NCBI GenBank assembly: GCA_963675595.2
Contig: CAXXLZ010000002.1
Span: 2,336,001-2,400,000, forward strand
Reading direction: 5' to 3'
DNA from: Thermodesulfobacteriota bacterium
Lineage (GTDB): Bacteria; Desulfobacterota; Desulfarculia; JACQYL01
DNA length: 64,000 bases
Shown: positions 1-64,000 of the stretch, piece after piece
How positions within the stretch are numbered: position 1 is the stretch's first letter
Layout: each line of letters begins with the position of its first letter
Program-made: the position numbers and the translations under genes
The notes under the pieces: generated by a model
Database searches by the model: none
Told to the model about the DNA's origin: nothing
The model's input: only the letters and a program-made list of their open reading frames with translations

Positions 1-855
1 GGCGGATACCGCATCCAGATTGCATCCCACAACGACGTTTTGAGTTCGACGGAAAACCGGCTCGCCCGGCTTGGGGGTTTCCCGAACCACGCCCTTTTCC
101 CCGGACCGCAAGTAGTCGCGTGCCGCCGTTGGAATTCGGTCCGTGAGTTCGTATTTCTCCAAAATGTCCAGGCAGTCCCGAAAAGTGCTTCTATCCGGAA
201 CAGTGGGACCCGAAGCGATCACATCCAAATCATCGCCGATGACATCGGACAAAATCAAGGAAATCAGGGTCGCAGGCGCGGAAGCCCGGGCCAGATTCCC
301 TCCTTTGAAACACGACAAATGTTTCCGCACCGCGTTGATCTCGTGAATCGTAGCCCCGCACTCCAGCAGAAGGCGCGTCGTCGCCCCCTTCTCTTCCAGT
401 GTGACGTTTCCCGCCGGAAGAGGCGTGAGGGCCGAGCCGCCCCCGGAAATCACGCAAACGATCAGATCGTCTTCCCCGGCCTTACTCACCAGGTCGACGA
501 TCCCTTCCGCGCATTCCAGGCCGTTCTTGTCCGGAATGGGATGGCCCGCTTCCACGATACGGGTCTTTTCCGCGGGGCCTCCGTGTCCGTACTTCACACA
601 AACCAGCCCGCCGGTCACGCGCTCTCCGAGAAGCTCTTCCATGGCCCCGGCCATGGGCGCCCCCGCTTTTCCGGCACCCACGATCCAAATGCGGCGGAAA
701 GCGGTCAGATCATACGTGATCCCACCAAGTTCGAGTTGGTCCCCGTGGACGGAGCAGTGCTTCAGGATCGCGGCCCGAGGCTCCACAGCCCGGATCCCCG
801 CCTCGTAAATGCGCCTCGCGTGGTCCCTGCGCACCATGGACGCGTCACGTCCCAA
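1..855 (-). CDS. Glycerate 2-kinase / hydroxypyruvate reductase (TtuD/MOFRL family), runs off the left edge
   Basis: Manual translation of the minus strand gives GAGKAGAPMA, EAGHPIPD, VISGGGSAL, GATIHEINAVRKHLS and LSDVIGDDLDVIASGPT. Start is TTG855 (AAGGAG upstream) or ATG837. Absent from the ORF track because its stop lies outside the window. Confidence 0.88.
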   Translation of the reverse strand, partial: MGRDASMVRRDHARRIYEAGIRAVEPRAAILKHCSVHGDQLELGGITYDLTAFRRIWIVGAGKAGAPMAGAMEELLGERVTGGLVCVKYGHGGPAEKTRIVEAGHPIPDKNGLECAEGIVDLVSKAGEDDLIVCVISGGGSALTPLPAGNVTLEEKGATTRLLLECGATIHEINAVRKHLSCFKGGNLARASAPATLISLILSDVIGDDLDVIASGPTVPDRSTFRDCLDILEKYELTDRIPTAARDYLRSGEKGVVRETPKPGEPVFRRTQNVVVGCNLDAVSA

Positions 856-992
856 TCAATGCATCTCCTTTGTCGCACCAAGCCGTATACCGACAAGCGT
901 CGCCGCGTTTCGGCGAATTCCGCGGCCGTCTTGAAGGCAGGGGGGCACTATGGCATAATCCCGGCTGGAGTGCAATCCATGGATCAGCAGAA

Positions 993-1307
993 ATGAAAGA
1001 GGAATGGGACGAGCCCTTTCCGGAACCCCTGGAACTTCCCATTGAAGGCGTGCTGGACCTCCACACGTTCAATCCGGGCGAAGCGAGGTCGCTTGTGCCG
1101 GAATACCTCCGAGCCTGTGTCGTAAAAGGCATACGGGAAGTGGACATCATCCACGGCAAAGGTTCCGGCACGTTGCGTAGGATCGTCCACGCAGCGCTGG
1201 AGAAGGACGACTTGGTGGAGGGGTATCGCTGGGACGGCACCAATTGGGGAGTCACGAGGGTTACGCTCAAAGAGCCGGACGTACCGTCGGAGAACAACCC
1301 TTCTTGA
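993..1307 (+). CDS. Stand-alone Smr/MutS2 C-terminal domain protein
   Basis: LDLH...IIHGKGSGTLR Smr motifs. Confidence 0.85.
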   Translation: MKEEWDEPFPEPLELPIEGVLDLHTFNPGEARSLVPEYLRACVVKGIREVDIIHGKGSGTLRRIVHAALEKDDLVEGYRWDGTNWGVTRVTLKEPDVPSENNPS

Positions 1308-1333
1308 CGGCCCACTGAAGGCGTCGGGTTGCC

Positions 1334-1429
1334 GCGGGCTCGCAAGAAACAATGCTTTGCAGGGCGTACCTATCCCCGGGAACGACTCGTACTTGGAGTA
1401 CGCCGTAGCTCGTGTTTTTCACGAACCTC
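1334..1429 (+). repeat. Degenerate, internally deleted copy of a ~125-bp intergenic repeat
   Basis: Shares CGTACTTGGAGTACGCCG-like core and CGTGTTTTTC-like end with copies at 8105 and 27901. Confidence 0.55.
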
Positions 1430-1657
1430 TTGAGATTCATTCCCGCGGCCGCGCTTCCTCGGCCGAGATCATTGCAGCCTACGCCTTGCTTGGAAAGAGT
1501 CGCAAGCCGTCCCGACCTTACCACGGGATTCCTGACCGTCATCGGCACACTCTGAGCCGGAGCCAACCCTTCCAGCGTGAAGTTGTCGCCGAGTTGGACG
1601 CCTTGGGCGCGAAGCATTTCAGAAGCTTTGGCGCCGCCCGGCAGACGGCACGGCGGC

Positions 1658-2242
1658 CTATGTCCCTTTCGAAAGCGGTTGATAACCTTCGTCACAGACG
1701 ATCATGTCGGCCAGTTCATCCCAGGTTCGTACCCTTGGGAAAGGATGATCCACCGAATTCCACGGCTGCTCGAACACAATGGGGACAATATCGTGTTCGG
1801 GCAGCAGAAAACAGGTTTCGATCCGATCCTCGACGAAATATCGCACGCCCAGCCGCTTGAGCACTTCAGGCTTCGCTTCCCCCGCGCCCGTGGTTTCGAT
1901 AACGAACGACATGGGGTCCGCGTCCCGCATGACCTGCTTCATCCAGGATGCGATGGGCGCACACGAGTCCCTGGCCGTGACGAAAACCAACGGCTCATGG
2001 CGGGAGAATCGTGTGAGCACCTCCACCGCGCCTTGTATGGGCTCGAGCCCCAACAAGTGGGGCTCGTCCAGAATGAGGCGCGTGATGGGTGCGATCACCT
2101 CCGGGGGCACACCGAAACATTCCCCCAGATCGTAGGTTCGGATGTCGTCATATTTCCAGTGATGATAATGAAATCGGGTCCGCGCAAGCCATAGAAACAG
2201 GTTCATCGTGTCCGCCACAACTCCGTCGATATCAAAGGCCAC
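1658..2242 (-). CDS. HAD-superfamily 5'(3')-deoxyribonucleotidase-like protein
   Basis: FDIDGVVAD motif I, FVTAR, YFVEDR, QPWN; true start may lie slightly upstream. Confidence 0.8.
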   Translation of the reverse strand: MAFDIDGVVADTMNLFLWLARTRFHYHHWKYDDIRTYDLGECFGVPPEVIAPITRLILDEPHLLGLEPIQGAVEVLTRFSRHEPLVFVTARDSCAPIASWMKQVMRDADPMSFVIETTGAGEAKPEVLKRLGVRYFVEDRIETCFLLPEHDIVPIVFEQPWNSVDHPFPRVRTWDELADMIVCDEGYQPLSKGT

Positions 2243-2277
2243 CTGTTCCAGGGGAACCCCGTTTTTAAGTTCGGAAA

Positions 2278-3207
2278 TCAGGATTTCACTCCTTCACTCT
2301 TCAGATAATCGTATGCATTTGCCGCCGCTCGGGCTCCGTCCGCACACGCGGTAATGACTTGACGCAGAGGAGTATCCCGAATATCTCCGGCGGCAAACAA
2401 GCCGGGCTGAGACGACATTAGCCGGTCGTCGGTTTGAACAAAGCCTTCCTCGGTTGTCTTCAGAGGAATTTCAATCGCTTGAAGATCAGGCTGCCACCCA
2501 ACACAAACGAAGACTCCGTCGGCGCACAAGACCGACTCTTCTCCCGTCTTCCCGCGAACTTTCACTCCTGAAGCCTTCCCTTCGCCGAGAATCTCCTCCA
2601 CTTCGACGTCGTAGAGAATCTCGACGTTCTCCCGCGACCGAAGCTCTTTTTGAAGAGCTTCTTCCGCCCGTAATTCACCACGTCGATGGACCATCCGTAT
2701 ATTGTCGGCAAACTTGCTGAGAATCAGGGCCTCGTGAGCCGCCATGTTTCCTCCGCCCACAATGACCAGCGTGGCGTTTCTTCCTTTGTATAAAGGGCCG
2801 TCGCACAAAGCGCAGTGGTGTGTGGCGAGTTTGTCGGCTCCGGGTACATTGATGGGTTTGGGAACGACCCCCATCGCCAGAATGGCTGTACGAGCCCTGA
2901 ACCACTGCTCCACAGCAGTCTCTCCTAGAAAACCTTCTCCATCCGTCTTGAGGCGCCGGAGCATGCTCATGGGACAAAAGGCCCCTTCTTGAGCGGCCTG
3001 GGCGAACATTTGAGTCCCTACTTGAGTTCCCGCCGCGCCGCCGGGAAACCCGGGATAGTTCATCAAGTTTTCGATCATGTACATGTTGCCGCCGGGCGTG
3101 TCTCCGAAAACCACGCTCGCCAGGCCCAGCCTTTGGGCGTAGATCGCCGCCGTGAGACCCGCAGGCCCGCTCCCCACGATCATTACGTCAAACTCCATCG
3201 CTTCCAT
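2278..3207 (-). CDS. trxB: Thioredoxin-disulfide reductase
   Basis: GSGPAGLTAA FAD motif, CALCDG redox motif, GGGN..HRR NADPH site, GLFAAGD. Confidence 0.85.
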   Translation of the reverse strand: MEAMEFDVMIVGSGPAGLTAAIYAQRLGLASVVFGDTPGGNMYMIENLMNYPGFPGGAAGTQVGTQMFAQAAQEGAFCPMSMLRRLKTDGEGFLGETAVEQWFRARTAILAMGVVPKPINVPGADKLATHHCALCDGPLYKGRNATLVIVGGGNMAAHEALILSKFADNIRMVHRRGELRAEEALQKELRSRENVEILYDVEVEEILGEGKASGVKVRGKTGEESVLCADGVFVCVGWQPDLQAIEIPLKTTEEGFVQTDDRLMSSQPGLFAAGDIRDTPLRQVITACADGARAAANAYDYLKSEGVKS

Positions 3208-3314
3208 GACCCATCCTTTTTCAAGGGATCGGCGTGGGGCACGAAGCGCGTCCCCCCGCCCGCCATTCGATCATAGGGACGCGCGTGGACTTCATCGCGC
3301 CCGTTTCCACTCGT

Positions 3315-3548
3315 TCAATCAGCCTTGCTTTTTCGTTTCCAGAACGCAAGAACTCCCTCTTTGCCGAATTCCAGTTGAACGAGTTCCCAGCCTTCCGCAC
3401 CCTGTTGGTTCAGCACGCGCAGCAACGCCTCGCTTTGGGCGTCCGGAACCTGTTCCAGGGTGCATTCGCCCTCGTCGGAACAGAAATAGACAAGGTGGGC
3501 AAATTCTCCGGCGCTGTGGCGCGTAATGGCATATTCGAAGGTTTCCAT
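3315..3548 (-). CDS. Small DUF4177-like protein
   Basis: FEY...LNQQGAEGWELVQ...FWKR pattern; RBS GAGGAG. Confidence 0.65.
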   Translation of the reverse strand: METFEYAITRHSAGEFAHLVYFCSDEGECTLEQVPDAQSEALLRVLNQQGAEGWELVQLEFGKEGVLAFWKRKSKAD

Positions 3549-3639
3549 GGTTTCTCCTCAAGTGTCCTTACCGGGCCGCACCCCGCAGAGTGGAAGTGGA
3601 CGGCGCCTGTCAGAAAGCATGGTGCCGATCTCCCAAAAA

Positions 3640-4386
3640 TCAGACGCCGTGCTTCTGGGACACGATCTTCTTGGCGTTCTCGTATCGCCGGGCGACCTCC
3701 GGCCAATTGATGATCTCCATGAAACTCTTGACGTAATCTCCCCGTTTGTTCTGGTACTTGAGGTAGTAGGCATGCTCCCACACGTCACAGACAAGTATGG
3801 GCTGCACTCCCCAGATCGTAAGGTCCTGGTGTTTCTCCGCCTGAAGAATGAGCAAAGCCCCCTTGAACGGGTCCAAGGCCAGTATGCCCCATCCGCTCGC
3901 TTCCACCGCACCGGTGGCCGCCGTGAACTGAGCGCTGAACTGCTCGAACCCTCCGAAGCTCTTCTTCAGGCCCTCCAGCAAATCGCCTTCCGGTCCCGGA
4001 CCTCCCTTGGGAGCCATGTTCTTCCAGTAAAGAGAGTGAAGCACGTGACCCGATCCGTGAAAAGCGAGTTCCCGCGACCAGTGCTTCACCATGGCATAGT
4101 CGCCCGCGCCTCTAGCCTCCGCCAAAGCCTCGAGCGCTTTGTTGAAGCCTTTGACGTACCCTGCATGATGCTTGTCGTGGTGCAGCATGAGGGTTTCTTT
4201 GTCGATATACGGTTCCAAGGCATCGTAAGCGTAAGGCAACGGAGGAAGCATGCAGCCCCCCTCGATGCCGGCGGGTTCGATCGCCGCCACCGCATGGGCC
4301 GTATCGGGCAGAGCGGCCAATCCCAGCGTCACGGCGGCCGCACCGGCTCCCACCATCAAGTCCCTTCTGGAAATCGGGTGATCCAC
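3640..4386 (-). CDS. sod: Fe/Mn superoxide dismutase with Tat signal peptide
   Basis: LPPLPYAYDALEP, HHDKHH, HGSGHVLH, DVWEHAYY; GTG start after AAGGAG; SRRDLM twin-Arg and AHA cleavage site. Confidence 0.92.
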   Translation of the reverse strand: MDHPISRRDLMVGAGAAAVTLGLAALPDTAHAVAAIEPAGIEGGCMLPPLPYAYDALEPYIDKETLMLHHDKHHAGYVKGFNKALEALAEARGAGDYAMVKHWSRELAFHGSGHVLHSLYWKNMAPKGGPGPEGDLLEGLKKSFGGFEQFSAQFTAATGAVEASGWGILALDPFKGALLILQAEKHQDLTIWGVQPILVCDVWEHAYYLKYQNKRGDYVKSFMEIINWPEVARRYENAKKIVSQKHGV

Positions 4387-4468
4387 GGAAGACTCCTTTC
4401 TTAATCGCGTTATCGATTGCCTGCGCTCCAAATCTTCGGAAAGCGTCTTTCCAAAGACATTTTCCTTA

Positions 4469-4987
4469 TCACGCACCATCCCAGTGCGAATGTTCCTTCT
4501 CCGCGAACCAATGTACCGGATCCACGTAGTATTGGTGCACATCCTCGAACATCAGCAGGTGACCCCGTTCCTCCTCGATCAACCGTTGATAGAATTCCCG
4601 CTCCACCGGATTTTGAGCCTTCTCCGCCAGTTCCTTGTAGAATCGGAGACCTTTGGTTTCGTATTCCATCGCCAGCTTTACGGCCTCCACATCGTCCGTG
4701 TCCGCGTCCACATTTCCCTCCGCATCGTTTCGAGAATTTTCAAAAACGTTCTTTGCGGAGTTCTCGAAAAGAGGGCATTGTGTCGGCCATTCTCCGGTAC
4801 GTTTCATGTCGGCGTAGAGCTTTTGGACGGTTTGAACGTGCTCCCGTTCGGCAATGGCCATGGCTTCAAACATCATTTTACCGTACGCGTTTTTCGTTTT
4901 TGAGGCGGACTCGTTGAAAAACGTATACCCTTCCTCTTCGAAACGAATCGCGGATTCCAGCATTTCCAGGCAAGTGTCGGTGTCCAT
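4469..4987 (-). CDS. Rubrerythrin/ferritin-like di-iron protein
   Basis: Paired E..EREH and E..ERGH di-iron motifs; no rubredoxin domain. Confidence 0.82.
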   Translation of the reverse strand: MDTDTCLEMLESAIRFEEEGYTFFNESASKTKNAYGKMMFEAMAIAEREHVQTVQKLYADMKRTGEWPTQCPLFENSAKNVFENSRNDAEGNVDADTDDVEAVKLAMEYETKGLRFYKELAEKAQNPVEREFYQRLIEEERGHLLMFEDVHQYYVDPVHWFAEKEHSHWDGA

Positions 4988-5087
4988 GGTTTACCCTCCC
5001 ATTTCTTTTAAAATCGAGTTAACCGACTCACCGCCGTCCTTCATTTAAAATTATAAGACCGCCCCCCATGCTCGTCAAAATGTTGAC

Positions 5088-6461
5088 TCAACCCAACCGG
5101 ATGGTCTTCCATCTTCCACGATGAAATCTTTCGGCCATGAACAACCCCTGGAAGACCATGGAGACCACCATGGCCGCCCAAATGCCCGGTGCTCCCCAAC
5201 CCAGAGTAATCCCCAGAAAAAAAGCCAGGGGAATTCGAACGACCCACATGGCCGATCCGATTACCAGGAGAGGCCCCCTGGAATCTCCGGCGCCTTGCAG
5301 TCCCCCTCCCAAAGTGACGCTCAAAGCCATGAAAGGCTCCGAAAACATGTTGAAGCGAAGATATCTCACCGTTTCCCGATGAACGGCGGGGTCGTCGGTG
5401 AGCAATGAAGCGATGGAAGGAGCGAAAACGAACATCACGAAGGCAATGACGCTCAAAATGGCCATGCCGCTGCCGGCCAGTTGCCACCCCACTTTCGAGG
5501 CGCGATCCGGCTCCGCAGCCCCCAGATTCTGCCCCACCAGAATGGAAGCGCTCATGTTCAGGGCGAAGGCGGGCAAAAAGATCACCGCTTCAATCCGGAG
5601 CCCGTTGGCGAAAGCCGCAATGGAGGGTATGCCTGCGTCGCCCAAGCGTCCCAACAAGTGAAAGACGACCAGGCTGCCCGTATTCCATGCAATCTGGAGA
5701 AGAGCGGCAGGCCACGCCACCGAGGCCACGGCTCCGAGAATTCTGCGAGAAAGCCTTCGCGGTCCGAGAAAAACTTCTCGCCAACCCGTACCGTACAGAA
5801 GGACGAGATTAACGGCCATTCCCAACACGGCCGACGCGGCCGTGGACAGGGCAATGCCCGGATATCCCAACGGCGGGATGGGCCCCGCGCCGAACACCAG
5901 TGTGAAGTCTCCGATCACGTTGAAAACGCCGACCAGAAACATAGTGAACAGAGGCTTCTTGACTTCGCCGCCGGCACGAAAAACGGCGTTACTGATGATC
6001 AAGAGATAATTCGGGCCCAGGGCCAAAGAAAAAATCTTGAGAAAGATGTCGCTTCGGGATCGGACTTCTTCAGGCAACCCCGCCAAAGAAACGATGCCGG
6101 TGTGAAAGAGGACGCCCACCAAGCTGAGAAGCGCACCCAGGAGAACACCGAAAAGGAGCGATTCCCGGGCGCCTCGAACGGCAAGGGCCCGGTCGCCGGC
6201 CCCTACGGCTCGGGAAACCAAGGCCACAGTCCCCACGCCCACCGCATTGGCCACCACGATGAAAAGGAAATACAGCTGAGCGACGAAGCCCACCGATGCC
6301 TGCACTTCCGGACTGATCAACCCCGCTACGTACACGTCCGTGAATCCCACGGCAAAGTTGAACAGCATGATCAGAAGCATGGGCCACGACGTGTGCCAGA
6401 TGCTCTTCCAGGAATCCCCTGAAGTCAGGTTGGGAACCGCGTGAAGATGTGACTTGAGCAT
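5088..6461 (-). CDS. MATE family efflux transporter
   Basis: 12-TM two-repeat architecture; SRAVGAGD and GQNLGA motifs. Confidence 0.88.
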   Translation of the reverse strand: MLKSHLHAVPNLTSGDSWKSIWHTSWPMLLIMLFNFAVGFTDVYVAGLISPEVQASVGFVAQLYFLFIVVANAVGVGTVALVSRAVGAGDRALAVRGARESLLFGVLLGALLSLVGVLFHTGIVSLAGLPEEVRSRSDIFLKIFSLALGPNYLLIISNAVFRAGGEVKKPLFTMFLVGVFNVIGDFTLVFGAGPIPPLGYPGIALSTAASAVLGMAVNLVLLYGTGWREVFLGPRRLSRRILGAVASVAWPAALLQIAWNTGSLVVFHLLGRLGDAGIPSIAAFANGLRIEAVIFLPAFALNMSASILVGQNLGAAEPDRASKVGWQLAGSGMAILSVIAFVMFVFAPSIASLLTDDPAVHRETVRYLRFNMFSEPFMALSVTLGGGLQGAGDSRGPLLVIGSAMWVVRIPLAFFLGITLGWGAPGIWAAMVVSMVFQGLFMAERFHRGRWKTIRLG

Positions 6462-6777
6462 GAAATCCGAAACCTGTGACACTACCTAAGGCTTGATGGG
6501 AGATCGGGCCGTTCGAAGAGTTCGAAGGGCTACGGAGAACCGGAGGGCGACACGCGCGCTTGAGATTAGTATAGGCACCGTTGAGGAACGGCACAAGTAT
6601 CGGCGTGCTCTTACGGAAGAGAAATGTTGCGAAGGTTGGATTGTTGGATGGTCCGAAATCGAGGCCGCAGGCGGTGTTTGTAGTTGCCCGGAATCGGGCG
6701 GGCTTATTGGGCAAGATTTTCCCCGGCAGGGAGATCGATGCCCGCCCCACTCCGTGTGCGGACCACCCGGAAAGTCA

Positions 6778-7005
6778 CTAGTACCAGAACGGCCAGGTGT
6801 CCGGATATTCTTTGTAGCCCACGATATACCTGGACGTTTCTTGATAAGGCCAGAAAGGCGTCGGCGACCGCATTTGGTAGTTTTCTCGTGAATACGGCGG
6901 CTTATAGTAGAGCCCGGCTTCTCCGGTGATGGTCGTACCCACCCAGATGCAGCCCGATTGGACACAGAAACACGCCAACAGAAGAACCAACTTCAGAGTT
7001 TTCAT
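6778..7005 (-). CDS. Small putative lipoprotein, aromatic-rich
   Basis: MKTLKLVLLLACFCVQSGC signal and lipobox-like Cys; GGGAG upstream. Confidence 0.45.
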   Translation of the reverse strand: MKTLKLVLLLACFCVQSGCIWVGTTITGEAGLYYKPPYSRENYQMRSPTPFWPYQETSRYIVGYKEYPDTWPFWY

Positions 7006-7448
7006 ACCCGGCTCCCGTGAAAAAGATGCAACATTTCCAAGCAAGTTCCGGGCCGGCGCCGGCATCGCGTCACCAACGAAGAGAAGGTCGGTCTCTCGGG
7101 ATGAGAGACCGACCTTCGGAGGTGGGAGTAAGAATTGACGGCACGCCCTATGATTAAGCAGACTTCGTGCCGGCACGCTGCGCGAACAGTAAACCAGGAA
7201 GCAACCTATTGATATAACAAGTCATCTTACACACCAGGGGCGCTCGCCGGCTGCGGACGTACTCAGGCCTCGCCCGTGAAAACCTACGCAACGGTAAGAT
7301 CGAACCAACCATGCAACCGATTCGTAGGTTTCCGGGTGCGCTCCCTCAGGGCTTGCAAATTCGGTTTCAAGCGTATAGAAGCTGGAACGGTCCGCGGTGC
7401 CTGTTCCAAGGGTATGTCGATGGACACTAGGCATTGAAGAGAAAAAGT

Positions 7449-8105
7449 ATGAGTCAGAGCCCGATAAAAGAACTATCCGCCATGTCTTTGGTGGATGTCG
7501 GCCACCAAACCGAGCTCCACTTGAAGATCGCGGGGGTGACCGAGAAGGCCAAAGGCAAGCTCGTGGGCATGGATCCGGGACGTTGCCTGATCATCAAGCC
7601 CCCCGACTTGGCCAACCTTCAAGAGCCCATTTACAACGGAAAGCAGGTCGTGGCCAGGTATCTCTGGAAGGGCTCCGTTTACGGATTCCATGCCAAGATC
7701 GTCAATGTGGTCACTTTCCCCGTCAGCTTGTTGTTCACTTCCTTTCCGACTCGCGTGGAGCGATATGACGTTCGAAAGCACGACCGCATCGAATGCTTGA
7801 TCCCTGTAACCATCTCCACCGCGAAGGATACCATCTCCGGCATGATCACCGACCTGAGCGCCGGAGGGTGCCGTATCATCTACAAGTCGCCTGACCTCGT
7901 CACCCAACGGGTCCACGATGAAGTGGAACTCTCCTTCGTCGTCCCTTCGAGAGAGAAGGCCTTTTCCTGCAAAGCGAGCGTCCGAAATATCCAGCAGGCC
8001 GAAACGAAGACTTTCCTCGGAGTCGAATTCAAACCTCTTCCCGAAGACCTGGAAGAAGCCGTCATCGACTATATCGTAAGAGTGAATACGATCGTCTATC
8101 TCTAG
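7449..8105 (+). CDS. Flagellar brake-type PilZN-PilZ c-di-GMP receptor
   Basis: RKHDR (RxxxR) and DLSAGG (DxSxxG) PilZ motifs. Confidence 0.85.
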   Translation: MSQSPIKELSAMSLVDVGHQTELHLKIAGVTEKAKGKLVGMDPGRCLIIKPPDLANLQEPIYNGKQVVARYLWKGSVYGFHAKIVNVVTFPVSLLFTSFPTRVERYDVRKHDRIECLIPVTISTAKDTISGMITDLSAGGCRIIYKSPDLVTQRVHDEVELSFVVPSREKAFSCKASVRNIQQAETKTFLGVEFKPLPEDLEEAVIDYIVRVNTIVYL

Positions 8106-8230
8106 CGGGCCGAAGAAAAACGCGATCTGCGGCGTTTCGTTTGATCCCTCGTCACTGCGGTGTATTCCAAGTACGTCCCACTCCTTGAGATTTACGGGGC
8201 TTGCACCTCATCGTTTCTTCGCCGGCCTGC
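8105..8230 (-). repeat. ~125-bp intergenic repeat with imperfect terminal inverted repeats
   Basis: Reverse complement aligns colinearly with 27901-28026; ends GCGGGCCGAAGAAAAACG / CGTTTCTTCGCCGGCCTGC. Confidence 0.75.
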
Positions 8231-8296
8231 CGCCCCGACTTTTTAAACGGGCTGAGTCGGACATGGGCTTGCCGGCGGATGGGCAACGGCCCGGAA

Positions 8297-10429
8297 TCAG
8301 GCGCTTCCTCTTCGTACCAGGAGCATGCGGCTGTCCGCCAGAACGCAACCTTGACCTGCGGGATAAACAATCAAGGGGTTGATGTCCAGTTCCTCAATTT
8401 CAGTTTGTTCCACCATCAGCTGAGACAGACGCAGCAGGCATTCCTGAATCGCCGCCACATCCGACGCCGGCATTCCGCGAACCCCTTTGAGCATTTTGTA
8501 CATCTTGAGGTGCTCGATCATGCGTTCGGCGCTCCTTTCCCACATGGGAGCGAGACGGAAGGTCACGTCTTTGATGATTTCCACGAAAGTCCCACCCAGG
8601 CCCACCATGATCATGGGACCGAATTTCGAGTCCCGATTGGCGCCCAAAATCACCTCGACACCTTTCCGGGCCATCTGTTCCACTCGAATTCCGTTGATTC
8701 TCGCCTCCGGGAATCCACTCTTCACGTTGGATAGGATATCGTGATACGCCTTTTTCGCCTGGGCCTCCGTCTTGATCTTGAGCACTACGCCGCCGGCATC
8801 GAACTTGTGGACCACGTCCGGAGAATCGATCTTCATGGCCACCGGGAACCCCAAGTCGTTGAGGATCTCGCCCAATTGCTCTTCCTTCTTGGCGAGACCG
8901 GCCCGCAGCGTGGGGAAACCGTAGCAGGAAAGCACTTCGTTGGCTTCCGACTGGGGAAGATAGGCCGAGGATTCGGAGCCCAGCTTGCTTATGATCAGCC
9001 GGTTCGCCTTGTCCTTGTCCACGTCGAAAGTCTTGTATTGTCGCCCCGTAAGGTCCATGCGGCCGGTGAAGTAGACCATGCTGGCCAAGGCGTGCACCGC
9101 CTGCTCGGCCAGAAAATAGTTGGGATATCCGTGGCTCTCCAAGTAGCGCACTCCCTCGGATACGTCCACGATGCCCATGAATACGCAGAGGACCGGTTTG
9201 TCAATCCCTTCACAGGCCCGTGGAATAATTTCCGCGGTTTCGAGAATATCCGTGATGGCCTGAGGCGACATGATGACGATGGCGCCGGCAACGTTGGGAT
9301 CGCGAAGCACGGTTCGAATTGCGGCCTCATAACGCTCGTGACCGGCGTCCCCGATGATGTCCACGGGGTTCCGCACGCTCGCCGCGGGGGGGAGCACCGC
9401 CTTCAGATTCTCTTTGGTGGATTCCTCGAGTTCGGCCAGTTCCAGGTTAACACGGTAGGCCGCGTCCACGGCCATGATGCCGGGTCCTCCCGCGTTGGTT
9501 ATGATGGCGAAGCGGTTGCCTTTGGGCAGGGGTTGGCGGGCGAAGGCGATGGCCGCGTCGAACACCTGGCTCAAATTGTCCATGCGTTGAATCCCGCTCT
9601 GGAGGAATATGGCGTCATAAGCCGTATCGGAACCGGCCAAAGCGCCGGTGTGAGACGAAGCCGCCGCGGCTCCTCTGGGGGATCGGCCGGATTTCATCGC
9701 CAGCATGGGTTTCTGGTATCTCCAGTTGATCTCCTGGGCGGTTTCCAAAAAGCGTCGTCCGTCCGTGATATCCTCGAGATACATGACGATCACTTCCGTA
9801 TCGGGGTCGTCCTTCAGGTAGTTGAGCAGATCGATCTCATCCACGTCCGCCTTGTTTCCGAAGGAGATGAATTTGGAAAATCCGATGTTATGGCCGGAGG
9901 CGTAGTCCATGATGGCCGTGCACAATGCGCCGCTCTGCGAAATCACGGCGATCTTCCCCGTCCTGGGCATGATCCGGCTGAAACTGGCATTCATGGCGAT
10001 TTCCGGATTGGTATTGATGATACCCAGGCAGTTGGGACCGATCATGGAAATTCCAAGCTCGGCCACCCGTGCTTTGAGCTTCTTTTCCTGTTCGAGCCCC
10101 TCTCCTCCGACCTCCTTAAACCCGGCGGTGATCACGATGACCCCTTTGACGCCTTTTGCCGCGGCCTCTTCCACCACGCTTTCCACGGCTCCCACCGGAA
10201 CGATGACCACGGCCAGGTCCAACGGGTCCGGGATATCGAGTATGGAAGGATAGGCCCGGATCGCCTGCACGAAGCGCGTCCGGTTGTTCACCGGGTAGAC
10301 GCCGCCGGTGAACCCGCCTTGGATCAGGTTCTGCATCACGGCACGTCCGACGCTCCCCGGACGGTTCGTGGCCCCGATAACGGCCACGGACTGAGGAGAA
10401 AACATGGACTTAAGATGATCCAAACGCAT
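8297..10429 (-). CDS. ADP-forming acetate/acyl-CoA synthetase (fused alpha-beta)
   Basis: CoA-binding VAVIGA, GPNCLG, SQSGA, SHTGALAG phospho-His, ATP-grasp VHKFDAGGV and ELDINPL; no GNAT domain. Confidence 0.88.
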   Translation of the reverse strand: MRLDHLKSMFSPQSVAVIGATNRPGSVGRAVMQNLIQGGFTGGVYPVNNRTRFVQAIRAYPSILDIPDPLDLAVVIVPVGAVESVVEEAAAKGVKGVIVITAGFKEVGGEGLEQEKKLKARVAELGISMIGPNCLGIINTNPEIAMNASFSRIMPRTGKIAVISQSGALCTAIMDYASGHNIGFSKFISFGNKADVDEIDLLNYLKDDPDTEVIVMYLEDITDGRRFLETAQEINWRYQKPMLAMKSGRSPRGAAAASSHTGALAGSDTAYDAIFLQSGIQRMDNLSQVFDAAIAFARQPLPKGNRFAIITNAGGPGIMAVDAAYRVNLELAELEESTKENLKAVLPPAASVRNPVDIIGDAGHERYEAAIRTVLRDPNVAGAIVIMSPQAITDILETAEIIPRACEGIDKPVLCVFMGIVDVSEGVRYLESHGYPNYFLAEQAVHALASMVYFTGRMDLTGRQYKTFDVDKDKANRLIISKLGSESSAYLPQSEANEVLSCYGFPTLRAGLAKKEEQLGEILNDLGFPVAMKIDSPDVVHKFDAGGVVLKIKTEAQAKKAYHDILSNVKSGFPEARINGIRVEQMARKGVEVILGANRDSKFGPMIMVGLGGTFVEIIKDVTFRLAPMWERSAERMIEHLKMYKMLKGVRGMPASDVAAIQECLLRLSQLMVEQTEIEELDINPLIVYPAGQGCVLADSRMLLVRRGSA

Positions 10430-10716
10430 GGGCACGCTCCGTTTCTGGGTTGGGCTTCCGTTCTTCGATAATGTAGACCAACGATTCATTCAAACCGACC
10501 CAAATTATACCACGCCCCACGGGCTGCAAAAAAACGCTTTCCATAGAAAGTATTCACCCCTTTCTTCCTGCATATTTTCAACGGCATCCGATCGCAGCCC
10601 CCGAACATCGTGGTTATTGTAAGTTTGTCTATTCATACCTGACTCTTTTTTTGTACGGATGATGGACAGTTGTTGGAAGCACAAAGTAACGGTCTTTTCG
10701 GAGAAGGAGAACCAAA

Positions 10717-11280
10717 ATGCGAACAATTCTTCCAGTTGAAAGCAAGAGTCTGTTGGTATCGGCCCTTATCGCCTGGCTGCTGCTGTTTCCTTCGGCGATT
10801 AAGGCCGAAGATTCCGGCCCCGTGATGGCCTACGGCATGGAAGTCATGCTGCAGGGAGGGAAAATGGTCACACGAGGAGCGGAGCTGCTTACAAAGGGTC
10901 TGGAACTGGTGGAAGCGGGTAACGCCTCCGGAGACGCCGGTTTGGTCGAAACCGGCAAACGACTCATCGCGGACGGCAAGGACATGATGGCCAAGGGTGA
11001 GGCCGTGATGAAGGAAGGGAAGAAGATGGCGGCGGGCGGCGGTCACGAAATGAAGGCGCGCGCGGAGCACAAAATGATGAAGAATCGACCGGATGCCCAC
11101 GAAGGCGATCATTCCCAACCGGGTGCCGCTCCCGCTTCCAAGAAGGAATGCAAAAATAAGGGTGACATGGATCACAAAGCGGGCGGCGCGGAGGTGAAGG
11201 CCGGCCAGCCGGCCGCCGAGGCGGCCCACGACCACGGAGGAGCCATGCCCGAAGCGGCTGAAAAGTCCCCTCAAGAATAG
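10717..11280 (+). CDS. Secreted hypothetical protein, Met/His-rich
   Basis: AAGGAG RBS, signal peptide, helical Met-rich repeats, His-containing low-complexity tail. Confidence 0.6.
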   Translation: MRTILPVESKSLLVSALIAWLLLFPSAIKAEDSGPVMAYGMEVMLQGGKMVTRGAELLTKGLELVEAGNASGDAGLVETGKRLIADGKDMMAKGEAVMKEGKKMAAGGGHEMKARAEHKMMKNRPDAHEGDHSQPGAAPASKKECKNKGDMDHKAGGAEVKAGQPAAEAAHDHGGAMPEAAEKSPQE

Positions 11281-11337
11281 TCCGGGGTTGACGCTTCAGG
11301 GTCGATGCATTTCGGGGGAAGCGTCGAGACCGAATTG

Positions 11338-11369
11338 AAAGGGCCGATCCCCTTGGGGACCGGCCCTTT
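11338..11369. terminator. Probable bidirectional intrinsic terminator
   Basis: AAAGGGCCGATCCCC-TT-GGGGACCGGCCCTTT hairpin between convergent genes. Confidence 0.7.
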
Positions 11370-11437
11370 GTTTTCCAAAGCCCGATTCGCCGCTTCCCTG
11401 ACGGGAAAAGGATTCTCGGCAGAAGCCGCCCGGAGAA

Positions 11438-13189
11438 TCAGTCGATCACGGGCGGATTGTCGCATCCCGAATAGGTTACCGTAATGGGGTCCTCACCGGC
11501 ACATTGAAACACCACCTGACCTCCGGTGGGATGAGTGCAGTCTATTCCCACATCCATGGTGAGGTCCGTCACCGTCAGTGTGGCCCCGCCGTAGCTGCTG
11601 GTCTTTTCGGCACTCGTATTTACCGTGAGAATGTCCTGGTCCCGTACCACGATCAGATCCGCAATCAGCGTGCGGGTACTCGCCTCTTCGGTCACCGCCA
11701 TGTTGGTGGTGATTTCCAGGGTCCCCCCGTCGTCGCCCATGTCGCCGTCAAAAGTCGCCTTGCCCGTGACGGACAGATCGGGAACTCCGAAGTTATTGAA
11801 GGTGAGGTCCGCCTCCAGGTTCGGGGAGTCGCTCGTCGGATTCTCGATGACGCCGCTGATGCTGAACGCCCCGGACAAGGGCACCCCGTCGGCCACGAAG
11901 GAAGTCGAAGTGAACACCAGCGAAAAAGGTATTTCCGTTGCCGAAGTGCCATCAGCCGAAAACGACAGGGAGCCGGCTCCCGAAAAGGACCAGTCTCCTT
12001 GAGTTAGATTCGACGAAGTGATGGCTACCAGGCCGGAGATTTGCGCCGACGAAGTACTGCCGGACACTTCCAGATCCAGGCTCCCGGAGATGCTCCCATT
12101 GAGAGGATCGCCGTCTGCTCCCGCATCCAGGTTGGTGAACGTCGCCTCCAAGCTTCCGCTTATGTCGAGATCCAGGGGTGGAGAATAGTCCACGTCGAGA
12201 TTCGAGAGGTGCAGTTCCATGGAACCGGAATACAACCGTCCGTCCACGGTGCACCCCGTCCCGAAATCCACGACGATGTCCAGTTCGGATGGTGGCTTCA
12301 GCTTGAAGAAATCCGTAATGGGCGGATCCACCGTAACCTCGGGGCATCCGGAAGAACCTCCCGCCAGGATCGCGTCCAGGATGACCTGTCCCACGCCCAG
12401 AAGATCGTTAAAAGAGCCTCCGGCGGACAATTCGATAAGTTCCCGGATATTTTCCACCAATCCTCCGGCTTCAGCCTCACCCACATCACAGCCGCCCGGA
12501 TCATCCGATACGTCCGGCGCGATGAACTCTTGATCCAAGGACCAAGAGTCGGAGCCTCCGCCTCCCCGTTGAATCACCGCATCCACCGAATCGCCCGTAT
12601 TGAACGTCAGTTCCAGGGTGTCCTCGGAACCCGGAAGCAGACTCGATGCATGTACGCCGTCCCGATAATCCGAGTCCAGAAAGACTTCAAACGTCACCAG
12701 GTCCTGGGTAAGAATCGCGATTACGGAATGATAGGTCTCGTAAAATTGGAGATAAAGATTCGTGGTCACCGGGTCGGGCTTGTACAAGCCGTCTCCCGAC
12801 CGGTCGGCGTCCGGCGACGCGAACTGCCGCGAAAAAGAGTACGACGTGGAACTTGCCGGCGTGAGGGCCCCCGCTTCGGCCACATCGGACGCAGTCAGGG
12901 ACGCTTGCGCGGTGAAGGTCGTCTCGTTGAAATTCATGACGAGGTGTTCTTGAGGATTGTTCAAAGCGTCCACATCGACTCCGTCTCGATAGTCGGAATC
13001 CAGGAACACGTGCCAGTGCTGCAGGTCGGGGGTCAAGATCACGATGATCGACTTGGTGGTGTAAGTTTGGACATAGGCGCTCATGGCGTCGTCCGCGGTC
13101 TTGTAAATCCCGTCCAAAGCAGCGCCCGCCGTAGCGGCCGATGCAACGCACACCAGCAGGACCAAACAAACCGCGAGTCTTCTTCTCAT
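11438..13189 (-). CDS. Secreted acidic beta-rich hypothetical protein with N-terminal tandem duplication
   Basis: Signal peptide; AGGAGG RBS; VFLDSDYRDGV occurs twice. Confidence 0.7.
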   Translation of the reverse strand: MRRRLAVCLVLLVCVASAATAGAALDGIYKTADDAMSAYVQTYTTKSIIVILTPDLQHWHVFLDSDYRDGVDVDALNNPQEHLVMNFNETTFTAQASLTASDVAEAGALTPASSTSYSFSRQFASPDADRSGDGLYKPDPVTTNLYLQFYETYHSVIAILTQDLVTFEVFLDSDYRDGVHASSLLPGSEDTLELTFNTGDSVDAVIQRGGGGSDSWSLDQEFIAPDVSDDPGGCDVGEAEAGGLVENIRELIELSAGGSFNDLLGVGQVILDAILAGGSSGCPEVTVDPPITDFFKLKPPSELDIVVDFGTGCTVDGRLYSGSMELHLSNLDVDYSPPLDLDISGSLEATFTNLDAGADGDPLNGSISGSLDLEVSGSTSSAQISGLVAITSSNLTQGDWSFSGAGSLSFSADGTSATEIPFSLVFTSTSFVADGVPLSGAFSISGVIENPTSDSPNLEADLTFNNFGVPDLSVTGKATFDGDMGDDGGTLEITTNMAVTEEASTRTLIADLIVVRDQDILTVNTSAEKTSSYGGATLTVTDLTMDVGIDCTHPTGGQVVFQCAGEDPITVTYSGCDNPPVID

Positions 13190-13300
13190 GGATCATGACC
13201 TCCTGCGAAGAATTAGAATTGGCGTCCGGCGGCATATCCGACCGCCGGGACGAGATATCTCCGGCCCGTCGCCCCGCGGAATCCTTCACGCGGCTCAAAT

Positions 13301-13528
13301 CTATCGTTCAGATTCTTCGGAATCGGGTTCGTGACCCGGCACCGGTCCGAAAACGGCGCCACGGAACACTTTCCTTATCCAAAGGATGGTCATTCCACCG
13401 CCCAGAACTCCTCCCAGCTTCAGACCCCAGCCGGGAGGCCACTCGGCGAGCCTGGCGACGGCCATCCCTATGAAAAAACCCAGAAAACAAGCAACCACAA
13501 CACCGGCGATACCTTTCAGGACTTTCAT
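13301..13528 (-). CDS. Small two-TM membrane protein
   Basis: GGAGGG RBS; two hydrophobic Gly-rich segments. Confidence 0.5.
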   Translation of the reverse strand: MKVLKGIAGVVVACFLGFFIGMAVARLAEWPPGWGLKLGGVLGGGMTILWIRKVFRGAVFGPVPGHEPDSEESER

Positions 13529-13893
13529 GAACCCTCCCGAATGGGTTGCCTTGAAGGTAGGTTCGTGGAGAAGACAATGACACACTTCTTCAGCATCGCG
13601 AAACTGTAGCTGAATCCCCGAGTTGAATCAACGAAAAGAGGATCGACCGTCGCCGACTTGTGCACAACTCCTTGCATGTCGGGCTCATTTCCTTATCTTA
13701 TGGTCATACTTTCTTATATCCATGGACACTGGGAGGCGCGAAGTCCGAGGGAGGTGATTCCCCGTCGCTCCGGGATGGCCTGCGGCATCCGGCGTTCAGG
13801 TTCAGACAGGTGAGGGGTAAGATTATCCCGGCCTCGATCCCTCCCGAGTCGCCCCACATCCCCTCGGAGCCGGTAGATTTGGAGAAGCTTTTG

Positions 13894-15570
13894 ATGCGGA
13901 AACTCGTTTTCATATTCGGCTTGGTCATCGGGCTCGTCAGCGCTGCCGCAAGCGCCGGTTTTACAGCCGAGACGCCGTCGCCGGAAGTCATCAACAGCAT
14001 TCGGGACCGCGTCGAGAACGCAGGGTCGTGTCCGGTACTCAAAATTCGTGATCAGCTGTGCCACGCATCGCTGGTTCTTCCCCAATTCTACCGAAAAAGT
14101 GAATTCTGTCCCGTTTGGGGCAACGACAAGGGAATATCCACAGCGACATCGGAACTTCTGGAAACACTGGGCGATGCGGAACTCGAGGGACTCCGATCGT
14201 CGGATTACCACCTTTATCGGATCGAAGCCCTTGTGAAGGAAATCCGCACGGCAAGCGCCGAGGGCAAGGCCGTCGACACCGAAACCCTGGCCGACCTGGA
14301 TTTTCTGCTCACCGACGCCTTCCTCGTCTACGCCTATCATTTGCTCAACGGGCGGGTGGACCCTCAGACGGTCTCGCCCAACTGGCACATTGTACAGCCC
14401 GTCGGTGACCTGACCGAGATGTTGAGACTCGCCCTCAAATATTGCGACGTACGAAAGACATTGAAAGGGCTGGCCCCGACGGAACCCGGATACGTCAATC
14501 TGCGTAATGGGCTGAAACGATATCGAGAAATCCGGTCGTGCGGAGGCTGGATGCCTATTCCCTCAGGTCCCAAGCTCGAAAACGGGGTCACGGATCCTCG
14601 TGTGCCGGCGCTCTGCTTTCGTCTCGCCCTGGCGGGAGACTTGAAGGACGACGACATCTACCGCGGAGACCGTTTCGACGACACGCTCGAAGCGGCCGTA
14701 AGATCCTTTCAAGGCAGACACGGATTGGATCAGGACGGAGTGGTGGGCCCCCAAACACTGTCCGTATTAAACGTTCCGGTGGAAGACAGAATCCGGGCGA
14801 TTCTGGTGAACATGGAAAGATGGCGCTGGCTTCCCATAGATCTGGAAGACGAGTATCTTATGGTTGACATCGCCAACTATCACCTCTACATCGTGGAACA
14901 CAACCAGCCGGCTTTGGACATGAGAGTGGTGGTGGGCAAACCTTTCTGGAGCACGCCCGTGTTCAACGGCATGATGACCTACCTGGTGATGAATCCCTTC
15001 TGGAACGTACCCCTGAGCATCGCCTTGAAGGAGACATTGCCCGCCGCATTGAAAGATCCGGCCTATCTCGATGAGAACCGCATCCGTATGGTCAAGGGCT
15101 GGGGAGCCAAAGCGCGGATATTGGACCCCTCCTCAACGGAGTTGTCGAGGGAAGCTCTCCTACGTGCGGATTACCGGTTCCGTCAGGATTCCGGCCCGGG
15201 GAACGCATTGGGACAAATCAAGTTCATGTTCCCCAACCGCTTCAACGTTTATCTTCACGATACTCCGGCCAAGTCATTATTTCAAAGGCCCAACCGCAGC
15301 TTCAGCCACGGGTGTATCCGCGTGGAGGAACCCGTGAGACTTGCGATTTACCTTCTCAGGAACGACCCCGCTTGGCCTCCGGAGGTGATCCACCGGCAGC
15401 TGGATTCCCTGGAGTCGAAGACGGTACGGCTGCCCAAACCTCTCCCCGTCCATATTCTGTACTGGACTGCGTGGGCGGACGAAAACGGGCAAATGCGCTT
15501 TCGAGACGACGTTTATAATCGGGACGAGGCGGTGCTGAACGCTCTATTGCAGAAACCGCTCAACCCGTGA
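13894..15570 (+). CDS. L,D-transpeptidase (YcbB/LdtD type) with peptidoglycan-binding domain
   Basis: FQGRHGLDQDGVVG PG-binding motif; YLHDTP...SHGCIRV catalytic motif. Confidence 0.9.
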   Translation: MRKLVFIFGLVIGLVSAAASAGFTAETPSPEVINSIRDRVENAGSCPVLKIRDQLCHASLVLPQFYRKSEFCPVWGNDKGISTATSELLETLGDAELEGLRSSDYHLYRIEALVKEIRTASAEGKAVDTETLADLDFLLTDAFLVYAYHLLNGRVDPQTVSPNWHIVQPVGDLTEMLRLALKYCDVRKTLKGLAPTEPGYVNLRNGLKRYREIRSCGGWMPIPSGPKLENGVTDPRVPALCFRLALAGDLKDDDIYRGDRFDDTLEAAVRSFQGRHGLDQDGVVGPQTLSVLNVPVEDRIRAILVNMERWRWLPIDLEDEYLMVDIANYHLYIVEHNQPALDMRVVVGKPFWSTPVFNGMMTYLVMNPFWNVPLSIALKETLPAALKDPAYLDENRIRMVKGWGAKARILDPSSTELSREALLRADYRFRQDSGPGNALGQIKFMFPNRFNVYLHDTPAKSLFQRPNRSFSHGCIRVEEPVRLAIYLLRNDPAWPPEVIHRQLDSLESKTVRLPKPLPVHILYWTAWADENGQMRFRDDVYNRDEAVLNALLQKPLNP

Positions 15571-15648
15571 AAGGAGAACAACTGCGGGGCTCCATCCACC
15601 TGAAGCCCCCTCGCTTGTTCGGAACCGCGCAAAGAAGGAAAAGATACA

Positions 15649-16692
15649 ATGCGCCGTAATATTCTTTCGATGGTCTTCATTCTATGTCTCACCTTGATCG
15701 GTTTCACGTTCGGATTGAAATCCGCCGCGGCGAAGGAGATTTTCGATCCGGGACGCGCCTCCTTTTCTGTACGGGTCAACGATCAGGAATGCCCGTACCG
15801 CGTATTGGGCGTGTACGTTTTGCCCCGGGAAACCGTGACCCTGAAAACCGCTCATGACGACGGCCGACGACATTACGCCGTACGAGTCTCATCCGGAGAA
15901 CTGACCCCCTTCTCTTTCAACACCTGGACTTGGAAGGCGCCCTCAAAGCCGGGATTATACCCCATGACCTTCACGCGTCGGGCCGACGGCGACACCATCA
16001 CGTTGAACATGTTTGTCCTGGTCCCCGCTTCCCGGGTACGCAAAGGAGTCCTCAACGAATTCCGCATCGGGGAATATCCGAAACAACCCTTCAAGGGCCT
16101 ACCCATATACGGTAAACCCAAGGGCTTCATTCAAGTAACGGCGGACACGGCGGACGCCCGGGTTTCACCTCATTTCCGCCTAAGCCAGTTCCTGTGCAAA
16201 CAGCTTTGCAGTTATCCCATGTACCTGGTGCTTCGCGAACGCCTGCTCCTGAAGCTGGAATATCTTCTGGAAGAGGTGAACCGGCGGGGCTATTCCGCGG
16301 ACACCTTCTACGTAATGAGCGGATATCGGACGCCGCACTACAATCGAAGCATCGGCAATGTGGCGTACAGCCGACACATGTGGGGAGGAGCGGCGGACAT
16401 TTTCATCGATCGGAATCCGAAAGACGGAATCATGGACGATTTGAACGACGACGGGAAAATCACCGTCCACGACGCCGCAATCCTATACAACATCATCGAG
16501 GAAATTCAGGATGATCCGTCCTACCGACCTTTTATCGGAGGCATGGGAGCCTATCAGAGCACCAAGGCTCATGGGCCGTTCGTCCATGTGGATATCCGAG
16601 GATTTCGGGCCAGATGGGGCAAGCTGACGGAGAATCCCTCGTTGGCCAAAGCCAAACGGTCGCGCCCCAAAGGAAGGGAAAATACCGACTGA
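15649..16692 (+). CDS. Peptidase M15A family (YcbK-like) zinc peptidase with N-terminal extension
   Basis: SPHFRLSQF, SGYRTP, SRHMWGGAAD, FVHVDIRG. Confidence 0.8.
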   Translation: MRRNILSMVFILCLTLIGFTFGLKSAAAKEIFDPGRASFSVRVNDQECPYRVLGVYVLPRETVTLKTAHDDGRRHYAVRVSSGELTPFSFNTWTWKAPSKPGLYPMTFTRRADGDTITLNMFVLVPASRVRKGVLNEFRIGEYPKQPFKGLPIYGKPKGFIQVTADTADARVSPHFRLSQFLCKQLCSYPMYLVLRERLLLKLEYLLEEVNRRGYSADTFYVMSGYRTPHYNRSIGNVAYSRHMWGGAADIFIDRNPKDGIMDDLNDDGKITVHDAAILYNIIEEIQDDPSYRPFIGGMGAYQSTKAHGPFVHVDIRGFRARWGKLTENPSLAKAKRSRPKGRENTD

Positions 16693-16718
16693 AGTCTCGC
16701 CGGAAGGAAAGGAAGGGG

Positions 16719-16955
16719 TCAACCACCCGCCAGAGGTGGGAACACGGCAATCAGGTCGTTTTCGTGGAGCACGTCTTCCGGCTTGGCATGTACCGCGTTT
16801 CGCAGCACGATCCGGGCCGTCTCCCTGGGGATGTTTAAGATTTCCAGGAGCTCTCCGATCGTGGTCCCTTCCTCCACCTTCATTCGTCCCGTGTCCGCCA
16901 CAAGGGGAGGATAGAGTTTTCGGAGGTCGGCAAAGAGCTTAAGTCGTATTTCCAC
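16719..16955 (-). CDS. MoaD/ThiS sulfur carrier
   Basis: KLFADLR...FPPLAGG with C-terminal Gly-Gly; alternative start 16976. Confidence 0.85.
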   Translation of the reverse strand: MEIRLKLFADLRKLYPPLVADTGRMKVEEGTTIGELLEILNIPRETARIVLRNAVHAKPEDVLHENDLIAVFPPLAGG

Positions 16956-17232
16956 TGTCTTTGAGCCCCCGAGCATAATAAATCGCCACAAAAGTATTGT
17001 AGGCCAATTGCGGGGGGAACAATCCCAAACGATCCCCGCCCGCCAGGGTGCGGTTGTCCGAGACCCCCAGATGATTCAGGAAGATGATCTTCACATCCTC
17101 CGGTTTTAGTCCGAGAGCATCCACCGCGTCTCTGATGGTGGCCCCTTCGGGCAGTTCCAATTCCAGAAGTCCGTCTCGGTGACCGGACACCTTTTTCCGT
17201 AAAAAACCGCCCAGTTTGACCTGAATGGTCAC
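16939..17232 (-). CDS. MoaD/ThiS-fold protein lacking the C-terminal Gly-Gly
   Basis: IQVKLGGFLR...LPEGATIRD...DRLGLFPP then a 22-aa extension; GTG start after AGGAGA. Confidence 0.7.
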   Translation of the reverse strand: MTIQVKLGGFLRKKVSGHRDGLLELELPEGATIRDAVDALGLKPEDVKIIFLNHLGVSDNRTLAGGDRLGLFPPQLAYNTFVAIYYARGLKDSGNTT

Positions 17233-17402
17233 CCAAGAGTCTCCTCTGCGTTCGCGTCCCGATGAAATCGAACCTTCATCGCATGCCCCAATTCCCCCCA
17301 TGGGACGAAACGGAAGGCCATGCTTGGAACTCGGAGGGGAAGGATACCGGGGACCGCCCACGCAGGGCGACCCCCGGCGTCTTGAATCGATGCGTTCACA
17401 CG

Positions 17403-19133
17403 CTAGAAATTGAATACGGTGTCCAATTCCTCGTCCGAGACGTCAAAGACCACATTGTGGGGCGCCACGGGTTCCTTGCGGAAGAACTCCGGCAGGCGAT
17501 CGTCCTCGCTGCTGAACCCCGCCTTTCGATTGAAGTCGCGTTCAACCTTCAGAATGTCCTTCCCGGTCTGAACGAAGGTGTCCGCGGTGAAGGACGTGCC
17601 GGTTTTGGCGGTAATCATCTCGCATATGCCTTCCAGGGCTGTGGGATCGTCCAGCACGGCGAAGGCGGTGAACAGGCAGAGGCCCGTGGAGTCCAAGGTG
17701 GCGGTGGCGATCTGCAGGTTTCTGGAAAGCTCCACCTGACCCTCGGTCTTCAGAGGATTCACCTGACCGCCCACACTCAGGATGTTCGCGGTTGTGGCGT
17801 ACCCCGCCGTATGGTCCGCGCCCATGGTCGAGGTGGCATAGGTCACCCCCATGCCTTTGACCGCTCTGGGATCGTAGGCGGGCAGGGCTTGTCCCTTGAC
17901 CACGGGTACGTGTTTCACCCCGAATACACGACCGGCGGTTTCCGCTCCGCTGCCCAAAATACGGCCGAGGGGAGTTCCCTCGCTCACTTCCTTGATCAAC
18001 CGAAGAACGCCTTCGGCATCCCCGAATGGGAGAACTCCGCCTTCCATGACGACCCCCATGGTGGCTCCCATCTCGATGGTATCCAGGCCCACGTCGTCGT
18101 ACATCCGATCCATGCGCGCGATGGCGTGAAGATCGCTGATTCCGCAATTGGGACCATTGGCCCAGACGGTTTCGTACTCAGGCTCCTTGGTCACGTACTC
18201 GCCTTTCTCGTCGACCCAAACTCCCGAGCATCGGATGGTACACCCCGAATGACAGCCGTGGGTGGGTTTCCCGCCCAATTTGGTAATAATTTCGTGGGCC
18301 GCCTCCCCGCTGACTTTTTCAGCCGCGTCGAACTGACCCGACGAAAAGTTCCTGGTGGGCAACCCGCCCGCCTCGTTGAGAATATTGGTCAGAACATTGG
18401 TCCCATACGTGGGAAGCCCTTGGCTGGTCACCGGATGGGAATTGAGGGCGTCGAGAAACTTCTTCTGCGCCGCCTTGAACCCGTCCGGATCCTCAAGAGG
18501 CGCCTTCTCTCCTCCGGTGGGATCAACAACCACGGCCTTGAGTTTCTTGGAGCCCATGACCGCGCCCAACCCACCGCGTCCGGCGTGGCGAGTGGGACGA
18601 TTCTCCTGGTCGGTGACCGCGATGCTCGAAGCGGTAAGCAGCATTTCACCGGCGCGACCGATGGTAATGAATGCGGATTTGGTGCCGTATCGTTCCTCGA
18701 GTTTGGCCACCGCATCGTAGTTGTTCAAGCCCGCGATATCCGCCCCGTCTTCCATCCGAACGCCGTCTTTGGTGATGACGGCCACGGACCACTTGTCGTC
18801 TTTGGGGACTCCTTCCACCACCACGCCTTGGATGCCCAACCGCGCCAAGTATTGCCCCGCTTGTCCTCCGGCGTTGGACTCCTTGATCCCTCCCGTAAGG
18901 GGACTCTTGGCTCCGAATGAGATCCGTCCGGATGTGGGCGCAATGGTCCCACCTAGAATTCCGGGAGCAAACACGAGCTTGTTATTGGGTCCCAACGGAT
19001 TGGACTGAGGGTCAACCTCGTCGTGCAGCATGCCCGAAGTGAATCCCCTACCCCCCAAGTGCCGGTACTTGTCGGGGACCTGCTCGAACGCCGCAGCCCG
19101 GTTCGTCATATCGATTCTCAAAATCCTCGCCAT
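17403..19133 (-). CDS. aor: Tungsten-containing aldehyde:ferredoxin oxidoreductase
   Basis: KSPLTGGIKESNAGG, GRGGLGAVMGSKKLKA, CHSGCTIRC, EPEYET, GLDTI, DDRLPEFF. Confidence 0.92.
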   Translation of the reverse strand: MARILRIDMTNRAAAFEQVPDKYRHLGGRGFTSGMLHDEVDPQSNPLGPNNKLVFAPGILGGTIAPTSGRISFGAKSPLTGGIKESNAGGQAGQYLARLGIQGVVVEGVPKDDKWSVAVITKDGVRMEDGADIAGLNNYDAVAKLEERYGTKSAFITIGRAGEMLLTASSIAVTDQENRPTRHAGRGGLGAVMGSKKLKAVVVDPTGGEKAPLEDPDGFKAAQKKFLDALNSHPVTSQGLPTYGTNVLTNILNEAGGLPTRNFSSGQFDAAEKVSGEAAHEIITKLGGKPTHGCHSGCTIRCSGVWVDEKGEYVTKEPEYETVWANGPNCGISDLHAIARMDRMYDDVGLDTIEMGATMGVVMEGGVLPFGDAEGVLRLIKEVSEGTPLGRILGSGAETAGRVFGVKHVPVVKGQALPAYDPRAVKGMGVTYATSTMGADHTAGYATTANILSVGGQVNPLKTEGQVELSRNLQIATATLDSTGLCLFTAFAVLDDPTALEGICEMITAKTGTSFTADTFVQTGKDILKVERDFNRKAGFSSEDDRLPEFFRKEPVAPHNVVFDVSDEELDTVFNF

Positions 19134-19222
19134 GAGTTTTCTCCTTGTCTTCCGGTTTAAGATAGGAACAACATATCAGGAAAGATAGGGCGGTGCAACT
19201 ATATTAATAATAATTTCAATAT

Positions 19223-19244
19223 GTTATGTCTGGATTGACATAAC
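19223..19244. promoter_or_regulatory. Palindromic operator upstream of aor
   Basis: Perfect GTTATGTC-N6-GACATAAC in the AT-rich divergent promoter region. Confidence 0.6.
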
Positions 19245-19260
19245 CCGCCGGCTTTTATGC

Positions 19261-19305
19261 AATGAAGATTCTTCCGCGGGAGCTTCCCTCGGAAGAATCT
19301 TCATT
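19261..19305. repeat. 16-bp perfect inverted repeat
   Basis: AATGAAGATTCTTCCG-N13-CGGAAGAATCTTCATT. Confidence 0.8.
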
Positions 19306-19415
19306 TGCCTTTACGGCACGGCACGGTTTACATTGGAGGCAATCGGAGAATGTCGATCCGCGCGCATCCCGGGATCCAAGGCTGTTTGCCGCCACGCCAA
19401 GGAAGGAGAGACGAG

Positions 19416-19913
19416 ATGCTGGATATCATCAAATCCCGCCGCAGCATTCGCAAGTTCACCCAACAAACCGTAACTGATGAAATCATCCGGGAAGTGATCG
19501 AGATGGGCGTTTGGGCCCCTTCGGGCTTGAACAACCAGCCGTGGAAATTCGTCGTCGTCCGCGATGCCCAAATCAAGGAAGAATTGTCCGGGCAAACCCG
19601 CTACTCCCACATCGTCAAAGGAGCCCCCGTCTGCATTGCGGTTTTTCTGGATCGATCTCAAAGCTATGACTACGTGAAGGATGTTCAGGCGGTGGGAGCC
19701 TGCATCCAAAACATGCTGTTGACGATACATCATTTAGGGCTCGGCGCCGTCTGGCTCGGGGAAATTCTCAAGAACAAAGAAGCCGTGGCCGCTTTGCTTG
19801 GAGTACCGGGCGACATGGAGCTCATGGCCGTGGTGGCCCTCGGCCATCCCTCGGAGGCACGGAAAGCCGGCACCAGAAAGCCGGTGGACGAATCCATCAT
19901 CGCTTGGAAGTAG
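19416..19913 (+). CDS. Nitroreductase family protein
   Basis: RRSIRKF, APSGLNNQPWKF, GLGAVWLG. Confidence 0.88.
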   Translation: MLDIIKSRRSIRKFTQQTVTDEIIREVIEMGVWAPSGLNNQPWKFVVVRDAQIKEELSGQTRYSHIVKGAPVCIAVFLDRSQSYDYVKDVQAVGACIQNMLLTIHHLGLGAVWLGEILKNKEAVAALLGVPGDMELMAVVALGHPSEARKAGTRKPVDESIIAWK

Positions 19914-19980
19914 TACGTCGCGGCACTTCCCCAGGATTCCGTGTAAGCCGTTCAACGCATTCAAATCCCAGGAGACCTGG

Positions 19981-20553
19981 ATGGACTTCAAAGAATTGGT
20001 CATACGCAACAGAAGCTTTCGCCGATTCGACGCGTCCCATCGGATCGACCGTCAAACACTGGTGGAGTTGGTGGAACTCGCCCGTTGCACGGCTTCCGCC
20101 GCCAACATTCAGCCCATCAGGTACATCCTCTCAGTGGAGCCTGAAACCAATGCCAAGATTTTCGATTGTCTGGCGTGGGCGGCCTATCTGAAGGACTGGC
20201 CGGGTCCCGAGCCGTCCGAGCGCCCGACGGCCTACATGATTCTCTTGATCGATCAGACATTGACCAAGGACTGGTGGTGTGACGACGGCATCGCCGCCCA
20301 GACCATCCTTTTGGGCGCCGTAGACAAGGGCTTGGGGGGATGCATGCTCGGAGCCGTTAACCGGGAGAAGCTGAGAGCGGAGCTCGGTATCGCGGATCAA
20401 TACAAAATACGCTTGGTGCTCGCCTTGGGTAAGCCCTCCGAAACGGTGCTCATTGAAGACCTCCAACCCGGACAGAACATCCGTTACTGGCGGGACGATC
20501 AGGGAGTGCACCACGTGCCCAAACGGAAAATCGACGACCTGATTCTCCCGTAA
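19981..20553 (+). CDS. Nitroreductase family protein
   Basis: NRSFRRF, ASAANIQP, GLGGCMLG, HHVPKR. Confidence 0.85.
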   Translation: MDFKELVIRNRSFRRFDASHRIDRQTLVELVELARCTASAANIQPIRYILSVEPETNAKIFDCLAWAAYLKDWPGPEPSERPTAYMILLIDQTLTKDWWCDDGIAAQTILLGAVDKGLGGCMLGAVNREKLRAELGIADQYKIRLVLALGKPSETVLIEDLQPGQNIRYWRDDQGVHHVPKRKIDDLILP

Positions 20554-20775
20554 CAGACTACCGAATGACGCGCTCCGCGACGTTGCGTTTTTTCGCTCGT
20601 CGCTCCGAGGTGCTCCATGGATACCTTTTTTCTGTGGAATTGAGCACCTTCATGTCGTCGTCCATCACCGGCATGCAGCCACCGGATGTGTTCAACGGGC
20701 CGAAAGAAGGGCCGGAGCCCTTCCCGGATCAGAAAGAAACACGATAAACCCGAATTTCCGAAAAGAGAATCCTTT

Positions 20776-21429
20776 ATGCCGGTGGCCGTGATCTGCTGCA
20801 AGACGCTCGAACTTGAAGTCCGCCGACTCCTGGAAGAATATGACAACGACTTCCGGGTCGAGGTTTTGGAATGGGCGCTGCACATCGAGCCCAAGAAACT
20901 GCTCAGTGTCGTCGTGGAACGGATTGCGGCTCTGGCGGAAACCGGATGTAGCGCCGCCATGTTGGCCTACGGCCGTTGCCAAGCGTTGGATCGGCTTCCG
21001 GAAGACCTTCCGATGCCGGTATTCTATCCACCCGCCGACGACTGTATCGGTGTGCTCCTCGGACAGGATCGCTACGCCGAAGAGCTCATGAAACAGGCCG
21101 GCACCTGGTTCTTCACCCCGGGTTGGATACTCAAGGGGATGGAAGGGGTCTTTGCAGACCTCCAGCTCCACCGCCTGGCCGAGAAGGGGCTGGACCCCAT
21201 GGAAGTCGGAAAGCGGATGCTCGCCGATTACAAACGAGGCCTTCTGGTGGATTCCGGTGTCGGTGAGATTCGCGACTGGCTGCGCCGCGCGTCTGAAATC
21301 ACCGAGTACTTCGGGTGGGAGCTCGAACAGACCCGGGGCTCGCTTTTTCTGCTGCGCGAGGCGCTCCATAAGTCTCTTGAAGCCGCGGGGGAACCGCCGC
21401 GGAAGAAGGCGCTCCCCCATCCCTCGTGA
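20776..21429 (+). CDS. DUF1638 domain protein
   Basis: LH..P..L, YGRC, DDCIGVLLG, GTWFFTPGW. Confidence 0.75.
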   Translation: MPVAVICCKTLELEVRRLLEEYDNDFRVEVLEWALHIEPKKLLSVVVERIAALAETGCSAAMLAYGRCQALDRLPEDLPMPVFYPPADDCIGVLLGQDRYAEELMKQAGTWFFTPGWILKGMEGVFADLQLHRLAEKGLDPMEVGKRMLADYKRGLLVDSGVGEIRDWLRRASEITEYFGWELEQTRGSLFLLREALHKSLEAAGEPPRKKALPHPS

Positions 21430-21578
21430 TTCCTTCCCGGGTTTGCGAGGTTCTCGAACCGTCTTGGTTACATCGCCGCCCAACGACCTTTCCGGAGTCT
21501 TCCCCTGTGCGGGTTGCAGAATCACCGGTCCGCATCCCGGAAGAACCACGGCGCCACCATCATCACTGGGGATAAATC

Positions 21579-22343
21579 ATGTCCGATCTTATCGTGGAAA
21601 CCATTGAACCCGTCCTGCGCCTCACATTGAACCGCCCCGAACAACGGAACGCCTTTTCCGACGCTATGGTGGAGTCCTTGATTCAGGCCCTGTCCGAAGC
21701 GGGTTCCGACCCCAATGTCAAGGCCGTTGTGATCACCGGAGCAGGCAATGCTTTTTGCTCCGGGGGAGACATTAAGAGCATGAAACGCGGAGAGCTCCGC
21801 TCCTGGGGTATGAAGGACTACCTTTGGGAACGTCTCCAGAAACTGCCGCTGGCCATCGAAGCCTTCGACAAACCGGTGGTGGCCGCGGTCAACGGACCCG
21901 CCACCGGCGCTGGAATGGACTTGGCCCTCGCCTGCGATTTGCGGTCCGCGTCCCCCAAAGCGGGGTTCGTTTCCTCCTACGTCCGTTTGGGGCTCGCCCC
22001 GGGCTTCGGCGGTTGCTATTTCCTGCCTCGCCTGGTCGGCGTGGGCAGAGCCCTGGACATACTCCTGAGCGGCCGAAATGTCTCTGCTGAAGAAGCGCTT
22101 TTTATGGGACTGGTCAATCGGATATTCCCTGAGCGCGATTTCCTGAACGCAACCGAAGCATGGGTCGCCGAGACGGTTCAGTGGCCCCTTCCCTCGCTCA
22201 AGTTCATCAAACGCTTGGTTCATCAAGGCACGACGTCGGACCTCAGGACCCATCTGGATACCGTATCTTCACACGATGCGCTTCTCTCGCTCACCGACGA
22301 ACATAGGGATCTGCTGGAGCTGGTCGGCCGAAAGCACCAGTAG
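21579..22343 (+). CDS. Enoyl-CoA hydratase/isomerase family protein
   Basis: LNRPEQRNA, AFCSGGDI, KPVVAAVNGPATGAG. Confidence 0.88.
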   Translation: MSDLIVETIEPVLRLTLNRPEQRNAFSDAMVESLIQALSEAGSDPNVKAVVITGAGNAFCSGGDIKSMKRGELRSWGMKDYLWERLQKLPLAIEAFDKPVVAAVNGPATGAGMDLALACDLRSASPKAGFVSSYVRLGLAPGFGGCYFLPRLVGVGRALDILLSGRNVSAEEALFMGLVNRIFPERDFLNATEAWVAETVQWPLPSLKFIKRLVHQGTTSDLRTHLDTVSSHDALLSLTDEHRDLLELVGRKHQ

Positions 22344-22512
22344 TGCTTGCCCTTCAAGGATTCCTTTTTGCATCGACCTTTTATGGGGCATGGAGTTTGC
22401 CGCCGAAATGGCTATCTTGATGCCAGAGTTCCCGCCCTCGAAGGGTCGGTGCCGTATTTCCCTTGGGAAGAGCGGACTTGGGTAGAAGAAATGCGGAAAG
22501 GAGACGGAAATC

Positions 22513-22740
22513 ATGTCCTTTACCAGAATACAAGGCTTCGAGCCCAGGGTCTTCGTGCCCGATGAAGAGGACGGCGTTCCGAAAAAGCACCCGTGTGCGG
22601 ACTGTCACAGTTGCCAAATGTGCAGCGACACGCGATGCGCCCTGTGCAGGTCACAGAGAGGAAAACACCCGGGGCTTTCCGGAAATTTTCGCTTCCCCAT
22701 GGTTTCGGCTCACCCCTCCGACCCTTCCGGCGCAGCCTGA
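22513..22740 (+). CDS. Small Cys-rich hypothetical protein
   Basis: AAGGAG RBS; CADCHSCQMCSDTRCALC. Confidence 0.6.
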   Translation: MSFTRIQGFEPRVFVPDEEDGVPKKHPCADCHSCQMCSDTRCALCRSQRGKHPGLSGNFRFPMVSAHPSDPSGAA

Positions 22741-22966
22741 ATCAATTCCCCTTGAGCCCATTCTTGGGGCGGAGTCCTGTCCCCGGATCTTGACATGCTC
22801 CGATTTCGGTGTATACAAAATTCGCTTATTGCGGAAGGCGGCCTCTATCGAGAGAGATAATCCCAAGGGCGACCTGCGTTCCCTAAGACGGAAGCGCCCC
22901 CCTCTCTTTCCGGTGATCGGGTCTTACCGTTGATTTCCTTCCCCCAAGAACGGATCGATACGTCCG

Positions 22967-23836
22967 ATGACGCTACAATTCATCATAACCGGCCTAACCG
23001 TCGGCAGTATTTACGCCTTAACCGCGTTGGGGTTCTGCGTGGTGCATAATGCGACGGGGATCGTGAACTTCGCCCAAACCTCGTTCATCATGCTGGGCGG
23101 CATGTTCATGATCACCTTCCTTCAACGCGCGGGGCTCCATGTGATCCCGGCCTTCGTCCTTTCGGTCTGCACCGTGGCCTTGGTGGGGGCCTTATTGGAG
23201 CGGCTCGCCATCCGCCCGTCGCGATCCCGCGAGCCCATCGTTCTCATATTCGTGACCATCGGACTGGCCACTTTTTTGGAAGGCGCCTCCATGCTTGCGT
23301 GGGGCAAACGACATATGACCTACCCTTCGTTCTCTGGAGACGATCCGCTGCATATCATGGGCGCTACCATGATGCCGCAAAGTCTTTGGATTTTCGGGAT
23401 CACCATTGTGACCTTCGTTCTTCTAAGGCTTTTTTTCAGGCACACCCTCACCGGCAAAGCGGTCAGGGCGGTGTGCGCCGATCGCCGCGCCGCGGCTCTA
23501 GCGGGCATCAACGTCAATCGAATGATCATGTTCGCCTTTGCTTTGAGCGGGGCATTGGGCGCCATTGCCGGCATCATCATCACGCCGGTGACGACTACGT
23601 CATATGATTCCGGTCTCATGGTGGGTCTCAAAGGATTTTCAGCGGCCATCCTGGGAGGTTATGGCCGTTTTTCCGGAGCGATCCTGGGAGGGCTGATTCT
23701 GGGCGTCCTCGAATCCCTTTCCGCCGGGTACGTTTCTTCCGCTTATAAGGATGCTCTTGCCTTTATCATCCTGTTGGCCGTGCTCTTCATCCGTCCCACC
23801 GGACTCTTGGGACGGGGCGAAAGCGAACGGGTATAG
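22967..23836 (+). CDS. livH: Branched-chain amino acid-type ABC permease
   Basis: GSIYAL.ALG, GIVNFAQ, GKAVRAV. Confidence 0.88.
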   Translation: MTLQFIITGLTVGSIYALTALGFCVVHNATGIVNFAQTSFIMLGGMFMITFLQRAGLHVIPAFVLSVCTVALVGALLERLAIRPSRSREPIVLIFVTIGLATFLEGASMLAWGKRHMTYPSFSGDDPLHIMGATMMPQSLWIFGITIVTFVLLRLFFRHTLTGKAVRAVCADRRAAALAGINVNRMIMFAFALSGALGAIAGIIITPVTTTSYDSGLMVGLKGFSAAILGGYGRFSGAILGGLILGVLESLSAGYVSSAYKDALAFIILLAVLFIRPTGLLGRGESERV

Positions 23837-23839
23837 ATC

Positions 23840-24808
23840 GTGAACAGAAGAGATACCTTCGGCATTCTTTGTCTAATCTGCGGGCTCACGGTTTTCGCCC
23901 TTGCGATTCGAAATCCCTACTACATTCTGTTGGCCAACGTGGTGGGCCTGAACATCATCGTGGTGATCGGTTTGAACCTCCTCATCGGCTACACCGGTCA
24001 AATATCCCTGGGGCACGGAGCGTTTTTTGGAATGGGAGCCTACCTCTCCGGTGTGCTGACCGCCAATTACGGCCTGCCTCCGTGGCCGACCATGTTGCTT
24101 GCGGTTTCGGTCACTTCATTCGTGGCACTGCTCATCGGCCTGCCCGTGCTTAAGCTCAAAGGTCACTACCTGGTCATGGCCACGCTGGGATTCAACGTAA
24201 TCGTGTCCATATGCATGGTGGAAATGGAATATTGGACCGGAGGCACCTCCGGTCTTCCCGGAATACCCAGTCTCACCATCGGTCCCTGGACCCTCGATAC
24301 CGACCTCGACGTCTTTCCTCTCATATGGGGATTCGCCTTGTCGGTATTGGTGATTTCTTTGAACCTGGTCCACTCGCGGGTGGGAAGAGGTCTGCGCGCC
24401 ATCCACGGCAGTGAAGTGGCGGCCGGAACTTTGGGAGTGAACACGAGGCTCTACAAGATTCAGGTCTTCGTTTTCAGCGCCGCTCTCGCCTCGATTTCAG
24501 GAAGTCTTTACGCGCATTACATCACCTTCATCAGCCCGAAGACTTTCGATTTCTTTTACTCCGTCAAGGTCGTGATCATGGTCATCATAGGGGGGCTGGG
24601 CAGCGTTTGGGGGTCTCTCATCGGAGCCGCGGTCATCACGGCGCTGCCCGAACTTCTCGAAATGGTCGAGGAATACAGTGTTCTGGCCTACGGGCTGATA
24701 CTCGCCCTCGTTCTCATGTTCTTCCCGGACGGACTGCTCCCCGGCCTTGTGGAGGGTTTTCGTAAGCGGTTCGCACACCGGCGGGGAAAGGCCGGCATTT
24801 CAATATGA
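23840..24808 (+). CDS. livM: Branched-chain amino acid-type ABC permease
   Basis: GYTGQISLGHGAFFGMGAY, GRGLRAI, IIGGLGS. Confidence 0.88.
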   Translation: MNRRDTFGILCLICGLTVFALAIRNPYYILLANVVGLNIIVVIGLNLLIGYTGQISLGHGAFFGMGAYLSGVLTANYGLPPWPTMLLAVSVTSFVALLIGLPVLKLKGHYLVMATLGFNVIVSICMVEMEYWTGGTSGLPGIPSLTIGPWTLDTDLDVFPLIWGFALSVLVISLNLVHSRVGRGLRAIHGSEVAAGTLGVNTRLYKIQVFVFSAALASISGSLYAHYITFISPKTFDFFYSVKVVIMVIIGGLGSVWGSLIGAAVITALPELLEMVEEYSVLAYGLILALVLMFFPDGLLPGLVEGFRKRFAHRRGKAGISI

Positions 24809-25617
24809 ACGAAACCAAGCCCCCGATTCATTCCACGAACTCGACGAACGGCCGCCTGCTTTCCGTCAAGGAAGTCGCCAAAGATTACGGCGGCGTGAGA
24901 GCGCTATCGAACCTTAGCTTTCACGTGGATCAGGCCCAGATTCTTTCGCTCATCGGGCCCAATGGTGCCGGAAAAACCACGGCAATCAATCTCGTTTCCG
25001 GCATTTGCCGCCCCTCCGCTGGGGAGGTTCTCCTCGGTGAACATCGTATTTCCCGTCTGCCGTCCCATGAGATCGCCCGCTTGGGAGTCACTCGGACGTT
25101 CCAGAATCTTCAGCTCTTCCGCAACATGAACGTCATTGAGAACGTTATGGTGGGACTGCACCCGAAGACTCGCTGCGGGTTTCTCAAGGGATGCCTTCAC
25201 GCCTTCGGCCACCGCGCGGAAGAAGAAAGCGTGATTCGTCGCGCCGGCGAGATACTGGAACTCACCGATCTGGCCGAGCACAAGAACCGTCCGAGCGACT
25301 CGCTGCCCTATGGTCACCGAAAAAGACTCGAGGTGGCCCGAGCATGGGTCAGCCGTCCGAAACTGATTCTGTTGGACGAACCTGCCGCAGGGCTCAATGG
25401 ACGTGAAACCGAACAAATGGCCGAACTGATCACCCGAATCCGGGATTCAGGCACCTCCGTGTTGCTGGTGGAGCACAACATGGACCTGGTGATGGACATT
25501 TCCGATCATATCGTTGTGTTGAACTATGGTAAGAAAATCGCCGAGGGTGGGCCACATCGGATTTGGAGCCATCCGGAAGTGGTTGAGGCTTATTTAGGGG
25601 GCGGTGCCCATGCTTGA
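24805..25617 (+). CDS. livG: ABC ATP-binding protein
   Basis: GPNGAGKTT, RTFQN, LLDEPAAG, VEHNM. Confidence 0.9.
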   Translation: MNETKPPIHSTNSTNGRLLSVKEVAKDYGGVRALSNLSFHVDQAQILSLIGPNGAGKTTAINLVSGICRPSAGEVLLGEHRISRLPSHEIARLGVTRTFQNLQLFRNMNVIENVMVGLHPKTRCGFLKGCLHAFGHRAEEESVIRRAGEILELTDLAEHKNRPSDSLPYGHRKRLEVARAWVSRPKLILLDEPAAGLNGRETEQMAELITRIRDSGTSVLLVEHNMDLVMDISDHIVVLNYGKKIAEGGPHRIWSHPEVVEAYLGGGAHA

Positions 25618-26344
25618 CGTCCGCTCCCTGTCGGTGAACTACGGTCCGGTCCCAGGCCTGAGGGACGTATCCATCCGGGTCGGCCATGATGAAATCATCG
25701 CAATCATCGGCGCCAACGGAGCGGGGAAGAGCACCCTGCTCAACGCGGTGAGCGGTTTGCTCCGCGCTGCGTCCGGAAAGATCGTGTTTCTTGGAGAGGA
25801 CATTACTCGCCTGTCTCCGGAACGTCGGGTCGCTCTGGGTTTGATTCAGACGCCGGAAGGCCGACGGCTTTTCTCCTCCATGACGGTTCTCGAGAACCTG
25901 CAGATGGGCGCCTACCTGAGATACCGAAGGAAGCAAGGCCCCGCCGTTTCTCAAGACATGGAGCAGGTGTTCGCCCTGTTTCCCGTTCTCACCGCTCGGA
26001 AACGTCAGATTGCCGGAACCCTCAGCGGAGGAGAACAGCAAATGCTGGCCGTGGGTCGCGCACTTATGGGAGACCCTCGCCTTCTTCTGATGGACGAACC
26101 GTCCCTGGGGCTCGCTCCTCTCGTGGTGGGTGAGATTTTCAAAGTCGTTCGACGGTTGCGGAATCCTGAAAGGTCCATTCTTCTCGTGGAACAGAACGCG
26201 CGGGAAGCTCTGGAAAGCTCTACCCGGGCTTACGTACTGGAAGTAGGGTGCTCCCGTCTTTCCGGACCGAGCCGCGAGCTTTGTGAGGACCCCGGAATCA
26301 AAGAGGCATTCCTCGGCAAGCGGCGACCACTTCCCGCCGAGTAG
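25610..26344 (+). CDS. livF: ABC ATP-binding protein
   Basis: GANGAGKST, PEGRRLF, LSGGEQQM, DEPSLGLAP. Confidence 0.9.
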   Translation: MLDVRSLSVNYGPVPGLRDVSIRVGHDEIIAIIGANGAGKSTLLNAVSGLLRAASGKIVFLGEDITRLSPERRVALGLIQTPEGRRLFSSMTVLENLQMGAYLRYRRKQGPAVSQDMEQVFALFPVLTARKRQIAGTLSGGEQQMLAVGRALMGDPRLLLMDEPSLGLAPLVVGEIFKVVRRLRNPERSILLVEQNAREALESSTRAYVLEVGCSRLSGPSRELCEDPGIKEAFLGKRRPLPAE

Positions 26345-26572
26345 GAACCGGACCGGCGTTCTTCTCCATGAGGTCGCCGAATTGCCGACGAAAAGCGCCG
26401 AAACGCTTCACCGTTGGTCCGTGTCCATTGCGGACATACGTTTCTGTGAGCGTGCGGCTTTTCCTCGATTTCTTTCGAATCATGGAGTTCGAAATTGCTC
26501 TCTAATCGGAATTCACGTATAAGGCATTGATTGTCTTCAAAGAGAAGTCTCATGCAAAGGAATGGATGAAAC

Positions 26573-27859
26573 ATGTCGACCAGGTTTCAATCGATCATCA
26601 AGAATGAGGAAGAACTGAAAGCCCGTCAACTGGAAGGACTCCAATGGACCGTTGCCCATGCGTATCAGGGGTCCGCTTTTTATCGCAGCCATCTGAGCGC
26701 AGCGGGTGTCGACCCTGATCAAATCCGAAGCCTGGATGACCTTAAACGTCTTCCTTTTCTCACGGCCGATCATCTTCGCGACGACTACCCTTTCCCATTG
26801 CTCTCCGTTCCCAATTCCGAAGTGGTTCGTGTTCACGCTTCCACAGGTACCACGGGTAGACGCAAAGTACTTTGTTACACACGGAAAGACATTGACGATT
26901 GGACACAATTCTTCGCCCGATGTTACGAAACGGCGGGGCTCAGTCAGGAGGACCGGGTACAGATCGCGGTCGGTTACGGCATATGGACCGCAGGTGTCGG
27001 TTTTCAGTCCGCGTGCGAACGCTTCGGCGCCATGGCCATCCCCGCCGGGCCCGGCAACATGGACATTCAGTGCCGTTTCCTGGAGGATTTCCAGAGCACG
27101 GTGTTCTGCTGCACCGCGTCTATGGGGCTGCTTATGGGAGAGGAGGTTCGTAGACGCGGCCTGCTCGACCGAATCAAACTGAACAAGGTGATCATGGGTT
27201 CCGAGCGGTCCAGCGACGCCATGCTCCAACGCATGAGGGAACTCCTGGGAGTGGAACATATTTTCGATATCACCGGTTTGACCGAGTTGTACGGCCCGGG
27301 AACGGGCATCGATTGCACCTACCACAGAGGCATCCATTACTGGGCGGATTACTACATTCTCGAGATTGTCGATCCCGAAACCCTTGAGCCGACTCCGGAA
27401 GGAGAAATCGGAGAAATGGTGATCACGACCTTGTGCAAAGAGGCCGCACCCTTGATCCGATACCGAACCCGCGATCTCACCCGACTCCTCCCCGGCCCTT
27501 GTCCCTGTGGCTCTCCAATGCCCCGTCACGACCGACTCATCGGTCGTTCCGACGACATGTTCATATACAGGGCGGTGAATATCTATCCCAGTGGGATCGA
27601 CGAGATACTGTCCGAGTTCAAAGAACTCGACAGTGAGTATCAGGTGCATCTTGACCGCCGTGAGGACGGCAGAGACTACATGACCATCAGAGCGGAGCGC
27701 AACCGTGAAGTACCGGCGGAAATGAATTCCGAACTGGCGGGCAGGGTGAAGAAAGCGATCAAATCCCGCTTTCTGGTGTCTACGGATGTGGAAATCGTGG
27801 ACTATCAATCATTGCCGCGCAGTGAGCGGAAGAGCCGACGGGTTTTCGACAACCGATAG
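26573..27859 (+). CDS. paaK: Phenylacetate-CoA ligase family protein
   Basis: HASTGTTG, GLTELYGPG, PLIRYRTRD, GRSDDM. Confidence 0.85.
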   Translation: MSTRFQSIIKNEEELKARQLEGLQWTVAHAYQGSAFYRSHLSAAGVDPDQIRSLDDLKRLPFLTADHLRDDYPFPLLSVPNSEVVRVHASTGTTGRRKVLCYTRKDIDDWTQFFARCYETAGLSQEDRVQIAVGYGIWTAGVGFQSACERFGAMAIPAGPGNMDIQCRFLEDFQSTVFCCTASMGLLMGEEVRRRGLLDRIKLNKVIMGSERSSDAMLQRMRELLGVEHIFDITGLTELYGPGTGIDCTYHRGIHYWADYYILEIVDPETLEPTPEGEIGEMVITTLCKEAAPLIRYRTRDLTRLLPGPCPCGSPMPRHDRLIGRSDDMFIYRAVNIYPSGIDEILSEFKELDSEYQVHLDRREDGRDYMTIRAERNREVPAEMNSELAGRVKKAIKSRFLVSTDVEIVDYQSLPRSERKSRRVFDNR

Positions 27860-27872
27860 ACCGCGGGTTCCC

Positions 27873-28026
27873 AACATCCCGTTGAAAAAGGCCGGTTGCC
27901 GCAGGTTGATGAAGAACGATGAGATGCAAGGCGCGCTAATCTTGTGGAATGAGGAGTACATGGAAGTACGCTGCAGTGACGCGGGATAAAACGCAACGCC
28001 GCGGATCGCGTTTTTAACGGCCTGTT
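27873..28026 (+). repeat. ~125-bp intergenic repeat (core 27901-28026) preceded by a possible extra end fragment
   Basis: Colinear with the reverse complement of 8105-8230. Confidence 0.75.
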
Positions 28027-28117
28027 GACCTTTCTTTGCCGAAACCGTGGGGTCTTCCTCCGTCGGAAACCCCCAATTCGCGAAACTTTTCATGAGAACT
28101 GGAACAAGGAGGATGCC

Positions 28118-29302
28118 ATGAAGCGCGTTTTGACTCTGTTGATGGTCGCCTGTTTGCTGCTCGGCCTGAGTTCCCTTGCCGTGGGGGATGATGGTCCCAT
28201 CAAGATCGGTGCGTTCTTTGCACTTTCCGGCCCGGCGGCGCACATAGGTACACCCACCAAATTGGTGGCGGAAATGGCCGTAAGCGAAATCAACAAAAAG
28301 GGCGGCATCAACGGCCGTCCCATCCAACTGGTCGTGGGAGATACGGAAGGAGAACCCACCAAAGCCATCATGACGGCCAAGCGTTTCATCGAGGTCGAAA
28401 AGGTTTCGGCAATTATCGGTCCCACGCGTACCGGCACCGGCATGGCCGTCAAGAAAATCATCGAGCAGGCGCAAATTCCAACCTTCATGACCGTGGGAGG
28501 CGACCCGGTGATCATGTCCGGAGTCCACGGCGGGAAAAATCTGGGCACGGCTCACTGGATTTTCAAATCCCCTCAACGTTCTTCCACCGCTGTTGCCAAA
28601 GTGTACGAATACCTCAAAGCCAAAGGGGTGAAAAAGATCGCCCTCCTTACGGCTTCCGACGGTTTCGGAAAAGACGGCAAGCGATGGCTCACCAAGTCCG
28701 CCGGTGATTTCGGACTGAGCATTGTGATGGATGAAACGTTCAATCCCGCCGATACCGATATGTCCACTCAGCTCACCAAAATCCGTAATTCCGACGCCGA
28801 GGTCATCATCTGCTGGACCATCGGACCCGCGGGATCCATTGTAGCGAAGAATGCCGCTCAATTGGGCATCGACAAGCCCTTGTTCCAGTGCCACGGTCTG
28901 CCCGGACCGGATTACATCGAACTGGCGGGTGAGGCTTCGGAGGGGAACCTGATGCCTTCCACCAAGCTCATGGCGCCGACTCAGCTACTCGACTCCGATC
29001 CGCAGAAGCCGGTGATCGCGGAATTCGTCCGGCTCTACAATGACGAGTACGGCCTCAACAAGGAGTTCCCCATAAATACCCATTCCGGATACGCTTGGGA
29101 CGCCCTGATGATTGTTGCCGATGCTATGGAAAAAGTGGGGACGGACCCGGAGAAGCTTCGCTCCGCCATCGAAACGACCCAGAACCATGTCGGTGTAAGC
29201 GGCGTCTACAACCTGTCGCCCGATGATCATAACGGACTCAACACGGATTCCATGATCATCGTCAAAATTGAGAACGGTAATTGGGTTCTTCAGCCCTACT
29301 GA
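28118..29302 (+). CDS. ABC substrate-binding protein (LivK/aromatic-acid type)
   Basis: AAGGAGG RBS, signal peptide, IKIG...SGPAA..G, INKKGGINGRPI. Confidence 0.88.
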   Translation: MKRVLTLLMVACLLLGLSSLAVGDDGPIKIGAFFALSGPAAHIGTPTKLVAEMAVSEINKKGGINGRPIQLVVGDTEGEPTKAIMTAKRFIEVEKVSAIIGPTRTGTGMAVKKIIEQAQIPTFMTVGGDPVIMSGVHGGKNLGTAHWIFKSPQRSSTAVAKVYEYLKAKGVKKIALLTASDGFGKDGKRWLTKSAGDFGLSIVMDETFNPADTDMSTQLTKIRNSDAEVIICWTIGPAGSIVAKNAAQLGIDKPLFQCHGLPGPDYIELAGEASEGNLMPSTKLMAPTQLLDSDPQKPVIAEFVRLYNDEYGLNKEFPINTHSGYAWDALMIVADAMEKVGTDPEKLRSAIETTQNHVGVSGVYNLSPDDHNGLNTDSMIIVKIENGNWVLQPY

Positions 29303-29310
29303 CGAATACA

Positions 29311-29343
29311 GGGGCCTCCGCACCCGTCACTTTCGGAGGCCCC
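29311..29343 (+). terminator. Stem-loop after the binding-protein gene
   Basis: GGGGCCTCCG...CGGAGGCCCC 10-bp stem; no U-tract. Confidence 0.4.
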
Positions 29344-29547
29344 GAAACCCGTCACCGCGCCTTGCCCTCCTTCGGGCGGCTCCTCTCCCAGTATTTAGAG
29401 GGGACCTCCCGGAAGTTGAGACTTCACCCAAGCTTCCCCTCCCTGAAACGCGATCCCATTATACGCGGCTTCAAAGCGATTCCACAGGGAAACGAGTCAT
29501 TTTCCAAGGCGATTCTCCTTTCGCGAGCCCCGGGAGGTACAAACCCA

Positions 29548-30135
29548 ATGACCCGCAGCATTCGTTGCTACTCGTTATGCCTAGTCTTCACAACAGTCAC
29601 GCTGCTGTTCTTCGCCGGAGTCGCGGCCGGTGTGCAGCCCTGTCGGACCGTACCCCAAAGGTCGCGTGTCGATCTGAAAGCCGCTTACGCTTTCTCATTC
29701 AACACGGTCAGCAAACCCGAGTTTTTTTCCGTGCTGCCTTCCTATTCCTACATCCTCAACCGTTTCGGCAGTGAAGACCTTGGGCTGGATGTCGAGGTTG
29801 TGCTGGAGGGTCTGTTCGATTATTATACCGAACCGGAGACCGGCTATGGATACGGGGCCATTCCCATGCTCAGGCTGAACCTCATCAATCGTGTCCTGGT
29901 TCCCTACATCAGCGCCGGCAGTGGGCCGTACTATCTCGACCTTACGGTTCACGAACTTGGGCAGAAGTTCAACTTCAAATCTCAAGCGGAGTTCGGGCTT
30001 CGGGCGCCTTTCGGCAATGGTTGGTCCGCAGAAGCCGCCTATCGAGCCCAGCACGTATCCAACCTCGGCATGAGCGATAGAAACGACGGGATCAACAGCC
30101 ACCAGGTCGTATTCGGGTTCGCCTATCGATTCTGA
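29548..30135 (+). CDS. PagL-like lipid A 3-O-deacylase / acyloxyacyl hydrolase beta-barrel
   Basis: FNF, HVSN.G...NDGIN catalytic segment, C-terminal Phe. Confidence 0.75.
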   Translation: MTRSIRCYSLCLVFTTVTLLFFAGVAAGVQPCRTVPQRSRVDLKAAYAFSFNTVSKPEFFSVLPSYSYILNRFGSEDLGLDVEVVLEGLFDYYTEPETGYGYGAIPMLRLNLINRVLVPYISAGSGPYYLDLTVHELGQKFNFKSQAEFGLRAPFGNGWSAEAAYRAQHVSNLGMSDRNDGINSHQVVFGFAYRF

Positions 30136-30180
30136 ATACCGCCGGCCCTTCAGGGCCGTCGTTCCTTGCAGGGAGATGAA

Positions 30181-31116
30181 ATGAGCCACAAGGTACTGAT
30201 CAGCCTGGATGATTCACTCCAGTCCAGTCGCGTGGTGGATTACGCCGTGCGCATTTCCAGCGTCATCCAAGACATGGAATACACCCTCATGAACGTTCAA
30301 CCCCCGATTCCTCCTTTTATCACGGATGAAGCCAAAAAGGACAGCAAGGCCTATCAGGAGTTGGCGCGTCTCAAACAACGAAACGAGACCGCGGCGAACG
30401 CCGTTTTGGAGAAATGCAAAACCCGGATGGCCGATCGGGGAGTCCCGGAAAGTCGCATCGAGTTTCTCACAAGACCAAGAAGGTTGGGGGTCGCCCAGGA
30501 TATTCTCGACACGGCTGAAAAGGGCATGTACGACGCACTACTTCTTGGACGGCGAGGCCTCACCAAAGCCCAACAACTTTTCATCGGCAGCGTGTCCAAC
30601 AAAATTATCAACAACGCCTCCGTGATACCCGTCTGGATTATCGACGGAGAAATCACTTCGATGAAAATTCTCGTGGCGGTGGACGGCTCCTCCGCTTCCC
30701 TTCGCGCCGTGGACCACCTGACCTACATGGTCGGCGGCAACCCCGACGTGACCATCACTTTTCTCCATGTAACGCCCAAGCTCGCCGACTACTGCTCCAT
30801 CGACCTCGGTGAGGAGGACGGTACCCAGACCCTTGAAGCCGCCCTCTTAGAGGAAGATGCCAAATGCATCGACGCCTTTCATGCAAAGGCCATGTCGATG
30901 ATCAAAGAGGCCGGTATTGCGGAAGACCAAGTCGCCTTTAAGACAAAAACCACCACCATGGGGGTTGCAAAAGCCGTGCGGGAGGAAGCCAGACGCGGTA
31001 AGTACGGAACCGTGGTGATCGGACGGAAAGGACAGAGCAACTCGTTTTTCATGGGCAGCGTGTCCAACAAGCTCATCCAGATGATGACCAACTGCGCTCT
31101 CTGGGTGACCGTGTAG
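30181..31116 (+). CDS. Tandem universal stress protein
   Basis: Two Usp domains, each with GRxG...GSVSNK. Confidence 0.88.
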   Translation: MSHKVLISLDDSLQSSRVVDYAVRISSVIQDMEYTLMNVQPPIPPFITDEAKKDSKAYQELARLKQRNETAANAVLEKCKTRMADRGVPESRIEFLTRPRRLGVAQDILDTAEKGMYDALLLGRRGLTKAQQLFIGSVSNKIINNASVIPVWIIDGEITSMKILVAVDGSSASLRAVDHLTYMVGGNPDVTITFLHVTPKLADYCSIDLGEEDGTQTLEAALLEEDAKCIDAFHAKAMSMIKEAGIAEDQVAFKTKTTTMGVAKAVREEARRGKYGTVVIGRKGQSNSFFMGSVSNKLIQMMTNCALWVTV

Positions 31117-31269
31117 CGTCTTCCCCGACGGGCGGGCTGGGGACCCGACGCTACACACTTCAGTACCCCGGTTATCTCCGGCATACGCTGCAGCAAAAAG
31201 GCCGGGCGCATCCTCCATTGAGAGAGCGCGCCCGGCCTTTTTCCACTCAGTATTTTCGAGGACAACGAA

Positions 31270-31848
31270 TCACGCGACCCGTTGGGTCTCCATCCGACCG
31301 ATGTAATCCTCCACCAGCACGTTGTGGTCTTTGTCTTTCAATTTTTTCCTGATCTTATCCTCGGCGATGTCCACCGCCATGTCGACCAGTTCTTCCACCA
31401 ACTCGTGGTGCGCCCTTCGAATTTCGAATTCGGCACTCGCTTTGGCCGCCGTAATCAACCGCTCAGCGGTTTCTTCGGCGTCCGCAAGGATTCGCTTCTT
31501 CTGAGCTTCCCCTTGTGCCTGGATAATATCCTTCAGTTCACGAATCTTTTCGTCGGCTTTGGAAACCTCTTCGAGGATTTCCCGGTATTCCGCATCGGCC
31601 TCATCACGGAAGGTTTCCGCCTTCTTGATATCCGAATCGATCTCCTCGGTCCTACCGGCCAGGAAATTGGTCAAAGGGGCTTTGCCGAATTTGACGATCA
31701 CGAATACCAGGATGAGGAAGTTGCCGATCTTCCAGGCGAGATCCCACTCGTCCCGGTATTCCCAAGTTCCCCCGTCCTCGGCGACGGCGAGAGTCGCCGC
31801 GGCGAAGAATCCGAAGGCAACGGGTGCGGCTGCTTTAATCCATCTCAT
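31270..31848 (-). CDS. atpF: ATP synthase Fo subunit b
   Basis: NFLILVFVIVKFGKAP TM followed by charged coiled coil. Confidence 0.85.
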   Translation of the reverse strand: MRWIKAAAPVAFGFFAAATLAVAEDGGTWEYRDEWDLAWKIGNFLILVFVIVKFGKAPLTNFLAGRTEEIDSDIKKAETFRDEADAEYREILEEVSKADEKIRELKDIIQAQGEAQKKRILADAEETAERLITAAKASAEFEIRRAHHELVEELVDMAVDIAEDKIRKKLKDKDHNVLVEDYIGRMETQRVA

Positions 31849-32273
31849 TTCAGCTCCCTGCCGACTACCTTCCGGGTCAGGTAAAGTGAAAGAGCCGTCG
31901 CCTGCTTCTTGAACTCTCTTCGAGCCGAATTCGCCTGACCGGCAATTTCGTCTCGAATGGCGGAGACGATCTTGGCTTCTTCCTCTTTGGTCTGGATGAC
32001 CAGATGCTCCGCACGCGACGTCGCTTCCGCCATCATCCTTTCCCGTTCTTTGTTTGCCTCCCGCTTTGCGTCCTCAAGCTGCCCATTAAACTCGACGAGA
32101 AGGCGCTCTCCCTTATCGGCAAATTCGGATGCATCCTTCCGCGCCTGATCGATCCTTTCCTTCCGCTCCCTCACTGTTTCCAGCACCGGCCGAAACAGGA
32201 GCCGGTTCAGGATGAACATGAGCAGAAGGAAGTTGATCAACTGCAGCGCCAGGGTGGCGTTTATGCTGATCAC
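31845..32273 (-). CDS. atpF: ATP synthase Fo subunit b'
   Basis: INATLALQLINFLLLMFILNRLLFRP followed by coiled coil. Confidence 0.85.
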   Translation of the reverse strand: MISINATLALQLINFLLLMFILNRLLFRPVLETVRERKERIDQARKDASEFADKGERLLVEFNGQLEDAKREANKERERMMAEATSRAEHLVIQTKEEEAKIVSAIRDEIAGQANSARREFKKQATALSLYLTRKVVGRELK

Positions 32274-32306
32274 CTTTCAGACTCCGTATCTTTTGGGTTT
32301 CGCTTT

Positions 32307-32561
32307 CTAGACCACAAAAATCAGAAGCAACGCTACGACCAGGGAGTAAATACCCGTGGATTCCGAAACAGCCTGCCCGACGAGCATCGTTCTGGTCAGC
32401 AAACCGGCTTCCTGGGGATTTCTGCCGATGGCCTCACAAGCCTTACCCGCGGCAAAACCTTCACCCACGCCGGGTCCAATGGCGCCGAGTCCCATCGCGA
32501 TACCCGCCCCCAACAGAGCCGCCGCCCGTACGATGTCCGCTCCTTCGATTCCTACTGCCAT
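32307..32561 (-). CDS. atpE: ATP synthase Fo subunit c, single hairpin, Na+-type signature
   Basis: GxGxGxG stretch GAIGPGVGEG, RNP loop, QAVSESTGIY. Confidence 0.92.
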   Translation of the reverse strand: MAVGIEGADIVRAAALLGAGIAMGLGAIGPGVGEGFAAGKACEAIGRNPQEAGLLTRTMLVGQAVSESTGIYSLVVALLLIFVV

Positions 32562-32655
32562 TTGATCATCCTCCGTAATGTTTATTTTGATCGCCTCTAT
32601 TCGTTCAATTCTTTGTATGTGCCGACGGATGCAACGCCCTTCAAGCCCGCCACAT

Positions 32656-33630
32656 TTAGACCACGAAAATCAGGACGAGAGCTATCACCATTGCGTAAAT
32701 CGCGGTGGATTGGGCCACCGCCTGACCCACCAGCATGGTTCGAGTCAACACACCGGTGGCTTCCGAACTTCGACTGACCCAGGTTACGGCTCCCTCGGCG
32801 GTCATCCCGTTCCCGATCCCGGGTCCGATACCTCCGAATCCCATGCAAAGCCCTGCGGACAGGAGAGCGAAGGACGCGGTGAGCGTGGAAGACTCGGGGA
32901 ACGTCTTGAACATCAGAATGAAGCTCACCAACAGACCGAAAATAGCCGGAGTTTGGGCCACGGCCTGTCCCACAAGCATGGCCGTTGTCGTGGCTCCCAG
33001 AGTGAGAGGTTGCCTGGCGATTCCCTGCGTGCTGGCTCCGGCCGCCATTCCGCCTCCGACGCCGGACCCGATGGCCGCCAACCCCGTGGAGAACCCCGCG
33101 CCCAGCAGCGCCGCCCAGGTAGGAGAGACGGGGGCTTTGCTGAAGTCCAGGAACATGAGCATAAAGGCCACCACCATGGAAAAAATGGCGGGCGTCTGGC
33201 AGACCGCGGAGCCGATGAGCATGTTGGTTGTGAGGGAGCCCGCCATTTTGGGCTGCCGCGCCAATCCTTCGCATGCACCGGCGGCGGGAAATCCCGAACC
33301 TACGCCCGAACCGATGGCTCCGAACCCCATGCACGCCCCCGCGCCGATGAGCGCCGCGGATTTGGCCGTCGTCTCACCGATATGATGATCCAGAAAGATC
33401 AGCAAAACAGCGATCACCAGTGCGAAAATACCCGCGGACTCGGCCACGGCCTGGCCGACCAACATGTTTCGCACAACATCGCTCGATGCTTGGGGACGTC
33501 TGGCGCTGGCGCGCGATGCAAAACCCGCACAGAATCCTTCCCCTACCGCAGCGCCGATGGCTCCGAGCCCGATGGCGATCCCGGCGCCGAGATACGCCGA
33601 ACCCATAACATAAATATGTGCCGTCTCCAC
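32656..33630 (-). CDS. atpE: Quadruplicated ATP synthase c subunit (4 hairpins, 8 TM)
   Basis: Four c-like repeats; loops RRP/RQP/RQP/RSS; ion-site segments AES / CQT / AQT / AQS. Confidence 0.88.
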   Translation of the reverse strand: METAHIYVMGSAYLGAGIAIGLGAIGAAVGEGFCAGFASRASARRPQASSDVVRNMLVGQAVAESAGIFALVIAVLLIFLDHHIGETTAKSAALIGAGACMGFGAIGSGVGSGFPAAGACEGLARQPKMAGSLTTNMLIGSAVCQTPAIFSMVVAFMLMFLDFSKAPVSPTWAALLGAGFSTGLAAIGSGVGGGMAAGASTQGIARQPLTLGATTTAMLVGQAVAQTPAIFGLLVSFILMFKTFPESSTLTASFALLSAGLCMGFGGIGPGIGNGMTAEGAVTWVSRSSEATGVLTRTMLVGQAVAQSTAIYAMVIALVLIFVV

Positions 33631-33648
33631 TTGGGCTATATCTCCCTT

Positions 33649-34323
33649 CTACTTAATCTGAACCGAAATATACACAAGGGTCAGCATGGTGAAAACAAAA
33701 GCCTGGATGGTTCCGACAAACAGTCCGAAAAACGCGAACAGGAAAGGCGGAATCACCAATTGCCAGACGAGGTGGGATACGACCAGAATGATGATGGACC
33801 CGCCCATGATGTTTCCATACAGACGGAAGGAGATGGAAACGACCTTGGCGATCTCACCAATCACGTTCAAAGGAGCCATGAAGAACATCGGCTGGCAATA
33901 CTCGGAGAGATACTGCTTCAAGCCTTTGGCCTTGATTCCGGAATAATGGGCGATGATAAACCCCAGCAGCCCCATGCTGAGAGGCGTATTCAAATCTTTG
34001 GTGGGCTCCGAAAGAAAAGGAATGATCCCGATCCAGTTACACAAGAGCAGAAACATGAAAAGCGCGCAAATCAAGGGAAAGTATTTTCGATAGTCCTTGA
34101 TTTCCAATGCGTCGCGAGTCAAGTCGTCGAAGGTCACGATAAAGAGCTCGGCGACATTCTGCAAACCTCCGGGAACATGGGCCAACTTTCGCGATGCGAG
34201 CACCGCGAACAAAATCAATACCCCCATGACGATCCACGTCATGATCAGGGTTTCTACGTTGAACACCAAATTGTAGTCCCCGAGCGTGAGCGTGTACTGC
34301 CAGACATTGGTTAATTCATCCAT
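33649..34323 (-). CDS. atpB: ATP synthase Fo subunit a
   Basis: PTKDLN, SISFRLYGNI with essential Arg, IQAFVFTMLT. Confidence 0.92.
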   Translation of the reverse strand: MDELTNVWQYTLTLGDYNLVFNVETLIMTWIVMGVLILFAVLASRKLAHVPGGLQNVAELFIVTFDDLTRDALEIKDYRKYFPLICALFMFLLLCNWIGIIPFLSEPTKDLNTPLSMGLLGFIIAHYSGIKAKGLKQYLSEYCQPMFFMAPLNVIGEIAKVVSISFRLYGNIMGGSIIILVVSHLVWQLVIPPFLFAFFGLFVGTIQAFVFTMLTLVYISVQIK

Positions 34324-34347
34324 TGTGCCTTCCCTGCCTTGTGGTCG

Positions 34348-34770
34348 TCAATATGTGATTCCCCTCCGAAAAAAATGAGCCCATCCAACATAATACAGCA
34401 GGATCGAAATCTGTGCATTGAAGACGCCGACACATGTGGCCACGATGCTGATCTGATCCGATCTGACGGCTATGATTAAAGGGAATGCCAGAAGAACGTA
34501 TCGGAGCAAAATGGAGAAAAAGGCTTCCACCCCCGCGCGTTTCGAACTCATACCCAACCGTCGAACGATCCCGCGTTTCATCAACGCGAAATTGGCCAGG
34601 CTGAAAACGCTCCCCAACACAAATCCTTTGGCCTCGCCGAAACGGGACATGGCAAGACATCCGAGCACCACCACCGCGCAGAGCACGGCTGCGGTTTTTG
34701 CCACGTTCACCACCGGGTCGTCCGCCCGAGGCTCATTCTCCGTTTTTCCGGTCTCGCTCGGTACCTTCAT
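34348..34770 (-). CDS. atpI: ATP synthase protein I
   Basis: Four TM helices, position before atpB. Confidence 0.75.
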   Translation of the reverse strand: MKVPSETGKTENEPRADDPVVNVAKTAAVLCAVVVLGCLAMSRFGEAKGFVLGSVFSLANFALMKRGIVRRLGMSSKRAGVEAFFSILLRYVLLAFPLIIAVRSDQISIVATCVGVFNAQISILLYYVGWAHFFRRGITY

Positions 34771-34984
34771 CGAGAACCTCTCTGATCTGGCGATACACCG
34801 TGTAGGCCCCTCCGATGACACCAAGAATCAGAAAAACGGTAGTGAAGAGCCCTTTTACCCCGAGCCACTTGTCTAGATAGTAACCGATGGCAAAGCAAAA
34901 GAGCACACAACCGACCATGGTGAGACCCAACTGGGTAACCAGTGTGAGGTTCTCCATCATGGCCTTCCGATCCTGTTTTTTCAT
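34733..34984 (-). CDS. atpZ: AtpZ/AtpI-family Fo-associated protein
   Basis: QLGLTM...GYYLDKWLG...FLILGVIGG. Confidence 0.8.
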   Translation of the reverse strand: MKKQDRKAMMENLTLVTQLGLTMVGCVLFCFAIGYYLDKWLGVKGLFTTVFLILGVIGGAYTVYRQIREVLDEGTERDRKNGE

Positions 34985-35025
34985 AGAGCACGCGAATCGC
35001 TTGTGATTATTTTCTCGCAGTCGGG

Positions 35026-35055
35026 ACACTAATGCCTTTTGGATGCTTTTGTCAA
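35026..35055 (-). promoter_or_regulatory. Candidate sigma70 promoter of the Fo operon
   Basis: TTGACA-N18-TAGTGT about 40 nt upstream of atpZ. Confidence 0.4.
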
Positions 35056-35489
35056 GAGAAAACCTTGACGCCCATCGTGCCCAAATCAAAACATTCGGTA
35101 TCTTAAGACAATCTGCAAAGATCCGGAGCACACGGCTGTTTTCTCACGCGGCAGCCCCCTACCCCCGCCGGGACGACCGTCGGCCGCAACCGGCGATCAT
35201 GCAGCATAGCGCTCTATTATCGATTGTGCAAGCGGCTCAACAATGCATCAAAAAAAAGCTCCGGGAGCCGGGCCCTCGTCTCCAGGGGAGGAACGGACCC
35301 TCTCTGATTCGGCACGGCCCTACCCCCCTCCGGCCCCAAGAGGAAACCCCTTTCCATCTGCGGTTCAAGTATGCCATAGTTGTGAATCAAAGTACGAGCG
35401 GACCCGATGAACGAAGCCGCCTACCGCGAATCACCCACGAATCGGGATATCCCGTTCATTGGTCCCCGTCGGCGTTTTGGAGACTAGAC

Positions 35490-36650
35490 ATGCCTCAGCC
35501 CATAGATCAAGAAGAACTTTCGGTTCTTCTCGTCGATGATGAAGATGAATTCCGACAGCCTTTATTCAAACGCCTTTCCAGGCGGGGATTCCATGTCCGG
35601 GAGGCTTGCAACGGACGTGAAGCGCTGCTGGCTCTTGAAAAAGAACCCGCCGGCGTGGTGGTCATGGACGTCATGATGCCCGTTCTGGATGGAATAGAGG
35701 CTCTCAAAAGAATCAAACAGGAATTCCACGAAACCGAGGTCATCCTTCTCACCGGCTTTTCCAATACCGATCAGGGCGTATCCGGAATCAAAGCCGGAGC
35801 CTTTGACTATCTGTCCAAGCCCATTGAATTCGAACACCTCTTGGGCAAGATACGTCAAGCCGGCGACAAGCTGCTCCGACAAGAGGAAAAACGACGCGAA
35901 CTCGAGTTCCGCTCGCGAATGGAGCAGCAAATGATCGCAGCGGAACGTTTGGCCGCAGTGGGTACCATGGCCGCCGGAATCGCCCACGAAATCAACAACC
36001 CTCTCTCCATCATCGCGGAATCGGCCGGATGGATGAACACCCTTCTGGCCAAACCCGAGTTGGCCTCCATCCCTCACCGGGACGGATTAAAACTCGCTCT
36101 GGACAAGATCGAAAAGAGCGTCTCCCGCACCCGCACCATTACGCACCAACTACTGGGTTTCGTGCGCAAGGACGATTCCGTCGTTAAGGAAAGCAGCCTG
36201 TCCGAGCTCATTCAGGAAGTCATCGACCTCATGGGGACTCATGCCGGGGATTTAGGGGTGGTTCTCGAAAAAGACGTCGATACCCGGGCGGATACGATCT
36301 GGACCGATCCGTCGCAACTTCGCCAAGTGTTGGTGAATCTGGTATCCAACGCCATACAGGCGTCCTCGCGCGACGGTAAGGTGCTCATCCGTCTGGAGGA
36401 CGCACCCGAAGAGATCATCCTGTCGGTGAAGGATCAGGGCGAGGGCATTCCCAAAGAGAACTTGTGTCGAATCTTCGAACCGTTCTTCACCACCAAACCC
36501 CCGGGGAAAGGCACGGGGTTGGGACTTTCCATCAGTCGAAGTCTGGTGGAGAAGCTCGGAGGTAAGATCGACGTGGAGAGTCAACTCGGAAAAGGAAGCA
36601 CCTTCTCGGTGCGGCTTCCCAAGTTGAACCCCGTCGCAGACCGCTCATGA
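35490..36650 (+). CDS. Hybrid receiver-histidine kinase (REC-HisKA-HATPase)
   Basis: LLVDDE, MDVMMP, AHEINNPL, NLVSNA, FFTTK, GTGLGL. Confidence 0.9.
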   Translation: MPQPIDQEELSVLLVDDEDEFRQPLFKRLSRRGFHVREACNGREALLALEKEPAGVVVMDVMMPVLDGIEALKRIKQEFHETEVILLTGFSNTDQGVSGIKAGAFDYLSKPIEFEHLLGKIRQAGDKLLRQEEKRRELEFRSRMEQQMIAAERLAAVGTMAAGIAHEINNPLSIIAESAGWMNTLLAKPELASIPHRDGLKLALDKIEKSVSRTRTITHQLLGFVRKDDSVVKESSLSELIQEVIDLMGTHAGDLGVVLEKDVDTRADTIWTDPSQLRQVLVNLVSNAIQASSRDGKVLIRLEDAPEEIILSVKDQGEGIPKENLCRIFEPFFTTKPPGKGTGLGLSISRSLVEKLGGKIDVESQLGKGSTFSVRLPKLNPVADRS

Positions 36651-36702
36651 CCGGATTCACGGCTCCGCTTCCGGCTTCGATCTCCAAACCGATCGCGGGC
36701 GG

Positions 36703-38085
36703 CTACTTTCGGATCACGGCCTCCAAGGAGATATTGTATTTCTTCATCCTATTCCACACCGTCATGCGGTGAACTCCAAGAATTTCGGCCGCCTTGGTCT
36801 TGCTTCCGCCGCTTAGACGCAACGCCTCGATGAGAGCCCTTCGCTCATCCCCGGACTCCGCATCGCCCGCGACGGAACCCTCCTTGACTTCCGGCTCCCC
36901 ACCGGCCTGCTGCATCGCCGGCAGGTGCTCAAGTTGTATGGAACCGGACTCCGCCACCACAAAAGCGTATTCGAGAGCGCTCCTCAGTTCCCTGACGTTC
37001 CCCGGCCAATTATAATCCATGAAGAATCTCATCACTTCGGGACTCGTCCCATTAATCCGCTTCTGATTACGTCTGCGCAGGTCCGCGGTGAAATGTCCCA
37101 CCAACAAGGGAATATCGTCTTTCCGCTCCCGCAAAGGGGGTAAATGAATGGGAATCACGTTGATACGGAAGAAAAGGTCTTCCCGAAACCGGCCTTCCGA
37201 TACCAACCGGGAAAGATTCCGGTTGGTCGCCGAAATGACCCGAACATCCACGTTCACCGGAGCGTGGTCTCCCACGCGTTCAAAACGCTTGGTCTCCAGC
37301 ACCCGCAACAGTTTGACCTGAGTGGCGGAGGGAATATCTCCGATTTCATCCAGGAAGATATCTCCCCCGTGCGCAGCTTCGAATCGCCCCACCCGGTGAC
37401 GATAGGCTCCGGTGAACGCCCCCTTCACGTGACCGAACAATTCGCTTTCCAGGAGAGACTCGTTCAAGGCCGCACAGTTGAATTGGATGAAGGGCCCTTC
37501 CTTCCTCCGCCCAAGGCTGTGAATCGCATGGGCCACCAGCTCCTTGCCCGTTCCGCTCTCACCATAGATCACCACCGGAGCGTCGCTTTGACCGGCTTTT
37601 TCGATGATCTGAAAAATCTTGCGCATGGCCCTACTCTTGCCCACCATGCCTTGAAAACCCGTGGCCGGTACTAGTAGACGCGAAAGTTCCTGAATCTTCT
37701 GATCGCGCCGATCCATTTCCGACAAGTCGATGAAGGTTTCCAGCGCGCCGATCACCTCGCCGTTTTCGTCCTGCAGCAGGCAGGCGTTTTTCAACGCGGC
37801 CACGAGACTTCCGTTCTTCTTCCCGAGCAAACACCGCTTGTCCTTCACGCCTCCCATCTCGAACAAGGCACACCAGTTCTTTCCGCCTTCGGAGCGGGTC
37901 AGATCGCAGGCGTCGCACTTCAGCACCGTGCAGGGAGCCCCCAACAACTCCTCTTTGGTAAATCCCGTCATCCTTTCGAAGGCCGTGTTCACCACAAGGA
38001 TTCTCCCTTCCGGCCCCACTACCATCAAACCGTCGCTCACCGCATTCAGAATGGTCTTCCAATGAACTCCGAAATCATTTGTCAT
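36703..38085 (-). CDS. PAS-AAA+-Fis sigma54-dependent activator
   Basis: GESGTGKE, GAFTGA, WPGNVREL, C-terminal HTH; Cys-rich PAS. Confidence 0.92.
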   Translation of the reverse strand: MTNDFGVHWKTILNAVSDGLMVVGPEGRILVVNTAFERMTGFTKEELLGAPCTVLKCDACDLTRSEGGKNWCALFEMGGVKDKRCLLGKKNGSLVAALKNACLLQDENGEVIGALETFIDLSEMDRRDQKIQELSRLLVPATGFQGMVGKSRAMRKIFQIIEKAGQSDAPVVIYGESGTGKELVAHAIHSLGRRKEGPFIQFNCAALNESLLESELFGHVKGAFTGAYRHRVGRFEAAHGGDIFLDEIGDIPSATQVKLLRVLETKRFERVGDHAPVNVDVRVISATNRNLSRLVSEGRFREDLFFRINVIPIHLPPLRERKDDIPLLVGHFTADLRRRNQKRINGTSPEVMRFFMDYNWPGNVRELRSALEYAFVVAESGSIQLEHLPAMQQAGGEPEVKEGSVAGDAESGDERRALIEALRLSGGSKTKAAEILGVHRMTVWNRMKKYNISLEAVIRK

Positions 38086-38241
38086 GCATCAATTCCTCGG
38101 CACGAATTTATCACATGATTAATCATCTTTTTGTCATATGCAAACATCGACACGGACCCTCCCCGGAAGACCTCGATACAGCACCTCTAATTTCTATTTT
38201 AATATCAATAAGATAGATCACGCAATCGCTTTCCAAGCCAT

Positions 38242-38256
38242 TGGCACGGAACTTGT
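38242..38256 (+). promoter_or_regulatory. Sigma54 -24/-12 promoter, with an IHF-like site near 38203
   Basis: TGGCAC-GGAAC-TTGT next to a divergent activator; TATCAATAAGATA upstream. Confidence 0.65.
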
Positions 38257-38389
38257 TAAAGCATTCTCACACCACGGTGAACCGTCCCGTCGTAGGGACA
38301 AGGGAAGAAACGAAACCGATTTCAGCCCTTCATCCGAAACTTATTTTGTTTATCAGATTCAACCGGATTGGCGCAACAAGGAGGCGACC

Positions 38390-38722
38390 ATGAAAAAGAT
38401 TCTGTCTCTGATTCTGGGCATTGTCCTGTTCCTAACGTCCGTCGGATTGGTATTCGCTTACGGCGACGGCAATTACCGCAAGGGCAAATACCTTTTCCGC
38501 AAGAATTGCCGCGCCTGCCATACGGAGGCGGGACAGGCCAAGGAGTTGAGCCCTCTGAGCAAAACCATGGCCGAATGGGAACAGGCGTTCAAACCCGAAA
38601 CCGCGGCCGGCTATCCCTGCAAGGATGAATGGGCGAAGCTTTCCGAAAGCGACCTCAACGACATCTACACCTATTTATATAAGCATGCCGCCGACTCTGC
38701 GACTCCGGCCAAGTGTAAGTAA
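38390..38722 (+). CDS. Periplasmic monoheme cytochrome c
   Basis: AAGGAGG RBS, signal peptide, CRACH. Confidence 0.85.
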   Translation: MKKILSLILGIVLFLTSVGLVFAYGDGNYRKGKYLFRKNCRACHTEAGQAKELSPLSKTMAEWEQAFKPETAAGYPCKDEWAKLSESDLNDIYTYLYKHAADSATPAKCK

Positions 38723-38790
38723 GCTCCGTTACCGCTTTTCAATGAAACCATCGGAAGTTCAACCATTCCATGAACCTGAGGAAGACGACC

Positions 38791-40980
38791 ATGGGGACGA
38801 ATCAACCGCTCACACTTTCCCGCAGAAACTTCCTTAAAGTCGCGGGCGCCGCGGCTGCGGCCGGTACCGGGTTGATTCGGCCGAATTCAGCGAATTCGGC
38901 GACGCCCGAGGCGCCGAGTTTCGAGAGCAAATACTCGGTGTGCGACATGTGTTTCAACAAATGCAGTCTCATCGCCCGAGTGCGAAACGGGGTCGTGGAG
39001 AAGCTCGACCCCAACCCCAAATTCCACAAGTCCCGAGGGATGCTCTGCGCCCGCGGCAACGCCGGAGTCAGGCAGCTCTACGATCCGGACCGCCTGAAAT
39101 CTCCCCTTCTCCGAAAGGGAGAACGGGGCGAGGGAAAGTGGCAAAGGCTCACCTGGGACCAGGCTCTCGACCATGCCGCGGAACAGCTGCTCAAGATCGG
39201 TGAACAATACACGCGTTGCGGAGTCATGTTCATGGCCGGCGCGGACATGCAGTCCACTTTTGTCCATCGGTTCGCGGACGTCTACGGTTCGTACAATAAG
39301 CTGTCACATGAGTCCATGTGCCTGATCGCCGGAACACGGGGTTTTTTGGACACCTTCGGTGAAGTGCCCATTCCCGACATGCAGTACACGAAATACGTGG
39401 TCATGTCCGGAGCGAACCGCTTCGAAGCTTTGGTCACTCCCGACAGCATGGACCTTATGAAAGCCATGGCCGGCGGCTGCAAGCTGGTGGTGCTGGACCC
39501 CCGTTATACCAAAACGGCGGCCCTGGCCCATGAATACTTCCCCGTACGTCCCGGCACGGATATGGCCGTCATGCTGGCTTTTGCTCACGTGCTGATCACT
39601 GAGGGCCTGTACGATCGGGAATTCGTGGAACAGAAATGCTACGGCATCGAACAACTCGCCGAACACGTCAAGCAGTACTCCCCCGAATGGGCCGAGAAGG
39701 AATGCGAAATCCCGGCAGAGGCCATTCGCCGTATTGCCCGGGAAATGGCGGCCGCGGCTCCGCAAGCCATGATCTATCCCGGCCGTCGCAGCTCGAATTA
39801 CCGCAATTCCACTCAAATCCGACGGGCCTACGCCATTGTCAACGCGCTCCTGGGCAACTGGGATCGCCCCGGAGGTCTTACGGCGGCGAGGATGGTGGGG
39901 CTGAAGAGCCCCGGCTACGACGCACCGTTCTATGAATCCAATCCCTTCGAGCGCATCGACCACGGCGTGGCCAAATTGATGTTCGAGGAAGAAGGGTCTT
40001 TAAAAATCGCCCGCGACGCCGTGCTCCGAGAGGAGCCCTATCCGGTCAAGGGTTTCTTCACCTACAAGACCAACCCTATGCAAACGGCCGCCAACCGTTC
40101 CAAGACCATTGAAATGATCCGTAAACTGGATTTCATGTGCACGGTGGATATCGTCATGAGCGATACGGCGTGGATGGCGGACCTGGTGCTGCCGAGTCAG
40201 GCCGCTTTCGAACGCACGGACCCCTGTTCCGCCCAACAAGGTTCCTCGGCCTGCGCCTGTGTGGTCATGCGCGACCCGGTGGTGTCCGACCCCCTGTTTG
40301 AGTCCAAGCCGGTGTTCTGGATGATGAAGGAACTGGCCGACAGGCTGGACCTGGGCGAATATTTCGATCTTTCCATCGAAGAATACCGGAAAGAACAACT
40401 GCGGGACCTGCCCGGAGCCATGGACGCCTTGATCAACGACGGCGTTTACTATAACCCGAGCAAGCTCTACGGTGTTTACGAAGGCAGGATATTCAAAACC
40501 AAGACCCACAAGATCGAGCTGTTCAACGAAACCTATCAGCAAATGGGCTTGGACCCCCTGCCGGTGTACGAATCTCCGACCGCCCCACCGAAGAACCAAT
40601 TCCGCATGGTTGTCGGCAGAACGGCGACCATCACCCAAAGCAGCAGCCAGAACAACAGCCTGCTCCAGGAATTCGAGCCCGAAAACGATCTCTGGATTCA
40701 CCCCGACTCCGCCGCCGCCCTGGGCATTCACGACGGGGACCCTGTAACCGTTTCCGGCAAGGTCGGCGAGCAACGCATCCGTGCGCGCGTCACCCGACGC
40801 ACACGTCCGGATACGGTCTACATGCACACGGGCTACGGCGTGTTGAGCAAAGGCTTGAGCCGGTTGCAGGGTAAGGGCGCCTGCATCGCCCAAGTGCTCG
40901 AAGACGGTCTCGACGAGATCTCCGGCAACATGGCCATGCACGAGACCTTTGTGAAGATAACCAAGGAAAAGAAATCATGA
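38791..40980 (+). CDS. Molybdopterin oxidoreductase catalytic subunit, PhsA/PsrA-like (thiosulfate/polysulfide reductase family)
   Basis: Tat SRRNFLK; CDMCFNKC...LCARG Fe-S; SHESMC putative Cys ligand; DLVLP; C-terminal molydopterin-binding domain. Confidence 0.85.
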   Translation: MGTNQPLTLSRRNFLKVAGAAAAAGTGLIRPNSANSATPEAPSFESKYSVCDMCFNKCSLIARVRNGVVEKLDPNPKFHKSRGMLCARGNAGVRQLYDPDRLKSPLLRKGERGEGKWQRLTWDQALDHAAEQLLKIGEQYTRCGVMFMAGADMQSTFVHRFADVYGSYNKLSHESMCLIAGTRGFLDTFGEVPIPDMQYTKYVVMSGANRFEALVTPDSMDLMKAMAGGCKLVVLDPRYTKTAALAHEYFPVRPGTDMAVMLAFAHVLITEGLYDREFVEQKCYGIEQLAEHVKQYSPEWAEKECEIPAEAIRRIAREMAAAAPQAMIYPGRRSSNYRNSTQIRRAYAIVNALLGNWDRPGGLTAARMVGLKSPGYDAPFYESNPFERIDHGVAKLMFEEEGSLKIARDAVLREEPYPVKGFFTYKTNPMQTAANRSKTIEMIRKLDFMCTVDIVMSDTAWMADLVLPSQAAFERTDPCSAQQGSSACACVVMRDPVVSDPLFESKPVFWMMKELADRLDLGEYFDLSIEEYRKEQLRDLPGAMDALINDGVYYNPSKLYGVYEGRIFKTKTHKIELFNETYQQMGLDPLPVYESPTAPPKNQFRMVVGRTATITQSSSQNNSLLQEFEPENDLWIHPDSAAALGIHDGDPVTVSGKVGEQRIRARVTRRTRPDTVYMHTGYGVLSKGLSRLQGKGACIAQVLEDGLDEISGNMAMHETFVKITKEKKS

Positions 40981-41726
40981 AGACGCAGCTGGCAATGGTA
41001 ATCGACGCATCCAGGTGCTGGGACTGCAAAGCCTGCATGGCCGCCTGCAAAACGGCCAACAAGGTCCCCGAAGGGCAGTGGCGGAACTGGATCAAGAGCG
41101 TGGACCTGGACCTGGTGGAGCCCGGAGGAGGGCGGCTGATCTTCCAGCCGGGCAACTGCATGCACTGCAGCGAGCCTCTTTGTATCAAGGCTTGCCCCAC
41201 GGGCGCCACCTATCGAAACGAAGCCGACGGCACCGTCCTCATCAATCGGGAACTTTGCATCGGCTGCGGGCAGTGCCTGCCGGCCTGCCCTTACGGCGCA
41301 AGATTCAGACACGCGGAACTCAGGGTCGCGGACAAATGCGACTTCTGCGCCGAACGCAGGGCCGCCGGCCTGGAGCCCGCCTGCGTAGCCACCTGCCCAA
41401 CCAAGGCGCGTGCCTTTGGAAATCTTGCAGATCCGGAGAGCGAAGTCGCCCGCCTGCTCAAACGGAATGAGTCCGTGCAACTGGTTCAGGCCAAAAGCCC
41501 GACCGACCCCAACATTCGTTATCTCGGAAATCCCGGACGGACCGATTGGCCCGTGGAGGCGCAAATGCCCTCGGCATTCGGGTTCTGGAAGAACGTGGCG
41601 GGCCCGGTGGTCAAGATCTTCGTCGGATTTTCCGCTTTGGGCTTCGGCGCCATGCTGGCCAAGCAACTTTTCCTCCCCGATCATCCCGAGGAAGACCGCC
41701 AACCTGAGGAGAAACGCCATGAATAA
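40977..41726 (+). CDS. 4Fe-4S electron-transfer subunit (PhsB/PsrB-like) with C-terminal anchor
   Basis: CWDCKACMAAC, CMHC..P.C...CP, CIGCGQC...CP, KCDFC. Confidence 0.9.
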   Translation: MKTQLAMVIDASRCWDCKACMAACKTANKVPEGQWRNWIKSVDLDLVEPGGGRLIFQPGNCMHCSEPLCIKACPTGATYRNEADGTVLINRELCIGCGQCLPACPYGARFRHAELRVADKCDFCAERRAAGLEPACVATCPTKARAFGNLADPESEVARLLKRNESVQLVQAKSPTDPNIRYLGNPGRTDWPVEAQMPSAFGFWKNVAGPVVKIFVGFSALGFGAMLAKQLFLPDHPEEDRQPEEKRHE

Positions 41727-42453
41727 CCGAATGATCCGACGTCACGGACCGGGGGGCATTTTCATCCACTGGTTCAACGCGGTTTGCTGGTTTTTCCTCC
41801 TGGCCACCGGTCTGGGTCTCATCAAGAACCCGGACCTTCAGCCCTTGGGCCCATGGTGGCCCAACTTCATGAACTCTTTGTTCGGCGGCGGGGAAACTCT
41901 TTTGGCCGTCCATTGGGGCACCGGCGCGGTCTGGGCTGGCATCTGGCTGATCTTCATCCTGGCGGGTCTGCTTCGATACACGGCCCCGTTTCTACGACAA
42001 ATCTTCTCCTACCACCTTTCCAGGGACCTGGAGTGGATGATCAAGAAGCCCTTTCAAATGATCCTGGGAACCAAAGCCATGGCCGCCCTGGTTCGCCCTT
42101 TGGGTTGGGATGGAAACATGCCCGAACAGGGATTCTACAACGTCGGGCAGAAAGCGGCCGCGGTCGCCATGGCGGCCGGAGGCCTTGTCCTTGTGATCAC
42201 AGGCGTCATCATGACCCTATCCAAGTACTTCCTTTCCCCGAATCAGGTCCCCATGGTTCAGTGGAGCATCACCATCCACTTCATCGCGGCCGGCCTCACT
42301 TTCGGAGTGCTTCTGATCCACATCTATATGGCGGCGGTAAGCCGTGAGGAAAGGCCTGCGTTCATTTCCATGTTTACCGGGACGGTTCCGGAAGATTACG
42401 CGGCCCACCACCACGGTCTTTGGTACGAAGAAGTCAAAAACAGCGGTAAGTAA
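41719..42453 (+). CDS. Cytochrome b membrane anchor (PhsC/FdnI-like)
   Basis: HWFNA, QGFYNVGQK, IHF...IHIYMA, SMFTG.V. Confidence 0.85.
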   Translation: MNNRMIRRHGPGGIFIHWFNAVCWFFLLATGLGLIKNPDLQPLGPWWPNFMNSLFGGGETLLAVHWGTGAVWAGIWLIFILAGLLRYTAPFLRQIFSYHLSRDLEWMIKKPFQMILGTKAMAALVRPLGWDGNMPEQGFYNVGQKAAAVAMAAGGLVLVITGVIMTLSKYFLSPNQVPMVQWSITIHFIAAGLTFGVLLIHIYMAAVSREERPAFISMFTGTVPEDYAAHHHGLWYEEVKNSGK

Positions 42454-42488
42454 TAAAACCAAGGCTCAAAACAAGGAGGATGCATTCC

Positions 42489-43319
42489 ATGAAGCAGATC
42501 AAACTCTTGGCCGTTTTCATGCTCATAACGGTATTCCTGCTCCCCGTCACGGCCCTTCAGGCCGCGGAGGAAAAGAGCAGGGAACCGGCCTACAAGCCGT
42601 TCCACACCATTGTGGAAGCCGATTTCGTCAAGGAAATCGTGGACCAGAAAATCCCCGGTATCCTCATCGATGCACGGCCCAAACTCAAGAAATACGATGA
42701 GGGTCACATTCCCGGCGCGCTCAGCGTACCCACCACGCGATTTGAAACCATGAAGGGCTATCTGCCGACGGACAAGAACGCCCTGATCGTCTACTACTGT
42801 GAGGGGGTGAAATGCGCTCTGAGCCACAAGAGCGCCTACAAGGCCGAAGAGCTGGGCTACACCAACGTGAAGGTCTACGCCAAGGGATACCCCGAGTGGA
42901 AGGCCCTGTACGGTGAAGGCGCTCAAGGCCTCGCAGCCGCTCCCAAAGCGGCCGTTGATCCCGGCAAAAAGAAGTTCAAAGCCGGCAAGGCCGAAGGCAC
43001 CATGGATCAGGCCGTATTCGAGGAACTCCTCAAGAATGATCCCGACGCCGTGCTGCTGGTGGATGTGCGCGATCCTCACGAATTCAAGAAAGGCGCCTTC
43101 AAAAACAGCGTAAACATTCCCGTGGACGAGCTGGAGAAGCGCCTCGCCACCTGGAAGCCGGAAAAGCCCGTGGTCTATGTGTGCGGAACCGGAGCCCGCA
43201 GCGGTGAAGCCTATTACATGACATTGGACAAGCGCCCGGACATGATCGAAGTCTACTACGTGGACGGAGAGATCGTATGGGATCAGGACGGCGGACACAA
43301 GATGACGCCGCCCAAATAA
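42489..43319 (+). CDS. Periplasmic tandem rhodanese (sulfurtransferase)
   Basis: Signal peptide; IDAR...GHIPGA...YCEGVKC; second domain VCGTGARS. Confidence 0.88.
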   Translation: MKQIKLLAVFMLITVFLLPVTALQAAEEKSREPAYKPFHTIVEADFVKEIVDQKIPGILIDARPKLKKYDEGHIPGALSVPTTRFETMKGYLPTDKNALIVYYCEGVKCALSHKSAYKAEELGYTNVKVYAKGYPEWKALYGEGAQGLAAAPKAAVDPGKKKFKAGKAEGTMDQAVFEELLKNDPDAVLLVDVRDPHEFKKGAFKNSVNIPVDELEKRLATWKPEKPVVYVCGTGARSGEAYYMTLDKRPDMIEVYYVDGEIVWDQDGGHKMTPPK

Positions 43320-43420
43320 GCATCGAGTCTCTCCGAACCTCCAACGAGAGCATTCCCATCCTTTGCGGGGTTTCCCTTCACGGGGAGGCCCCGCCTACCT
43401 GCAGATACACCGGTGCGCGT

Positions 43421-44464
43421 ATGAGGTCGGCAATTCCCGGAGTGGGTCGGTTCATGATCGGTTGGCTTCTGCTGACGGCGCTGCTTTTTCCGGCCGTCCG
43501 CTTAAGTGCCTCCGACCTTCCCCCGTCGGGCTCCGGGGACCTTCCGGTATGGGGGTCCCAGGTACTGGCCAAAGCAGCGGAATGCGGATACGGACTCATC
43601 ACGCCGCCCGAACTCGAATCACTCATTCATTCGGGCAAAGATTTCGTTCTACTGGACGTCCGACCACCTTATGAGTTCAGCCAGGGCCACCTGCCCGGGG
43701 CCGTCAACCTCGAATTTCACTTGGGCCATTTACACGAGCTCGATCCGGGTCGAAAAGAAGCGTTCGAAAAAATTCTCGGGCCCGACCCCCAACGCAACGT
43801 GGTGATTTACTGCCGAAGTTTCAGGTGACTGCGAAGCGAAGTGGCGGCTCGGTGGGCCGTGAAGCTCGGGTATGAAAACGTCTCCCAGTTCCCCTGGGGC
43901 TACCAGGGCTGGGTGGAAGCGCATTCCGGCAGAACGGGACCCGCTCCGGACACCCTGGGGCTCCGACCCGGCAACTACTTCCCCGCGTGCGGATTGACCG
44001 TTCTCGATGGGAAAAAAGATCGACCCTACCTGGGACTCGAAGCAAACGTGAAGTCCTTCGGCCTCAACGAAATCGGGAGCCCTTTCCTCCTGGTGGCCCT
44101 CTACAACGAACTCTGTTCCACCTGCCTCTCTCAGTTCCCCGTTTATGATTGCTTGTTCCAAGCCATCTCCAATGACCGGGAACTGAAGCCCCGCATCCGA
44201 TTCATCGGTTTGGGCGTGGAAAGCCTGAAACGGGAGGTGGCTAAATTCCGAAAGATGAAGGGGGTGGCCTTTCCCTTGTTCGCGGACGAACGCAGGGAGG
44301 TTTTCAACAGTGTGGGCCGGCCCTCCCTTCCCGTACTCTATCTGCTCAAAAAGGAGAGCTTCGGTCATCGCATACTCATGATCCACAAAGGCCCGGTGGA
44401 CGCCCCGGACCGATTTCTTTCCGCCGTCCGAGACTCGCTGCGTAAAGAAAGCTCGGGGCATTAA
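43421..44464 (+). CDS. Probable selenoprotein: rhodanese (Sec at TGA 43826-43828) fused to a thioredoxin-like AhpC/TlpA domain
   Basis: ORFs ending 43828 and starting 43841 share a frame; the rhodanese fold continues across TGA (YCRSFR-U-LRSEVAARWAVKLGYENV); C-domain has CSTC. Confidence 0.8.
43829..43860 (+). promoter_or_regulatory. Candidate bacterial SECIS element
   Basis: GCGGCTC-GGT-GGGCCGT hairpin with a G-containing apical loop 22 nt after the in-frame TGA. Confidence 0.65.
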
Positions 44465-44489
44465 GGATGCTCCCATCCCTCGGAACCGT

Positions 44490-45113
44490 CTATTTGCCCA
44501 ACATCCGGGAACAAGTCTCCAGCAGACCCACGAGCATCTGGGCGGCCTCACCGTAAAAGGGCTCGGATTTCCCGCAAAGCAGGTCCCGCAAGCGGCCCGT
44601 CCAAGGCAGCAATTCGTCGGTGAGAAAAACACGGGCCTCGGCAAGAGCCGTAGGGTCCTCTCCGGTGAGGCCTTGCTCCAACAGAACGCCCAGGTATTCC
44701 AGCTCAAATGACAAATGGTCCGGAGGCGTTCCTTCCCGCCCGGCAAGTTCCAGTCCCCGCGCCCGAAAACGCTCCCGCATGCGCAAAGCCGCGGCGCCCA
44801 TGAGACGCCGATCCTCCTCGTAACAGGACTCGTACAGGTCCACGGCCGCGCCCCCCAGGTCGTTGACGAACAACCGGACGTAGACTTGCTCCAGAGCGTT
44901 TTCCAGCGCTTGAGCGTCGGGGAAGCCGTCGAGATAACGGATCAGGTCCCGCGCCGCGTCCGCGGAAGCCTCAGGCAGCAAAGACCGGACTTCCGCGATC
45001 TTGTCCCGAAAATGGTAGACCGACGGCCTTCCTCCGGTTTGGAGCGAGGGTCCCCAGAAGATCAACGCCGTCAGCGCGATGCCGTCCAGCAGCCGCTCCC
45101 ACTCTGATTGCAT
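44490..45113 (-). CDS. TorD/DmsD family molybdoenzyme chaperone
   Basis: YVRLF, LYESCY, PPDHLSFELEYL. Confidence 0.88.
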   Translation of the reverse strand: MQSEWERLLDGIALTALIFWGPSLQTGGRPSVYHFRDKIAEVRSLLPEASADAARDLIRYLDGFPDAQALENALEQVYVRLFVNDLGGAAVDLYESCYEEDRRLMGAAALRMRERFRARGLELAGREGTPPDHLSFELEYLGVLLEQGLTGEDPTALAEARVFLTDELLPWTGRLRDLLCGKSEPFYGEAAQMLVGLLETCSRMLGK

Positions 45114-45345
45114 GATCCCTCCACGATTCAAATCGATTGGAATGGATCACTATATCCGTCGGGGAATCATTGTGTAAACGGGGAAAGGAGCCGCCGTCGT
45201 CATTCGCTGATGGGAGAATCGCCAGGGAAGCGTCTCCAAAAGGAACGTGGGGGGTTTTCCTCTGAAAACACCCCCACGAAATAACAGCCGACCTTGAATT
45301 TCGTTTCCGGTCGTAATCCACCGGGGAATCAACCCCGGGAAGGAA

Positions 45346-47460
45346 TCATTTGGAAGCCGCAACCTCACCTAACGGAAGCCGTTTGAAGCGGCCGCCCACC
45401 ACGATGGGATCGCCTTTGTAGCCCAGTTTTTCGAAGTCGATGTAATCGGTGGAGTTCACCAGGTCGAGCACGTCCCTGCCTTTGTAGTAGAGCTGTTTGA
45501 AATCCACTCCGGCGGAAGCCAGGGCCTTGAAGTCCACGTCCCGGTTGTCCTGGTGACAACGGTTGCACGTTTTCTCCCCGGTCAGGCTCTTGTGGCATTG
45601 CACGCAGGAAAGAGCACGTTCCTTGGGAACGATCTCGTGGTTCAGGCCCCAATACATCTTGGTTTCCACCCACTCGAATTCACCGCTGTAAGGCAGGCCC
45701 GCCGCCTCCATGCCGTCCTTCAGGGACTTCTGCCAATCCAACGTCTTCCAGTAGCCTCCGGGGCCGAAAAGATGCGGAGCCAGCAGGATCCGGTTTTTCG
45801 CATCGGCCGGCTGCTTTCCGGCCATGATCTTGAACGGGTAGATTTTCGATTTGGGATCGCGGATGTCGCCCACGGGTTCCGTGATGTTCACCACGCCCGA
45901 GTCGGGAATCCGGTCGCCCAGCAGTTGACGTTTCACCTTGCCGTTATACCAAGTGTACACGGGCTTCACGCTTTCCTTCCAGAGGAACTCCCCTTTCTTC
46001 CAGAAATAGTCGGGCATGCCGTATTTGTCTTTGTTCACTACCCGCTTCTTGTCGCCGGCCTTGGACCAATCCCACCAGGTCTTGGTCGGCTTGCATTTGG
46101 CATAGATGGGACTGTGACACGTGACGCAGGCCAATGTTTCCGCGTGGCGATTCAGGTGGTGGGAAAGCAGATTCCCGCTCACGTGCGCCGGAGCGGAGTG
46201 ACAATCCTCGCAGGACCGGCTTCCCTCGGCCACGGGAAGGGAGAGGCTTCTCCCGGATATCTTGTGATTCCGGGTCTTGTGGCAATCCCGGCACTGGAAG
46301 TCCAGACCGCCCATGTGAACGTCGCAATTCCTGGAAGGATAATAGAGTACTCCGTTCATATCGCCGTGCTTGACGGCGTCCCCGCCTCCTCCCTGGAAGT
46401 GGCAGTCGCCGCAGTTCTTCCTGGTGGGTTTGCCCACGCTTTTGGCGACCTTGACCAGGTCCACCTGAGGATACGGCATTCCGGCGTTGGGAGGCGATTT
46501 CCGATAGGTGAGGGTCCCATCGTGACACACCAGGCAGTCCATACGGGTCTTGTCGGAAAAGTCGAAGTTCGCGTCCTTCCAACCGTAACCCGCGTGGCAA
46601 CTGGTGCATCGAGGCCAATTGCTCGGCAAAGCGATGCAGAAGTTGTTGATGGTGTTGGTGGCTTTTCCCGATTGGACCTGTTTTTCATGCCCCACGGTAT
46701 ACGGGGAAGGGCCTTTCCACAACCAGTGGGCCGCGGTGAGCATGTCTTCCGCCTGCGCGTCGTGACACCTCAAACACTCCCGGGTGACCTGAGTCGGTTC
46801 CGGATTGTCCGGCAGTTGAACCAGCTTGGAATGATCGGGGACCTGTTTCCCATGGCAATCCGTGCATCCCACGGGACCTTGTCCCATCTCTTTGTGGCAC
46901 CCCATACATTGCCTGTGATAGGCCGCCTTCAATCCCACTCGACCCGGCACCTCGGGCTTGAAGGATTCCTGATGACAGGCGGCGCAACGCTCGGTTTCCG
47001 ACGCGGCCGGGTCATCCGGACGGTAGTGGTGGCACTTGAGACAATCCCCCACCTTGGCCGCATGCTTCTTGTGCATAAAGCGAACCGGCTCGTAGTCGTT
47101 TTCCTCTTTCTGAAGGATGGGACTGTTCAAATACAGATATCCATGTTTCAGCTCGTTCATGGTGGGAGCCTGATCGCCCAAACGTTGCTTCCGCTCCCAG
47201 GATGATTCCTCCTTTACGTCTTTCACGAAGGCCACCGGTTCGGCGGCACGCTGCTCGGCCTCCAACTGATCCACGGGGTGGAAAGGAGTGCCGTCGGGCA
47301 TCGTGGGTTCCGGAGGAGGAGGAAGTTCCATGGCGGGAGCGGCCTTGGCCGCCGCCTTCTCCTCTGCGGTGGTGCCGACCCCCTGAAACAGAAAGGCCAA
47401 GCCCACCAGGATCACCAGGATCGAACCGGCCAAAAGCCGGGATTTCTTTTTCATGCTCAT
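45346..47460 (-). CDS. 13-heme cytochrome c: class III (c3-like) tetraheme domain fused to octaheme tetrathionate reductase (OTR) domain
   Basis: 13 CxxCH counted; OTR hallmarks HWLW, GK..NNFC, CTSCHAGYGW, GGGGDAVKHGD. Confidence 0.85.
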   Translation of the reverse strand: MSMKKKSRLLAGSILVILVGLAFLFQGVGTTAEEKAAAKAAPAMELPPPPEPTMPDGTPFHPVDQLEAEQRAAEPVAFVKDVKEESSWERKQRLGDQAPTMNELKHGYLYLNSPILQKEENDYEPVRFMHKKHAAKVGDCLKCHHYRPDDPAASETERCAACHQESFKPEVPGRVGLKAAYHRQCMGCHKEMGQGPVGCTDCHGKQVPDHSKLVQLPDNPEPTQVTRECLRCHDAQAEDMLTAAHWLWKGPSPYTVGHEKQVQSGKATNTINNFCIALPSNWPRCTSCHAGYGWKDANFDFSDKTRMDCLVCHDGTLTYRKSPPNAGMPYPQVDLVKVAKSVGKPTRKNCGDCHFQGGGGDAVKHGDMNGVLYYPSRNCDVHMGGLDFQCRDCHKTRNHKISGRSLSLPVAEGSRSCEDCHSAPAHVSGNLLSHHLNRHAETLACVTCHSPIYAKCKPTKTWWDWSKAGDKKRVVNKDKYGMPDYFWKKGEFLWKESVKPVYTWYNGKVKRQLLGDRIPDSGVVNITEPVGDIRDPKSKIYPFKIMAGKQPADAKNRILLAPHLFGPGGYWKTLDWQKSLKDGMEAAGLPYSGEFEWVETKMYWGLNHEIVPKERALSCVQCHKSLTGEKTCNRCHQDNRDVDFKALASAGVDFKQLYYKGRDVLDLVNSTDYIDFEKLGYKGDPIVVGGRFKRLPLGEVAASK

Positions 47461-48626
47461 GCGTGTCCCTCCTCTTTACGCGCGCTGAGGACCGGCAAGT
47501 AGGTCACACATAGTCGGTAAAAGAAGATGATCGAGGACGTCAGCCCCAGAGTGATCGCGATTTCCCCCACGTGAGGATAATAAGGCCGCACCGAGTACGC
47601 GGGCTGAAATCCCACGATGAAGACGTTCATTCGATTCAGAGCCACACCGAGCACGATCAAGGTGCAGGCCACGAAAAGCCATTTTCTGGAACGCCTGACC
47701 CCCGGCATAAGCAGCATAATCCAGGGCAAGGCCACGCCTCCCAGCAATTCCACCAGAAAAGAATGACTCTGTGCCGACCCTTCCAGCAGATAAACGTACG
47801 CTTTTCTGACCACGAGATCGCCGATCTTCAGGGCCAGGTAGATGCCCAACAGGGCAATGGTGATGCGCGTCAGAGGCCTGAGGATCTCCATCTCGTCTTC
47901 AAGGCCGAAGGACCCGGTGGCCAAAGTGGTTTCAAACACCACCATGGGATACCCCACCGCGATGGCCGAGGTAAGAAACAGCAGCGGCAGTATGGGTGTA
48001 TACCAGAGGGGATGGACCTTGGTGGGCGCGATCAGCAGGAGCGAGCCGAGTCCGGACTGGTGCATGCAGGAGAGGACCACGCCCAAGATGATGAGGGCAG
48101 GCATGATCTTTTCCAGAAAATGACCGATCTTGTGCAAAATAGGGAGGACCTTCCCTACGCGTTCGGAAATCACCGGCAGGAACTCGAGGTGAAGCACCGT
48201 GGTGTACACCATGACGCACATGGCTACCTCGAAGAGCACCGAATTGGGCTGCCAGTAGAATATGGGATGCCAGACCGCCCAGTACCGACCGATGTCGAAA
48301 AACAACCCCACGGCCACGAAGGTGTACCCCAGCATGGCGGTGAGCAGCGCCGGACGAGTCACCCCCTCGTACCGACGGCGCCCGAGTATCTGTACCAGCG
48401 CCGCGGTGGTGAATCCGCCGGCCGCCAGAGCCACACCGGTAGCCACATCGAAACCGATCCAAAGACCCCACGGATAGTAGTTGTCCAGGTTGGTTACGGC
48501 TCCCAAGCCGCCCACTAAACGGGCGATAATGAAAAGGAGGCCCAACAACATGAACGCGAACAGCAACTGTGTGCCCGGAGTCCAGAAACGAGCCTCCAGG
48601 GGACGTGGTGAACCATGGGCATCCAT
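47457..48626 (-). CDS. NrfD/HybB/HmcC-type integral membrane quinol-interacting subunit
   Basis: YPWGLWIGFD, DIGRYW, SVLFEVAMC, MHQSGLGSL, HPLWY. Confidence 0.88.
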   Translation of the reverse strand: MDAHGSPRPLEARFWTPGTQLLFAFMLLGLLFIIARLVGGLGAVTNLDNYYPWGLWIGFDVATGVALAAGGFTTAALVQILGRRRYEGVTRPALLTAMLGYTFVAVGLFFDIGRYWAVWHPIFYWQPNSVLFEVAMCVMVYTTVLHLEFLPVISERVGKVLPILHKIGHFLEKIMPALIILGVVLSCMHQSGLGSLLLIAPTKVHPLWYTPILPLLFLTSAIAVGYPMVVFETTLATGSFGLEDEMEILRPLTRITIALLGIYLALKIGDLVVRKAYVYLLEGSAQSHSFLVELLGGVALPWIMLLMPGVRRSRKWLFVACTLIVLGVALNRMNVFIVGFQPAYSVRPYYPHVGEIAITLGLTSSIIFFYRLCVTYLPVLSARKEEGHA

Positions 48627-49534
48627 CACTCTCCTCCATTCCTTTCCTTCCGATGATTGACCCACATGAAACCGGCCAATACCGCATACAGGCTCGCCGG
48701 GGCCCACATATAGCTGAAGATGCCGTGCTGGATGGTCTCCGTCAGTTTGGGCATGGGTTTGGCGGGTACCTTTTGAAATCCCACCTTTTCGAAGGGAACC
48801 CCGGACAGGTACATCCACGAAGTCCCACCGGCCTCGAATTCGCCGTATATCGCGTCCACATATCGTCCGGGATCCCGACGGATCTTTTCATGAGCCAGTT
48901 CGAGAAGCCGGGCCCGTGGTCCGAACCGGATGGCCTCCACGGGGCATGCGGCCGCGCATCCGGGCTTTCCCCCATCCTTGACGATGCGGTCGAAGCAAAA
49001 GGTGCACTTCCTGACCTGAGGCGCCAGGGCCTCGTGGTATTCATAAGCCGGTATCTGGAACGGACAGGCCACCAGACAGTAGCGACAACCGATGCATTTG
49101 GACGCATCGTAGTGGACCGGGCCGTAGTCCTTTTTGGTCAGCGCCCCCACGATGCAGGCCGAAACACACGCGGGTTCGAGACAATGCATGCACTGCACTT
49201 TGACGAAAGTAGGAACAAGCTGATTCCTCTCGTCCACCCGTCCCGGATACCACCGGTTCACCACCGTATAAGCGCCCACGTCCGGACGCCGTTTTTCATC
49301 CAGGACCCTGGGATCGTCAAAAGGGATCGCCGGTTCGGGAAGCCCGTTCACTTGGTTACACGCCTGTTCACATTTGCGACATCCTACGCAGACCGTCAGA
49401 TCGACCAGGCATCCATAAGCCCCGCCCGCCGGGTCGTCGGAAACGACTGCGGGAAAAGCGGCGGACGGACTCAGCGCCCAAGTCGTACCGCTCAAACCCA
49501 CAAATCTCAAAAATGCTCTACGATCCATACCCAT
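48626..49534 (-). CDS. Tat-exported 4Fe-4S protein (HybA/HmcB type)
   Basis: DRRAFLR Tat; four Fe-S Cys groups; GGTSWMYLS; C-terminal TM. Confidence 0.88.
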   Translation of the reverse strand: MGMDRRAFLRFVGLSGTTWALSPSAAFPAVVSDDPAGGAYGCLVDLTVCVGCRKCEQACNQVNGLPEPAIPFDDPRVLDEKRRPDVGAYTVVNRWYPGRVDERNQLVPTFVKVQCMHCLEPACVSACIVGALTKKDYGPVHYDASKCIGCRYCLVACPFQIPAYEYHEALAPQVRKCTFCFDRIVKDGGKPGCAAACPVEAIRFGPRARLLELAHEKIRRDPGRYVDAIYGEFEAGGTSWMYLSGVPFEKVGFQKVPAKPMPKLTETIQHGIFSYMWAPASLYAVLAGFMWVNHRKERNGGE

Positions 49535-49613
49535 CCTTCCTTAAATTCCTCCGATTAACAGCAGAATACGGACCGCCCGTGCGAGTCGGTCGAAACGCCT
49601 TCGTGCCCAATAA

Positions 49614-49628
49614 TCAAGAAGCATGCCT
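49614..49628 (-). promoter_or_regulatory. Candidate sigma54 promoter for the HybA-NrfD-OTR operon; palindrome TAAACA-GG-TGTTTA near 49726 as possible UAS
   Basis: Minus strand AGGCAT-GCTTC-TTGA, divergent from an activator. Confidence 0.5.
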
Positions 49629-49755
49629 GAACCACCCCCCCTGGGACAAACATGTAACCAATTGAAATTACAGCTATACAAGTACTTTGTTCACTATTTC
49701 TTGATCAGGGAACCTATACGGTGTTAAACAGGTGTTTAAACTGTTGGAGGCATGA

Positions 49756-51126
49756 ATGAACGAGCAGGAACTGCAGGTTTACTGGAAAGATATCCTGAAC
49801 ACCATGAACGAAGGTTTGATGCTCATCGGGGCGGACGGGACGATTCTATTGGCCAACAAGGCCCTCTCGGACCTGTCCGGGTACTCGGAAGAGGAACTTG
49901 TAGGGTCCAACTGCTCCCTGTTTCATTCGGAAATTTGTGAACATGCGAGACTGGAAGGCGGCGCCAAGTGGTGCACCCTGTTCCAGGAAGGAACCTTCAA
50001 CATGAAACGGTGCCTGATCCTTAGAAAGGACGGCACCTGGGTCCCGGTGCTCAAGAACGCCGCCGTACTCAAGGCACAAGACGGAAAGCTGCTGGGAGCC
50101 GTGGAAACCCTTACCGATATTACGGAAATCCACAAGCGAGACCAGCGTATCGAACAGCTTTCCCGATTGCTCGAAGACACCGGCAGCTTCCACGGGTTGG
50201 TGGGCAGGTCCGCCGCCATGCAACACGTTTATGAAATCGCGGAAAGGGCCGCGCAAAGCGACGCCCCGGTCATTATTTATGGAGAAAGCGGGGTGGGAAA
50301 GGAACTCGTGGCCGAAGTCATCCACGATGTGGGCAAACGGCGGGACGGTCCGTATGTTGCTCTGAATTGCGCCGCCCTTAATGAATCTCTCCTGGAAAGC
50401 GAGTTGTTCGGTCACCGAAAGGGCGCCTTCACGGGTGCCTACCGCCACAACGTGGGGAGATTCGAGGCCGCTCACGGAGGCGACATCTTCCTCGATGAAA
50501 TCGGCGATCTGCCCCTGTCCATGCAGGTGAAGTTGTTGCGGGTCCTGGAATCCAAAGAGTTCGAGCGAGTGGGAGACCACCGGTCCATTTCGGTGGACGT
50601 CCGAATCATCGCCGCCACCAACCGGGACCTCGACAGATTGGTGGCACAAGGCCTGTTCAGGCAGGATTTCTATTTCAGGATCAACGTCATCCCAATCCAC
50701 GTTCCGCCGCTGCGGGAACGCATGGAGGACGTTCCCCTGTTGGTCCGCCATTTCATCGAAAAACTGGTGGAAAGAACGGGCAAGCGAATCCATGGAATCG
50801 CATCCGAAACCATGGACCTGTTCATGCGTCACTCGTGGCCCGGCAACGTCCGGGAACTCAAAAGCGCGTTGGAATACGCCTTTGTCATCGCGGACGAAGG
50901 GCACGTGGAACCTCGCCACCTGCCCGCCTCGATATTAGGAAAGGACATGATTCGGCAACAGATCGTACCGGACACGGAAGGAGAGGAGAAAAAGGCGCTT
51001 CTCGAGGCTCTGGACAAGGCCGGAGGCAATCAGACCAAAGCCGCCGAGATATTGGGAGTCTGTCGAACAACCGTATGGAACCGGATGCGAAAATACGGAA
51101 TTCAGATCAACAAAGGACTGAACTGA
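49756..51126 (+). CDS. PAS-AAA+-Fis sigma54-dependent activator, paralog of 36703-38085
   Basis: GESGVGKE, GAFTGA, WPGNVREL, RTTVWNRM HTH. Confidence 0.92.
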   Translation: MNEQELQVYWKDILNTMNEGLMLIGADGTILLANKALSDLSGYSEEELVGSNCSLFHSEICEHARLEGGAKWCTLFQEGTFNMKRCLILRKDGTWVPVLKNAAVLKAQDGKLLGAVETLTDITEIHKRDQRIEQLSRLLEDTGSFHGLVGRSAAMQHVYEIAERAAQSDAPVIIYGESGVGKELVAEVIHDVGKRRDGPYVALNCAALNESLLESELFGHRKGAFTGAYRHNVGRFEAAHGGDIFLDEIGDLPLSMQVKLLRVLESKEFERVGDHRSISVDVRIIAATNRDLDRLVAQGLFRQDFYFRINVIPIHVPPLRERMEDVPLLVRHFIEKLVERTGKRIHGIASETMDLFMRHSWPGNVRELKSALEYAFVIADEGHVEPRHLPASILGKDMIRQQIVPDTEGEEKKALLEALDKAGGNQTKAAEILGVCRTTVWNRMRKYGIQINKGLN

Positions 51127-51253
51127 TCATCGAAGCCCGTCACTTGGGCAGCCCACCCCGTTTTGCCCAACAAAGTCAAAAGGACCCGCCGTAAACGGTG
51201 GGCGCGTCCATTGGCGTCGCGCCCTCCCCAATAAAGGCCTCGTACGTTGGACT

Positions 51254-51592
51254 CTATCCCAAGGCCAGAACGATCCAACCCAGAATCACGACCACCAGCC
51301 AGGAACCCGCCAAGCCCCACAGAAACCGGCTCCAGGAAACGCCACACAGCCTCTTTGCCGATTGGACCACCCAGGTCCAGTTCAACCACAAGTGTACGAC
51401 CAGCAGGCTCAGGAACAACAAAGCCAATACCAGGTGCAGATCGCCCCAGGCATGCCGGTTCACCCCAAGGAATCCGCCGCCGCCCCTTCCCCCGGGAATA
51501 ACCAGAGCCAGCAACAGCCCCAAACCCGCCGTTGAGGAAAGGGCGACAAAAAGCAACGCATCCAACAGAACTTTCCAATCGTTCTTCTTCAC
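51254..51592 (-). CDS. DUF4405-like membrane protein
   Basis: RHAWGDLH...VHLWLNW.W His pattern. Confidence 0.7.
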   Translation of the reverse strand: MKKNDWKVLLDALLFVALSSTAGLGLLLALVIPGGRGGGGFLGVNRHAWGDLHLVLALLFLSLLVVHLWLNWTWVVQSAKRLCGVSWSRFLWGLAGSWLVVVILGWIVLALG

Positions 51593-51605
51593 GATTCTCT
51601 CCGAA

Positions 51606-52115
51606 TCAGCTGGAAGGAGGCACCCAATCGAAACGCTGCTCATGAATGGTGCCGCCCCACTGTTCTAATTCATGCTCCACGGTCATATGGAAGCCGTGCC
51701 TCTCATACAGGCGTTTGGCTGCGTCCAGGCCGCGGAAGGTCCAAAGGAAGGCACGAGGCACGTTGGTCTGCCGAGCAAAGACCACCGCCCGATCGATGAG
51801 CCGCGCCCCCACTCCGAGCCCGTGGAATTCGGGGGCCACGATGAACCATCGCAATCTGGCGCCGGCCGTGGAGGCCTCCTTTGCGTCCAAAACCACGGAG
51901 CCGGCAAAGGTTTCGCCGTGCCAAGCGGTCCATAGGCCGTCGCGTTCATCGACGAACCTTCCCATGAACTCCCCCAACTCCCTGGCCACCTGTGACTCGA
52001 AAGAAACGTCGAAGCCCCAGTTTTTGTGGTAATATTCAGCGTGCAACCCGATGATCTTTCCCAAAACACCGGGGGCATATCCACGAATAGCGATTTCTTT
52101 CACATCAACGGACAT
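51606..52115 (-). CDS. GNAT family N-acetyltransferase
   Basis: ARLRWFIV.PEFHGLGVG, LWT...AAKRLYERHGF. Confidence 0.85.
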   Translation of the reverse strand: MSVDVKEIAIRGYAPGVLGKIIGLHAEYYHKNWGFDVSFESQVARELGEFMGRFVDERDGLWTAWHGETFAGSVVLDAKEASTAGARLRWFIVAPEFHGLGVGARLIDRAVVFARQTNVPRAFLWTFRGLDAAKRLYERHGFHMTVEHELEQWGGTIHEQRFDWVPPSS

Positions 52116-52185
52116 CCCGCTCCTTTCGAAGGGGCCGCGCGTTTACTTCGCCGACCCCGGACCGTTTCCTCTCTGCGGAGGGTTT

Positions 52186-52527
52186 ATGGGAGCCGCGGCA
52201 GGACGATTGTATCACCCCGACACGGGTACCTGGAAAACGATCCATCGAGGATTCTCCTGGCCGTGCCTTTTCCTGGGACCGTTCTGGTATGCGTCCAACG
52301 GTATGGGTGTCTGGACCCTGCGAGCCGTTCTGCTTTGCCCGGTGACCTTGGGCGTTTCGTGGCTGGTACTCCCCTTCTTCGCCAATCGGCAACGTATCGT
52401 TCACCTGTTGACATCGGGTTTTCTGCCGGACGAGGAGGCACACCGGTTTCTTTCCCTACATCACCTCATCACGCGATTCTGCCCCGTGGTTCACGGAGAA
52501 AACGACATTCGGCATCCTTCCGCCTGA
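52186..52527 (+). CDS. Small membrane protein, DUF2628-like
   Basis: GGAGG RBS; GFSWPCLFLGPFW...FFAN. Confidence 0.55.
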   Translation: MGAAAGRLYHPDTGTWKTIHRGFSWPCLFLGPFWYASNGMGVWTLRAVLLCPVTLGVSWLVLPFFANRQRIVHLLTSGFLPDEEAHRFLSLHHLITRFCPVVHGENDIRHPSA

Positions 52528-52598
52528 ACCCCCTGTAAAACACTTCGTGTGGCTGTAACTTGCGAAACACCAAAGGAAAGTGTGCAGTCTCCCGCCCA

Positions 52599-54821
52599 TC
52601 AGACGCCGCGGACAACATCACTTTCGGGAAACATGCGCCGGACGGCTCCGAGTTCGCGTTTCGCCTCGGCCAGTCGGGTTTTCAGGTGAGAATACCTTTT
52701 GCGGGTCCTATCGTTGTGAATCGCCATCTCCAAAGCTTTCTTCTGCCCCAGAAGAATCACGAGACGCTTGCCCCGGGTGATCGCGGTGTATACCAGATTT
52801 CTCTGCAGCAGGAGATAATGCTGAACCATCAAAGGGATGATGACCACCGGATACTCGCTGCCCTGGGACTTGTGTACGCTGGTGGCATAAGCCAGGGTAA
52901 TTTCGTCCAGATCCGAGAAATCGTAGGGCAGCACCCGGCCCTCGAATTCCACCAGTACGTTCCGATCCTCCCTGTCCACCGTAACGATCCGACCGATATC
53001 TCCGTTGTAGACTTCCTTATCGTAGTTGTTCCGGAGTTGCATGACCTTGTCACCCTTCCGAAACCCCGTGTCCCCTCGCTGTAGTTCAATGGGGCCCGGG
53101 TTGAGCACTTCCTGCAGCCTCAGGTTCAGGTTCGTCACACCCACAACACCCCGGTTCATGGGTGTCAGCACTTGGACCTGTTCCACGGGATCAAACCCGA
53201 AACGATTTTTAATCCGTTCCGTACAAAGCTCAACGATGGTTTCCAGCAGCTTCTCTTCTTGAGGGCGTTCGAAGAAATAGAAATCCGGCTCCCGGTCATG
53301 AACGTCCGTATGGAGCAAGGGCCACTTGCCCGCATTGATCCTGTGGGCGTTTACCACGATCATGCTTTCTTCGGCTTGTCGAAAAACCTGATCCAAACGA
53401 ATGACGGGCACGGTTTCCGAATCAATGATGTCCTTGAGCACCGTGCCGGGTCCGACCGAAGGCAACTGATCCACGTCCCCGACCAACACCAGCCGAGCAT
53501 CCTGAGGGATGGCCCTGAGTAGACTGTTCATCAGGCCCAGGTCCACCATGGAGACCTCGTCCACCACCAATGCGTCCGTTCTCAACGGATTGTCGTCGTT
53601 TTTCTTGAAAGAGCCTTCGTTGGGACTGAACTCCAGGAGGCGATGAATCGTTTTGGCTTCGTGGTCTGAAGATTGGGCCAGGCGTTTGGCGGCCCTCCCC
53701 GTGGGCGCGGCCAGGAGCACCGTCTTTCCCCGACGTTTGAGTATTTCGATCACTGCTCTGACCAAAGTGGTCTTTCCGGTGCCCGGGCCCCCGGTGATCA
53801 CCGTAACTTTGTGCGTCAGGGCCGTCTCCACCGCTTCTTTCTGTTTGGGCGCCAGATCCAGTCCCAGCCGCCGCCTTACCCAAACGGAAAGATCGTCCCA
53901 CCCGGGGATTTCATAGGTGTCCCCGCAAGCGAGCAATTCCAGCAATCCTTTGGCCACACCCTTTTCCGCCGCCTGAAGCCATTTGAGATAGACAAACTCT
54001 TCCGCCTCGCCCTCAAAGGAATCCCTGGCGACCAAGCCTCGATCCATCAGCCCTCGAACGCCCCTCTCGATGGTTTCCCTTTGTATGGACAGCAACTTCT
54101 CACACCGGTCGAGGAGCCGGTCTTGAGGAAAACACACGTGTCCCTGTTCCGCCAAAGCTTGAAGGACATACATGACACCGGCTTCGGCACGGAGTACGGA
54201 GTCCAAATCGAAGCCCAGGCTCCGCGCCAACCGGTCCGCGGTAAGGAAGCCCACACCTTGCAGGTCCATGGCCAGGCGGTACGGATTGTTCCGGATCACG
54301 TCCAGGGAACGTTTTCCGTACTCTTTGAATATTTTGACCGCCAATGCAGGCCCAAAGCCCATTCCTTGGAGGAACACCATGATTTCACGCACTTCTCGAT
54401 GTTCATTCCAAGATACCCGAATCTGTTCGAGACGCTTGGGACCGATTCCTTCGATCTCACGAAGCCGATCCAAGTCCCGGTCCAGGATTTCCAATGTGTC
54501 TTCGCCGAATTTTGAGACGATGCGTTCCGCCGTTCCGGGACCAATTCCCCGGACCAGGCCCGAACCCAAGTATTTCCGAATTCCATCGGATGACACGGGA
54601 AGAACGCTGCGGAATCGCTGGATCTTGATTTGAGGGCCATATTTAGGATGATTGTGCCATTCGCCGACGATTTCCAGGTGTTCTCCGGGGTCCACGCCCA
54701 CCAGGGGACCCACAACGCTGATCAGGCGGCCGTCGTCGAGAGAAACACGCGCCACCGTCCAACCCGAATCCTCGGCCTGGAAAGTAATCTGCTCCAATAT
54801 CCCCTTCAGTGTTACCGGCAT
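52599..54821 (-). CDS. recD2: ATP-dependent RecD2 helicase
   Basis: N-terminal HhH GIGP repeats; GGPGTGKT, APTGRAA, DEVSM, GDVDQLPSVG, HKSQGSE. Confidence 0.93.
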   Translation of the reverse strand: MPVTLKGILEQITFQAEDSGWTVARVSLDDGRLISVVGPLVGVDPGEHLEIVGEWHNHPKYGPQIKIQRFRSVLPVSSDGIRKYLGSGLVRGIGPGTAERIVSKFGEDTLEILDRDLDRLREIEGIGPKRLEQIRVSWNEHREVREIMVFLQGMGFGPALAVKIFKEYGKRSLDVIRNNPYRLAMDLQGVGFLTADRLARSLGFDLDSVLRAEAGVMYVLQALAEQGHVCFPQDRLLDRCEKLLSIQRETIERGVRGLMDRGLVARDSFEGEAEEFVYLKWLQAAEKGVAKGLLELLACGDTYEIPGWDDLSVWVRRRLGLDLAPKQKEAVETALTHKVTVITGGPGTGKTTLVRAVIEILKRRGKTVLLAAPTGRAAKRLAQSSDHEAKTIHRLLEFSPNEGSFKKNDDNPLRTDALVVDEVSMVDLGLMNSLLRAIPQDARLVLVGDVDQLPSVGPGTVLKDIIDSETVPVIRLDQVFRQAEESMIVVNAHRINAGKWPLLHTDVHDREPDFYFFERPQEEKLLETIVELCTERIKNRFGFDPVEQVQVLTPMNRGVVGVTNLNLRLQEVLNPGPIELQRGDTGFRKGDKVMQLRNNYDKEVYNGDIGRIVTVDREDRNVLVEFEGRVLPYDFSDLDEITLAYATSVHKSQGSEYPVVIIPLMVQHYLLLQRNLVYTAITRGKRLVILLGQKKALEMAIHNDRTRKRYSHLKTRLAEAKRELGAVRRMFPESDVVRGV

Positions 54822-55182
54822 GAAAAGCACTATATATAACCCGGGGTCCGGGATACAACGGAATAGTCGCCCGGAGCGACATCAAACGTCGGCACATACG
54901 CGGTCTTTCTTCGGTCGCCGCTTGATATTCGAGGGATAAATCCCTATGGTTGCACAGTTCGGTCATCATTGGCATAGGTTCTTGCGTTTTCGAAATCGGC
55001 TGTGCCCGCAGCTTTCTTCGGGTCTCACGTGACGCGCGTCCTATATGAGGTCCGAACGTTATTATTCGGAGAGTGATCCTTCGGCGCCGTTCGAGGCGGG
55101 ACTCGGTCGGGTCGCAGCTTCGAAGAATCAAAAACGCCGTTCCGCACCATCGACACGCTTAGGAAACCCCGAGGTGGAGCCC

Positions 55183-56037
55183 ATGACTGAAGCAGCCGAC
55201 CGTCGCTCGGCCGAAACCCTCGCCGTCCCTCCCCGTGTGGTGTCCGTTGTCTTCGCAGCCGGCAAGGGAACAAGAATGACCGGGTACGACGGCAACAAGA
55301 CCTTGCTGCCCTTATTACCCACTGATTCGCCTTTCCAGGGGGCGCGCCCCCTCCTTCACGAAGTGCTGTCCAATCTTCCTTCGGGCCCCAAGATTCTTGT
55401 GGTAAATCACCGAAAAGAAGACGTCATTTCAGCCACCGAGGAATTCGAGGTTTCCTGTGCCGAGCAGCCCGTAACCAACGGAACCGGGGGCGCTTTATTG
55501 GCGGCCCGGCCTTTGCTCATGGACGCCGTGGAGTCCGTGGTGCTTATCACCATGGGAGACGTGCCCCTCGTGCGCCGGAAAACCTACGAAGACCTCGTCG
55601 ACATGGCGCGTTACGCGCCTCTGGTGGTATTGGGGTTTCGTCCTTCGGAGCCGGCGCGTTACGGAGCCGTGGAAATGTCGGAAGAACGAGTTCGGCGAAT
55701 TACGGAATGGGCCTACTGGAAGGACTACTCCCCGGAGAAACGAGCCGGGCTCACGATTTTCAATTCCGGTATTTACGCGGCACAGAGAGATGTCCTTCTG
55801 GAAATGCTCCCCAAGCTCGAAAGGAATCCACATGTCGTCCACAAAGAACGGAACGGGCGCGTGGAACCCATCGAGGAGTTTTTCATTACGGATCTGGTGG
55901 AATTGATGGTCGCCGAGGGCATGTCCCCGAATTGTGTGGTCTGCGCCGATGAACGGGAAGTAATGGGCGTGGATACTCCGGAGGCTTTGAGGAGAGTTCA
56001 AGAAATCTACCGAAAACATTGGGCCGACTCCGCTTGA
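55183..56037 (+). CDS. NTP transferase (GlmU N-terminal-like), no acetyltransferase domain
   Basis: AAGKGTRM...K, Q...GTGGA, GDVPL, NSGIY, EFFITD. Confidence 0.8.
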   Translation: MTEAADRRSAETLAVPPRVVSVVFAAGKGTRMTGYDGNKTLLPLLPTDSPFQGARPLLHEVLSNLPSGPKILVVNHRKEDVISATEEFEVSCAEQPVTNGTGGALLAARPLLMDAVESVVLITMGDVPLVRRKTYEDLVDMARYAPLVVLGFRPSEPARYGAVEMSEERVRRITEWAYWKDYSPEKRAGLTIFNSGIYAAQRDVLLEMLPKLERNPHVVHKERNGRVEPIEEFFITDLVELMVAEGMSPNCVVCADEREVMGVDTPEALRRVQEIYRKHWADSA

Positions 56038-56159
56038 AAAAAGCCCCCTCTCCCGGCTTCCGGTATCCAGACCAATCCCGTCCATCGAATACCGGCGAGA
56101 CCGTGGGAAGCCCGCCCCACTTCATTACCGCACGGTTCGAAACCGGCTTCTCCCTCCGA

Positions 56160-58004
56160 ATGGAAAAAGACGACCTGCATCGAACTCTGACGATTCAACA
56201 TGCCGGGGAGCTTTGCATCGGATTCCTTTCCCGAACGGCGCCCACTGAATTGGAGGGGTTCGAGAAATGCTTCGCCCAGATTGTGGAAAAATCGGACTGG
56301 GAGTACCCCGAGGAATCTCTGGTCCGAAGAAGTTTCGCCGGATATGCCTCCTTTGGATGCGCGAACGCCCCGTGGGGCGTCTTCGAAATCAAAGCGCAAC
56401 CCGACGCGCCCCGTACCATCCGCGGTAAACAATACCAGATTCTCGTGGCCGGCCTTTTCCTGGACTTCCTACGTTCCACGAAAAGGTCCCGATTCGAACA
56501 GGTTAAGGAAGAGTTCGAGGAACTCCTGGACTCGCTGATCAGAGCCTACTACGGATCCACATCCAACATCACCGGAGAAGACCTCAATCTGCTCCGAGAA
56601 GAGCTGAACCGCATCGGCCTGAATTATTTTCAGGTGTCCGGACATGTGAGGGAAGGTCATGTCCGGACCGAGACTCACCTGTCCGAATTCGAGGAACTCG
56701 CTCTCATTTGGGGAAGAGGCCCCATGATGGAAAAACGAATCGAAGAACTTCGGCGTCTCGCCCGGTCCCCCATGCCCATTCTTCTCACCGGAGAGACCGG
56801 TACGGGAAAGACCTTCTTAGCCGGTTTGATCCATAAGCTCAGTCCTCGGGCGGAGCGCCCCTGCTTGACGATCAACTGCGCCGCCATCCCCTCCAATCTG
56901 TTGCAGAGTGAACTATTCGGATATCGACGCGGCGCCTTTACCGGAGCGGTGCACGACAAGATGGGACTCCTCAAGAGCGCTGAAGGCGGGACCGTCTTGC
57001 TGGACGAAATCGGCGACTTGTCCAAGGAGGACCAAGTCAAGCTGCTGCAGGTATTGGAGGAGGGCAGAATATTGCCTTTGGGAAGCCTTAAAGAGACCAA
57101 GGTCGACGTTCGCTTTCTGGCGGGAACCAATCGCCCTTTGGAAGAAGACGTAAGAGAAGGACGATTCCGCAGCGACCTGTACTTCAGGCTCAAAGGAGCC
57201 CATTTTCATTTGCCCCCCTTGCGGGAACGTATGGAAGTCTTCGACGAATTGGTGCTGAGAATACTCCGACGCACGCTTCCGGACGAGAATTCTCCGCCCC
57301 GGCTCGCTTCACCGGAGGCCATGGAACTTCTGCGACTCCATTCATGGCCGGGCAACGTTCGGGAATTGGACAATGTGCTTCGGCGAGCTGCGGCTTTGGC
57401 GACGGGCGGCACCATCCGTCCACAACACTTACCCGACGAATTGTTGCCCGATCGATTCGTTCCTTTCCGGGGAGAATCCACTCGACGCCGGCTGTTGGCG
57501 CTCACATTGGCGGGGCTGGGACTGAACGATCCGTATCTAGGCAATCTCCTCTACGAAACATCGGGCATGAGTTTCACCGTCAATGATCTCTTGGTTCGCC
57601 ATCCGGCACTGGCGGCCGCAGGCGAAACGATCCGCCGTGAAAGCGTCTTGCGTAAGGCCCGGCGTCTCCTCGCGCCCTGCAAAGGTCCGATTCTCGAAGA
57701 GAACGGGCGTAGAGGTCCCGCGGTCCGTCTGCGTCTAAAACCGGCATTTCTGGAGGAGAACGACCGGCGACTGTTCCAAGCCGTGGACTCGGCGGTCCGC
57801 CGGGTGGGAGCTCCCAAACGCACCGCCTTCGCCCTGTACGACGCACTCAAAGCACATGCAGGCGAAGACACGCCCCTGGCGGTTCCCGCCGCGATGGCGG
57901 GACTTCGCCTTGCTGAATTCCTGGGCCTGATTCGTTTGATTGAGGAACAGGGGCAGGCGAAGGTTGAAGGAGACATGGTTCGTATTGAAACAACATCGTG
58001 TTGA
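56160..58004 (+). CDS. Sigma54-interaction AAA+ regulator with unrecognised N- and C-terminal domains
   Basis: GETGTGKT, ELFG...GAFTGA, LLDEIGD, FRSDLYFRL, WPGNVREL; no canonical Fis HTH. Confidence 0.85.
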   Translation: MEKDDLHRTLTIQHAGELCIGFLSRTAPTELEGFEKCFAQIVEKSDWEYPEESLVRRSFAGYASFGCANAPWGVFEIKAQPDAPRTIRGKQYQILVAGLFLDFLRSTKRSRFEQVKEEFEELLDSLIRAYYGSTSNITGEDLNLLREELNRIGLNYFQVSGHVREGHVRTETHLSEFEELALIWGRGPMMEKRIEELRRLARSPMPILLTGETGTGKTFLAGLIHKLSPRAERPCLTINCAAIPSNLLQSELFGYRRGAFTGAVHDKMGLLKSAEGGTVLLDEIGDLSKEDQVKLLQVLEEGRILPLGSLKETKVDVRFLAGTNRPLEEDVREGRFRSDLYFRLKGAHFHLPPLRERMEVFDELVLRILRRTLPDENSPPRLASPEAMELLRLHSWPGNVRELDNVLRRAAALATGGTIRPQHLPDELLPDRFVPFRGESTRRRLLALTLAGLGLNDPYLGNLLYETSGMSFTVNDLLVRHPALAAAGETIRRESVLRKARRLLAPCKGPILEENGRRGPAVRLRLKPAFLEENDRRLFQAVDSAVRRVGAPKRTAFALYDALKAHAGEDTPLAVPAAMAGLRLAEFLGLIRLIEEQGQAKVEGDMVRIETTSC

Positions 58005-58106
58005 AATGATCTTGTTGGGATACTATGAAACAGACGTTCGGAACGTCCAAGCTGCGACGTCGCGCACAAAGATCGTCATCCCCATGGAGGACGAGAAGCC
58101 GGAATC

Positions 58107-59807
58107 ATGAACGGACGTAATATCAGGAACATGGGGGCTCAGACGGGCCGATATCTTTCTTGGATAGGCGCACTGCTGGTCCTTGTTCTGGTACTCCTGC
58201 CGGCCTTGTTTCCGCCGGAAAGACGTCCCTCGCCCGTGGGAAGCGCCCCAAGAGCGGGAGGAGAGCTCAGGATCGACCTTCCCATTCCTCTGGGAGAATT
58301 CGATCTGCACTCTAAGTCGGGTAACGGAGCCTCCTTCGCTCTCCAAATGATGGTCAACATGCTTTGCCGTCTCGGGCCCGACGGTTCACCGCAGCCCGAA
58401 CTCGCCAAGTCCTGGACAATGACCCAACAAGGCCGAAAGTGGGAATTCATTCTCCATTCCCATGTCCGTTTCCACGACGGCACTTTCATGACTCCCAGGG
58501 ACGTCATCTATTCCCTGGAAACTCAATTTCGAAACGTGATTCCCCAGTTTCTGCGCATCGCCCGGTTTCGCGAAGATTCTCATCCGGATCGGGTGCTCGT
58601 GGAACTGGACCACCCGGTTCCCAACTTTCTGTCGTATCTTGCCTACGTCCCCATCTTCCCGTCCGGATCCTTCTCAAATCCACGCTGGTTCTCACATCCT
58701 GTGGGCACCGGTCCCTTTCGATTCCAGAGTCGCGACGGCCGGCGGGTGATCGTCCTCTCCTCCTTTCAGGATTATTTTGAAGGACGTCCCTGGCTCGATC
58801 GGCTGGTGCTGCGCCACCCCGGAGGTGAAGCGGAACTCCCTTGGAGGCTGTTGGAAGAAAAGACGGACTTGGTGCTGGAAATGAACCCCTGCTATGATTC
58901 CCTGCTGAAGACGGCCGATCACCTCCTTCACGTCGAGTCCGGCCCTCAGCATGTTCATTTCGTAATTCTGTTCAACACGAGCAAGCCTCCCCTAAACGAT
59001 GCCCGCATCCGAAACGCCCTGGCCATGGGCATTCAAACAAACGGTTTGAGCCCGAATCTTTTGCCCGACAAACAGAATCCGATGTTCGTTCCCTTGTCGA
59101 ATCAAAGATTCCAGCGCGCCGTGGAACTTCTGTCGGAGGCCGGTTGGAGAGACCACGACGGAGACGGCTACCTGGACAGAAACGGACAACGATTCGAGTT
59201 CTCCATCCTGGTGCCGGAAGAATATGCGCCCGAATACGACACCGTTTTGCGGGTCATGGCCCAGTGGAAACGCTTGGGAATCAGAGCCGACTGGCATGGG
59301 GGAAGCTACGCGAATCACTATGAAACGCGTCTCAATCCGGGCGATTTTCAAGCGACCTTATTCTATTTCCGACTCATGCCCGACGAGCCCGAATTTCTAT
59401 ATAATTTATGGCACCATAGCGGAATATGGAACTTCAGTCGTTATCACGACGAGGAAGCGGATCGCATTATCGAGGCCGCCATGACGGAAAGCGATCCTCA
59501 CCGGCGGCGGGACCTCTATGCCGGACTGAAGAAGGTCCTGGATCGGGACCATCCTTTCATTTACCTGGGGAGCAAACAGGTGAGCTGTTCCCTGTCCAAC
59601 TATTTTCAGGGCATGGAAGAAATTTACGGCCAAGGCCGATTCTCAAGAAGGTTTCACAAAGTCCGCCTGCTGGATGGAGCGCGCCCGGGCTCGCACCAGT
59701 TGACCGCCTACGCCCGGTCGCAGCCCCGAGCATTCTGGCAGACCTGGTTTCATCCGCTGGACCGGGTGGTCCGGACACTCTTTCCCATCGAGGACGATCA
59801 GAAGTAA
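58107..59807 (+). CDS. Orphan family 5 (Opp/Dpp-type) peptide-binding protein
   Basis: PELAKSW, VRFHDG...T..DV.YS, PVGTGPF, NFSRY; N-terminal hydrophobic segment; alternative start 58131. Confidence 0.82.
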   Translation: MNGRNIRNMGAQTGRYLSWIGALLVLVLVLLPALFPPERRPSPVGSAPRAGGELRIDLPIPLGEFDLHSKSGNGASFALQMMVNMLCRLGPDGSPQPELAKSWTMTQQGRKWEFILHSHVRFHDGTFMTPRDVIYSLETQFRNVIPQFLRIARFREDSHPDRVLVELDHPVPNFLSYLAYVPIFPSGSFSNPRWFSHPVGTGPFRFQSRDGRRVIVLSSFQDYFEGRPWLDRLVLRHPGGEAELPWRLLEEKTDLVLEMNPCYDSLLKTADHLLHVESGPQHVHFVILFNTSKPPLNDARIRNALAMGIQTNGLSPNLLPDKQNPMFVPLSNQRFQRAVELLSEAGWRDHDGDGYLDRNGQRFEFSILVPEEYAPEYDTVLRVMAQWKRLGIRADWHGGSYANHYETRLNPGDFQATLFYFRLMPDEPEFLYNLWHHSGIWNFSRYHDEEADRIIEAAMTESDPHRRRDLYAGLKKVLDRDHPFIYLGSKQVSCSLSNYFQGMEEIYGQGRFSRRFHKVRLLDGARPGSHQLTAYARSQPRAFWQTWFHPLDRVVRTLFPIEDDQK

Positions 59808-59932
59808 CCTGCTGAAATCCCGACACTTCCTGCGAAAAAACCACTCCAATTCCCTGCCGAACACCTCTGCACGCTTCTTGCCTCTCCTTGCGACGACGCG
59901 CGTTCAAATCCAACACACAAGGAGAAACCGCA

Positions 59933-60019
59933 ATGCACGTAACGATTCGTTTGGCAACGTACGATTTCCGCTCGGCGCAACAGCTCTGCTGCTATATCGG
60001 CCCGCAAATTCTGACCTAA
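59933..60019 (+). CDS. Putative RiPP precursor peptide, 28 aa: MHVTIRLATYDFRSAQQLCCYIGPQILT
   Basis: Strong RBS AAGGAG 8 nt before ATG; Cys-Cys motif; directly upstream of a radical SAM/SPASM gene. Confidence 0.75.
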   Translation: MHVTIRLATYDFRSAQQLCCYIGPQILT

Positions 60020-60056
60020 GAAACCGATCAAGCCCGCCGGCCGGCTGATTTCATTC

Positions 60057-60086
60057 AGGGGTCTCCGGACCCCTTTTTACCTTTTT
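60057..60086 (+). terminator. Terminator-like hairpin between precursor and maturase
   Basis: AGGGGTC-TCCG-GACCCCT (UNCG tetraloop) followed by TTTTACCTTTTT. Confidence 0.65.
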
Positions 60087-60099
60087 CTCGGGGAATTCC

Positions 60100-61455
60100 A
60101 TGCATACGATCAACCCTGTTCCCTCCAGGTATTTGGTGGAACACGAAACAGCTTGGGACGGGACGCCTTGGACGGTCCTGTTCCATTCCCTGAACCGGGG
60201 TCTCAAAATCCTGGAGCCCTCAATATGGCGGGACTTCCAATCCGGAAGAATGGATGGGAGGCATCGGCCGCTGTTCCAGGAACTGTGCGAAATGGGATTT
60301 CTGGTGTCGCCCTCGCTGGACGAAACCAGATTGCTCTCCAATTGGCGTTACAGCCGATTCCTGGATACCCGCTCCATGACGTTCAAAATCCAGGTGACGG
60401 AAGCCTGCAACCTGCGATGCGTATTCTGCATTCAGGAGGGCATGAAGGGGCCGGTTCACATGTCCGACGAAACCTCTCGCCGGTGTGCCGCGCTCATCGA
60501 AGAACTCATTGAAAGCAGGCGCCCGGACTCCATCAAGATCATGATCACCGGAGGCGAACCACTGCTCAACTTTGAAAGCATCCAAACGCTTGGGGCTCTG
60601 GTTCATTTCTGCAGGGGCCGAGGAGTCGACGTTGAATTCAGCCTGACCACCAACGGGGTGCTTCTGGATCGTTCCACGGCGAGAAATCTCAGCCGTTTGG
60701 GCATGCATACGGTCCGCGTCTCTCTGTTCGGTCCGCCCGATCTTCATGATCGACACCGGGTGTTCGAAGGCGGCCGAGGGTCCTACGATCTCATCGAGCG
60801 CAACCTCGTTGAAGCATCGGAGTTTCTGACTTTCCGTCCCGCGATCCAGTACGACGAGGACACCTCCGACTACCTCCGATATCCCGAGCTCTTTGATCGT
60901 CTGCTGGACGTCGGACTGGGCGGTTCGGTGCATGACATGGAATTCGGTGCTTTGCTTCCCCGCGAACTGGATTTCGACCGACGCGCCCGGCCGGATTGTT
61001 CAGGCCCGAGCCGTCCCGACATCTACTTCTTCCTGGAACAAGAGGCTCGGAAACGGGGATTCCGTGAATTGGGACCGCCGCCTTCCGTGGGATGCCTCGC
61101 CAACCGGCGAGGTTCCCTGGTCATCGACGTCAACGGCAACCTGATAAGCTGTCCGGGAGTTTCCCACGAATGGCACCCGGAGCTCACGTATGGGAACGTG
61201 TACCGAGGCGTGGATTTCACCGCGGAATCCCAGATCATCGCCCCGCCGTTGCCGGACGGCTGCGGTGAATGCTCCCTGGCCGGCCTGTGCGACGGCGGTT
61301 GTCGCCAACAAGCACTGGTCGGAAGCGGAACCTTTCACGGTGTATTCTGCAGCAAGGAATATCTCGAGTCCGTCATACGGCAATACATGGAAGACACGGT
61401 GATCGGGTATCTCAAAGAAAACGCGCCCCGATTCAACAATGCCCAAGCGGCATGA
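60100..61455 (+). CDS. Radical SAM/SPASM peptide maturase, resembling geopeptide-type maturases
   Basis: N-terminal RRE-like region, CNLRCVFC, GGEPLL, TTNG, SPASM C...C...CGECSLAGLCDGGC...C. Confidence 0.88.
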   Translation: MHTINPVPSRYLVEHETAWDGTPWTVLFHSLNRGLKILEPSIWRDFQSGRMDGRHRPLFQELCEMGFLVSPSLDETRLLSNWRYSRFLDTRSMTFKIQVTEACNLRCVFCIQEGMKGPVHMSDETSRRCAALIEELIESRRPDSIKIMITGGEPLLNFESIQTLGALVHFCRGRGVDVEFSLTTNGVLLDRSTARNLSRLGMHTVRVSLFGPPDLHDRHRVFEGGRGSYDLIERNLVEASEFLTFRPAIQYDEDTSDYLRYPELFDRLLDVGLGGSVHDMEFGALLPRELDFDRRARPDCSGPSRPDIYFFLEQEARKRGFRELGPPPSVGCLANRRGSLVIDVNGNLISCPGVSHEWHPELTYGNVYRGVDFTAESQIIAPPLPDGCGECSLAGLCDGGCRQQALVGSGTFHGVFCSKEYLESVIRQYMEDTVIGYLKENAPRFNNAQAA

Positions 61456-62720
61456 ACCGGCATCTCCGAATCCTGGCCGGGGCGGACTTTCTCTCCGTTT
61501 CGGCCGGACAACTATTGGGGTTGGCTCTTTGTGAGCTCCTGGTTTTAGGCAGACACCAGGGCGAGAGGAATCTGCTCTTCCTCTTGGCGGCCGCTCAGAC
61601 ACCGGCTTTTTTGCTCTCCTTCGTATCGGGCGGACTACTGGATCGGTCCAACCCTGCGCGCATCCTTTTCGTCTGTGGGGCGGCCAAGGCCCTGCCCGCG
61701 CTTCTTCTCTCCCTCGTTCCCGGCTCCCATGTGGTTGTGTTCCTCATCTACGCCTTCCACTCCGCGGCGGACCTGCTTCATATTTCGGCCAGGAGCACTT
61801 TGGTGCCCTTTCTCTTCCCTCCCGAAGACATCATGCATGCCAATGCGTTTCGGCAAAAAGCGGCTTTGACCGGCGGCATCTTGGGGCCCATCTGCATGGG
61901 CTGGATCGTGTCGCAGGCAGGACCCGTCAAGGCACTCATTTTGTGCGCCTTTCTTTGCTTCATTTCCGGAGTGCCGGGAGTCCTTCTGATGAAACCCTCG
62001 GAGATGTCACGACGACGACTCGTCCGGGAATCTCCGCCTCCGTCCGCCACGGCGCGAAACCTGCCGGTTCTCCAATGGCTTCTCCTTCTGTTCATGTCCG
62101 CCGGGGCGGGCGGGCTGTTCCAGTACGCGTCGCCTCTTTGGATCGACGGCCGATCCTGGGGAAATGCCGCAGCCTTGGGCGCCGTATTCTCGCTGTTCAA
62201 CGCCGGCTCCTTCGCAGGAGCAATCCTGGTTTCCAGAATGGGATGTATGTCGAGAGTCCCGATGCTCAGATTGGGCATGATTTCGGAAGGCGCCGGGATC
62301 CTCGCTTTGGCCGCACCTCTCTGCTCCCTCCCGCCGTTTCTTGGTATTTTCATGTTCTTGGGAGTCACCTCTGTTTCTCGTCATATCCTTATCGAGAGTC
62401 GGATCCAGGCGTTGGCCCCGCCGATGTTCATGGGACGAACCATGTCCGCAGCGTACGGCCTGAGAGCTCTGGCAACGGTCTCCGGGGCGGGATTGGGTTT
62501 TCTGGTGTTCTCCCGTTTCGGCATCAACGCCCTGCTTCTGGCCTGCGGATTTTTTCTGTTCCTCGGCGCTCTGTGCAATCCGCCGTCCCCGGCTTCGTTG
62601 AAAGAAGGATTCAAGCCTTTCAGCCGCGCACCCCTCCGCCGCGGGGCTGCAGTTTCGCCTCCCATCCCGGCCGAACAAAAGGCTCCGTCTTGCAAGGAAC
62701 GCCCGAATCTGTCAGACTAA
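61452..62720 (+). CDS. MFS transporter (macrolide/peptide exporter-like)
   Basis: ATGA overlap with the maturase stop; GGLLDR motif A; about 12 TM; IQ...P..MGR. Confidence 0.8.
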   Translation: MNRHLRILAGADFLSVSAGQLLGLALCELLVLGRHQGERNLLFLLAAAQTPAFLLSFVSGGLLDRSNPARILFVCGAAKALPALLLSLVPGSHVVVFLIYAFHSAADLLHISARSTLVPFLFPPEDIMHANAFRQKAALTGGILGPICMGWIVSQAGPVKALILCAFLCFISGVPGVLLMKPSEMSRRRLVRESPPPSATARNLPVLQWLLLLFMSAGAGGLFQYASPLWIDGRSWGNAAALGAVFSLFNAGSFAGAILVSRMGCMSRVPMLRLGMISEGAGILALAAPLCSLPPFLGIFMFLGVTSVSRHILIESRIQALAPPMFMGRTMSAAYGLRALATVSGAGLGFLVFSRFGINALLLACGFFLFLGALCNPPSPASLKEGFKPFSRAPLRRGAAVSPPIPAEQKAPSCKERPNLSD

Positions 62721-62795
62721 TCATCAGTCGATCTTCGCAATTACCGGCGGGCATCTTCCCGTCCCGCCTCGGACCCATGGGTACGGCGGCGAACA

Positions 62796-64000
62796 ATGGC
62801 ACAGACGAATCCCTTTTCTTCCGATCCCACTCAAGTCAAGATCATCGCCACTTTGGGGCCCGCCTCCTCTTCGGCGGATGCCGTCCGGCGTCTGATTCGC
62901 GCCGGCGTGGACGGGTTCCGTTTCAACTTCAGCCACGGTACCCACGATTCACACAGACAAATCTTTGTCACGGCCAGGGAATGCATCCAAGAAGCCGATC
63001 GCCCTTTGGCCCTCATTCAGGACATTCAGGGGCCCAAACTGCGGGTGGGACGACTTGAGAACGGAAGTCTGGAACTGCGGGAGGACGCCCAAGTCTTCAT
63101 TGCTCCCACCCCGATTCAGGGAAGCGGAGACCGATTTTCCGTAAGCTACCGCAACCTGCTGGAGGACGTTCAAAGCGGAGAGATCCTGCTCCTGGACGAC
63201 GGCAAAATTCGGCTTGAAGCCGACGGCACCCGAGATGGGATGCTGGCATGCCGCGTTCTCGAAGGCGGAGTCCTGCTGGAAAACAAGGGAGTCAATCTGC
63301 CGGGAACCACGACTTCTCTCCCCCCCCTCACGGAAAAGGACCTGGCGGACATCGAGTTCGGCGTAACACTCGGATTCGATTATGTAGCCCTCTCCTTCGT
63401 CCAAAAGGCCGACGACATCGAGTTGCTTCGCAACACCTTGAAACGCTTCGGTCGTCAAGTGCCCATCATCGCCAAGCTGGAACGTCCCGCCGTGCTGAGT
63501 CGGTTGGACGAAATCATCCCGGCGTCGGACATGGTAATGGTGGCCCGTGGAGATTTGGGCATCGAGGTCCGCGTGGAACGTGTTCCGGTTCTACAAAAAC
63601 AAATCATTCGCAAAGCCAATATCCTCGGTGTCCCGGTCATTACAGCCACGCAAATGCTTGAATCCATGATCGAACATCATTTTCCCACTCGGGCGGAGGC
63701 AACCGACGTGGCCAACGCGGTCTACGACGGCACCGATGCCGTGATGCTCTCCGGAGAAACGAGTGTGGGGCACGATCCCGTACGAGTCGTGGCCATGATG
63801 AAGAAGATCATCCGCGAAGCGGAAGCATTTCCGGAAGCCTACACACTGTTCAGCAGCTCGAAACACGAACCCCGAGAGGATCCGTCCGTAGCTCACGCCC
63901 TCTGCCATCTAGCCTCTTCGGCGTACCGGCATTTTCCCCTGAAGGGCATTTGGATTTATACTCAAACCGGGGCTACGGCCGTCATCGTCTCCAAATTCAA
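62796..64000 (+). CDS. pyk: Pyruvate kinase (runs off the right edge)
   Basis: Manual translation: KIIATLGPAS, RFNFSHG, DIQGPKLR, IIAKLE, MVARGDLG, TATQMLESM, PTRAE.TDVANA, DAVMLSGET. Confidence 0.93.
   Translation, partial: MAQTNPFSSDPTQVKIIATLGPASSSADAVRRLIRAGVDGFRFNFSHGTHDSHRQIFVTARECIQEADRPLALIQDIQGPKLRVGRLENGSLELREDAQVFIAPTPIQGSGDRFSVSYRNLLEDVQSGEILLLDDGKIRLEADGTRDGMLACRVLEGGVLLENKGVNLPGTTTSLPPLTEKDLADIEFGVTLGFDYVALSFVQKADDIELLRNTLKRFGRQVPIIAKLERPAVLSRLDEIIPASDMVMVARGDLGIEVRVERVPVLQKQIIRKANILGVPVITATQMLESMIEHHFPTRAEATDVANAVYDGTDAVMLSGETSVGHDPVRVVAMMKKIIREAEAFPEAYTLFSSSKHEPREDPSVAHALCHLASSAYRHFPLKGIWIYTQTGATAVIVSKF

Follow-up and report, generated by a model that had tools for sequence, protein, structure and literature searches.

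The gene that we refer to as c4x, which is located in the stretch of 64,000 nucleotides that was analysed (the window), encodes an F-type subunit c of four joined hairpins, only the first of which retains the ion-binding carboxylate. Sulfate-reducing bacteria contain a large family of such proteins, conserved among them, to which c4x belongs and which probably provides rotors with fewer ions per ATP. In our judgement it is fairly likely that c4x constitutes a pre-joined arc of a Na+-coupled hybrid F-type ring, the rest of which is made up of a single-hairpin c, and that this ring works at a lowered ion/ATP ratio on a shared F1. The number of ion sites in a c ring sets the ion cost of ATP and is basic for life at low energy, and in this family the design known from Acetobacterium woodii is carried to between two and five consecutive hairpins without a carboxylate (hereafter ion-blind). 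The gene lies in a module of which the following features were recognised in the window, the four hairpins being given separately after c4x:

34733–35131, minus strand: AtpZ / 'ATPase gene 1' protein (PF09527, E 5e-17, residues 63–115), its start probably inside the ORF
34348–34824, minus strand: AtpI-like protein (PF03899, E 3.6e-09, residues 43–134), its start also probably inside the ORF
33649–34323, minus strand: Fo subunit a, 224 aa (PF00119, E 1.4e-54), with the conserved Arg in SFRLYGN
32656–33630, minus strand: c4x, F-type c subunit of four hairpins, starting with GTG and encoding 324 aa before the stop (from the ORF list and PF00137)
33388–33630, minus strand: c4x hairpin 1, residues 1–81, the sole predicted ion-binding hairpin, with E31 in helix 1 and E64-S65-A66..F69 in helix 2
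33145–33387, minus strand: c4x hairpin 2, residues 82–162, predicted ion-blind, with Ser in helix 1 and Q145-T146-P147..F150
32902–33144, minus strand: c4x hairpin 3, residues 163–243, predicted ion-blind, with Gly in helix 1 and Q226-T227-P228..F231
32659–32901, minus strand: c4x hairpin 4, residues 244–324, without a carboxylate (N274 in helix 1, Q307), with S308-T309..Y312 kept
32307–32561, minus strand: single-hairpin c, 84 aa (PF00137, E 1.8e-18), with Glu in helix 1 and E-S-T..Y in helix 2
31845–32273, minus strand: Fo subunit b', 142 aa (PF00430, E 5.1e-16), the best NCBIfam match being the B' model NF005607, below its cut-off
31270–31848, minus strand: Fo subunit b, 192 aa (PF00430, E 1.8e-19; TIGR01144, 69.3 bits, cut-off 65.5)

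The order of the genes is Z-I-a-c4x-c-b'-b, and c4x is thus found between a and b, as in an atp cluster. The b gene closes the module, the next gene, for a Usp protein, being on the opposite strand. The orthologs of AtpZ and AtpI are about 78–95 and 127–138 aa in length, respectively, and the subunit a of the module is 36% identical (78/218) to the other F-type a of the same genome. No F1 genes are present in this cluster, from which delta is also missing. Scans of positions 30900–35700 gave four promoter-like sites vs 2.1 expected and seven terminator-like sites vs 6.2 expected, neither of which was usable. For positions 31270–35131, a look-up of sequencing runs gave 12 from four studies, none recorded as RNA.

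In profile searches, the ATP-synt_C model PF00137 matched c4x in four stretches (E 2.9e-53; 178.4 bits, cut-off 24), as did the NCBIfam F0F1 subunit C model NF009999 (223.4 bits, cut-off 124), and by the curated cut-offs of both models the protein is an F-type subunit c. The four tandem repeats claimed in a preliminary description of this DNA are therefore present; each is 81 residues long, and they are 36–50% identical to one another and 46–60% identical to the adjoining single c. An F-type c carries an essential carboxylate midway along helix 2 of each hairpin, whereas in c4x the corresponding column reads E64, Q145, Q226 and Q307 in hairpins 1–4, E64 of hairpin 1 being the only carboxylate; the motifs QAVAESAG, SAVCQTP, QAVAQTP and QAVAQST, on which the same description based its claim of Glu in the first repeat only, were all recovered. 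Judged by its sequence, c4x is a c-type protein, yet three of its four units would not be functional c units. A model built by AF2 with an alignment of 50 orthologs (pLDDT 95.2, pTM 0.91), which supersedes a poor one made without an alignment (pLDDT 54.9), has eight transmembrane helices, and its outer helix is broken at residue 145 in hairpin 2 and at residue 226 in hairpin 3.

Two other assignments of c4x were tried and rejected. As a V/A-type K subunit, it scored 90.4 vs 188 with NF011483 and 86.5 vs 211 with NF004913, and its neighbours are F-type a, b, and b' subunits. As an N-ATPase c, it reached 146.7 vs 130.85 with TIGR03322 only as the sum of four units, and it is not located in an N-type operon, the gene order of which, reportedly set out by Dibrova et al. 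in 2010, is of the atpDCQRBEFAG type. The N-type operon of the source genome is found elsewhere (locus L016).

Within the 50 orthologs of c4x, the residues E64, Q145-T-P, Q226-T-P, and Q307-S-T..Y312 are invariant, and E31 in helix 1 of hairpin 1 is present in at least 90%. The dN/dS ratio, based upon the 231 of 820 pairs with usable dS, is 0.10 overall and 0.07–0.125 for the individual hairpins. As the motifs are invariant in all of these orthologs and the ratio is close to 0.10 in every hairpin, c4x is under selection and is not decaying. The preliminary description had argued for selection over decay and had named dN/dS and a tabulation of Glu and Gln among homologs as means to check this; both bear it out, the loss of Glu being conserved rather than random and the pattern of Glu first and Gln after being found in 119 of the 120 best homologs. 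The chance that c4x has no function, being a duplicate in decay or an error of annotation, is, in our estimate, practically nil; the missing carboxylates are all that speaks for it, whereas the frame is intact, the motifs and dN/dS are as just described, and synteny is kept across many genera.

A database search identified 2315 homologs of c4x at E<=1e-3 among 8000 scored candidates. When the residue in the carboxylate column is read hairpin by hairpin, the best 120 of these 2315 comprise the patterns EQQQ (11 proteins), EQQQQ (67), EQQQE (18), EQQQQQ (20), EQQQQE (3), and QQEQQQ (1). A multi-hairpin c gene (cNx) was found in 41 of the 401 sampled genomes of the phylum and in 33 of 255 genera, and among relatives of c4x forms with 3–6 hairpins are observed, the blind hairpins numbering from 2 to 5. 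The order AtpZ-AtpI-a-cNx-c-b'-b constitutes a conserved module seen in 80 related loci, AtpI and AtpZ always being present; the single c directly follows cNx in 79 of these loci, and the 80th stops at a contig end. The single c is also the most conserved gene of the module, with 90% mean column identity over 38 orthologs. The family is common among sulfate reducers, to which a large share of the marine carbon and sulfur turnover is due, and its carriers include the cultured Desulfosarcina widdelii PP31.

In the ring of A. woodii, nine single c subunits are combined with one c1. This c1 (PDB 4BEM, chain J) is the closest solved chain to c4x by sequence as well as by fold (E 1.3e-24; rmsd 1.4 Å over 162 columns), and like c4x it consists of fused F-type hairpins with Glu in the first and Gln after (from the alignment; also PMC7911925), the shared design upholding the analogy drawn in the preliminary description. 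Its hairpin 1 reads E-T-S..F, with Phe at E+5, and its hairpin 2 reads Q-T-T..Y, and c4x likewise has Phe in its first hairpin and Thr..Tyr in its last. In A. woodii, too, a single-hairpin c gene with the Na+ motif follows, in an atp cluster with atpI (PMC7911925), and Clostridium aceticum has a c1 like that of A. woodii. A similar gene order had also been suggested and this is partly right, but the module described here is without delta and F1 and represents a third Fo set. The c1 has two hairpins (four helices, ~18 kDa), one of them blind, whereas c4x has four hairpins and eight helices, with three hairpins blind, and its relatives have up to five blind ones; only one blind position is present in the A. 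woodii ring as against three consecutive ones in c4x. Unlike c1, the middle hairpins of c4x have an invariant Q-T-P..F signature of their own and no helix-1 Gln/Glu, and helix 1 of c4x carries Glu (the two-carboxylate type) where that of c1 carries Gln. Additionally, the host of c4x belongs to a different phylum, and its module, which is without F1, is found beside two other Fo sets.

Comparisons with other rotors are also informative. According to excerpts of PMC3692424, the c subunit of Fusobacterium nucleatum has Glu in both helix 1 and helix 2, as do the single c and hairpin 1 of c4x, and Ser, Thr, and Tyr at E+1, E+2, and E+5, as does the single c; its c11 ring is homomeric, being made of single hairpins only, and each interface bears a site, unlike in the ring proposed for c4x. 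Duplication followed by carboxylate loss, leading to fewer ions per turn, is described in parts of PMC2359735 and PMC9171764 for Enterococcus hirae NtpK, the eukaryotic V-ATPase c, and E. callanderi c. In these V/A-type proteolipids, which have fewer sites than hairpins and chains of which rank second and below as fold matches of c4x, the remainder of the site comes from the preceding hairpin (sections of PMC2359735), as proposed for c4x, but their blind hairpins alternate with live ones and the sites are evenly spaced, whereas the blind hairpins of c4x are consecutive. More than two joined hairpins are known, as in c4x, from the triplicated c of Methanocaldococcus jannaschii and from Methanopyrus kandleri with 13 hairpins; however, these archaeal proteins are part of A-type enzymes, and that of M. 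kandleri has a site in every hairpin whereas c4x is blind in all but one (from the portions of PMC2359735 that deal with them).

Different lines of evidence bear upon the sharing of one ring by c4x and the single c. In 29 of the 80 loci, a Glu-type hairpin is fused in frame to Gln hairpins. Furthermore, for neighbouring hairpins within one chain we have counted the presence of Tyr at E+5 of hairpin k against that of Glu in hairpin k+1. The combinations Tyr with Glu, Tyr without Glu, Glu without Tyr, and neither were observed 30, 0, 1, and 229 times in the loci and 18, 0, 4, and 471 times in the database proteins, these samples consisting of related sequences with few independent changes behind the counts. 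In the reverse orientation the corresponding values were 3, 106, 78, and 73 (loci) and 0, 138, 120, and 235 (database proteins), with no such link. A hairpin thus keeps Tyr only where the next hairpin has Glu, and the terminal hairpin always keeps it; a Glu hairpin that comes after T-P..F, which speaks against the link, was found in one locus (L094) and four database proteins. The orientation from Tyr in hairpin k to Glu in hairpin k+1 agrees with solved sites. In a site described in excerpts of PMC3692424, Ser66 and the O of Val63 are donated by the adjacent subunit, and because Glu65A/Gln32A/Ser66B of I. tartaricus match Glu139/Gln110/Thr64 of E. hirae (parts of PMC2359735), the Ser donor is the preceding hairpin.

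A complex model of c4x with the single c received a score of 0.71 as compared to 0.00 for the best control; 58 of 80 solved complexes attained this mark, as did 2 of 110 mismatched pairs, and the pass may reflect likeness to the solved 4BEM and is not a test of this particular copy. The runs had at least 97% contact agreement with a partner pLDDT of at least 84, and in the model the single c is placed against hairpin 4 (residues 249–324, including 305–310 and 312–313). With start sites taken from our own ORF calls, the single c begins with ATG in 34 of 34 loci and has a mean Shine-Dalgarno match of 5.97, the values for c4x being 27 of 34 and 5.03, and these stronger signals provide a weak hint that would fit a higher copy number of the single c. 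Based upon the in-frame fusions of dead and live hairpins, the Tyr/Glu neighbour rule and the complex model that passed its controls, c4x and the single c probably share one mixed ring. The heteromeric ring of the preliminary description thereby gains indirect support, to which the synteny also contributes.

[quoted passage not shown] The coupling ion may be Na+; the motif E..ESTxxY of the single c corresponds to a full Na+ ligand set of the two-carboxylate type, which is the set described for F. nucleatum. Within c4x, Na+ would be bound by the Glu pair of hairpin 1 alone, the site being completed by Ser/Thr/Tyr of the preceding hairpin in the ring, and the Gln hairpins 2–4 would be unable to carry an ion. 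The residues S308-T309..Y312 of hairpin 4 may act as ligands in the Glu site of the hairpin that follows in the ring, and because hairpin 4 would complete this site, c4x could fit into a Na+ ring with both neighbouring sites undamaged while adding three ion-blind positions. The size of the ring would be unchanged, and the ions per turn, and with them Na+/ATP, would fall; for illustration only, one c4x in a ring of 11 hairpins would leave 8 sites and a ratio of 2.7 Na+/ATP vs 3.7. The module would dock on an F1 encoded elsewhere, which may be of the F-type or the N-type, serving as an alternative 'gear' to the other a-c set of the genome. The anatomy of the sequence, how well it is conserved, the synteny, and the gene content were observed directly, whereas co-assembly, copy number, the identity of the ion, a reduced ratio, and a common F1 are inferred.

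The source genome contains three a subunits, two gamma, and one full delta, which correspond to three Fo sets and two F1 sets; besides the module, it encodes an I-a-c set elsewhere, and a b'-b pair of its own adjoins F1. Because three Fo sets are present vs only two F1 sets, the Fo of the module would share an F1 that is encoded elsewhere in this genome. Each of the 40 carriers sampled has at least two a subunits, and two high-scoring gammas were found in none of them. In four genomes (G021, G380, G043, and G194), the module forms one continuous cluster with delta-alpha-gamma-beta-epsilon and sits in the sole complete F1Fo operon. In genome G386, which is ~95% complete, one 12-gene operon holds the module together with F1 and the other a/c pair is found only in an N-ATPase-like operon, the module being the only F-type Fo found.

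The same hybrid ring could also operate in one direction only, as a dedicated pump that uses ATP to extrude Na+, or to hold synthesis back, if a long blind arc is not drivable by a Na+ gradient and the other a-c set makes the ATP. This reading is unlikely in our view, although several findings are consistent with it. The Gln hairpins are conserved in consecutive runs of three to five, and for an assumed ring size of 11 hairpins, three of them span ~130 degrees, which is more than one 120-degree step of F1; we know of no ion-driven rotor that crosses such an arc in the synthesis direction. The second a subunit in every sampled carrier, and the separate I-a-c set and b'-b beside F1 of the source genome, point the same way, and by standard thermodynamics, the fewer ions are moved per ATP, the steeper the gradient that ATP hydrolysis can build. 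This last argument has also been made for V-type c subunits, in passages of PMC9171764. However, G386 has the module as its only detected F-type Fo, in G021, G043, G380, and G194 it forms part of the one complete F1Fo operon, and both the A. woodii hybrid and the E. callanderi enzyme with V-type c synthesise ATP, with thresholds of ~90 mV (parts of PMC9171764). Our inclination, which is slight, is towards a reversible enzyme that is used to make ATP when the phosphorylation potential is low, over one that only pumps. A more far-reaching proposal, which we regard as speculative and unlikely, is that many Desulfobacterota combine one F1 head with two interchangeable membrane motors, one of them with an ion-blind arc of 2–5 fused hairpins, and that swapping of the rotor would change the gear and possibly the direction, yielding an ATP-driven Na+ pump (~2–2.7 Na+/ATP). 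As a blind arc of at least three hairpins exceeds the 120-degree step if the ring has ~11 hairpins, such a rotor would not be pushable through a full turn by Na+ alone. If it is true, rotor swapping would be a mode of regulation not described for F-type enzymes.

Other readings dispense with the mixed ring or with its energetic meaning. The ends of c4x are self-compatible, since S-T..Y of hairpin 4 could complete the hairpin 1 Glu of another c4x, and a homo-oligomeric ring, e.g., of three copies with 12 hairpins, 3 sites, and 1 Na+/ATP, can be envisaged in which the single c builds a different ring or is a minor filler. We consider this very unlikely; the single c is always adjacent and highly conserved, with better start signals than c4x, the fusions join a live hairpin to dead ones, and the presence of 3, 4, 5, and 6 hairpins in close relatives would force very different ring sizes. 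It is scarcely probable, too, that the main role of c4x is to seed or template assembly, fixing the size of the ring or starting its formation together with AtpI, and that the sites were lost as a by-product of no energetic importance. The constant presence of AtpI and AtpZ in the module fits this, and a pre-joined four-hairpin arc of fixed curvature, as modelled, could nucleate a ring; however, a seed has no need for the Glu-to-Gln change, for the invariant Q-T-P, or for the strict Tyr/Glu neighbour rule, and the design persists although relatives differ in having anything from 2 to 5 blind hairpins. For the mixed ring that we favour, the questions opened are how low Na+/ATP can be in an F-type enzyme, how a motor crosses a long arc without coupling sites, and whether the gear is changed by Fo exchange on a shared F1, all of which cultured carriers such as D. 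widdelii PP31 make directly testable.

The preliminary description knew of no characterised bacterial F-type example, and in line with this our full-text literature searches yielded no description of a bacterial F-type c with at least three hairpins, although Brandt and Müller (2015), who deal with the distribution of hybrid rotors, may list such genes; PMC9430772 and PMC10213532 contained no relevant material. Among the F-type rings for which we could find a description, a blind position is present only in those of A. woodii and closely related acetogens, with one blind hairpin. Pipelines that discard c-subunit sequences of more than 250 aa, as mentioned in part of one source (10.1101/2024.02.27.582367), miss this class of proteins. 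Lastly, what appeared to be two overlapping frames in one genus (g3) of the sampled genomes proved to be ordinary single-frame genes of the EQQQE pattern.

The reading frame at 32656..33630 on the (-) strand, described earlier as a four-hairpin F-type c subunit (here c4x), was confirmed as claimed: it has a GTG start and encodes 324 aa, with Pfam ATP-synt_C matching in four stretches (E 2.9e-53). The F0F1 subunit C models of NCBIfam also match it four times (best 223.4 bits, cut-off 124), and its units of 81 residues each show 36–50% identity to one another and 46–60% to the neighbouring single-hairpin c. The carboxylate column reads E64, Q145, Q226, and Q307, in agreement with the claim that Glu is present only in repeat 1. 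An identity as V-type K subunit was rejected, the NCBIfam K models being far under their cut-offs on c4x, and an identity as N-ATPase c was likewise rejected.

A word-indexed protein search with c4x scored 8000 candidates, of which 2315 were homologs at E<=1e-3. The best 120 fall into length groups of about 324, 405, and 485 aa, their sources, where named, are Desulfobacterales, Desulfarculaceae, Desulfosalsimonas or Thermodesulfobacteriota, and their product name is just "ATP synthase F0 subunit C". The E/Q tabulation proposed in the preliminary description was carried out on these proteins, and designs with Glu followed by Gln prevail.

Carboxylate residues, hairpin by hairpin, in the best 120 of 2315 homologs
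EQQQ: 11
EQQQQ: 67
EQQQE: 18
EQQQQQ: 20
EQQQQE: 3
QQEQQQ: 1

Of 1.84 billion cluster representatives searched exhaustively, 1672 matched at E<=1e-3 (85 at E<=1e-30), and their chains have between 2 and 14 hairpins. Among 401 genomes sampled evenly from the phylum, such a gene was found at E<=1e-30 in 41 genomes (the window's genome counted) and 33 of 255 genera. About 40 of the 150 representatives listed from the exhaustive search form a second, distinct four-hairpin family (P0186-P0269; ~320 aa, 25–32% identity to c4x) with the pattern Glu, Gln, Glu, Asp/Glu, e.g. Q-ETAL, S-QTPF, L-ETPF, S-DTSY. Giant c-type chains (P0146, 1139 aa; P0168, P0205, P0225, P0232) have 8–14 hairpins with Glu in nearly every one, and resemble the Methanopyrus kandleri type described in PMC2359735.

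The view that the Gln repeats reflect selection rather than decay is upheld. In 50 four-hairpin orthologs, E64, Q145-T146-P147, Q226-T227-P228, Q307-S308-T309, and Y312 are invariant, and dN/dS (Nei-Gojobori; 231 of 820 pairs, 0.1<dS<1.5) is 0.10 overall and 0.100, 0.125, 0.073, and 0.096 for hairpins 1–4. As these values are alike, purifying selection acts on the Gln hairpins just as it does on the Glu hairpin.

The synteny set comprised the best 80 of 98 confirmed loci from a species-representative genome collection, including the complete genome of Desulfosarcina widdelii PP31. Five positions were tabulated for each hairpin, and in a tree of the 423 hairpins from these loci the first, middle, and last hairpins each formed one clade (79/80, 181/182, and 80/80; supports 0.91, 1.00, and 0.93). 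The last-hairpin clade, which holds both Gln and Glu forms, adjoins the single c.

Hairpin classes (helix-1 ligand position / carboxylate E, E+1, E+2..E+5)
First: E / E-S-A..F
Middle: S, A or G / Q-T-P..F
Last: N / Q-S-T..Y
Single c: E / E-S-T..Y

Architectures in the 80 loci
EQQQ + one single c: 39
EQQQ + two single c: 2
EQQE + single c: 14
EQQQE + single c: 12
EQQQQ + single c: 8
EQEE + single c: 2
Cut or partial: 3

One polypeptide joins live and dead hairpins in 29 of the 80 loci, and in those 29 both must therefore lie in the same ring.

Sites in solved Na+ rings are formed by two subunits, one supplying Glu65 and a helix-1 Gln/Glu and the adjacent subunit Ser66, Val63 O, and also Thr67 and Tyr70 (PMC3692424). 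In the fused subunit of E. hirae, the corresponding residues are Glu139 and Gln110 of hairpin 2 and Thr64 of hairpin 1 (PMC2359735); the preceding hairpin is therefore the donor of Ser/Thr/Tyr, and a hairpin is expected to keep Tyr only if the next one has Glu. Neighbouring hairpins within chains follow this rule in the forward orientation, whereas in reverse no Tyr/Glu link was seen in either protein set.

Tyr (E+5) in hairpin k and Glu in hairpin k+1 (related sequences whose tree suggests few independent switches, so that the counts are a consistency test, not a statistic)
80 loci, forward: Tyr+Glu 30; Tyr, no Glu 0; no Tyr, Glu 1; neither 229
120 database proteins, forward: 18; 0; 4; 471
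80 loci, reverse: 3; 106; 78; 73
120 database proteins, reverse: 0; 138; 120; 235

Tyr is always kept in the terminal hairpin, as expected if the next ring subunit starts with a Glu hairpin. The c1 subunit of A. woodii (PDB 4BEM chain J), a two-hairpin component of a known hybrid Na+ ring, also obeys the rule (hairpin 1 E-T-S..F, hairpin 2 Q-T-T..Y).

The AF2 model of c4x, based upon 50 orthologs, has eight long helices (pLDDT 95.2, pTM 0.91), the outer helix breaking exactly at Q145 in hairpin 2 and at Q226 in hairpin 3. Among PDB chains, A. woodii c1 comes closest in fold (TM 0.82 on target; rmsd 1.4 A over 162 columns), and solved chains cover half of the model at most (best TM on query 0.47). 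Modelled as a complex, c4x and the single c scored 0.71 (runs 0.72, 0.71, 0.67) against 0.00 for the best control; 58 of 80 solved complexes came up to that mark, as did 2 of 110 mismatched pairs. Because a like complex is already solved, this pass falls short as proof of binding and may reflect likeness to it. The runs had contact agreement of at least 97% and partner pLDDT of at least 84. In the predicted docking, the single c sits on hairpin 4 (residues 249-324), c4x 305-310 and 312-313 contacting c residues 31, 33, 63-64, and 67, and the modelled orientation matches that with the preceding hairpin as donor.

In the window, c4x is part of a module of seven genes on the same strand, followed by a Usp gene on the opposite strand; delta and F1 genes are missing from the module.

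34733-35131 (-): AtpZ-like protein (PF09527)
34348-34824 (-): AtpI (PF03899)
33649-34323 (-): subunit a, conserved Arg kept
32656..33630 (-): c4x, four ATP-synt_C stretches
32307-32561 (-): single-hairpin c, motif E..ESTxxY
31845-32273 (-): b'
31270-31848 (-): b

The host genome (6.79 Mb, 3 contigs) has three further ATPase loci.

C2:~4.222 Mb (L014): I-a-c
C2:~3.867 Mb (L015): b'-b-delta-alpha-gamma-beta-epsilon
C2:~1.92 Mb (L016 3305-10099; G000:C2:~1917000-1924100) (-): beta-epsilon-(two small ORFs)-a-c-b-alpha-gamma

The last has what we take to be the N-ATPase order, and its c reads E..ESTxxY. Genome-wide family searches found three a subunits, two gamma, and one full delta. Because there are three Fo sets (that of L016 included) and two F1 sets, the window's Fo must, judged from gene content, share an F1 encoded elsewhere in the genome. 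Its a subunit shares 36% identity with the other F-type a. The other F-type c (L014) has a long N-terminal extension and the motif Q..ESLxxY; such "other" c subunits of carriers (L014 5894-6271, G000:C2:~4221900; L102 5784-6125; L107 3140-3499) are ORFs of 113-125 aa with a hydrophobic extension and lack Thr at E+2.

By ORF and HMM annotation, the order Z-I-a-cNx-c-b'-b (cNx, the multi-hairpin c) holds throughout the best 80 of 98 loci. At least one single c directly follows cNx in 79 of them (two in two loci), the eightieth stopping at a contig end, and no F1 genes were found within the flanks examined. F1 genes are linked to the module in other families of the phylum.

G021 (complete genome, c3x), G380 (c4x), G043 (c4x), G194 (c3x): Z-(I)-a-cNx-c-b'-b-delta-alpha-gamma-beta-epsilon
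G314: module, second b'-b pair, delta to epsilon
G386: delta-alpha-gamma-beta-epsilon-Z-I-a-c4x-c-b'-b, one run of twelve genes

The sole other a/c pair of G386 is in an N-ATPase-like operon. The G314 arrangement seems to stand midway between the joined operon and the split state of the window's genome. All 40 sampled carriers have at least two a subunits, and in 38 a single gamma exceeds 300 bits (of the other two, one has its gamma split at a contig end and in one none was found), the extra gammas of seven carriers scoring 175-206 bits; thus, two a/c-ring modules for one F-type F1 are the rule in sampled carriers. In G314 (L106, G314:C14, 3703-14696) the multi-hairpin module has its own b'-b, and the second pair lies ~1 kb on.

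We infer that c4x would enter a Na+ c-ring together with the single c, adding one live and three blind positions and leaving the sites on either side undamaged. Ring size would be kept, so that sites per turn and Na+/ATP would fall. Litty & Müller consider fewer sites at constant ring size to suit organisms with low phosphorylation potential, and they show that in A. woodii the hybrid enzyme, with nine single c and one c1, makes ATP from ~90 mV (PMC9171764). If the ring has 11 hairpins, three consecutive blind ones leave ~130 degrees between sites, which is more than one F1 step, and a rotor with so long a blind arc might be driven by Na+ or might work only as a pump. In several genomes the module is in the only complete F1Fo operon, and for this reason we lean slightly towards a reversible enzyme.

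The analogy with A. woodii drawn in the preliminary description holds, c1 being the closest relative of c4x among solved structures, with the same E-then-Q and neighbour-rule design. The c1 of A. woodii and C. aceticum shares the working principle of c4x but has two hairpins rather than four, and c4x differs further in phylum, operon context, and its own Q-T-P middle-hairpin class. One recent survey, in the part available, describes F-type rings as mainly of single hairpins, with A. woodii the exception (10.64898/2026.10.01.756066), another drops sequences over 250 aa (10.1101/2024.02.27.582367), and the accessible text of a 2026 Desulfatiglandales paper mentions only "two to four atpE copies" (PMC13343851). 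The c4x-type family was undescribed in the literature searched, though Brandt & Müller 2015, likeliest to list such genes, fell outside the search. The family represents the hybrid-rotor principle in a new form that is real, under selection, and widespread, its putative function being read from sequence, and is of high interest for bioenergetics.

Around the module, a universal stress protein with two Usp domains in tandem (30166-31116, (+)) is encoded immediately after subunit b and convergent to it, and a Usp-like ORF is also near the other I-a-c locus (L014 10599-11129). Directly upstream (35043-38085) are a hybrid response-regulator/histidine kinase (+) and a PAS sigma-54 activator (-). 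The genes at 38138-42453 (+) specify a periplasmic molybdoenzyme respiratory complex: they encode a molybdopterin oxidoreductase with a TAT signal (736 aa), a c-type cytochrome, a 4Fe-4S dicluster protein, and a membrane protein resembling cytochrome b561.

Follow-up and report, generated by a model that had tools for sequence, protein, structure and literature searches.

The window analyzed here, a 64-kb stretch of DNA from a Thermodesulfobacteriota bacterium, carries a genuine cluster of genes built around a very small Cys-Cys peptide. Five co-oriented genes on the + strand (56160-62720) encode, in this order, a sigma-54 enhancer-binding protein (bEBP), a family-5 solute-binding protein (SBP5), the peptide, a radical SAM/SPASM-type maturase and an MFS transporter (Table 1). 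By homology, the cluster is a rare, divergent relative of the geopeptide systems named in databases. With modest confidence, we favor its interpretation as a RiPP production-and-perception system, a divergent sister of those in-silico systems, which would make, export, re-capture and sense its own peptide; we infer every biochemical step of this loop, and likewise its role, be it signaling or metal capture. The precursor would be translated from its own strong ribosome-binding site (RBS), and the hairpin that follows would pass only part of the transcripts on to the maturase and exporter genes. The maturase would recognize the N-terminal half of the peptide and cross-link its Cys-Cys-x-x-x-Pro core, most probably by one or two thioether bonds, which are proposed because the nearest characterized relatives of the enzyme form them. 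The coupled MFS transporter may then carry the product across the inner membrane, and the membrane-tethered SBP may capture it in the periplasm, either directly or after re-import via a BtuB-sized TonB-dependent receptor whose gene lies at a distance of 200 kb. Occupancy of the SBP could be relayed to transcription through sigma-54, by the receiver-less activator encoded beside the SBP or, as a probable second route, by a kinase and a sigma-54 response regulator encoded beside the unlinked receptor.

Table 1. Coordinates of the cluster genes and associated features, counted from the first letter of the window.
Feature	Position	Strand	Remarks
MobA/GlmU-N-like nucleotidyltransferase	55183..56037	+	PF12804, E 3.6e-12; conserved left neighbor
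Sigma-54 enhancer-binding protein	56160..58004	+	PF00158, E 8.7e-60, 201.7 bits; AAA_lid_14; ATG at 56160
Family-5 (Opp/Dpp/Nik-type) solute-binding protein	58107..59807	+	PF00496, E 2.3e-47, 162.3 bits (cut-off 32.4)
Candidate sigma-54 (-24/-12) promoter, CTGCACGCTTCTTGCC	59867..59882	+	imperfect, TG instead of GG
RBS of precursor gene, AAGGAG	59919..59924	+	sequence reading; 8 nt before ATG
28-aa precursor peptide, MHVTIRLATYDFRSAQQLCCYIGPQILT	59933..60019	+	ATG at 59933; short ORF
GC-rich hairpin and T run	60057..60084	+	between precursor and maturase; stem 60057-60074, 7 pairs
Radical SAM/SPASM-type peptide maturase	60100..61455	+	PF04055, E 4.5e-16, 59.9 bits (cut-off 29.5)
MFS transporter	61452..62720	+	PF07690, E 4.8e-18, 65.6 bits (cut-off 33.4); weak MFS_3 match

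The initial annotation had delineated these five co-oriented genes, and all were recovered at the same positions (the four larger ones with Pfam matches), as were the ATGA overlap (61452-61455) that joins the maturase and MFS genes and the RBS and downstream hairpin assigned to the precursor gene. Its statement that the cluster encodes no protease agrees with our Pfam and NCBIfam scans of the cluster genes, which found none. The gene order bEBP-SBP5-peptide-maturase-MFS is also present in the relatives G001, G002 and G014, and G003 has a bEBP-SBP5-peptide-maturase variant with an adjoining TonB receptor. The SBP and activator had been proposed to belong with the maturase, and the three co-occur in the window, G001, G002, G014 and G003; this linkage is kept in five genomes of three families with differing outer flanks. 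The cluster had also been described as inserted between an NTP transferase gene and pyk; this does not hold, for in G001 and G002 the cluster has kept the NTP transferase as its neighbor but not RecD2 or pyk. Orthologues of this nucleotidyltransferase (56-61% identity) lie directly 5' of the bEBP gene in these two relatives, where the outer flanks differ, and no orthologue was seen next to the clusters of G014 and G003; its membership in the system is uncertain. Its ORF is open from 55045, and the start at 55183 was placed where the homologue alignments begin. A search of the window for Rfam families gave no match.

Its conservation sets the peptide apart from a chance ORF: at eight of the nine close (non-B) loci a homologous CC + P peptide, with M1, C19, C20 and P24 invariant, is encoded ahead of the maturase. 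The precursor matched G001 (E 5e-5) and G002 (E 7e-5) in tblastn, and an alignment of eight peptides, in which these four residues are invariant, gives CC-x-x-x-P as the core. CC or single-Cys peptides were found at 32 of 38 further family loci. The earlier pairing of precursor and maturase is borne out, a conserved CC peptide being encoded next to the homologous maturases. The CC peptide of the window was the only one found in the whole 6.8-Mb genome; further paralogues were considered and dropped, as the other motif matches look like off-frame noise. No NCBIfam model, TIGR04229 included, matched the window peptide even at E values up to 10, and the 30-bit cut-off of TIGR04229 was reached by none of 28 family peptides (best score, 19.6). 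The operational mark of a geopeptide, a CC near the C-terminus of a short peptide directly beside the maturase, is present in the window.

The candidate sigma-54 site lies 66 nt before the precursor ATG and agrees with the consensus at 9 of 12 positions, a score that 13 of 200 shuffled versions of the 200 nt upstream also reach. Comparable sites are located at -66 to -77 in L013-L017, the TGGCA/TTGCA elements of G001 and G002 are 2 nt too close for sigma-54 spacing, and no better intergenic GG..GC site was found within the cluster; rpoN is present in the genome. The hairpin is probably a partial terminator or attenuator. Taken alone it does not exceed chance (nine terminator-like sites in 8 kb, with 9.9 expected), and the 80-nt precursor-maturase spacer gave z = -0.63 in the window; a stable stem-loop occupies the same place in four of five relatives (L013-L016), with z values of -2.3 to -2.9.

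The sequence of the maturase suggests that the peptide is probably cross-linked by a radical SAM enzyme. Its CxxxCxxC motif (C103/C107/C110), which marks the protein as a radical SAM member, is invariant in seven aligned sequences, and so are the C-terminal cysteines C332, C351, C388, C391, C397, C401 and C417. These cysteines would fit a SPASM region, as would the alignment with SPASM maturase families along the whole protein, yet Pfam gave no SPASM match at E<=0.01; residues 1-97, where an RRE was sought, had no Pfam match at E<=1. TIGR04280 was the best NCBIfam match (196.6 bits against a cut-off of 400; positions 16-422 of 428), followed by TIGR04463 and the PapB, CefB and QhpD-type families, all below their cut-offs, with QhpD, mycofactocin and PQQ-type maturases among the weaker relatives. 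The closest solved structures are ChlB (9gm3) and CteB (5wgg); among named families and solved structures alike, the nearest belong to thioether-forming SPASM enzymes. With the maturases of PapB ranthipeptides, CteB/SCIFF, CefB and QhpD, the window enzyme has in common the CxxxCxxC motif, a C-terminal multi-Cys region, an N-terminal extension ahead of the core and a short Cys-rich substrate encoded alongside. Adjacent Cys-Cys followed by x-x-x-Pro is not known as a substrate motif of these families.

Geopeptide systems are computationally defined by TIGR04229 and TIGR04280, and the window resembles them in its short C-terminal Cys-Cys peptide directly before the maturase, in the TIGR04280 match over nearly the full maturase length, in a hydrophobic leader motif seen in the family, and in the recurring types of accessory genes (TonB receptor, orphan binding protein, kinase and sigma-54 regulators). 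In contrast to them, the window maturase scores far below the TIGR04280 cut-off and the peptide has no TIGR04229 match; the bEBP is receiver-less with a unique N-domain, the MFS gene is coupled to the maturase gene, the SBP is signal-anchored rather than lipobox-bearing, and genes for the receptor, kinase and response regulator are found only at a remove of 200 kb. All nine non-B homologues scored 190-238 with TIGR04280, and 15 of 30 maturases tested scored 420-654. The window maturase falls outside a 35-row clade that contains all 15 rows above the cut-off, in a quick-search tree with SH-aLRT support only, where the non-B rows form a grade without resolution. The geopeptide-maturase likeness noted in the initial annotation was thus a sound lead, TIGR04280 being the best match; 'undescribed', in contrast, was too strong a word, as the wider family is already defined in databases. 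Of that interpretation as a whole, the precursor/maturase pair, the geopeptide lead and the co-occurrence with SBP and activator stand, and as far as computation reaches, none of its three refuting conditions went against it; the claim of novelty goes too far, and that of the insertion site does not stand. No paper on the family was found in open-access full text under 'geopeptide' or 'TIGR04280', and supplementary tables of radical SAM RiPP networks may list it.

Widespread in the phylum, systems of the geopeptide type were found in 44 of 401 sampled genomes, and a scan of genome contigs with one narrow pattern gave four loci. Within 4.5 kb of 29 Pfam-scanned family loci, TonB receptors are encoded at 23, orphan periplasmic binding proteins (SBP_bac_5 or PF04392) at 20, histidine kinases at 20 and sigma-54 response regulators at three; these tallies do not cover ten fetched loci (L084-L093 and L052, where L052 and L090 are short contigs), the majority of which did enter the tblastn survey. 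At many family loci an orphan SBP gene lies next to that of a periplasmic dCache/HAMP kinase, an arrangement resembling LuxP-LuxQ and TorT-TorS, which are binding-protein-dependent two-component sensing systems; in the window, unlike these, the SBP is encoded beside a cytoplasmic bEBP and the candidate kinase is unlinked. To this family the window contributes a divergent and rare branch, with the customary wiring of receptor, kinase and regulator rearranged: a unique receiver-less activator and an anchored SBP sit with the biosynthetic genes, and the receptor, kinase and regulator lie apart while phylogenetically tracking the system.

The resemblance of the maturase to QhpD, mycofactocin and PQQ-type enzymes raises another possibility, namely that the modified peptide stays in the cell envelope as a redox cofactor or prosthetic peptide, like PQQ, mycofactocin or the gamma subunit of QHNDH. 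The lack of an encoded protease fits this idea, as does the presence of disulfide oxidoreductase genes in the vicinity of L055, L060, L062, L068 and L083, which make up 5 of the 29 Pfam-scanned loci. A dedicated exporter translationally coupled to the maturase speaks against it, however, no partner dehydrogenase was found in the cluster by Pfam and NCBIfam scans, and the association with TonB receptors argues for an extracellular phase, so that we hold an envelope cofactor to be highly improbable.

The MFS protein, whose orthologues follow the maturase in G001, G002 and G014, is presumed to be an exporter; its gene is translationally coupled to that of the maturase. Such a coupled exporter would also suit an antimicrobial, bacteriocin-like RiPP, for which it would act as exporter or immunity pump, while the SBP and activator would control or protect production. 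Antibacterial activity is common among the thioether peptides made by radical SAM enzymes (sactipeptides), and the G014 cluster adjoins an integrase gene. Nevertheless, the TonB receptor, orphan SBP and kinase that recur throughout the family fit self-perception or uptake better than killing, neither immunity nor protease genes were found, and the peptide is single-copy; we consider an antimicrobial role very unlikely.

The N-terminus of the SBP is a hydrophobic anchor without a lipobox cysteine; it aligns with the PALFPPE-type anchors of G001 and G002, and distant relatives have a lipobox-like L-x-x-C. Family-5 binding proteins normally feed ABC importers, which counts against the production-and-perception loop, and no ABC permease or ATPase gene lies beside the SBP gene, whose neighbors are those of the bEBP and the peptide; such an importer may be encoded at another place in the genome. 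The cluster-linked SBPs group together (support 98), apart from three paralogues of the same genome, and the SBP5 tree mirrors the maturase tree; on these trees, the binding proteins are diversifying in parallel with the neighboring maturases.

The closest solved relatives of the SBP are AppA (1xoc; E 1.1e-23) and then nickel and peptide binders, and this bears on a metallophore system similar to methanobactin, in which metal-loaded peptide would return via a TonB receptor to the SBP and regulation would report metal status. As described in PMC7558416, the methanobactin system combines a precursor made on the ribosome with an efflux pump of the inner membrane, the TonB importer MbnT and MbnE, a periplasmic protein of OppA/AppA-like type; a dedicated inner-membrane importer is not known. 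The system analyzed here matches this description in the Cys-containing precursor, inner-membrane pump and TonB re-importer, as well as in an OppA-like SBP without a cognate ABC permease (PMC7558416). Also in favor are the TonB receptors at most family loci, the nickel/metallophore binders among the closest solved SBP relatives, an ArsR-family gene after the maturase in G040, and genes for NosL and CxxCxxCC-domain proteins near two other family loci. On the other hand, thioether formation would use up the thiols, some family peptides have a single Cys, and metal-related neighbors are few and scattered. The maturation enzyme is of the radical SAM/SPASM type instead of MbnBC, and no MbnB/MbnC-type or other metal-related gene was found by Pfam and NCBIfam in the window cluster. 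MbnE was not among the best 60 of 67 solved SBP matches, and the SBP is not specifically MbnE-like. The BtuB/Cir-like receptor is uninformative, and regulation would involve sigma-54 and a bEBP; the methanobactin regulator is of the ECF type. Metal binding by the peptide is a proposal, and we regard this methanobactin-like reading as unlikely.

The activator carries Walker A (GETGTGKT) and GAFTGA motifs and so belongs to the bEBPs; an N-domain specific to its clade (residues about 1-185) precedes the AAA+ core, and the C-terminal region (about 430-614) is of a non-Fis kind. Neither a receiver (PF00072) nor HTH_8 (PF02954) was detected by Pfam, which sets it apart from the NtrC type. It resembles NifA, NorR, PspF and RtcR types in its AAA+ core with GAFTGA, with high scores to their cores, and is below the cut-off of every one of these families; unlike such receiver-less activators, its N-terminal sensory and C-terminal DNA-binding regions match nothing above threshold in Pfam or PDB and it lacks HTH_8. 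The N- and C-terminal regions, which gave no Pfam match in the window protein and no significant match to PDB sequences as profiles (best E values, 0.9 and 0.022), are common to the orthologues in L013-L016, one activator orthologue having sub-threshold Pfam winged-helix hints. Among 1.84e9 (1.84 billion) representatives, the N-domain profile had three matches at E<=1e-30; these were the activator of the window itself, that of G003 and a G001-like protein. A word-index search with the N-domain returned only the window's own protein. Within the representatives searched, the N-domain is confined to these clusters.

This confinement, and the linkage described above, bear on whether the functional unit consists of peptide, maturase and MFS transporter only, with the activator and SBP serving an unrelated task such as peptide or nickel sensing. 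The weak sigma-54 site and the indirect tie of SBP and activator to the peptide leave room for such a division, and G040 and G325 have a peptide and maturase with neither activator nor SBP nearby. It appears highly improbable, however, given that the linkage persists in five genomes of three families despite different outer flanks, that the SBP phylogeny mirrors that of the maturase, that SBPs are linked in other gene orders in other maturase subclades, and that the activator N-domain was found nowhere else.

A bolder joint reading of the same observations takes the receiver-less activator as a new sigma-54 sensor, the periplasmic SBP as coupled to sigma-54 without a kinase, and the peptide as a private autoinducer or metallophore. 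The activator would respond directly to the state of the peptide system, for instance by binding the peptide before export or after re-import, or the anchored SBP at its cytoplasmic tail, and the cross-linked Cys-Cys peptide would be re-imported through the co-evolving TonB receptor. We find this combination quite unlikely; if it were true, it would be a quorum-sensing-like peptide circuit in anaerobic diderm relatives of sulfate reducers, with chemistry so far unseen on a vicinal Cys-Cys motif.

For the production-and-perception loop as we favor it, the candidate partners of the self-made peptide are an exporter, an outer-membrane importer, an SBP and two sigma-54 regulators. The core operon of peptide, enzyme and pump is compact and suited to heterologous expression, and if its product is a signal or metal carrier in anaerobic Thermodesulfobacteriota, it would be a new class of peptide-mediated behavior there. 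No kinase gene was found in the window cluster, which counts against the loop, as do the imperfect sigma-54 site, the lack of a leader protease gene and of an RRE match in Pfam, and a hairpin that is unexceptional within the window; none of the 12 Plug-domain matches in the genome (G000) lies in the window (C2:2336001-2400000), no TonB receptor gene being adjacent to the peptide-maturase pair. Genes for a sigma-54 response regulator, a histidine kinase and a BtuB/Cir-like TonB receptor of BtuB size (C2:2600687-2602621) are located together 200 kb away, at C2:2597296-2602621. The initial annotation had missed these further likely parts, which lie elsewhere in the genome. No sigma-54 promoter was found before the distant receptor gene, and an M48 peptidase gene beside this locus was dropped as a candidate leader protease, being absent from the conserved set in G001 and G002. 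The trio is homologous over its full length to the trio adjoining the G003 cluster (regulator, 33% identity; kinase, 27%; receptor, 40%). Receptors of this type were detected in 6 of 41 relatives, among them all five full-cluster genomes, and in 7 of the 401 phylum-sample genomes, all seven among the 44 positive for the maturase; the link of receptor and kinase to the cluster, suggested by homology and this co-occurrence, comes from related rather than independent genomes. Receptor matches near E 1e-125 or better numbered three, in exactly the three genomes with non-B maturases.

The cluster in the window is a rare, divergent variant of geopeptide-type systems, which are defined computationally in NCBIfam by a precursor model (TIGR04229) and a radical SAM maturase model (TIGR04280). 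It is placed so because its maturase and peptide score under the cut-offs of the family, its sigma-54 activator is unique and receiver-less, its binding protein is apparently anchored, and a second locus carries the receptor, kinase and regulator. All five co-oriented genes that the initial annotation had proposed at 56160-62720 were recovered by ORF, Pfam and NCBIfam analysis (see the table). The coupling claimed for maturase and exporter was confirmed, with the MFS ATG overlapping the maturase stop as ATGA, and the precursor's own ribosome-binding site (RBS) was read in the sequence. Pfam and NCBIfam searches of the cluster genes revealed no protease, as had been stated, and likewise no ABC permease or kinase gene within the cluster. 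GC content was uniform over the cluster, and zero Rfam families were matched in the whole window. The hairpin described downstream of the precursor is present but by itself not above chance: 8 kb contained nine terminator-like sites where shuffled sequence predicted 9.9, and the 80-nt precursor-maturase spacer folded no better than shuffled sequences (z -0.63). Its position is conserved all the same, for a stable stem-loop between peptide and maturase was found in four of the five relatives folded (z -2.3 to -2.9).

Features of the window cluster, of the distant locus in the same genome (G000, contig C2 = CAXXLZ010000002.1) and of stretches fetched from comparison genomes (L numbers)
Feature	Position	Strand	Remarks
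RecD2 helicase	window 52599-54830	minus	TIGR01448, 893 bits; ordinary, unrelated to cluster
MobA/GlmU-N-like nucleotidyltransferase	window 55183-56037		left neighbour of activator
Sigma-54 activator	window 56160 (ATG)-58004		PF00158, E 8.7e-60, plus AAA lid
Family-5 solute-binding protein (SBP)	window 58107-59807		PF00496, E 2.3e-47
Sigma-54-like site	window 59867-59882		CTGCACGCTTCTTGCC; 66 nt before peptide ATG
CG-rich near-palindrome	window 59890-59909; corresponding sites in L013 (G001) and L014 (G002)		ACGCGCGT, ACGCGCGC or CACGCGTG, then AA-T; between sigma-54-like site and RBS
Precursor ORF	window 59933-60019		28 codons, MHVTIRLATYDFRSAQQLCCYIGPQILT; RBS AAGGAG 8 nt upstream
Hairpin	window 60057-60084		7 bp, GC-rich, then T run; between precursor and maturase
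Radical SAM enzyme (maturase)	window 60100-61455		PF04055, E 4.5e-16
MFS transporter	window 61452-62720		PF07690, E 4.8e-18
Pyruvate kinase (pyk)	window, from 62796		right neighbour
Distant module	G000 C2:2597296-2602621		sigma-54 response regulator (REC-AAA-HTH_8), HAMP kinase, divergent TonB receptor; ~200 kb from cluster
TonB receptor	G000 C2:2600687-2602621		divergently transcribed
921-aa protein after receptor	ends G000 C2:2605392		module plus gene = L094 4297-12392; secreted-looking, repeated G-N-D-x-Y motifs
Spaced promoter-like elements	L013 ~9440-9455 (G001); L014 ~9055-9070 (G002)		TGGCA + TTGCA
Integrase and methylase	L015 11944-15344 (G014)		phage-type integrase and ParB-fused DNA methylase after cluster
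Receiver-type sigma-54 regulator	L016 13725-15182 (G003)		FGFTENGSANE at GAFTGA position
Single-Cys x-W candidate precursors (e.g. ...RCVWVISH)	L060 7780-7860; L080 7622-7696; L087 9623-9697; L066 just downstream of 5433
Long large-clade maturases	L063 7971-10151; L073 5019-7100		~700 aa; C-terminal extension ~270-290 residues

Conservation of the linkage was assessed with full-length maturase matches (E<=1e-60) in 41 related genomes, and gene neighbourhoods were compared by tblastn and Pfam on 19-kb stretches. Besides G000, six genomes carry a homologue: G001 (52% identity), G002 (50%), G014 (37%), G040 (33%), G003 (32%) and G030 (32%). The order in G001 and G002 is that of the window (nucleotidyltransferase, activator, SBP, peptide, maturase, MFS), and G001 also has the 4-base maturase/MFS overlap. 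G014 keeps the order from activator to MFS and then has an integrase; this gene and the ParB-fused methylase next to it hint that the cluster can move. In G003, a kinase and a sigma-54 response regulator precede activator, SBP, peptide and maturase, and a divergent TonB-dependent receptor lies where the MFS would be. The G040 locus consists solely of a gene for an outer-membrane barrel, peptide, maturase and an ArsR-type regulator, and no peptide was found on the 4-kb maturase contig of G030. The expected co-occurrence of SBP and activator with the maturase thus holds in the clusters of G001, G002, G014 and G003. The description of the cluster as inserted between an NTP transferase and pyk does not hold, because RecD2 and pyk do not accompany it in G001 and G002 and the nucleotidyltransferase does. 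In three genomes whose flanks otherwise differ, the latter gene immediately precedes the activator; this may be family-level synteny, or the gene may be a sixth member of the system that, for example, nucleotidylates the peptide.

A conserved peptide beside homologous maturases was found as predicted: M1, C19, C20 and P24 are invariant in the eight aligned peptides preceding maturases, and the core motif is Cys-Cys-x-x-x-Pro, most often CC-x-x-G-P. A six-frame scan of the whole genome (6.8 Mb; CC-x(1-4)-GP near the ORF end) returned a single convincing peptide, that of the window. The closest solved relatives of the SBP are AppA (1xoc, E 1.1e-23), followed by peptide and nickel/metallophore binders. 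Its N-terminus, kept in G001 and G002, is a hydrophobic helix followed by PALFPPE, without a lipobox cysteine, and more distant cluster-linked SBPs have a lipobox-like L-x-x-C; from these features, all cluster-linked SBPs appear to be membrane-tethered in the periplasm. Three further family-5 paralogues are encoded in G000 (25-27% identity). In a 17-row SBP tree, the SBPs beside maturases of the window type (those outside the large clade of the maturase tree) form one group (support 98). Neither the paralogues of the same genome nor the SBPs linked to two other maturase subclades fall into this group, and the latter SBPs form groups that match the maturase tree. That SBPs stay linked in varying gene orders and diversify in parallel with the maturases is the strongest argument for counting the SBP as part of the system.

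In a quick maximum-likelihood tree of 45 maturases, 35 rows were separated from the other 10 with support 100. The ten (the window, G001, G002, G003, G014, G040, G030, G256, G325 and the long-branch L089, whose placement is unreliable) are an unresolved grade, not a proven clade. The suggested likeness to geopeptide maturases was upheld in part: TIGR04280 is the best NCBIfam family for all 30 maturases tested, but the window maturase scores 196.6 bits against a cut-off of 400. Nine rows of the window type reach 190-238 bits, six SBP-linked rows of the large clade 249-313, and the remaining 15 rows 420-654. None of 28 peptides reached the cut-off of 30 of the TIGR04229 model, the window peptide giving zero match. 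Since the best family is TIGR04280 and both maturase and peptide lie below the cut-offs, the window system is the nearest relative of the geopeptide system, yet a non-member by curated thresholds. It is also rare: a search of 5.8 billion protein clusters with the maturase returned nine proteins at E<=1e-40, two of which, besides the window's own, reach at least 50% identity. The label 'undescribed' needs qualification, for the kind is known: a geopeptide-type radical SAM RiPP, as defined in databases, accompanied by receptor and sensor genes. No paper on 'geopeptide' or TIGR04280 was found among open-access texts, and a description may exist elsewhere.

Of 401 genomes drawn from across the phylum, 44 hold homologues found with a profile of seven maturases (E<=1e-45), and four loci from public collections belong to Thermodesulfobacteriota, Desulfarculia and 'delta proteobacterium' MAGs. 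A candidate peptide adjoins the maturase at 32 of 38 further loci and was not found at six. Most of these peptides combine a C-terminal CC with a leader such as EIIVLDEG or MKIIKKG. At four loci of one SBP-linked subclade, the candidate precursor is encoded downstream of the maturase and contains a single Cys with x-W after it, so that Cys-Cys is not universal in the family. Two long maturases of the large clade carry C-terminal extensions with no Pfam match. Among Pfam-annotated ORFs within 4.5 kb of the maturase at 29 of these loci (L055-L083), a TonB-dependent receptor occurs at 23, an orphan periplasmic binding protein (SBP_bac_5 or PF04392) at 20, a histidine kinase, often of dCache/HAMP type and adjoining the binding protein, at 20, and a receiver-type sigma-54 activator at 3, several absences falling at contig ends.

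Because a receptor and a kinase are the family norm, G000 was searched with those of its relatives, and the distant module was identified. Its receptor is 40% identical to the one abutting the G003 maturase, and its kinase and regulator are 27% and 33% identical, over full length, to those beside the G003 cluster. The same module is present in G001 and G002 (41-62% identity). The 921-aa gene, which has no Pfam match, recurs after the G001 receptor (38% identity), and G002 gave no match to it. The receptor type (E<=1e-50) was detected in six of the 41 relatives, namely all five genomes with the activator-SBP-peptide-maturase cluster and G004, a 71% complete genome that yielded no maturase match; searches of G040, G030 and the remaining 33 relatives did not detect it. 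In the phylum sample, seven of 401 genomes have it (E<=1e-60), all of them among the 44 with a maturase. Matches near 1e-125 or better came from G000, G256 and G325, exactly the genomes of that sample with window-type maturases; in the latter two, receptor and maturase are encoded on different contigs. Of the remaining four matches, three adjoin a maturase in one SBP-linked subclade. Because the relatives are not independent samples, these data amount to strong circumstantial evidence, not statistical proof, that cluster and distant module work in one system. The receptor is of BtuB/Cir size, which does not reveal its cargo, and no sigma-54 site was found before its gene.

The activator contains Walker A (GETGTGKT) and GAFTGA, and Pfam detected neither a receiver domain nor HTH_8. 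The orthologues in G001, G002, G003 and the N-terminally shorter G014 share some 185 residues on either side of the AAA+ core. Among 1.84 billion representatives, a profile of the N-terminal part retrieved three proteins at E<=1e-30 (the window's, a G001-like one and that of G003), with two weak matches below them, and a word-index search with this part returned only the protein itself. Neither terminal part of the window protein has a Pfam match or a significant PDB sequence match; sub-threshold MarR/winged-helix hints were seen for the C-terminal part in one orthologue. With N-terminal matches confined to these clusters and no Pfam or PDB match, the activator is specific to this cluster type. 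G000 encodes rpoN. The best intergenic sigma-54-like site in the cluster agrees with 9 of 12 consensus positions, without the GG, and was equalled by 13 of 200 shuffles. Five relatives carry comparable sites at -66 to -77: in G014 and G040 these read TGG...TTGA and are canonically spaced, and in G001 and G002 the elements TGGCA and TTGCA are two bases too close (GG-N8-GC versus the canonical GG-N10-GC), which looks odd for a sigma-54 promoter. As the candidate promoter is imperfect and has counterparts in relatives, it is only plausible that the activator controls the peptide operon. The near-palindrome is common to the window, G001 and G002, and could represent an operator or a 5' UTR element, or be shared by chance among these relatives.

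From the gene content, the following mechanism can be proposed. Owing to the hairpin, more peptide than enzyme would be made. The maturase would cross-link the CC-x-x-x-P core, using a radical SAM cluster (C103/C107/C110) and auxiliary clusters on seven conserved C-terminal cysteines. A thioether is the best guess for this link, because the next-best families are PapB, CefB, QhpD and SCIFF-type and the closest solved structures include CteB. The coupled MFS may then export the product, which, as linkage and co-occurrence suggest, would meet the tethered SBP in the periplasm, be it directly or following release from the cell and re-entry through the TonB receptor. The signal could reach sigma-54 via the distant kinase and response regulator, the receiver-less activator, or both. 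The main rival to signalling is a metal-carrier role, because the arrangement resembles methanobactin machinery, for which a pump, MbnT as TonB transporter and the OppA-like MbnE are described (PMC7558416). The two roles are not exclusive. With regard to signalling to sigma-54, the receiver-type regulator of G003 may be unable to contact sigma-54 by itself, given its altered GAFTGA loop; it is encoded in tandem with the receiver-less activator, which retains GAFTGA.

Follow-up and report, generated by a model that had tools for sequence, protein, structure and literature searches.

The window, a stretch of 64,000 nucleotides of DNA, contains a run of plus-strand genes in which a regulator, a solute-binding protein, a very short peptide, a radical SAM/SPASM enzyme and a transporter follow one another (Table 1). 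The peptide frame encodes MHVTIRLATYDFRSAQQLCCYIGPQILT, and the 28-residue open reading frame with its AAGGAG ribosome-binding site is present in the sequence as the original prediction had described it. In a mechanical listing of open reading frames this frame appears solely in a longer, 43-residue form that begins with the TTG at 59888; the ATG at 59933 is preferred as the start because of the ribosome-binding site and the start positions of the homologues. The transporter gene is attached to the enzyme gene, with its ATG overlapping the TGA stop of the latter (ATGA). An NTP-transferase gene further upstream (55045-56037) was considered as a member of the cassette and set aside, since it has no counterpart in the seven related loci described below.

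Expression of the cassette may be under sigma-54 control. A canonical GGCAY-N5-TTGC element lies 60-78 nt upstream of the peptide ATG in L004, L005, L006 and L007, and these sites make up four of only seven matches to that pattern in 246,190 positions. Near matches occur in L002 and L003; the L001 element is wrongly spaced. The window's own sequence element, which is without the GG of the -24 box, is weak evidence for such a promoter; no sigma-70-like site was found between 59600 and 60400. The hairpin and T-run that separate the peptide and enzyme genes are likely to act as a partial terminator or attenuator. Strong hairpins occupy the matching spacer in the window, L002, L003, L004, L005 and L007, the folded stretches having energies of -24.8 to -60.3 kcal/mol; in L001 and L006 the stretch folded was only a short one. 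A scan against Rfam, covering the window and every locus, gave a tmRNA in L003 as its single match and no metal-sensing riboswitch.

Table 1. Features of the peptide cassette, with positions counted from the first nucleotide of the window
Feature	Position	Strand	Details
Sigma-54-dependent activator (AAA+ enhancer-binding protein)	56019..58004	+	Pfam Sigma54_activat 8.7e-60, residues 232-394
Family-5 solute-binding protein (AppA/NikA/NikZ-like), extracytoplasmic	58107..59807	+	Pfam SBP_bac_5 2.3e-47
Degenerate sigma-54-type -24/-12 element CTGCACGCTTCTTGCC	59867..59882	+	GG changed to TG; ends 50 nt before the ATG
Ribosome-binding site AAGGAG	59919..59924	+	8 nt 5' of the ATG at 59933
Precursor peptide gene	59933..60019	+	28 codons and stop; ATG 59933, TAA 60017-60019
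Peptide leader			approximately residues 1-17; contains the strand HVTIRL
Cys19-Cys20 codons	59987-59992	+
Peptide tail			8 residues, YIGPQILT, directly after Cys19-Cys20
GC-rich hairpin and T-run between peptide and enzyme genes	60057..60084	+	7-pair stem with 5 GC pairs, then TTTTTACCTTT
Radical SAM/SPASM peptide maturase	60100..61455	+	451 aa; Pfam Radical_SAM 4.5e-16
N-terminal recognition (RRE-type) domain of the enzyme	60127-60369		residues ~10-90
CX3CX2C motif of the enzyme	60406-60429		C103-C110
Seven-Cys SPASM motif of the enzyme	61093-61350		C332-C417
MFS efflux-type transporter	61452..62720	+	TIGR00900; weak EntS-like match

The Cys-Cys peptide gene and its relatives

Seven related loci (L001-L007) were retrieved through the downstream enzyme by means of an alignment of seven closer sequences, the window counting as the eighth locus. 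A search upstream of the maturase homologues had been proposed with the original prediction, and it returned a comparable Cys-Cys frame of 29-34 amino acids, in the same place and orientation, in 7/7 of the loci fetched through the enzyme, each with a GGAG-type ribosome-binding site before its ATG. The peptide and enzyme genes thus stand together and co-oriented in 8/8 loci, which agrees with the proposal that the peptide is the precursor of the adjacent maturase. The pattern CC-x3-P-x4/5-stop occurs 12 times in the 123,095 bp when read in six frames, and eight of these occurrences are the peptide frames of the loci themselves, as compared with 1.26 on average, and at most 4, in composition-matched shuffles.

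These sequence comparisons confirm that the frame is a genuine gene, beyond what chance would give. The opposite view, that it is an untranslated chance frame between genes, can appeal to an open reading frame shorter than the usual gene-calling lengths, and to the window peptide not being among the 19 proteins returned from 5.8 billion in the search described below. Nor do pairwise codon comparisons of the peptide frames show a clear excess of synonymous change, the differing codons being 7 synonymous to 15 non-synonymous for the window and L001, 7 to 14 for L002 and L004, and 3 to 10 for L005 and L006. The case for coding consequently rests on four features that have been kept, namely open reading frame, ribosome-binding site, length and motif. 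Yet position, ribosome-binding site, length and Cys-Cys pair have all been kept in 8/8 loci whose enzymes are merely 31-50% identical, and the 19 family members were independently gene-called in public collections, so that a chance frame is scarcely credible.

A profile built from the peptides returned 15 matches at E <= 0.001 from 1.84 billion proteins, of which 13 are Cys-Cys peptides of 27-35 amino acids, two of them identical to peptides of the loci, and two are off-target. In a second search of 5.8 billion proteins, for which the peptide alignment was headed by the window's 43-residue mechanical frame, 19 short Cys-Cys peptides were found. Scans of the peptides against Pfam and NCBIfam assigned no family, the eight locus peptides matching none of the NCBIfam models even at E <= 10. 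The members are 27-35 amino acids long, contain exactly one Cys-Cys pair and end in a tail of 8-9 residues. As had been anticipated, the adjacent cysteines are the key to the core: the pair is invariant in 23/23 distinct peptides, is the sole invariant position and places Cys donors in the core of each. Counted from the second Cys, a proline stands at +4, or in P0125 at +5, in 20/23 peptides. The hydrophobic character ascribed to the core holds for the subgroup of the window, L001 and P0124, to which the hydrophobic tail is restricted; it does not extend to most members, which end in x-x-R-x. Peptide types track enzyme clades. The peptides probably constitute a small, unnamed family that is ribosomally made and post-translationally modified, and is carried, so far as the sequences indicate, by anaerobic bacteria of the sulfate-reducer type.

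The enzyme and its recognition of the leader

Alignments of 15 and of 32 sequences show no variation at the cysteines of the CX3CX2C motif (C103, C107 and C110) or of the SPASM motif (C332, C351, C388, C391, C397, C401 and C417), nor at G346 and G400. The AlphaFold2 model of the enzyme (pLDDT 91) has strands at residues 12-19, 22-29 and 34-38 and helices at 40-47, 53-64 and 75-88 ahead of the core; Pfam PqqD gives no match in the enzyme. The nearest solved structure is CteB, which is the top match both of a PDB profile search (3.7e-24) and of the model in Foldseek (5wgg, E 1.1e-17), the comparison with 5wgg giving a TM of 0.66 over 469 aligned columns that include the N-terminal domain, at an identity of 16-17%. 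CteB and CteA are the maturase and precursor of a SCIFF ranthipeptide (PDB 5wgg, 5why), and CteB belongs to the SCIFF maturase family. Like the window enzyme it has an N-terminal recognition domain, a radical SAM core and a SPASM domain, and its substrate contains Cys donors. SCIFF precursors, however, are about 45 amino acids long with six Cys, as against 27-35 residues and a single Cys-Cys pair here, and SCIFF operons are not known to include a binding protein, a TonB receptor or an MFS pump.

The best-scoring curated family is that of the geopeptide maturases (TIGR04280), which the window enzyme matches over profile positions 16-422 of 428 and resembles in length and domain order; both types of enzyme come from anaerobes of the Desulfobacterota type. 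The other top NCBIfam neighbours are TIGR04463, PapB, CefB, QhpD and CcpM, which together with the geopeptide family have Cys-rich peptide substrates. Within the window clade the TIGR04280 scores are 180-238 bits (P0003-P0008), below the cutoff of 400, whereas P0012-P0017, which are true members of the family, score 456-661 bits. In a tree of 32 proteins the Cys-Cys clade (seven rows) has a support of 100/98 and is separate from the geopeptide clade, in which six geopeptide rows fall within a seven-row clade with a support of 100/100. The window enzyme, at 196.6 bits against the cutoff of 400 and in a separate, fully supported clade, bears out the suggestion of a new subfamily. By enzyme sequence comparison this assignment holds up, in that the enzyme forms a clade of its own beside the curated geopeptide maturases. 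No literature on the geopeptide system or TIGR04280 was found, the name being known from NCBIfam alone. A tblastn search of plasmids with the enzyme and a geopeptide maturase gave a best identity of 31.4% among the matches listed, and among those listed with a query cover of at least 80% the identity was at most 28.2%.

How the peptide is recognised was approached by modelling, since co-folding of leader and recognition domain had been suggested with the original prediction. The complex model, which was run on the L003 pair rather than the window pair and places with confidence the leader only and not the Cys-Cys core, scores 0.65, the best of three controls reaching 0.02; this mark is attained by 116/157 solved complexes and by 2/215 mismatched pairs. 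At least 41% of the contacts agree between runs, with a partner pLDDT of at least 47. Contacts predicted with confidence join residues 5-14 and 16 of the peptide to residues 23-33, 49-57, 73 and 76 of the enzyme, the first two of these enzyme segments lying inside the N-terminal recognition domain. Since the L003 residues concerned align with HVTIRL of the window peptide, the model favours the view that this beta-strand-like stretch is the recognised part of the leader, and binding of the peptide leader by the N-terminal domain of the enzyme is supported at the level of the model. The score may stem from resemblance to leader-enzyme complexes of solved structure, among them CteB-CteA and SuiB-SuiA. 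The partner's own fold is uncertain in the L003 complex model.

Chemistry at the Cys-Cys pair

The relatives that work on Cys donors offer the first guide to the reaction. PapB (the freyrasin maturase) and QhpD are NCBIfam matches of the window enzyme at 120.3 and 98.6 bits, against cutoffs of 340 and 453, and both PapB/PapA and QhpD/QhpC use a Cys donor. PapB, QhpD and CteB with the other SCIFF maturases all make Cys thioethers, for which the acceptors are Asp or Glu in PapA or QhpC, where the PapA motif is C-x3-D, and Thr in CteA. The window peptide family differs in having no conserved Asp or Glu acceptor after the Cys; indeed, none of an Asp, a Glu or a Thr column is conserved after Cys-Cys, and no acceptor with a functional side chain is kept across the tails. 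An alpha-carbon acceptor, as in sactipeptides, would require no conserved side chain. By analogy with these nearest relatives, thioether bridging by the window enzyme stands at about even odds. The substrate Cys or SeCys of PapB and Tte1186 is reported to bind an auxiliary cluster before the C-S bond is formed (PMC10177961).

The enzyme might instead make no thioethers and alter the Cys pair in another way, by beta-carbon oxidation as in anSME, by epimerisation or by a C-C link to the tail, to generate a new functional group. This is a tentative alternative, which draws on anSME, TigE, SuiB and ChlB being nearly as close in structure to the enzyme model as CteB in Foldseek, on the tail without a conserved acceptor residue, and on geopeptide maturase chemistry not being described in the literature found. 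The thioether chemistry of PapB, QhpD and the SCIFF maturases speaks against it, as does the lack of conservation of a fixed aromatic residue, which cyclophane-forming enzymes need: no aromatic residue occupies a fixed core column, and the peptides show no conserved aromatic-x-x (triceptide) motif. anSME oxidises Cys or Ser and SuiB forms a C-C bond, and the product of TigE is reported to be cyclopropylglycine (PMC10878394). With such varied reactions among structural neighbours, the reaction is not fixed by the fold.

A crosslink involving tyrosine, which had also been put forward, is disfavoured. The residue after Cys-Cys varies between Y, I, W, A, Q, D, G, L and S, and Tyr takes this place in only 6/19 aligned peptides, so that a Tyr crosslink is unlikely to define the family and was rejected as a family trait.

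With thioether formation as the working assumption, a course for the biosynthesis can be proposed. The peptide would be made in excess over the enzyme, because the hairpin and T-run sit between both genes. In the model of the homologous pair, the HVTIRL strand is predicted to dock as an additional beta-strand on the N-terminal recognition domain of the enzyme, and the fixed spacing from this strand to Cys19-Cys20 may put the Cys pair into the active site. The enzyme would then abstract a hydrogen atom and join one or both sulfurs to carbons of the 8-residue tail. The result, which analogy makes neither favoured nor disfavoured, would be one or more small thioether rings around the Gly-Pro turn.

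Neighbouring genes and the role of the product

The reading preferred here, to which a probability of about 0.7 is given, is that the short frame is a real precursor gene whose peptide is paired with the adjacent enzyme and modified by it at Cys-Cys, and that the product is exported. The product, of about 1-1.2 kDa, would leave the cell through the translationally coupled EntS-like MFS pump. Outside the cell it could be recaptured or perceived by means of the family-5 binding protein and, in some genomes, a BtuB-like TonB receptor. These conserved transport and regulatory neighbours are absent from the original prediction.

The binding protein begins with a membrane anchor or signal sequence, and in L005, L006 and L007 the signal ends, judged by eye, in a Cys-containing lipoprotein-type manner. 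It matches the NCBIfam models Opp4A, Opp5A_nikA and nikA, in each case under the cutoff. Its best PDB sequence match is AppA (1xoc, 1.1e-23), and Foldseek on a moderate model (pLDDT 70.6) places AppA first, followed by NikZ, NikA and CntA. AppA is a nonapeptide binder, and NikZ, NikA and CntA are nickel-chelate binders; with both binder types among the nearest structures, a metallophore and a plain peptide are not separable as the ligand.

The arrangement of transport genes is reminiscent of methanobactin operons, which contain the exporter MbnM, the TonB transporter MbnT and the OppA/AppA-like periplasmic protein MbnE (PMC7558416). The likeness, taken as an analogy, lies in five components: a small precursor with Cys, an enzyme that modifies it, an exporter in the inner membrane, a TonB-dependent receptor, and a periplasmic binding protein of family-5 type that comes without an ABC permease of its own. 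Of this set, the binding-protein gene lies immediately upstream of the peptide gene in 8/8 loci and the MFS gene downstream of the enzyme gene in 6/8 (the window, L001, L003, L005, L006 and L007; L002 has none, and the contig of L004 stops short of the position), whereas a BtuB-like TonB receptor gene is found upstream in only 3/8, the window not being one of them. By Pfam, none of the cassettes in the 8 loci encodes an ABC-type permease or ATPase to serve the binding protein, or a protease to remove the leader. Methanobactin depends on the MbnB/MbnC enzymes and a MATE exporter, in contrast to the radical SAM/SPASM enzyme and MFS pump of the present cassette, and Pfam found no MbnB/MbnC-type enzymes among the cassette genes of the window and seven loci. 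The hosts, too, belong to strict-anaerobe lineages, unlike those of methanobactin, and the likeness is one of functional analogy, not of membership. Searches of the literature, as far as the texts returned extend, gave no published account of a cassette of Cys-Cys peptide, binding protein and MFS pump.

By this analogy the cassette may, tentatively, serve a metal-carrying peptide that is secreted and then recaptured. A fuller version of the idea, which must be regarded as speculative, describes the product as a ring-peptide metallophore of about 1 kDa, made at Cys-Cys by a radical SAM enzyme in strictly anaerobic, sulfide-exposed bacteria, which would be exported by the MFS pump, capture metal and be recaptured through the TonB receptor and binding protein under sigma-54 control. 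Candidate thiophilic metals on the metallophore reading are nickel, cobalt, copper, zinc, molybdenum and tungsten, and recapture would proceed via the BtuB-like TonB receptor and the NikA/AppA-like binding protein. If both thiols were tied up as thioethers, the binding of soft metals would be weakened, which counts against a metallophore.

After a metal carrier, the next most likely role is that of a self-sensed signal peptide. The same biosynthesis would in this case yield a secreted autoinducer that is exported by the MFS pump, imported or sensed by the TonB receptor and binding protein, and activates its own sigma-54 promoter. The route could run via the activator or, in L005 and L006, via a dCache histidine kinase. 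Though improbable on the whole, such a role would suit the activator, in which neither a receiver domain nor HTH_8 is recognised by Pfam, and some 230 N-terminal residues, the size of a sensor region, and some 180 C-terminal residues are left without a match. It would also suit the dCache-HAMP histidine kinase (AtoS/ZraS type) encoded after the MFS gene in L005 and L006, the canonical sigma-54 elements directly before the peptide gene in 4/8 loci, and the finding that, among solved structures, the nonapeptide binder AppA is nearest to the binding protein. An invariant Cys-Cys pair with a variable tail, however, is no less to be expected of a chemical function, for example metal or redox chemistry, than of specific receptor recognition, and TonB receptors are more typical of the uptake of scarce nutrients than of signalling.

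Export could also serve an antimicrobial peptide of the sactipeptide bacteriocin type, the neighbouring genes then providing export and immunity. Many sactipeptides are reported to be antimicrobial, and the cassette has an efflux pump; yet the cassettes contain no immunity protein, peptidase-domain ABC exporter or dedicated protease, a producer with its own TonB receptor and uptake-type binding protein would take the toxin back in, and the core is very short, with 8-9 residues past Cys-Cys. An antimicrobial function is quite unlikely.

Radical SAM/SPASM maturases are a main source of new peptide chemistry, and new precursor families have tended to reveal new crosslinks. With some 23 peptides, one invariant Cys-Cys pair, a tail of 8-9 residues and four to five genes, the system lends itself readily to co-expression and mass spectrometry. 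Such peptides are not usually paired so constantly with a binding protein of the uptake type, an EntS-like pump and sometimes a TonB receptor, and this company suggests that the product is released from the cell and then retaken. Were the product a metal carrier, it would reveal a way for sulfate reducers and syntrophs to gain the trace metals that sulfide removes from solution, and if the metallophore reading is true, the cassette would be an anaerobe counterpart to methanobactin by way of unrelated chemistry. If the product is a signal, it would represent a rare peptide signalling system of diderm anaerobes.

The regulatory genes around the cassette vary between loci. An Atlas search with the N-terminal part of the activator gave no usable match. 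In L001, L003 and L004 the binding-protein gene is likewise preceded by a homologue of the activator, which with the window makes 4/8 loci, and the alignment to the L001 protein spans both of the ends that are without a Pfam match. In L005, the end of an HTH_8 gene lies upstream of the TonB receptor gene.

A short peptide gene paired with a radical SAM/SPASM enzyme

The peptide gene lies amid a set of conserved neighbours, which together form the cassette (see table). Its ATG at 59933 is preceded, at a distance of 8 nt, by AAGGAG at 59919–59924, confirming the strong ribosome-binding site of the original prediction, and the frame translates as MHVTIRLATYDFRSAQQLCCYIGPQILT. The mechanical ORF list held this frame only as a 43-aa ORF starting at TTG 59888; both the homologues and the ribosome-binding site speak for the ATG instead. 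The stop codon and the enzyme gene are separated by a hairpin resembling a terminator, with a T-run (60057–60074 and beyond).

Cassette and flanking genes: positions in the window and occurrence across eight loci (the window and seven related loci, L001–L007)
Feature	Coordinates	Strand	Basis or remark	Occurrence
GlmU-N-terminal-like nucleotidyltransferase	55045		5' of activator	
Sigma-54 activator	56019–58004	+	Family matches; receiver domain and HTH_8 without match	5' of binding protein in 4/8 (window, L001, L003, L004)
BtuB-like TonB-dependent receptor				5' of binding protein in 3/8 (L002, L005, L006)
Family-5 solute-binding protein	58107–59807	+	Family matches, model; N-terminal membrane helix	Immediately 5' of peptide gene in 8/8
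Peptide gene	59933–60019	+	ATG 59933, TAA 60017–60019	
Radical SAM protein	60100–61455	+	Pfam/NCBIfam family matches	
MFS transporter	61452–62720	+	Family matches; ATG overlaps enzyme stop (ATGA)	3' of enzyme gene in 6/8 (L004 contig ends first; L002 without one)
dCache-HAMP histidine kinase				3' of MFS pump in 2/8 (L005, L006)
Pyruvate kinase	from 62796		After MFS transporter	

The peptide gene is shown to be real and paired with the enzyme by its recurrence. When representative genomes were scanned once with an alignment of the enzyme, seven loci emerged, every one of them from Thermodesulfobacteriota, Syntrophobacter, Desulfarculia, Desulfococcaceae and related MAGs. The original prediction had proposed searching upstream of maturase homologues, and in all seven loci a 29–34-aa ORF with a Cys-Cys pair and a GGAG-type ribosome-binding site was found immediately 5' of the enzyme gene. 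Read in six frames, 123,095 bp contain the pattern CC-x3-P-x4/5-stop 12 times, against a shuffle mean of 1.26, and eight of these occurrences are the cassette peptide ORFs. A profile of the eight peptides returned 15 matches at E ≤ 0.001 from 1.84 billion representative proteins, 13 of them Cys-Cys peptides of 27–35 aa and two off-target, one of them 1300 aa long and the other a repeat protein of 111 aa. The latter, P0132, contains five tandem copies of ECYWGPTS-x-DV and may be a multi-core precursor of another peptide system. Searching 5.8 billion proteins by word index yielded 19 short peptides, annotated no further than ‘hypothetical protein’; the peptide of the window is not one of them.

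Across 23 distinct peptides the Cys-Cys pair is the sole invariant feature, within a cassette that is itself conserved. A proline follows three residues after the pair (four in the database protein P0125) in 20 of the 23, and the tail after it comprises eight residues in 17 peptides and nine in L003 and P0125 in a 19-peptide alignment. The leader keeps a hydrophobic strand that runs into Gly or Ala and an aromatic residue, in that order, and the peptide subtypes mirror the enzyme clades. Codon comparison of three close peptide-gene pairs showed no synonymous excess and hence adds no support.

The enzyme and its modelled recognition of the leader

The enzyme contains a CX3CX2C motif (C103, C107 and C110) together with seven further invariant cysteines in a SPASM pattern (C332, C351, C388, C391, C397, C401 and C417). 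These defining features of its sequence place the system among the radical SAM/SPASM peptide systems. Of the curated families, TIGR04280 (‘geopeptide radical SAM maturase’) scores highest, with 196.6 bits where the cutoff is 400; TIGR04463, PapB, CefB, QhpD and CcpM come after it, each under its cutoff. Close relatives are few among 5.8 billion proteins (52%, 50%, 36%, 35%, 36% and 32% identity). In a tree of 32 relatives the window enzyme and its close relatives, seven proteins, form one clade (support 100/98), whereas six proteins that pass the TIGR04280 cutoff (456–661 bits) fall into a different one (100/100). Membership of the geopeptide family thus failed both the score and the tree test, which upholds the proposal of a new subfamily relative to geopeptides. 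Searches of the literature turned up no account of these peptides or of their cassette.

The AlphaFold2 model (pLDDT 91) places three strands and three helices ahead of the radical SAM core, a topology matching that of a peptide-recognition domain. CteB (5wgg) heads the Foldseek order, followed by anSME, ChlB, TigE, SuiB and SkfB, and also leads a sequence-profile search (3.7e-24).

Co-folding of leader and recognition domain, also suggested originally, was carried out on the L003 pair (enzyme of 432 aa, peptide of 34 aa) in place of the window pair. The complex scored 0.65, with the best of three controls at 0.02, a pass that may partly reflect likeness to solved leader–enzyme complexes of this kind. 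Of 157 solved complexes 116 reach the mark applied, as do 2 of 215 mismatched pairs. At least 41% of contacts are shared between runs; the partner has a pLDDT of at least 47, which leaves its fold uncertain. Contacts predicted with confidence link peptide residues 5–14 and 16, the strand equivalent to HVTIRL of the window peptide, to enzyme residues 23–33, 49–57, 73 and 76, in the third strand of the N-terminal domain and the helix after it. The leader strand is therefore modelled as docking on the recognition domain; the Cys-Cys core was placed without confidence.

Cassette neighbours and the proposed product

The nearest solved relatives of the binding protein are AppA and then NikZ, NikA and CntA; the structural model used for the fold search is of moderate confidence. 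AppA binds a nonapeptide; the other three bind nickel-chelate complexes. The activators of the window and L001 (2–1897) have about 230 N-terminal and 180 C-terminal residues in common, for which no Pfam family was found; an Atlas search of the N-terminal part gave no usable match. In L005 an ORF at 3–107 (+), ending just 5' of the TonB receptor gene, has a Fis-type HTH at its end (HTH_8, 22.9 bits, cutoff 22). Sigma-54 activators usually have this C-terminus, so L005 probably carries an upstream activator too. No protease gene is encoded in the cassette.

It is proposed that the enzyme would bond the sulfur of one Cys, or of both, to carbon atoms of the eight-residue tail, given its nearest relatives (CteB, PapB and QhpD) and the role of auxiliary clusters, which bind the substrate Cys in PapB and Tte1186 according to PMC10177961. 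As a conserved acceptor side chain is lacking, the most natural guess is a link at an alpha-carbon or at the position of the conserved Pro. The Cys-Cys peptides have neither the acceptor motifs seen in PapA-type peptides nor the aromatic motif that marks triceptides. The product is a candidate sactipeptide or ranthipeptide.

The product may be about 1 kDa in size, to judge from the MFS pump and the BtuB-size receptor, and would then be the core without its leader. Methanobactin operons (PMC7558416) combine an exporter, a TonB receptor and an OppA-like periplasmic protein. The cassette mirrors this set with its binding protein, its MFS pump and, in three of the eight loci but not in the window, a TonB receptor; it is not a methanobactin system. 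By this analogy a recaptured metal carrier is the preferred putative role, with a self-sensed signal ranked second.

Sigma-54 elements and surrounding regions

A canonical GGCAY-N5-TTGC element lies 60–78 nt 5' of the peptide ATG in L004–L007. Over 246,190 positions this element matches only seven times, and these sites are four of the seven. The sequences in L002 and L003 come close to it; the window element, CTGCAC-N5-TTGCC, lacks the GG, and in L001 the spacing is wrong. Elsewhere in the window, a canonical sigma-54-type element, GGCATGGAGTTTGC at 22387–22400 (+), precedes ORF 22463–22933 and, further downstream, a branched-chain-type ABC transporter operon (22967–26344), then an AMP-binding ligase and a Peripla_BP_6 protein. 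A sigma-54-like sequence with spacing one base too long, TGGCATAGGTTCTTGC at 54970–54985 (+), stands 5' of the nucleotidyltransferase gene, which was rejected as a cassette gene, having no counterpart in the related loci.

The L004 enzyme gene, 3983–5236 (+), is split over three frames (3983–4330, 4336–4644 and 4673–5236), reflecting either a decaying copy or assembly indels; its peptide, binding-protein and activator (594–1985) genes are intact. An Rfam scan of the window and the seven loci found no element besides a tmRNA gene in L003 (6576–6928, +, 180.9 bits). This lies directly 3' of the cassette MFS gene, and a phage-type integrase (6936–8141, −) comes next, an arrangement that suggests a genomic-island boundary adjoining that cassette.

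The multihaem cytochromes, NrfD-type complex, aldehyde:ferredoxin oxidoreductase, rubrerythrin and several sigma-54 activators elsewhere in the window indicate, from gene content, an anaerobic host of Desulfobacterota type. The stretch 45346–49534 (−) encodes a large cytochrome c of the multihaem kind, 704 aa in length, along with an NrfD-type membrane protein and a 4Fe-4S protein, and is adjoined by a PAS sigma-54 activator at 49756–51126.
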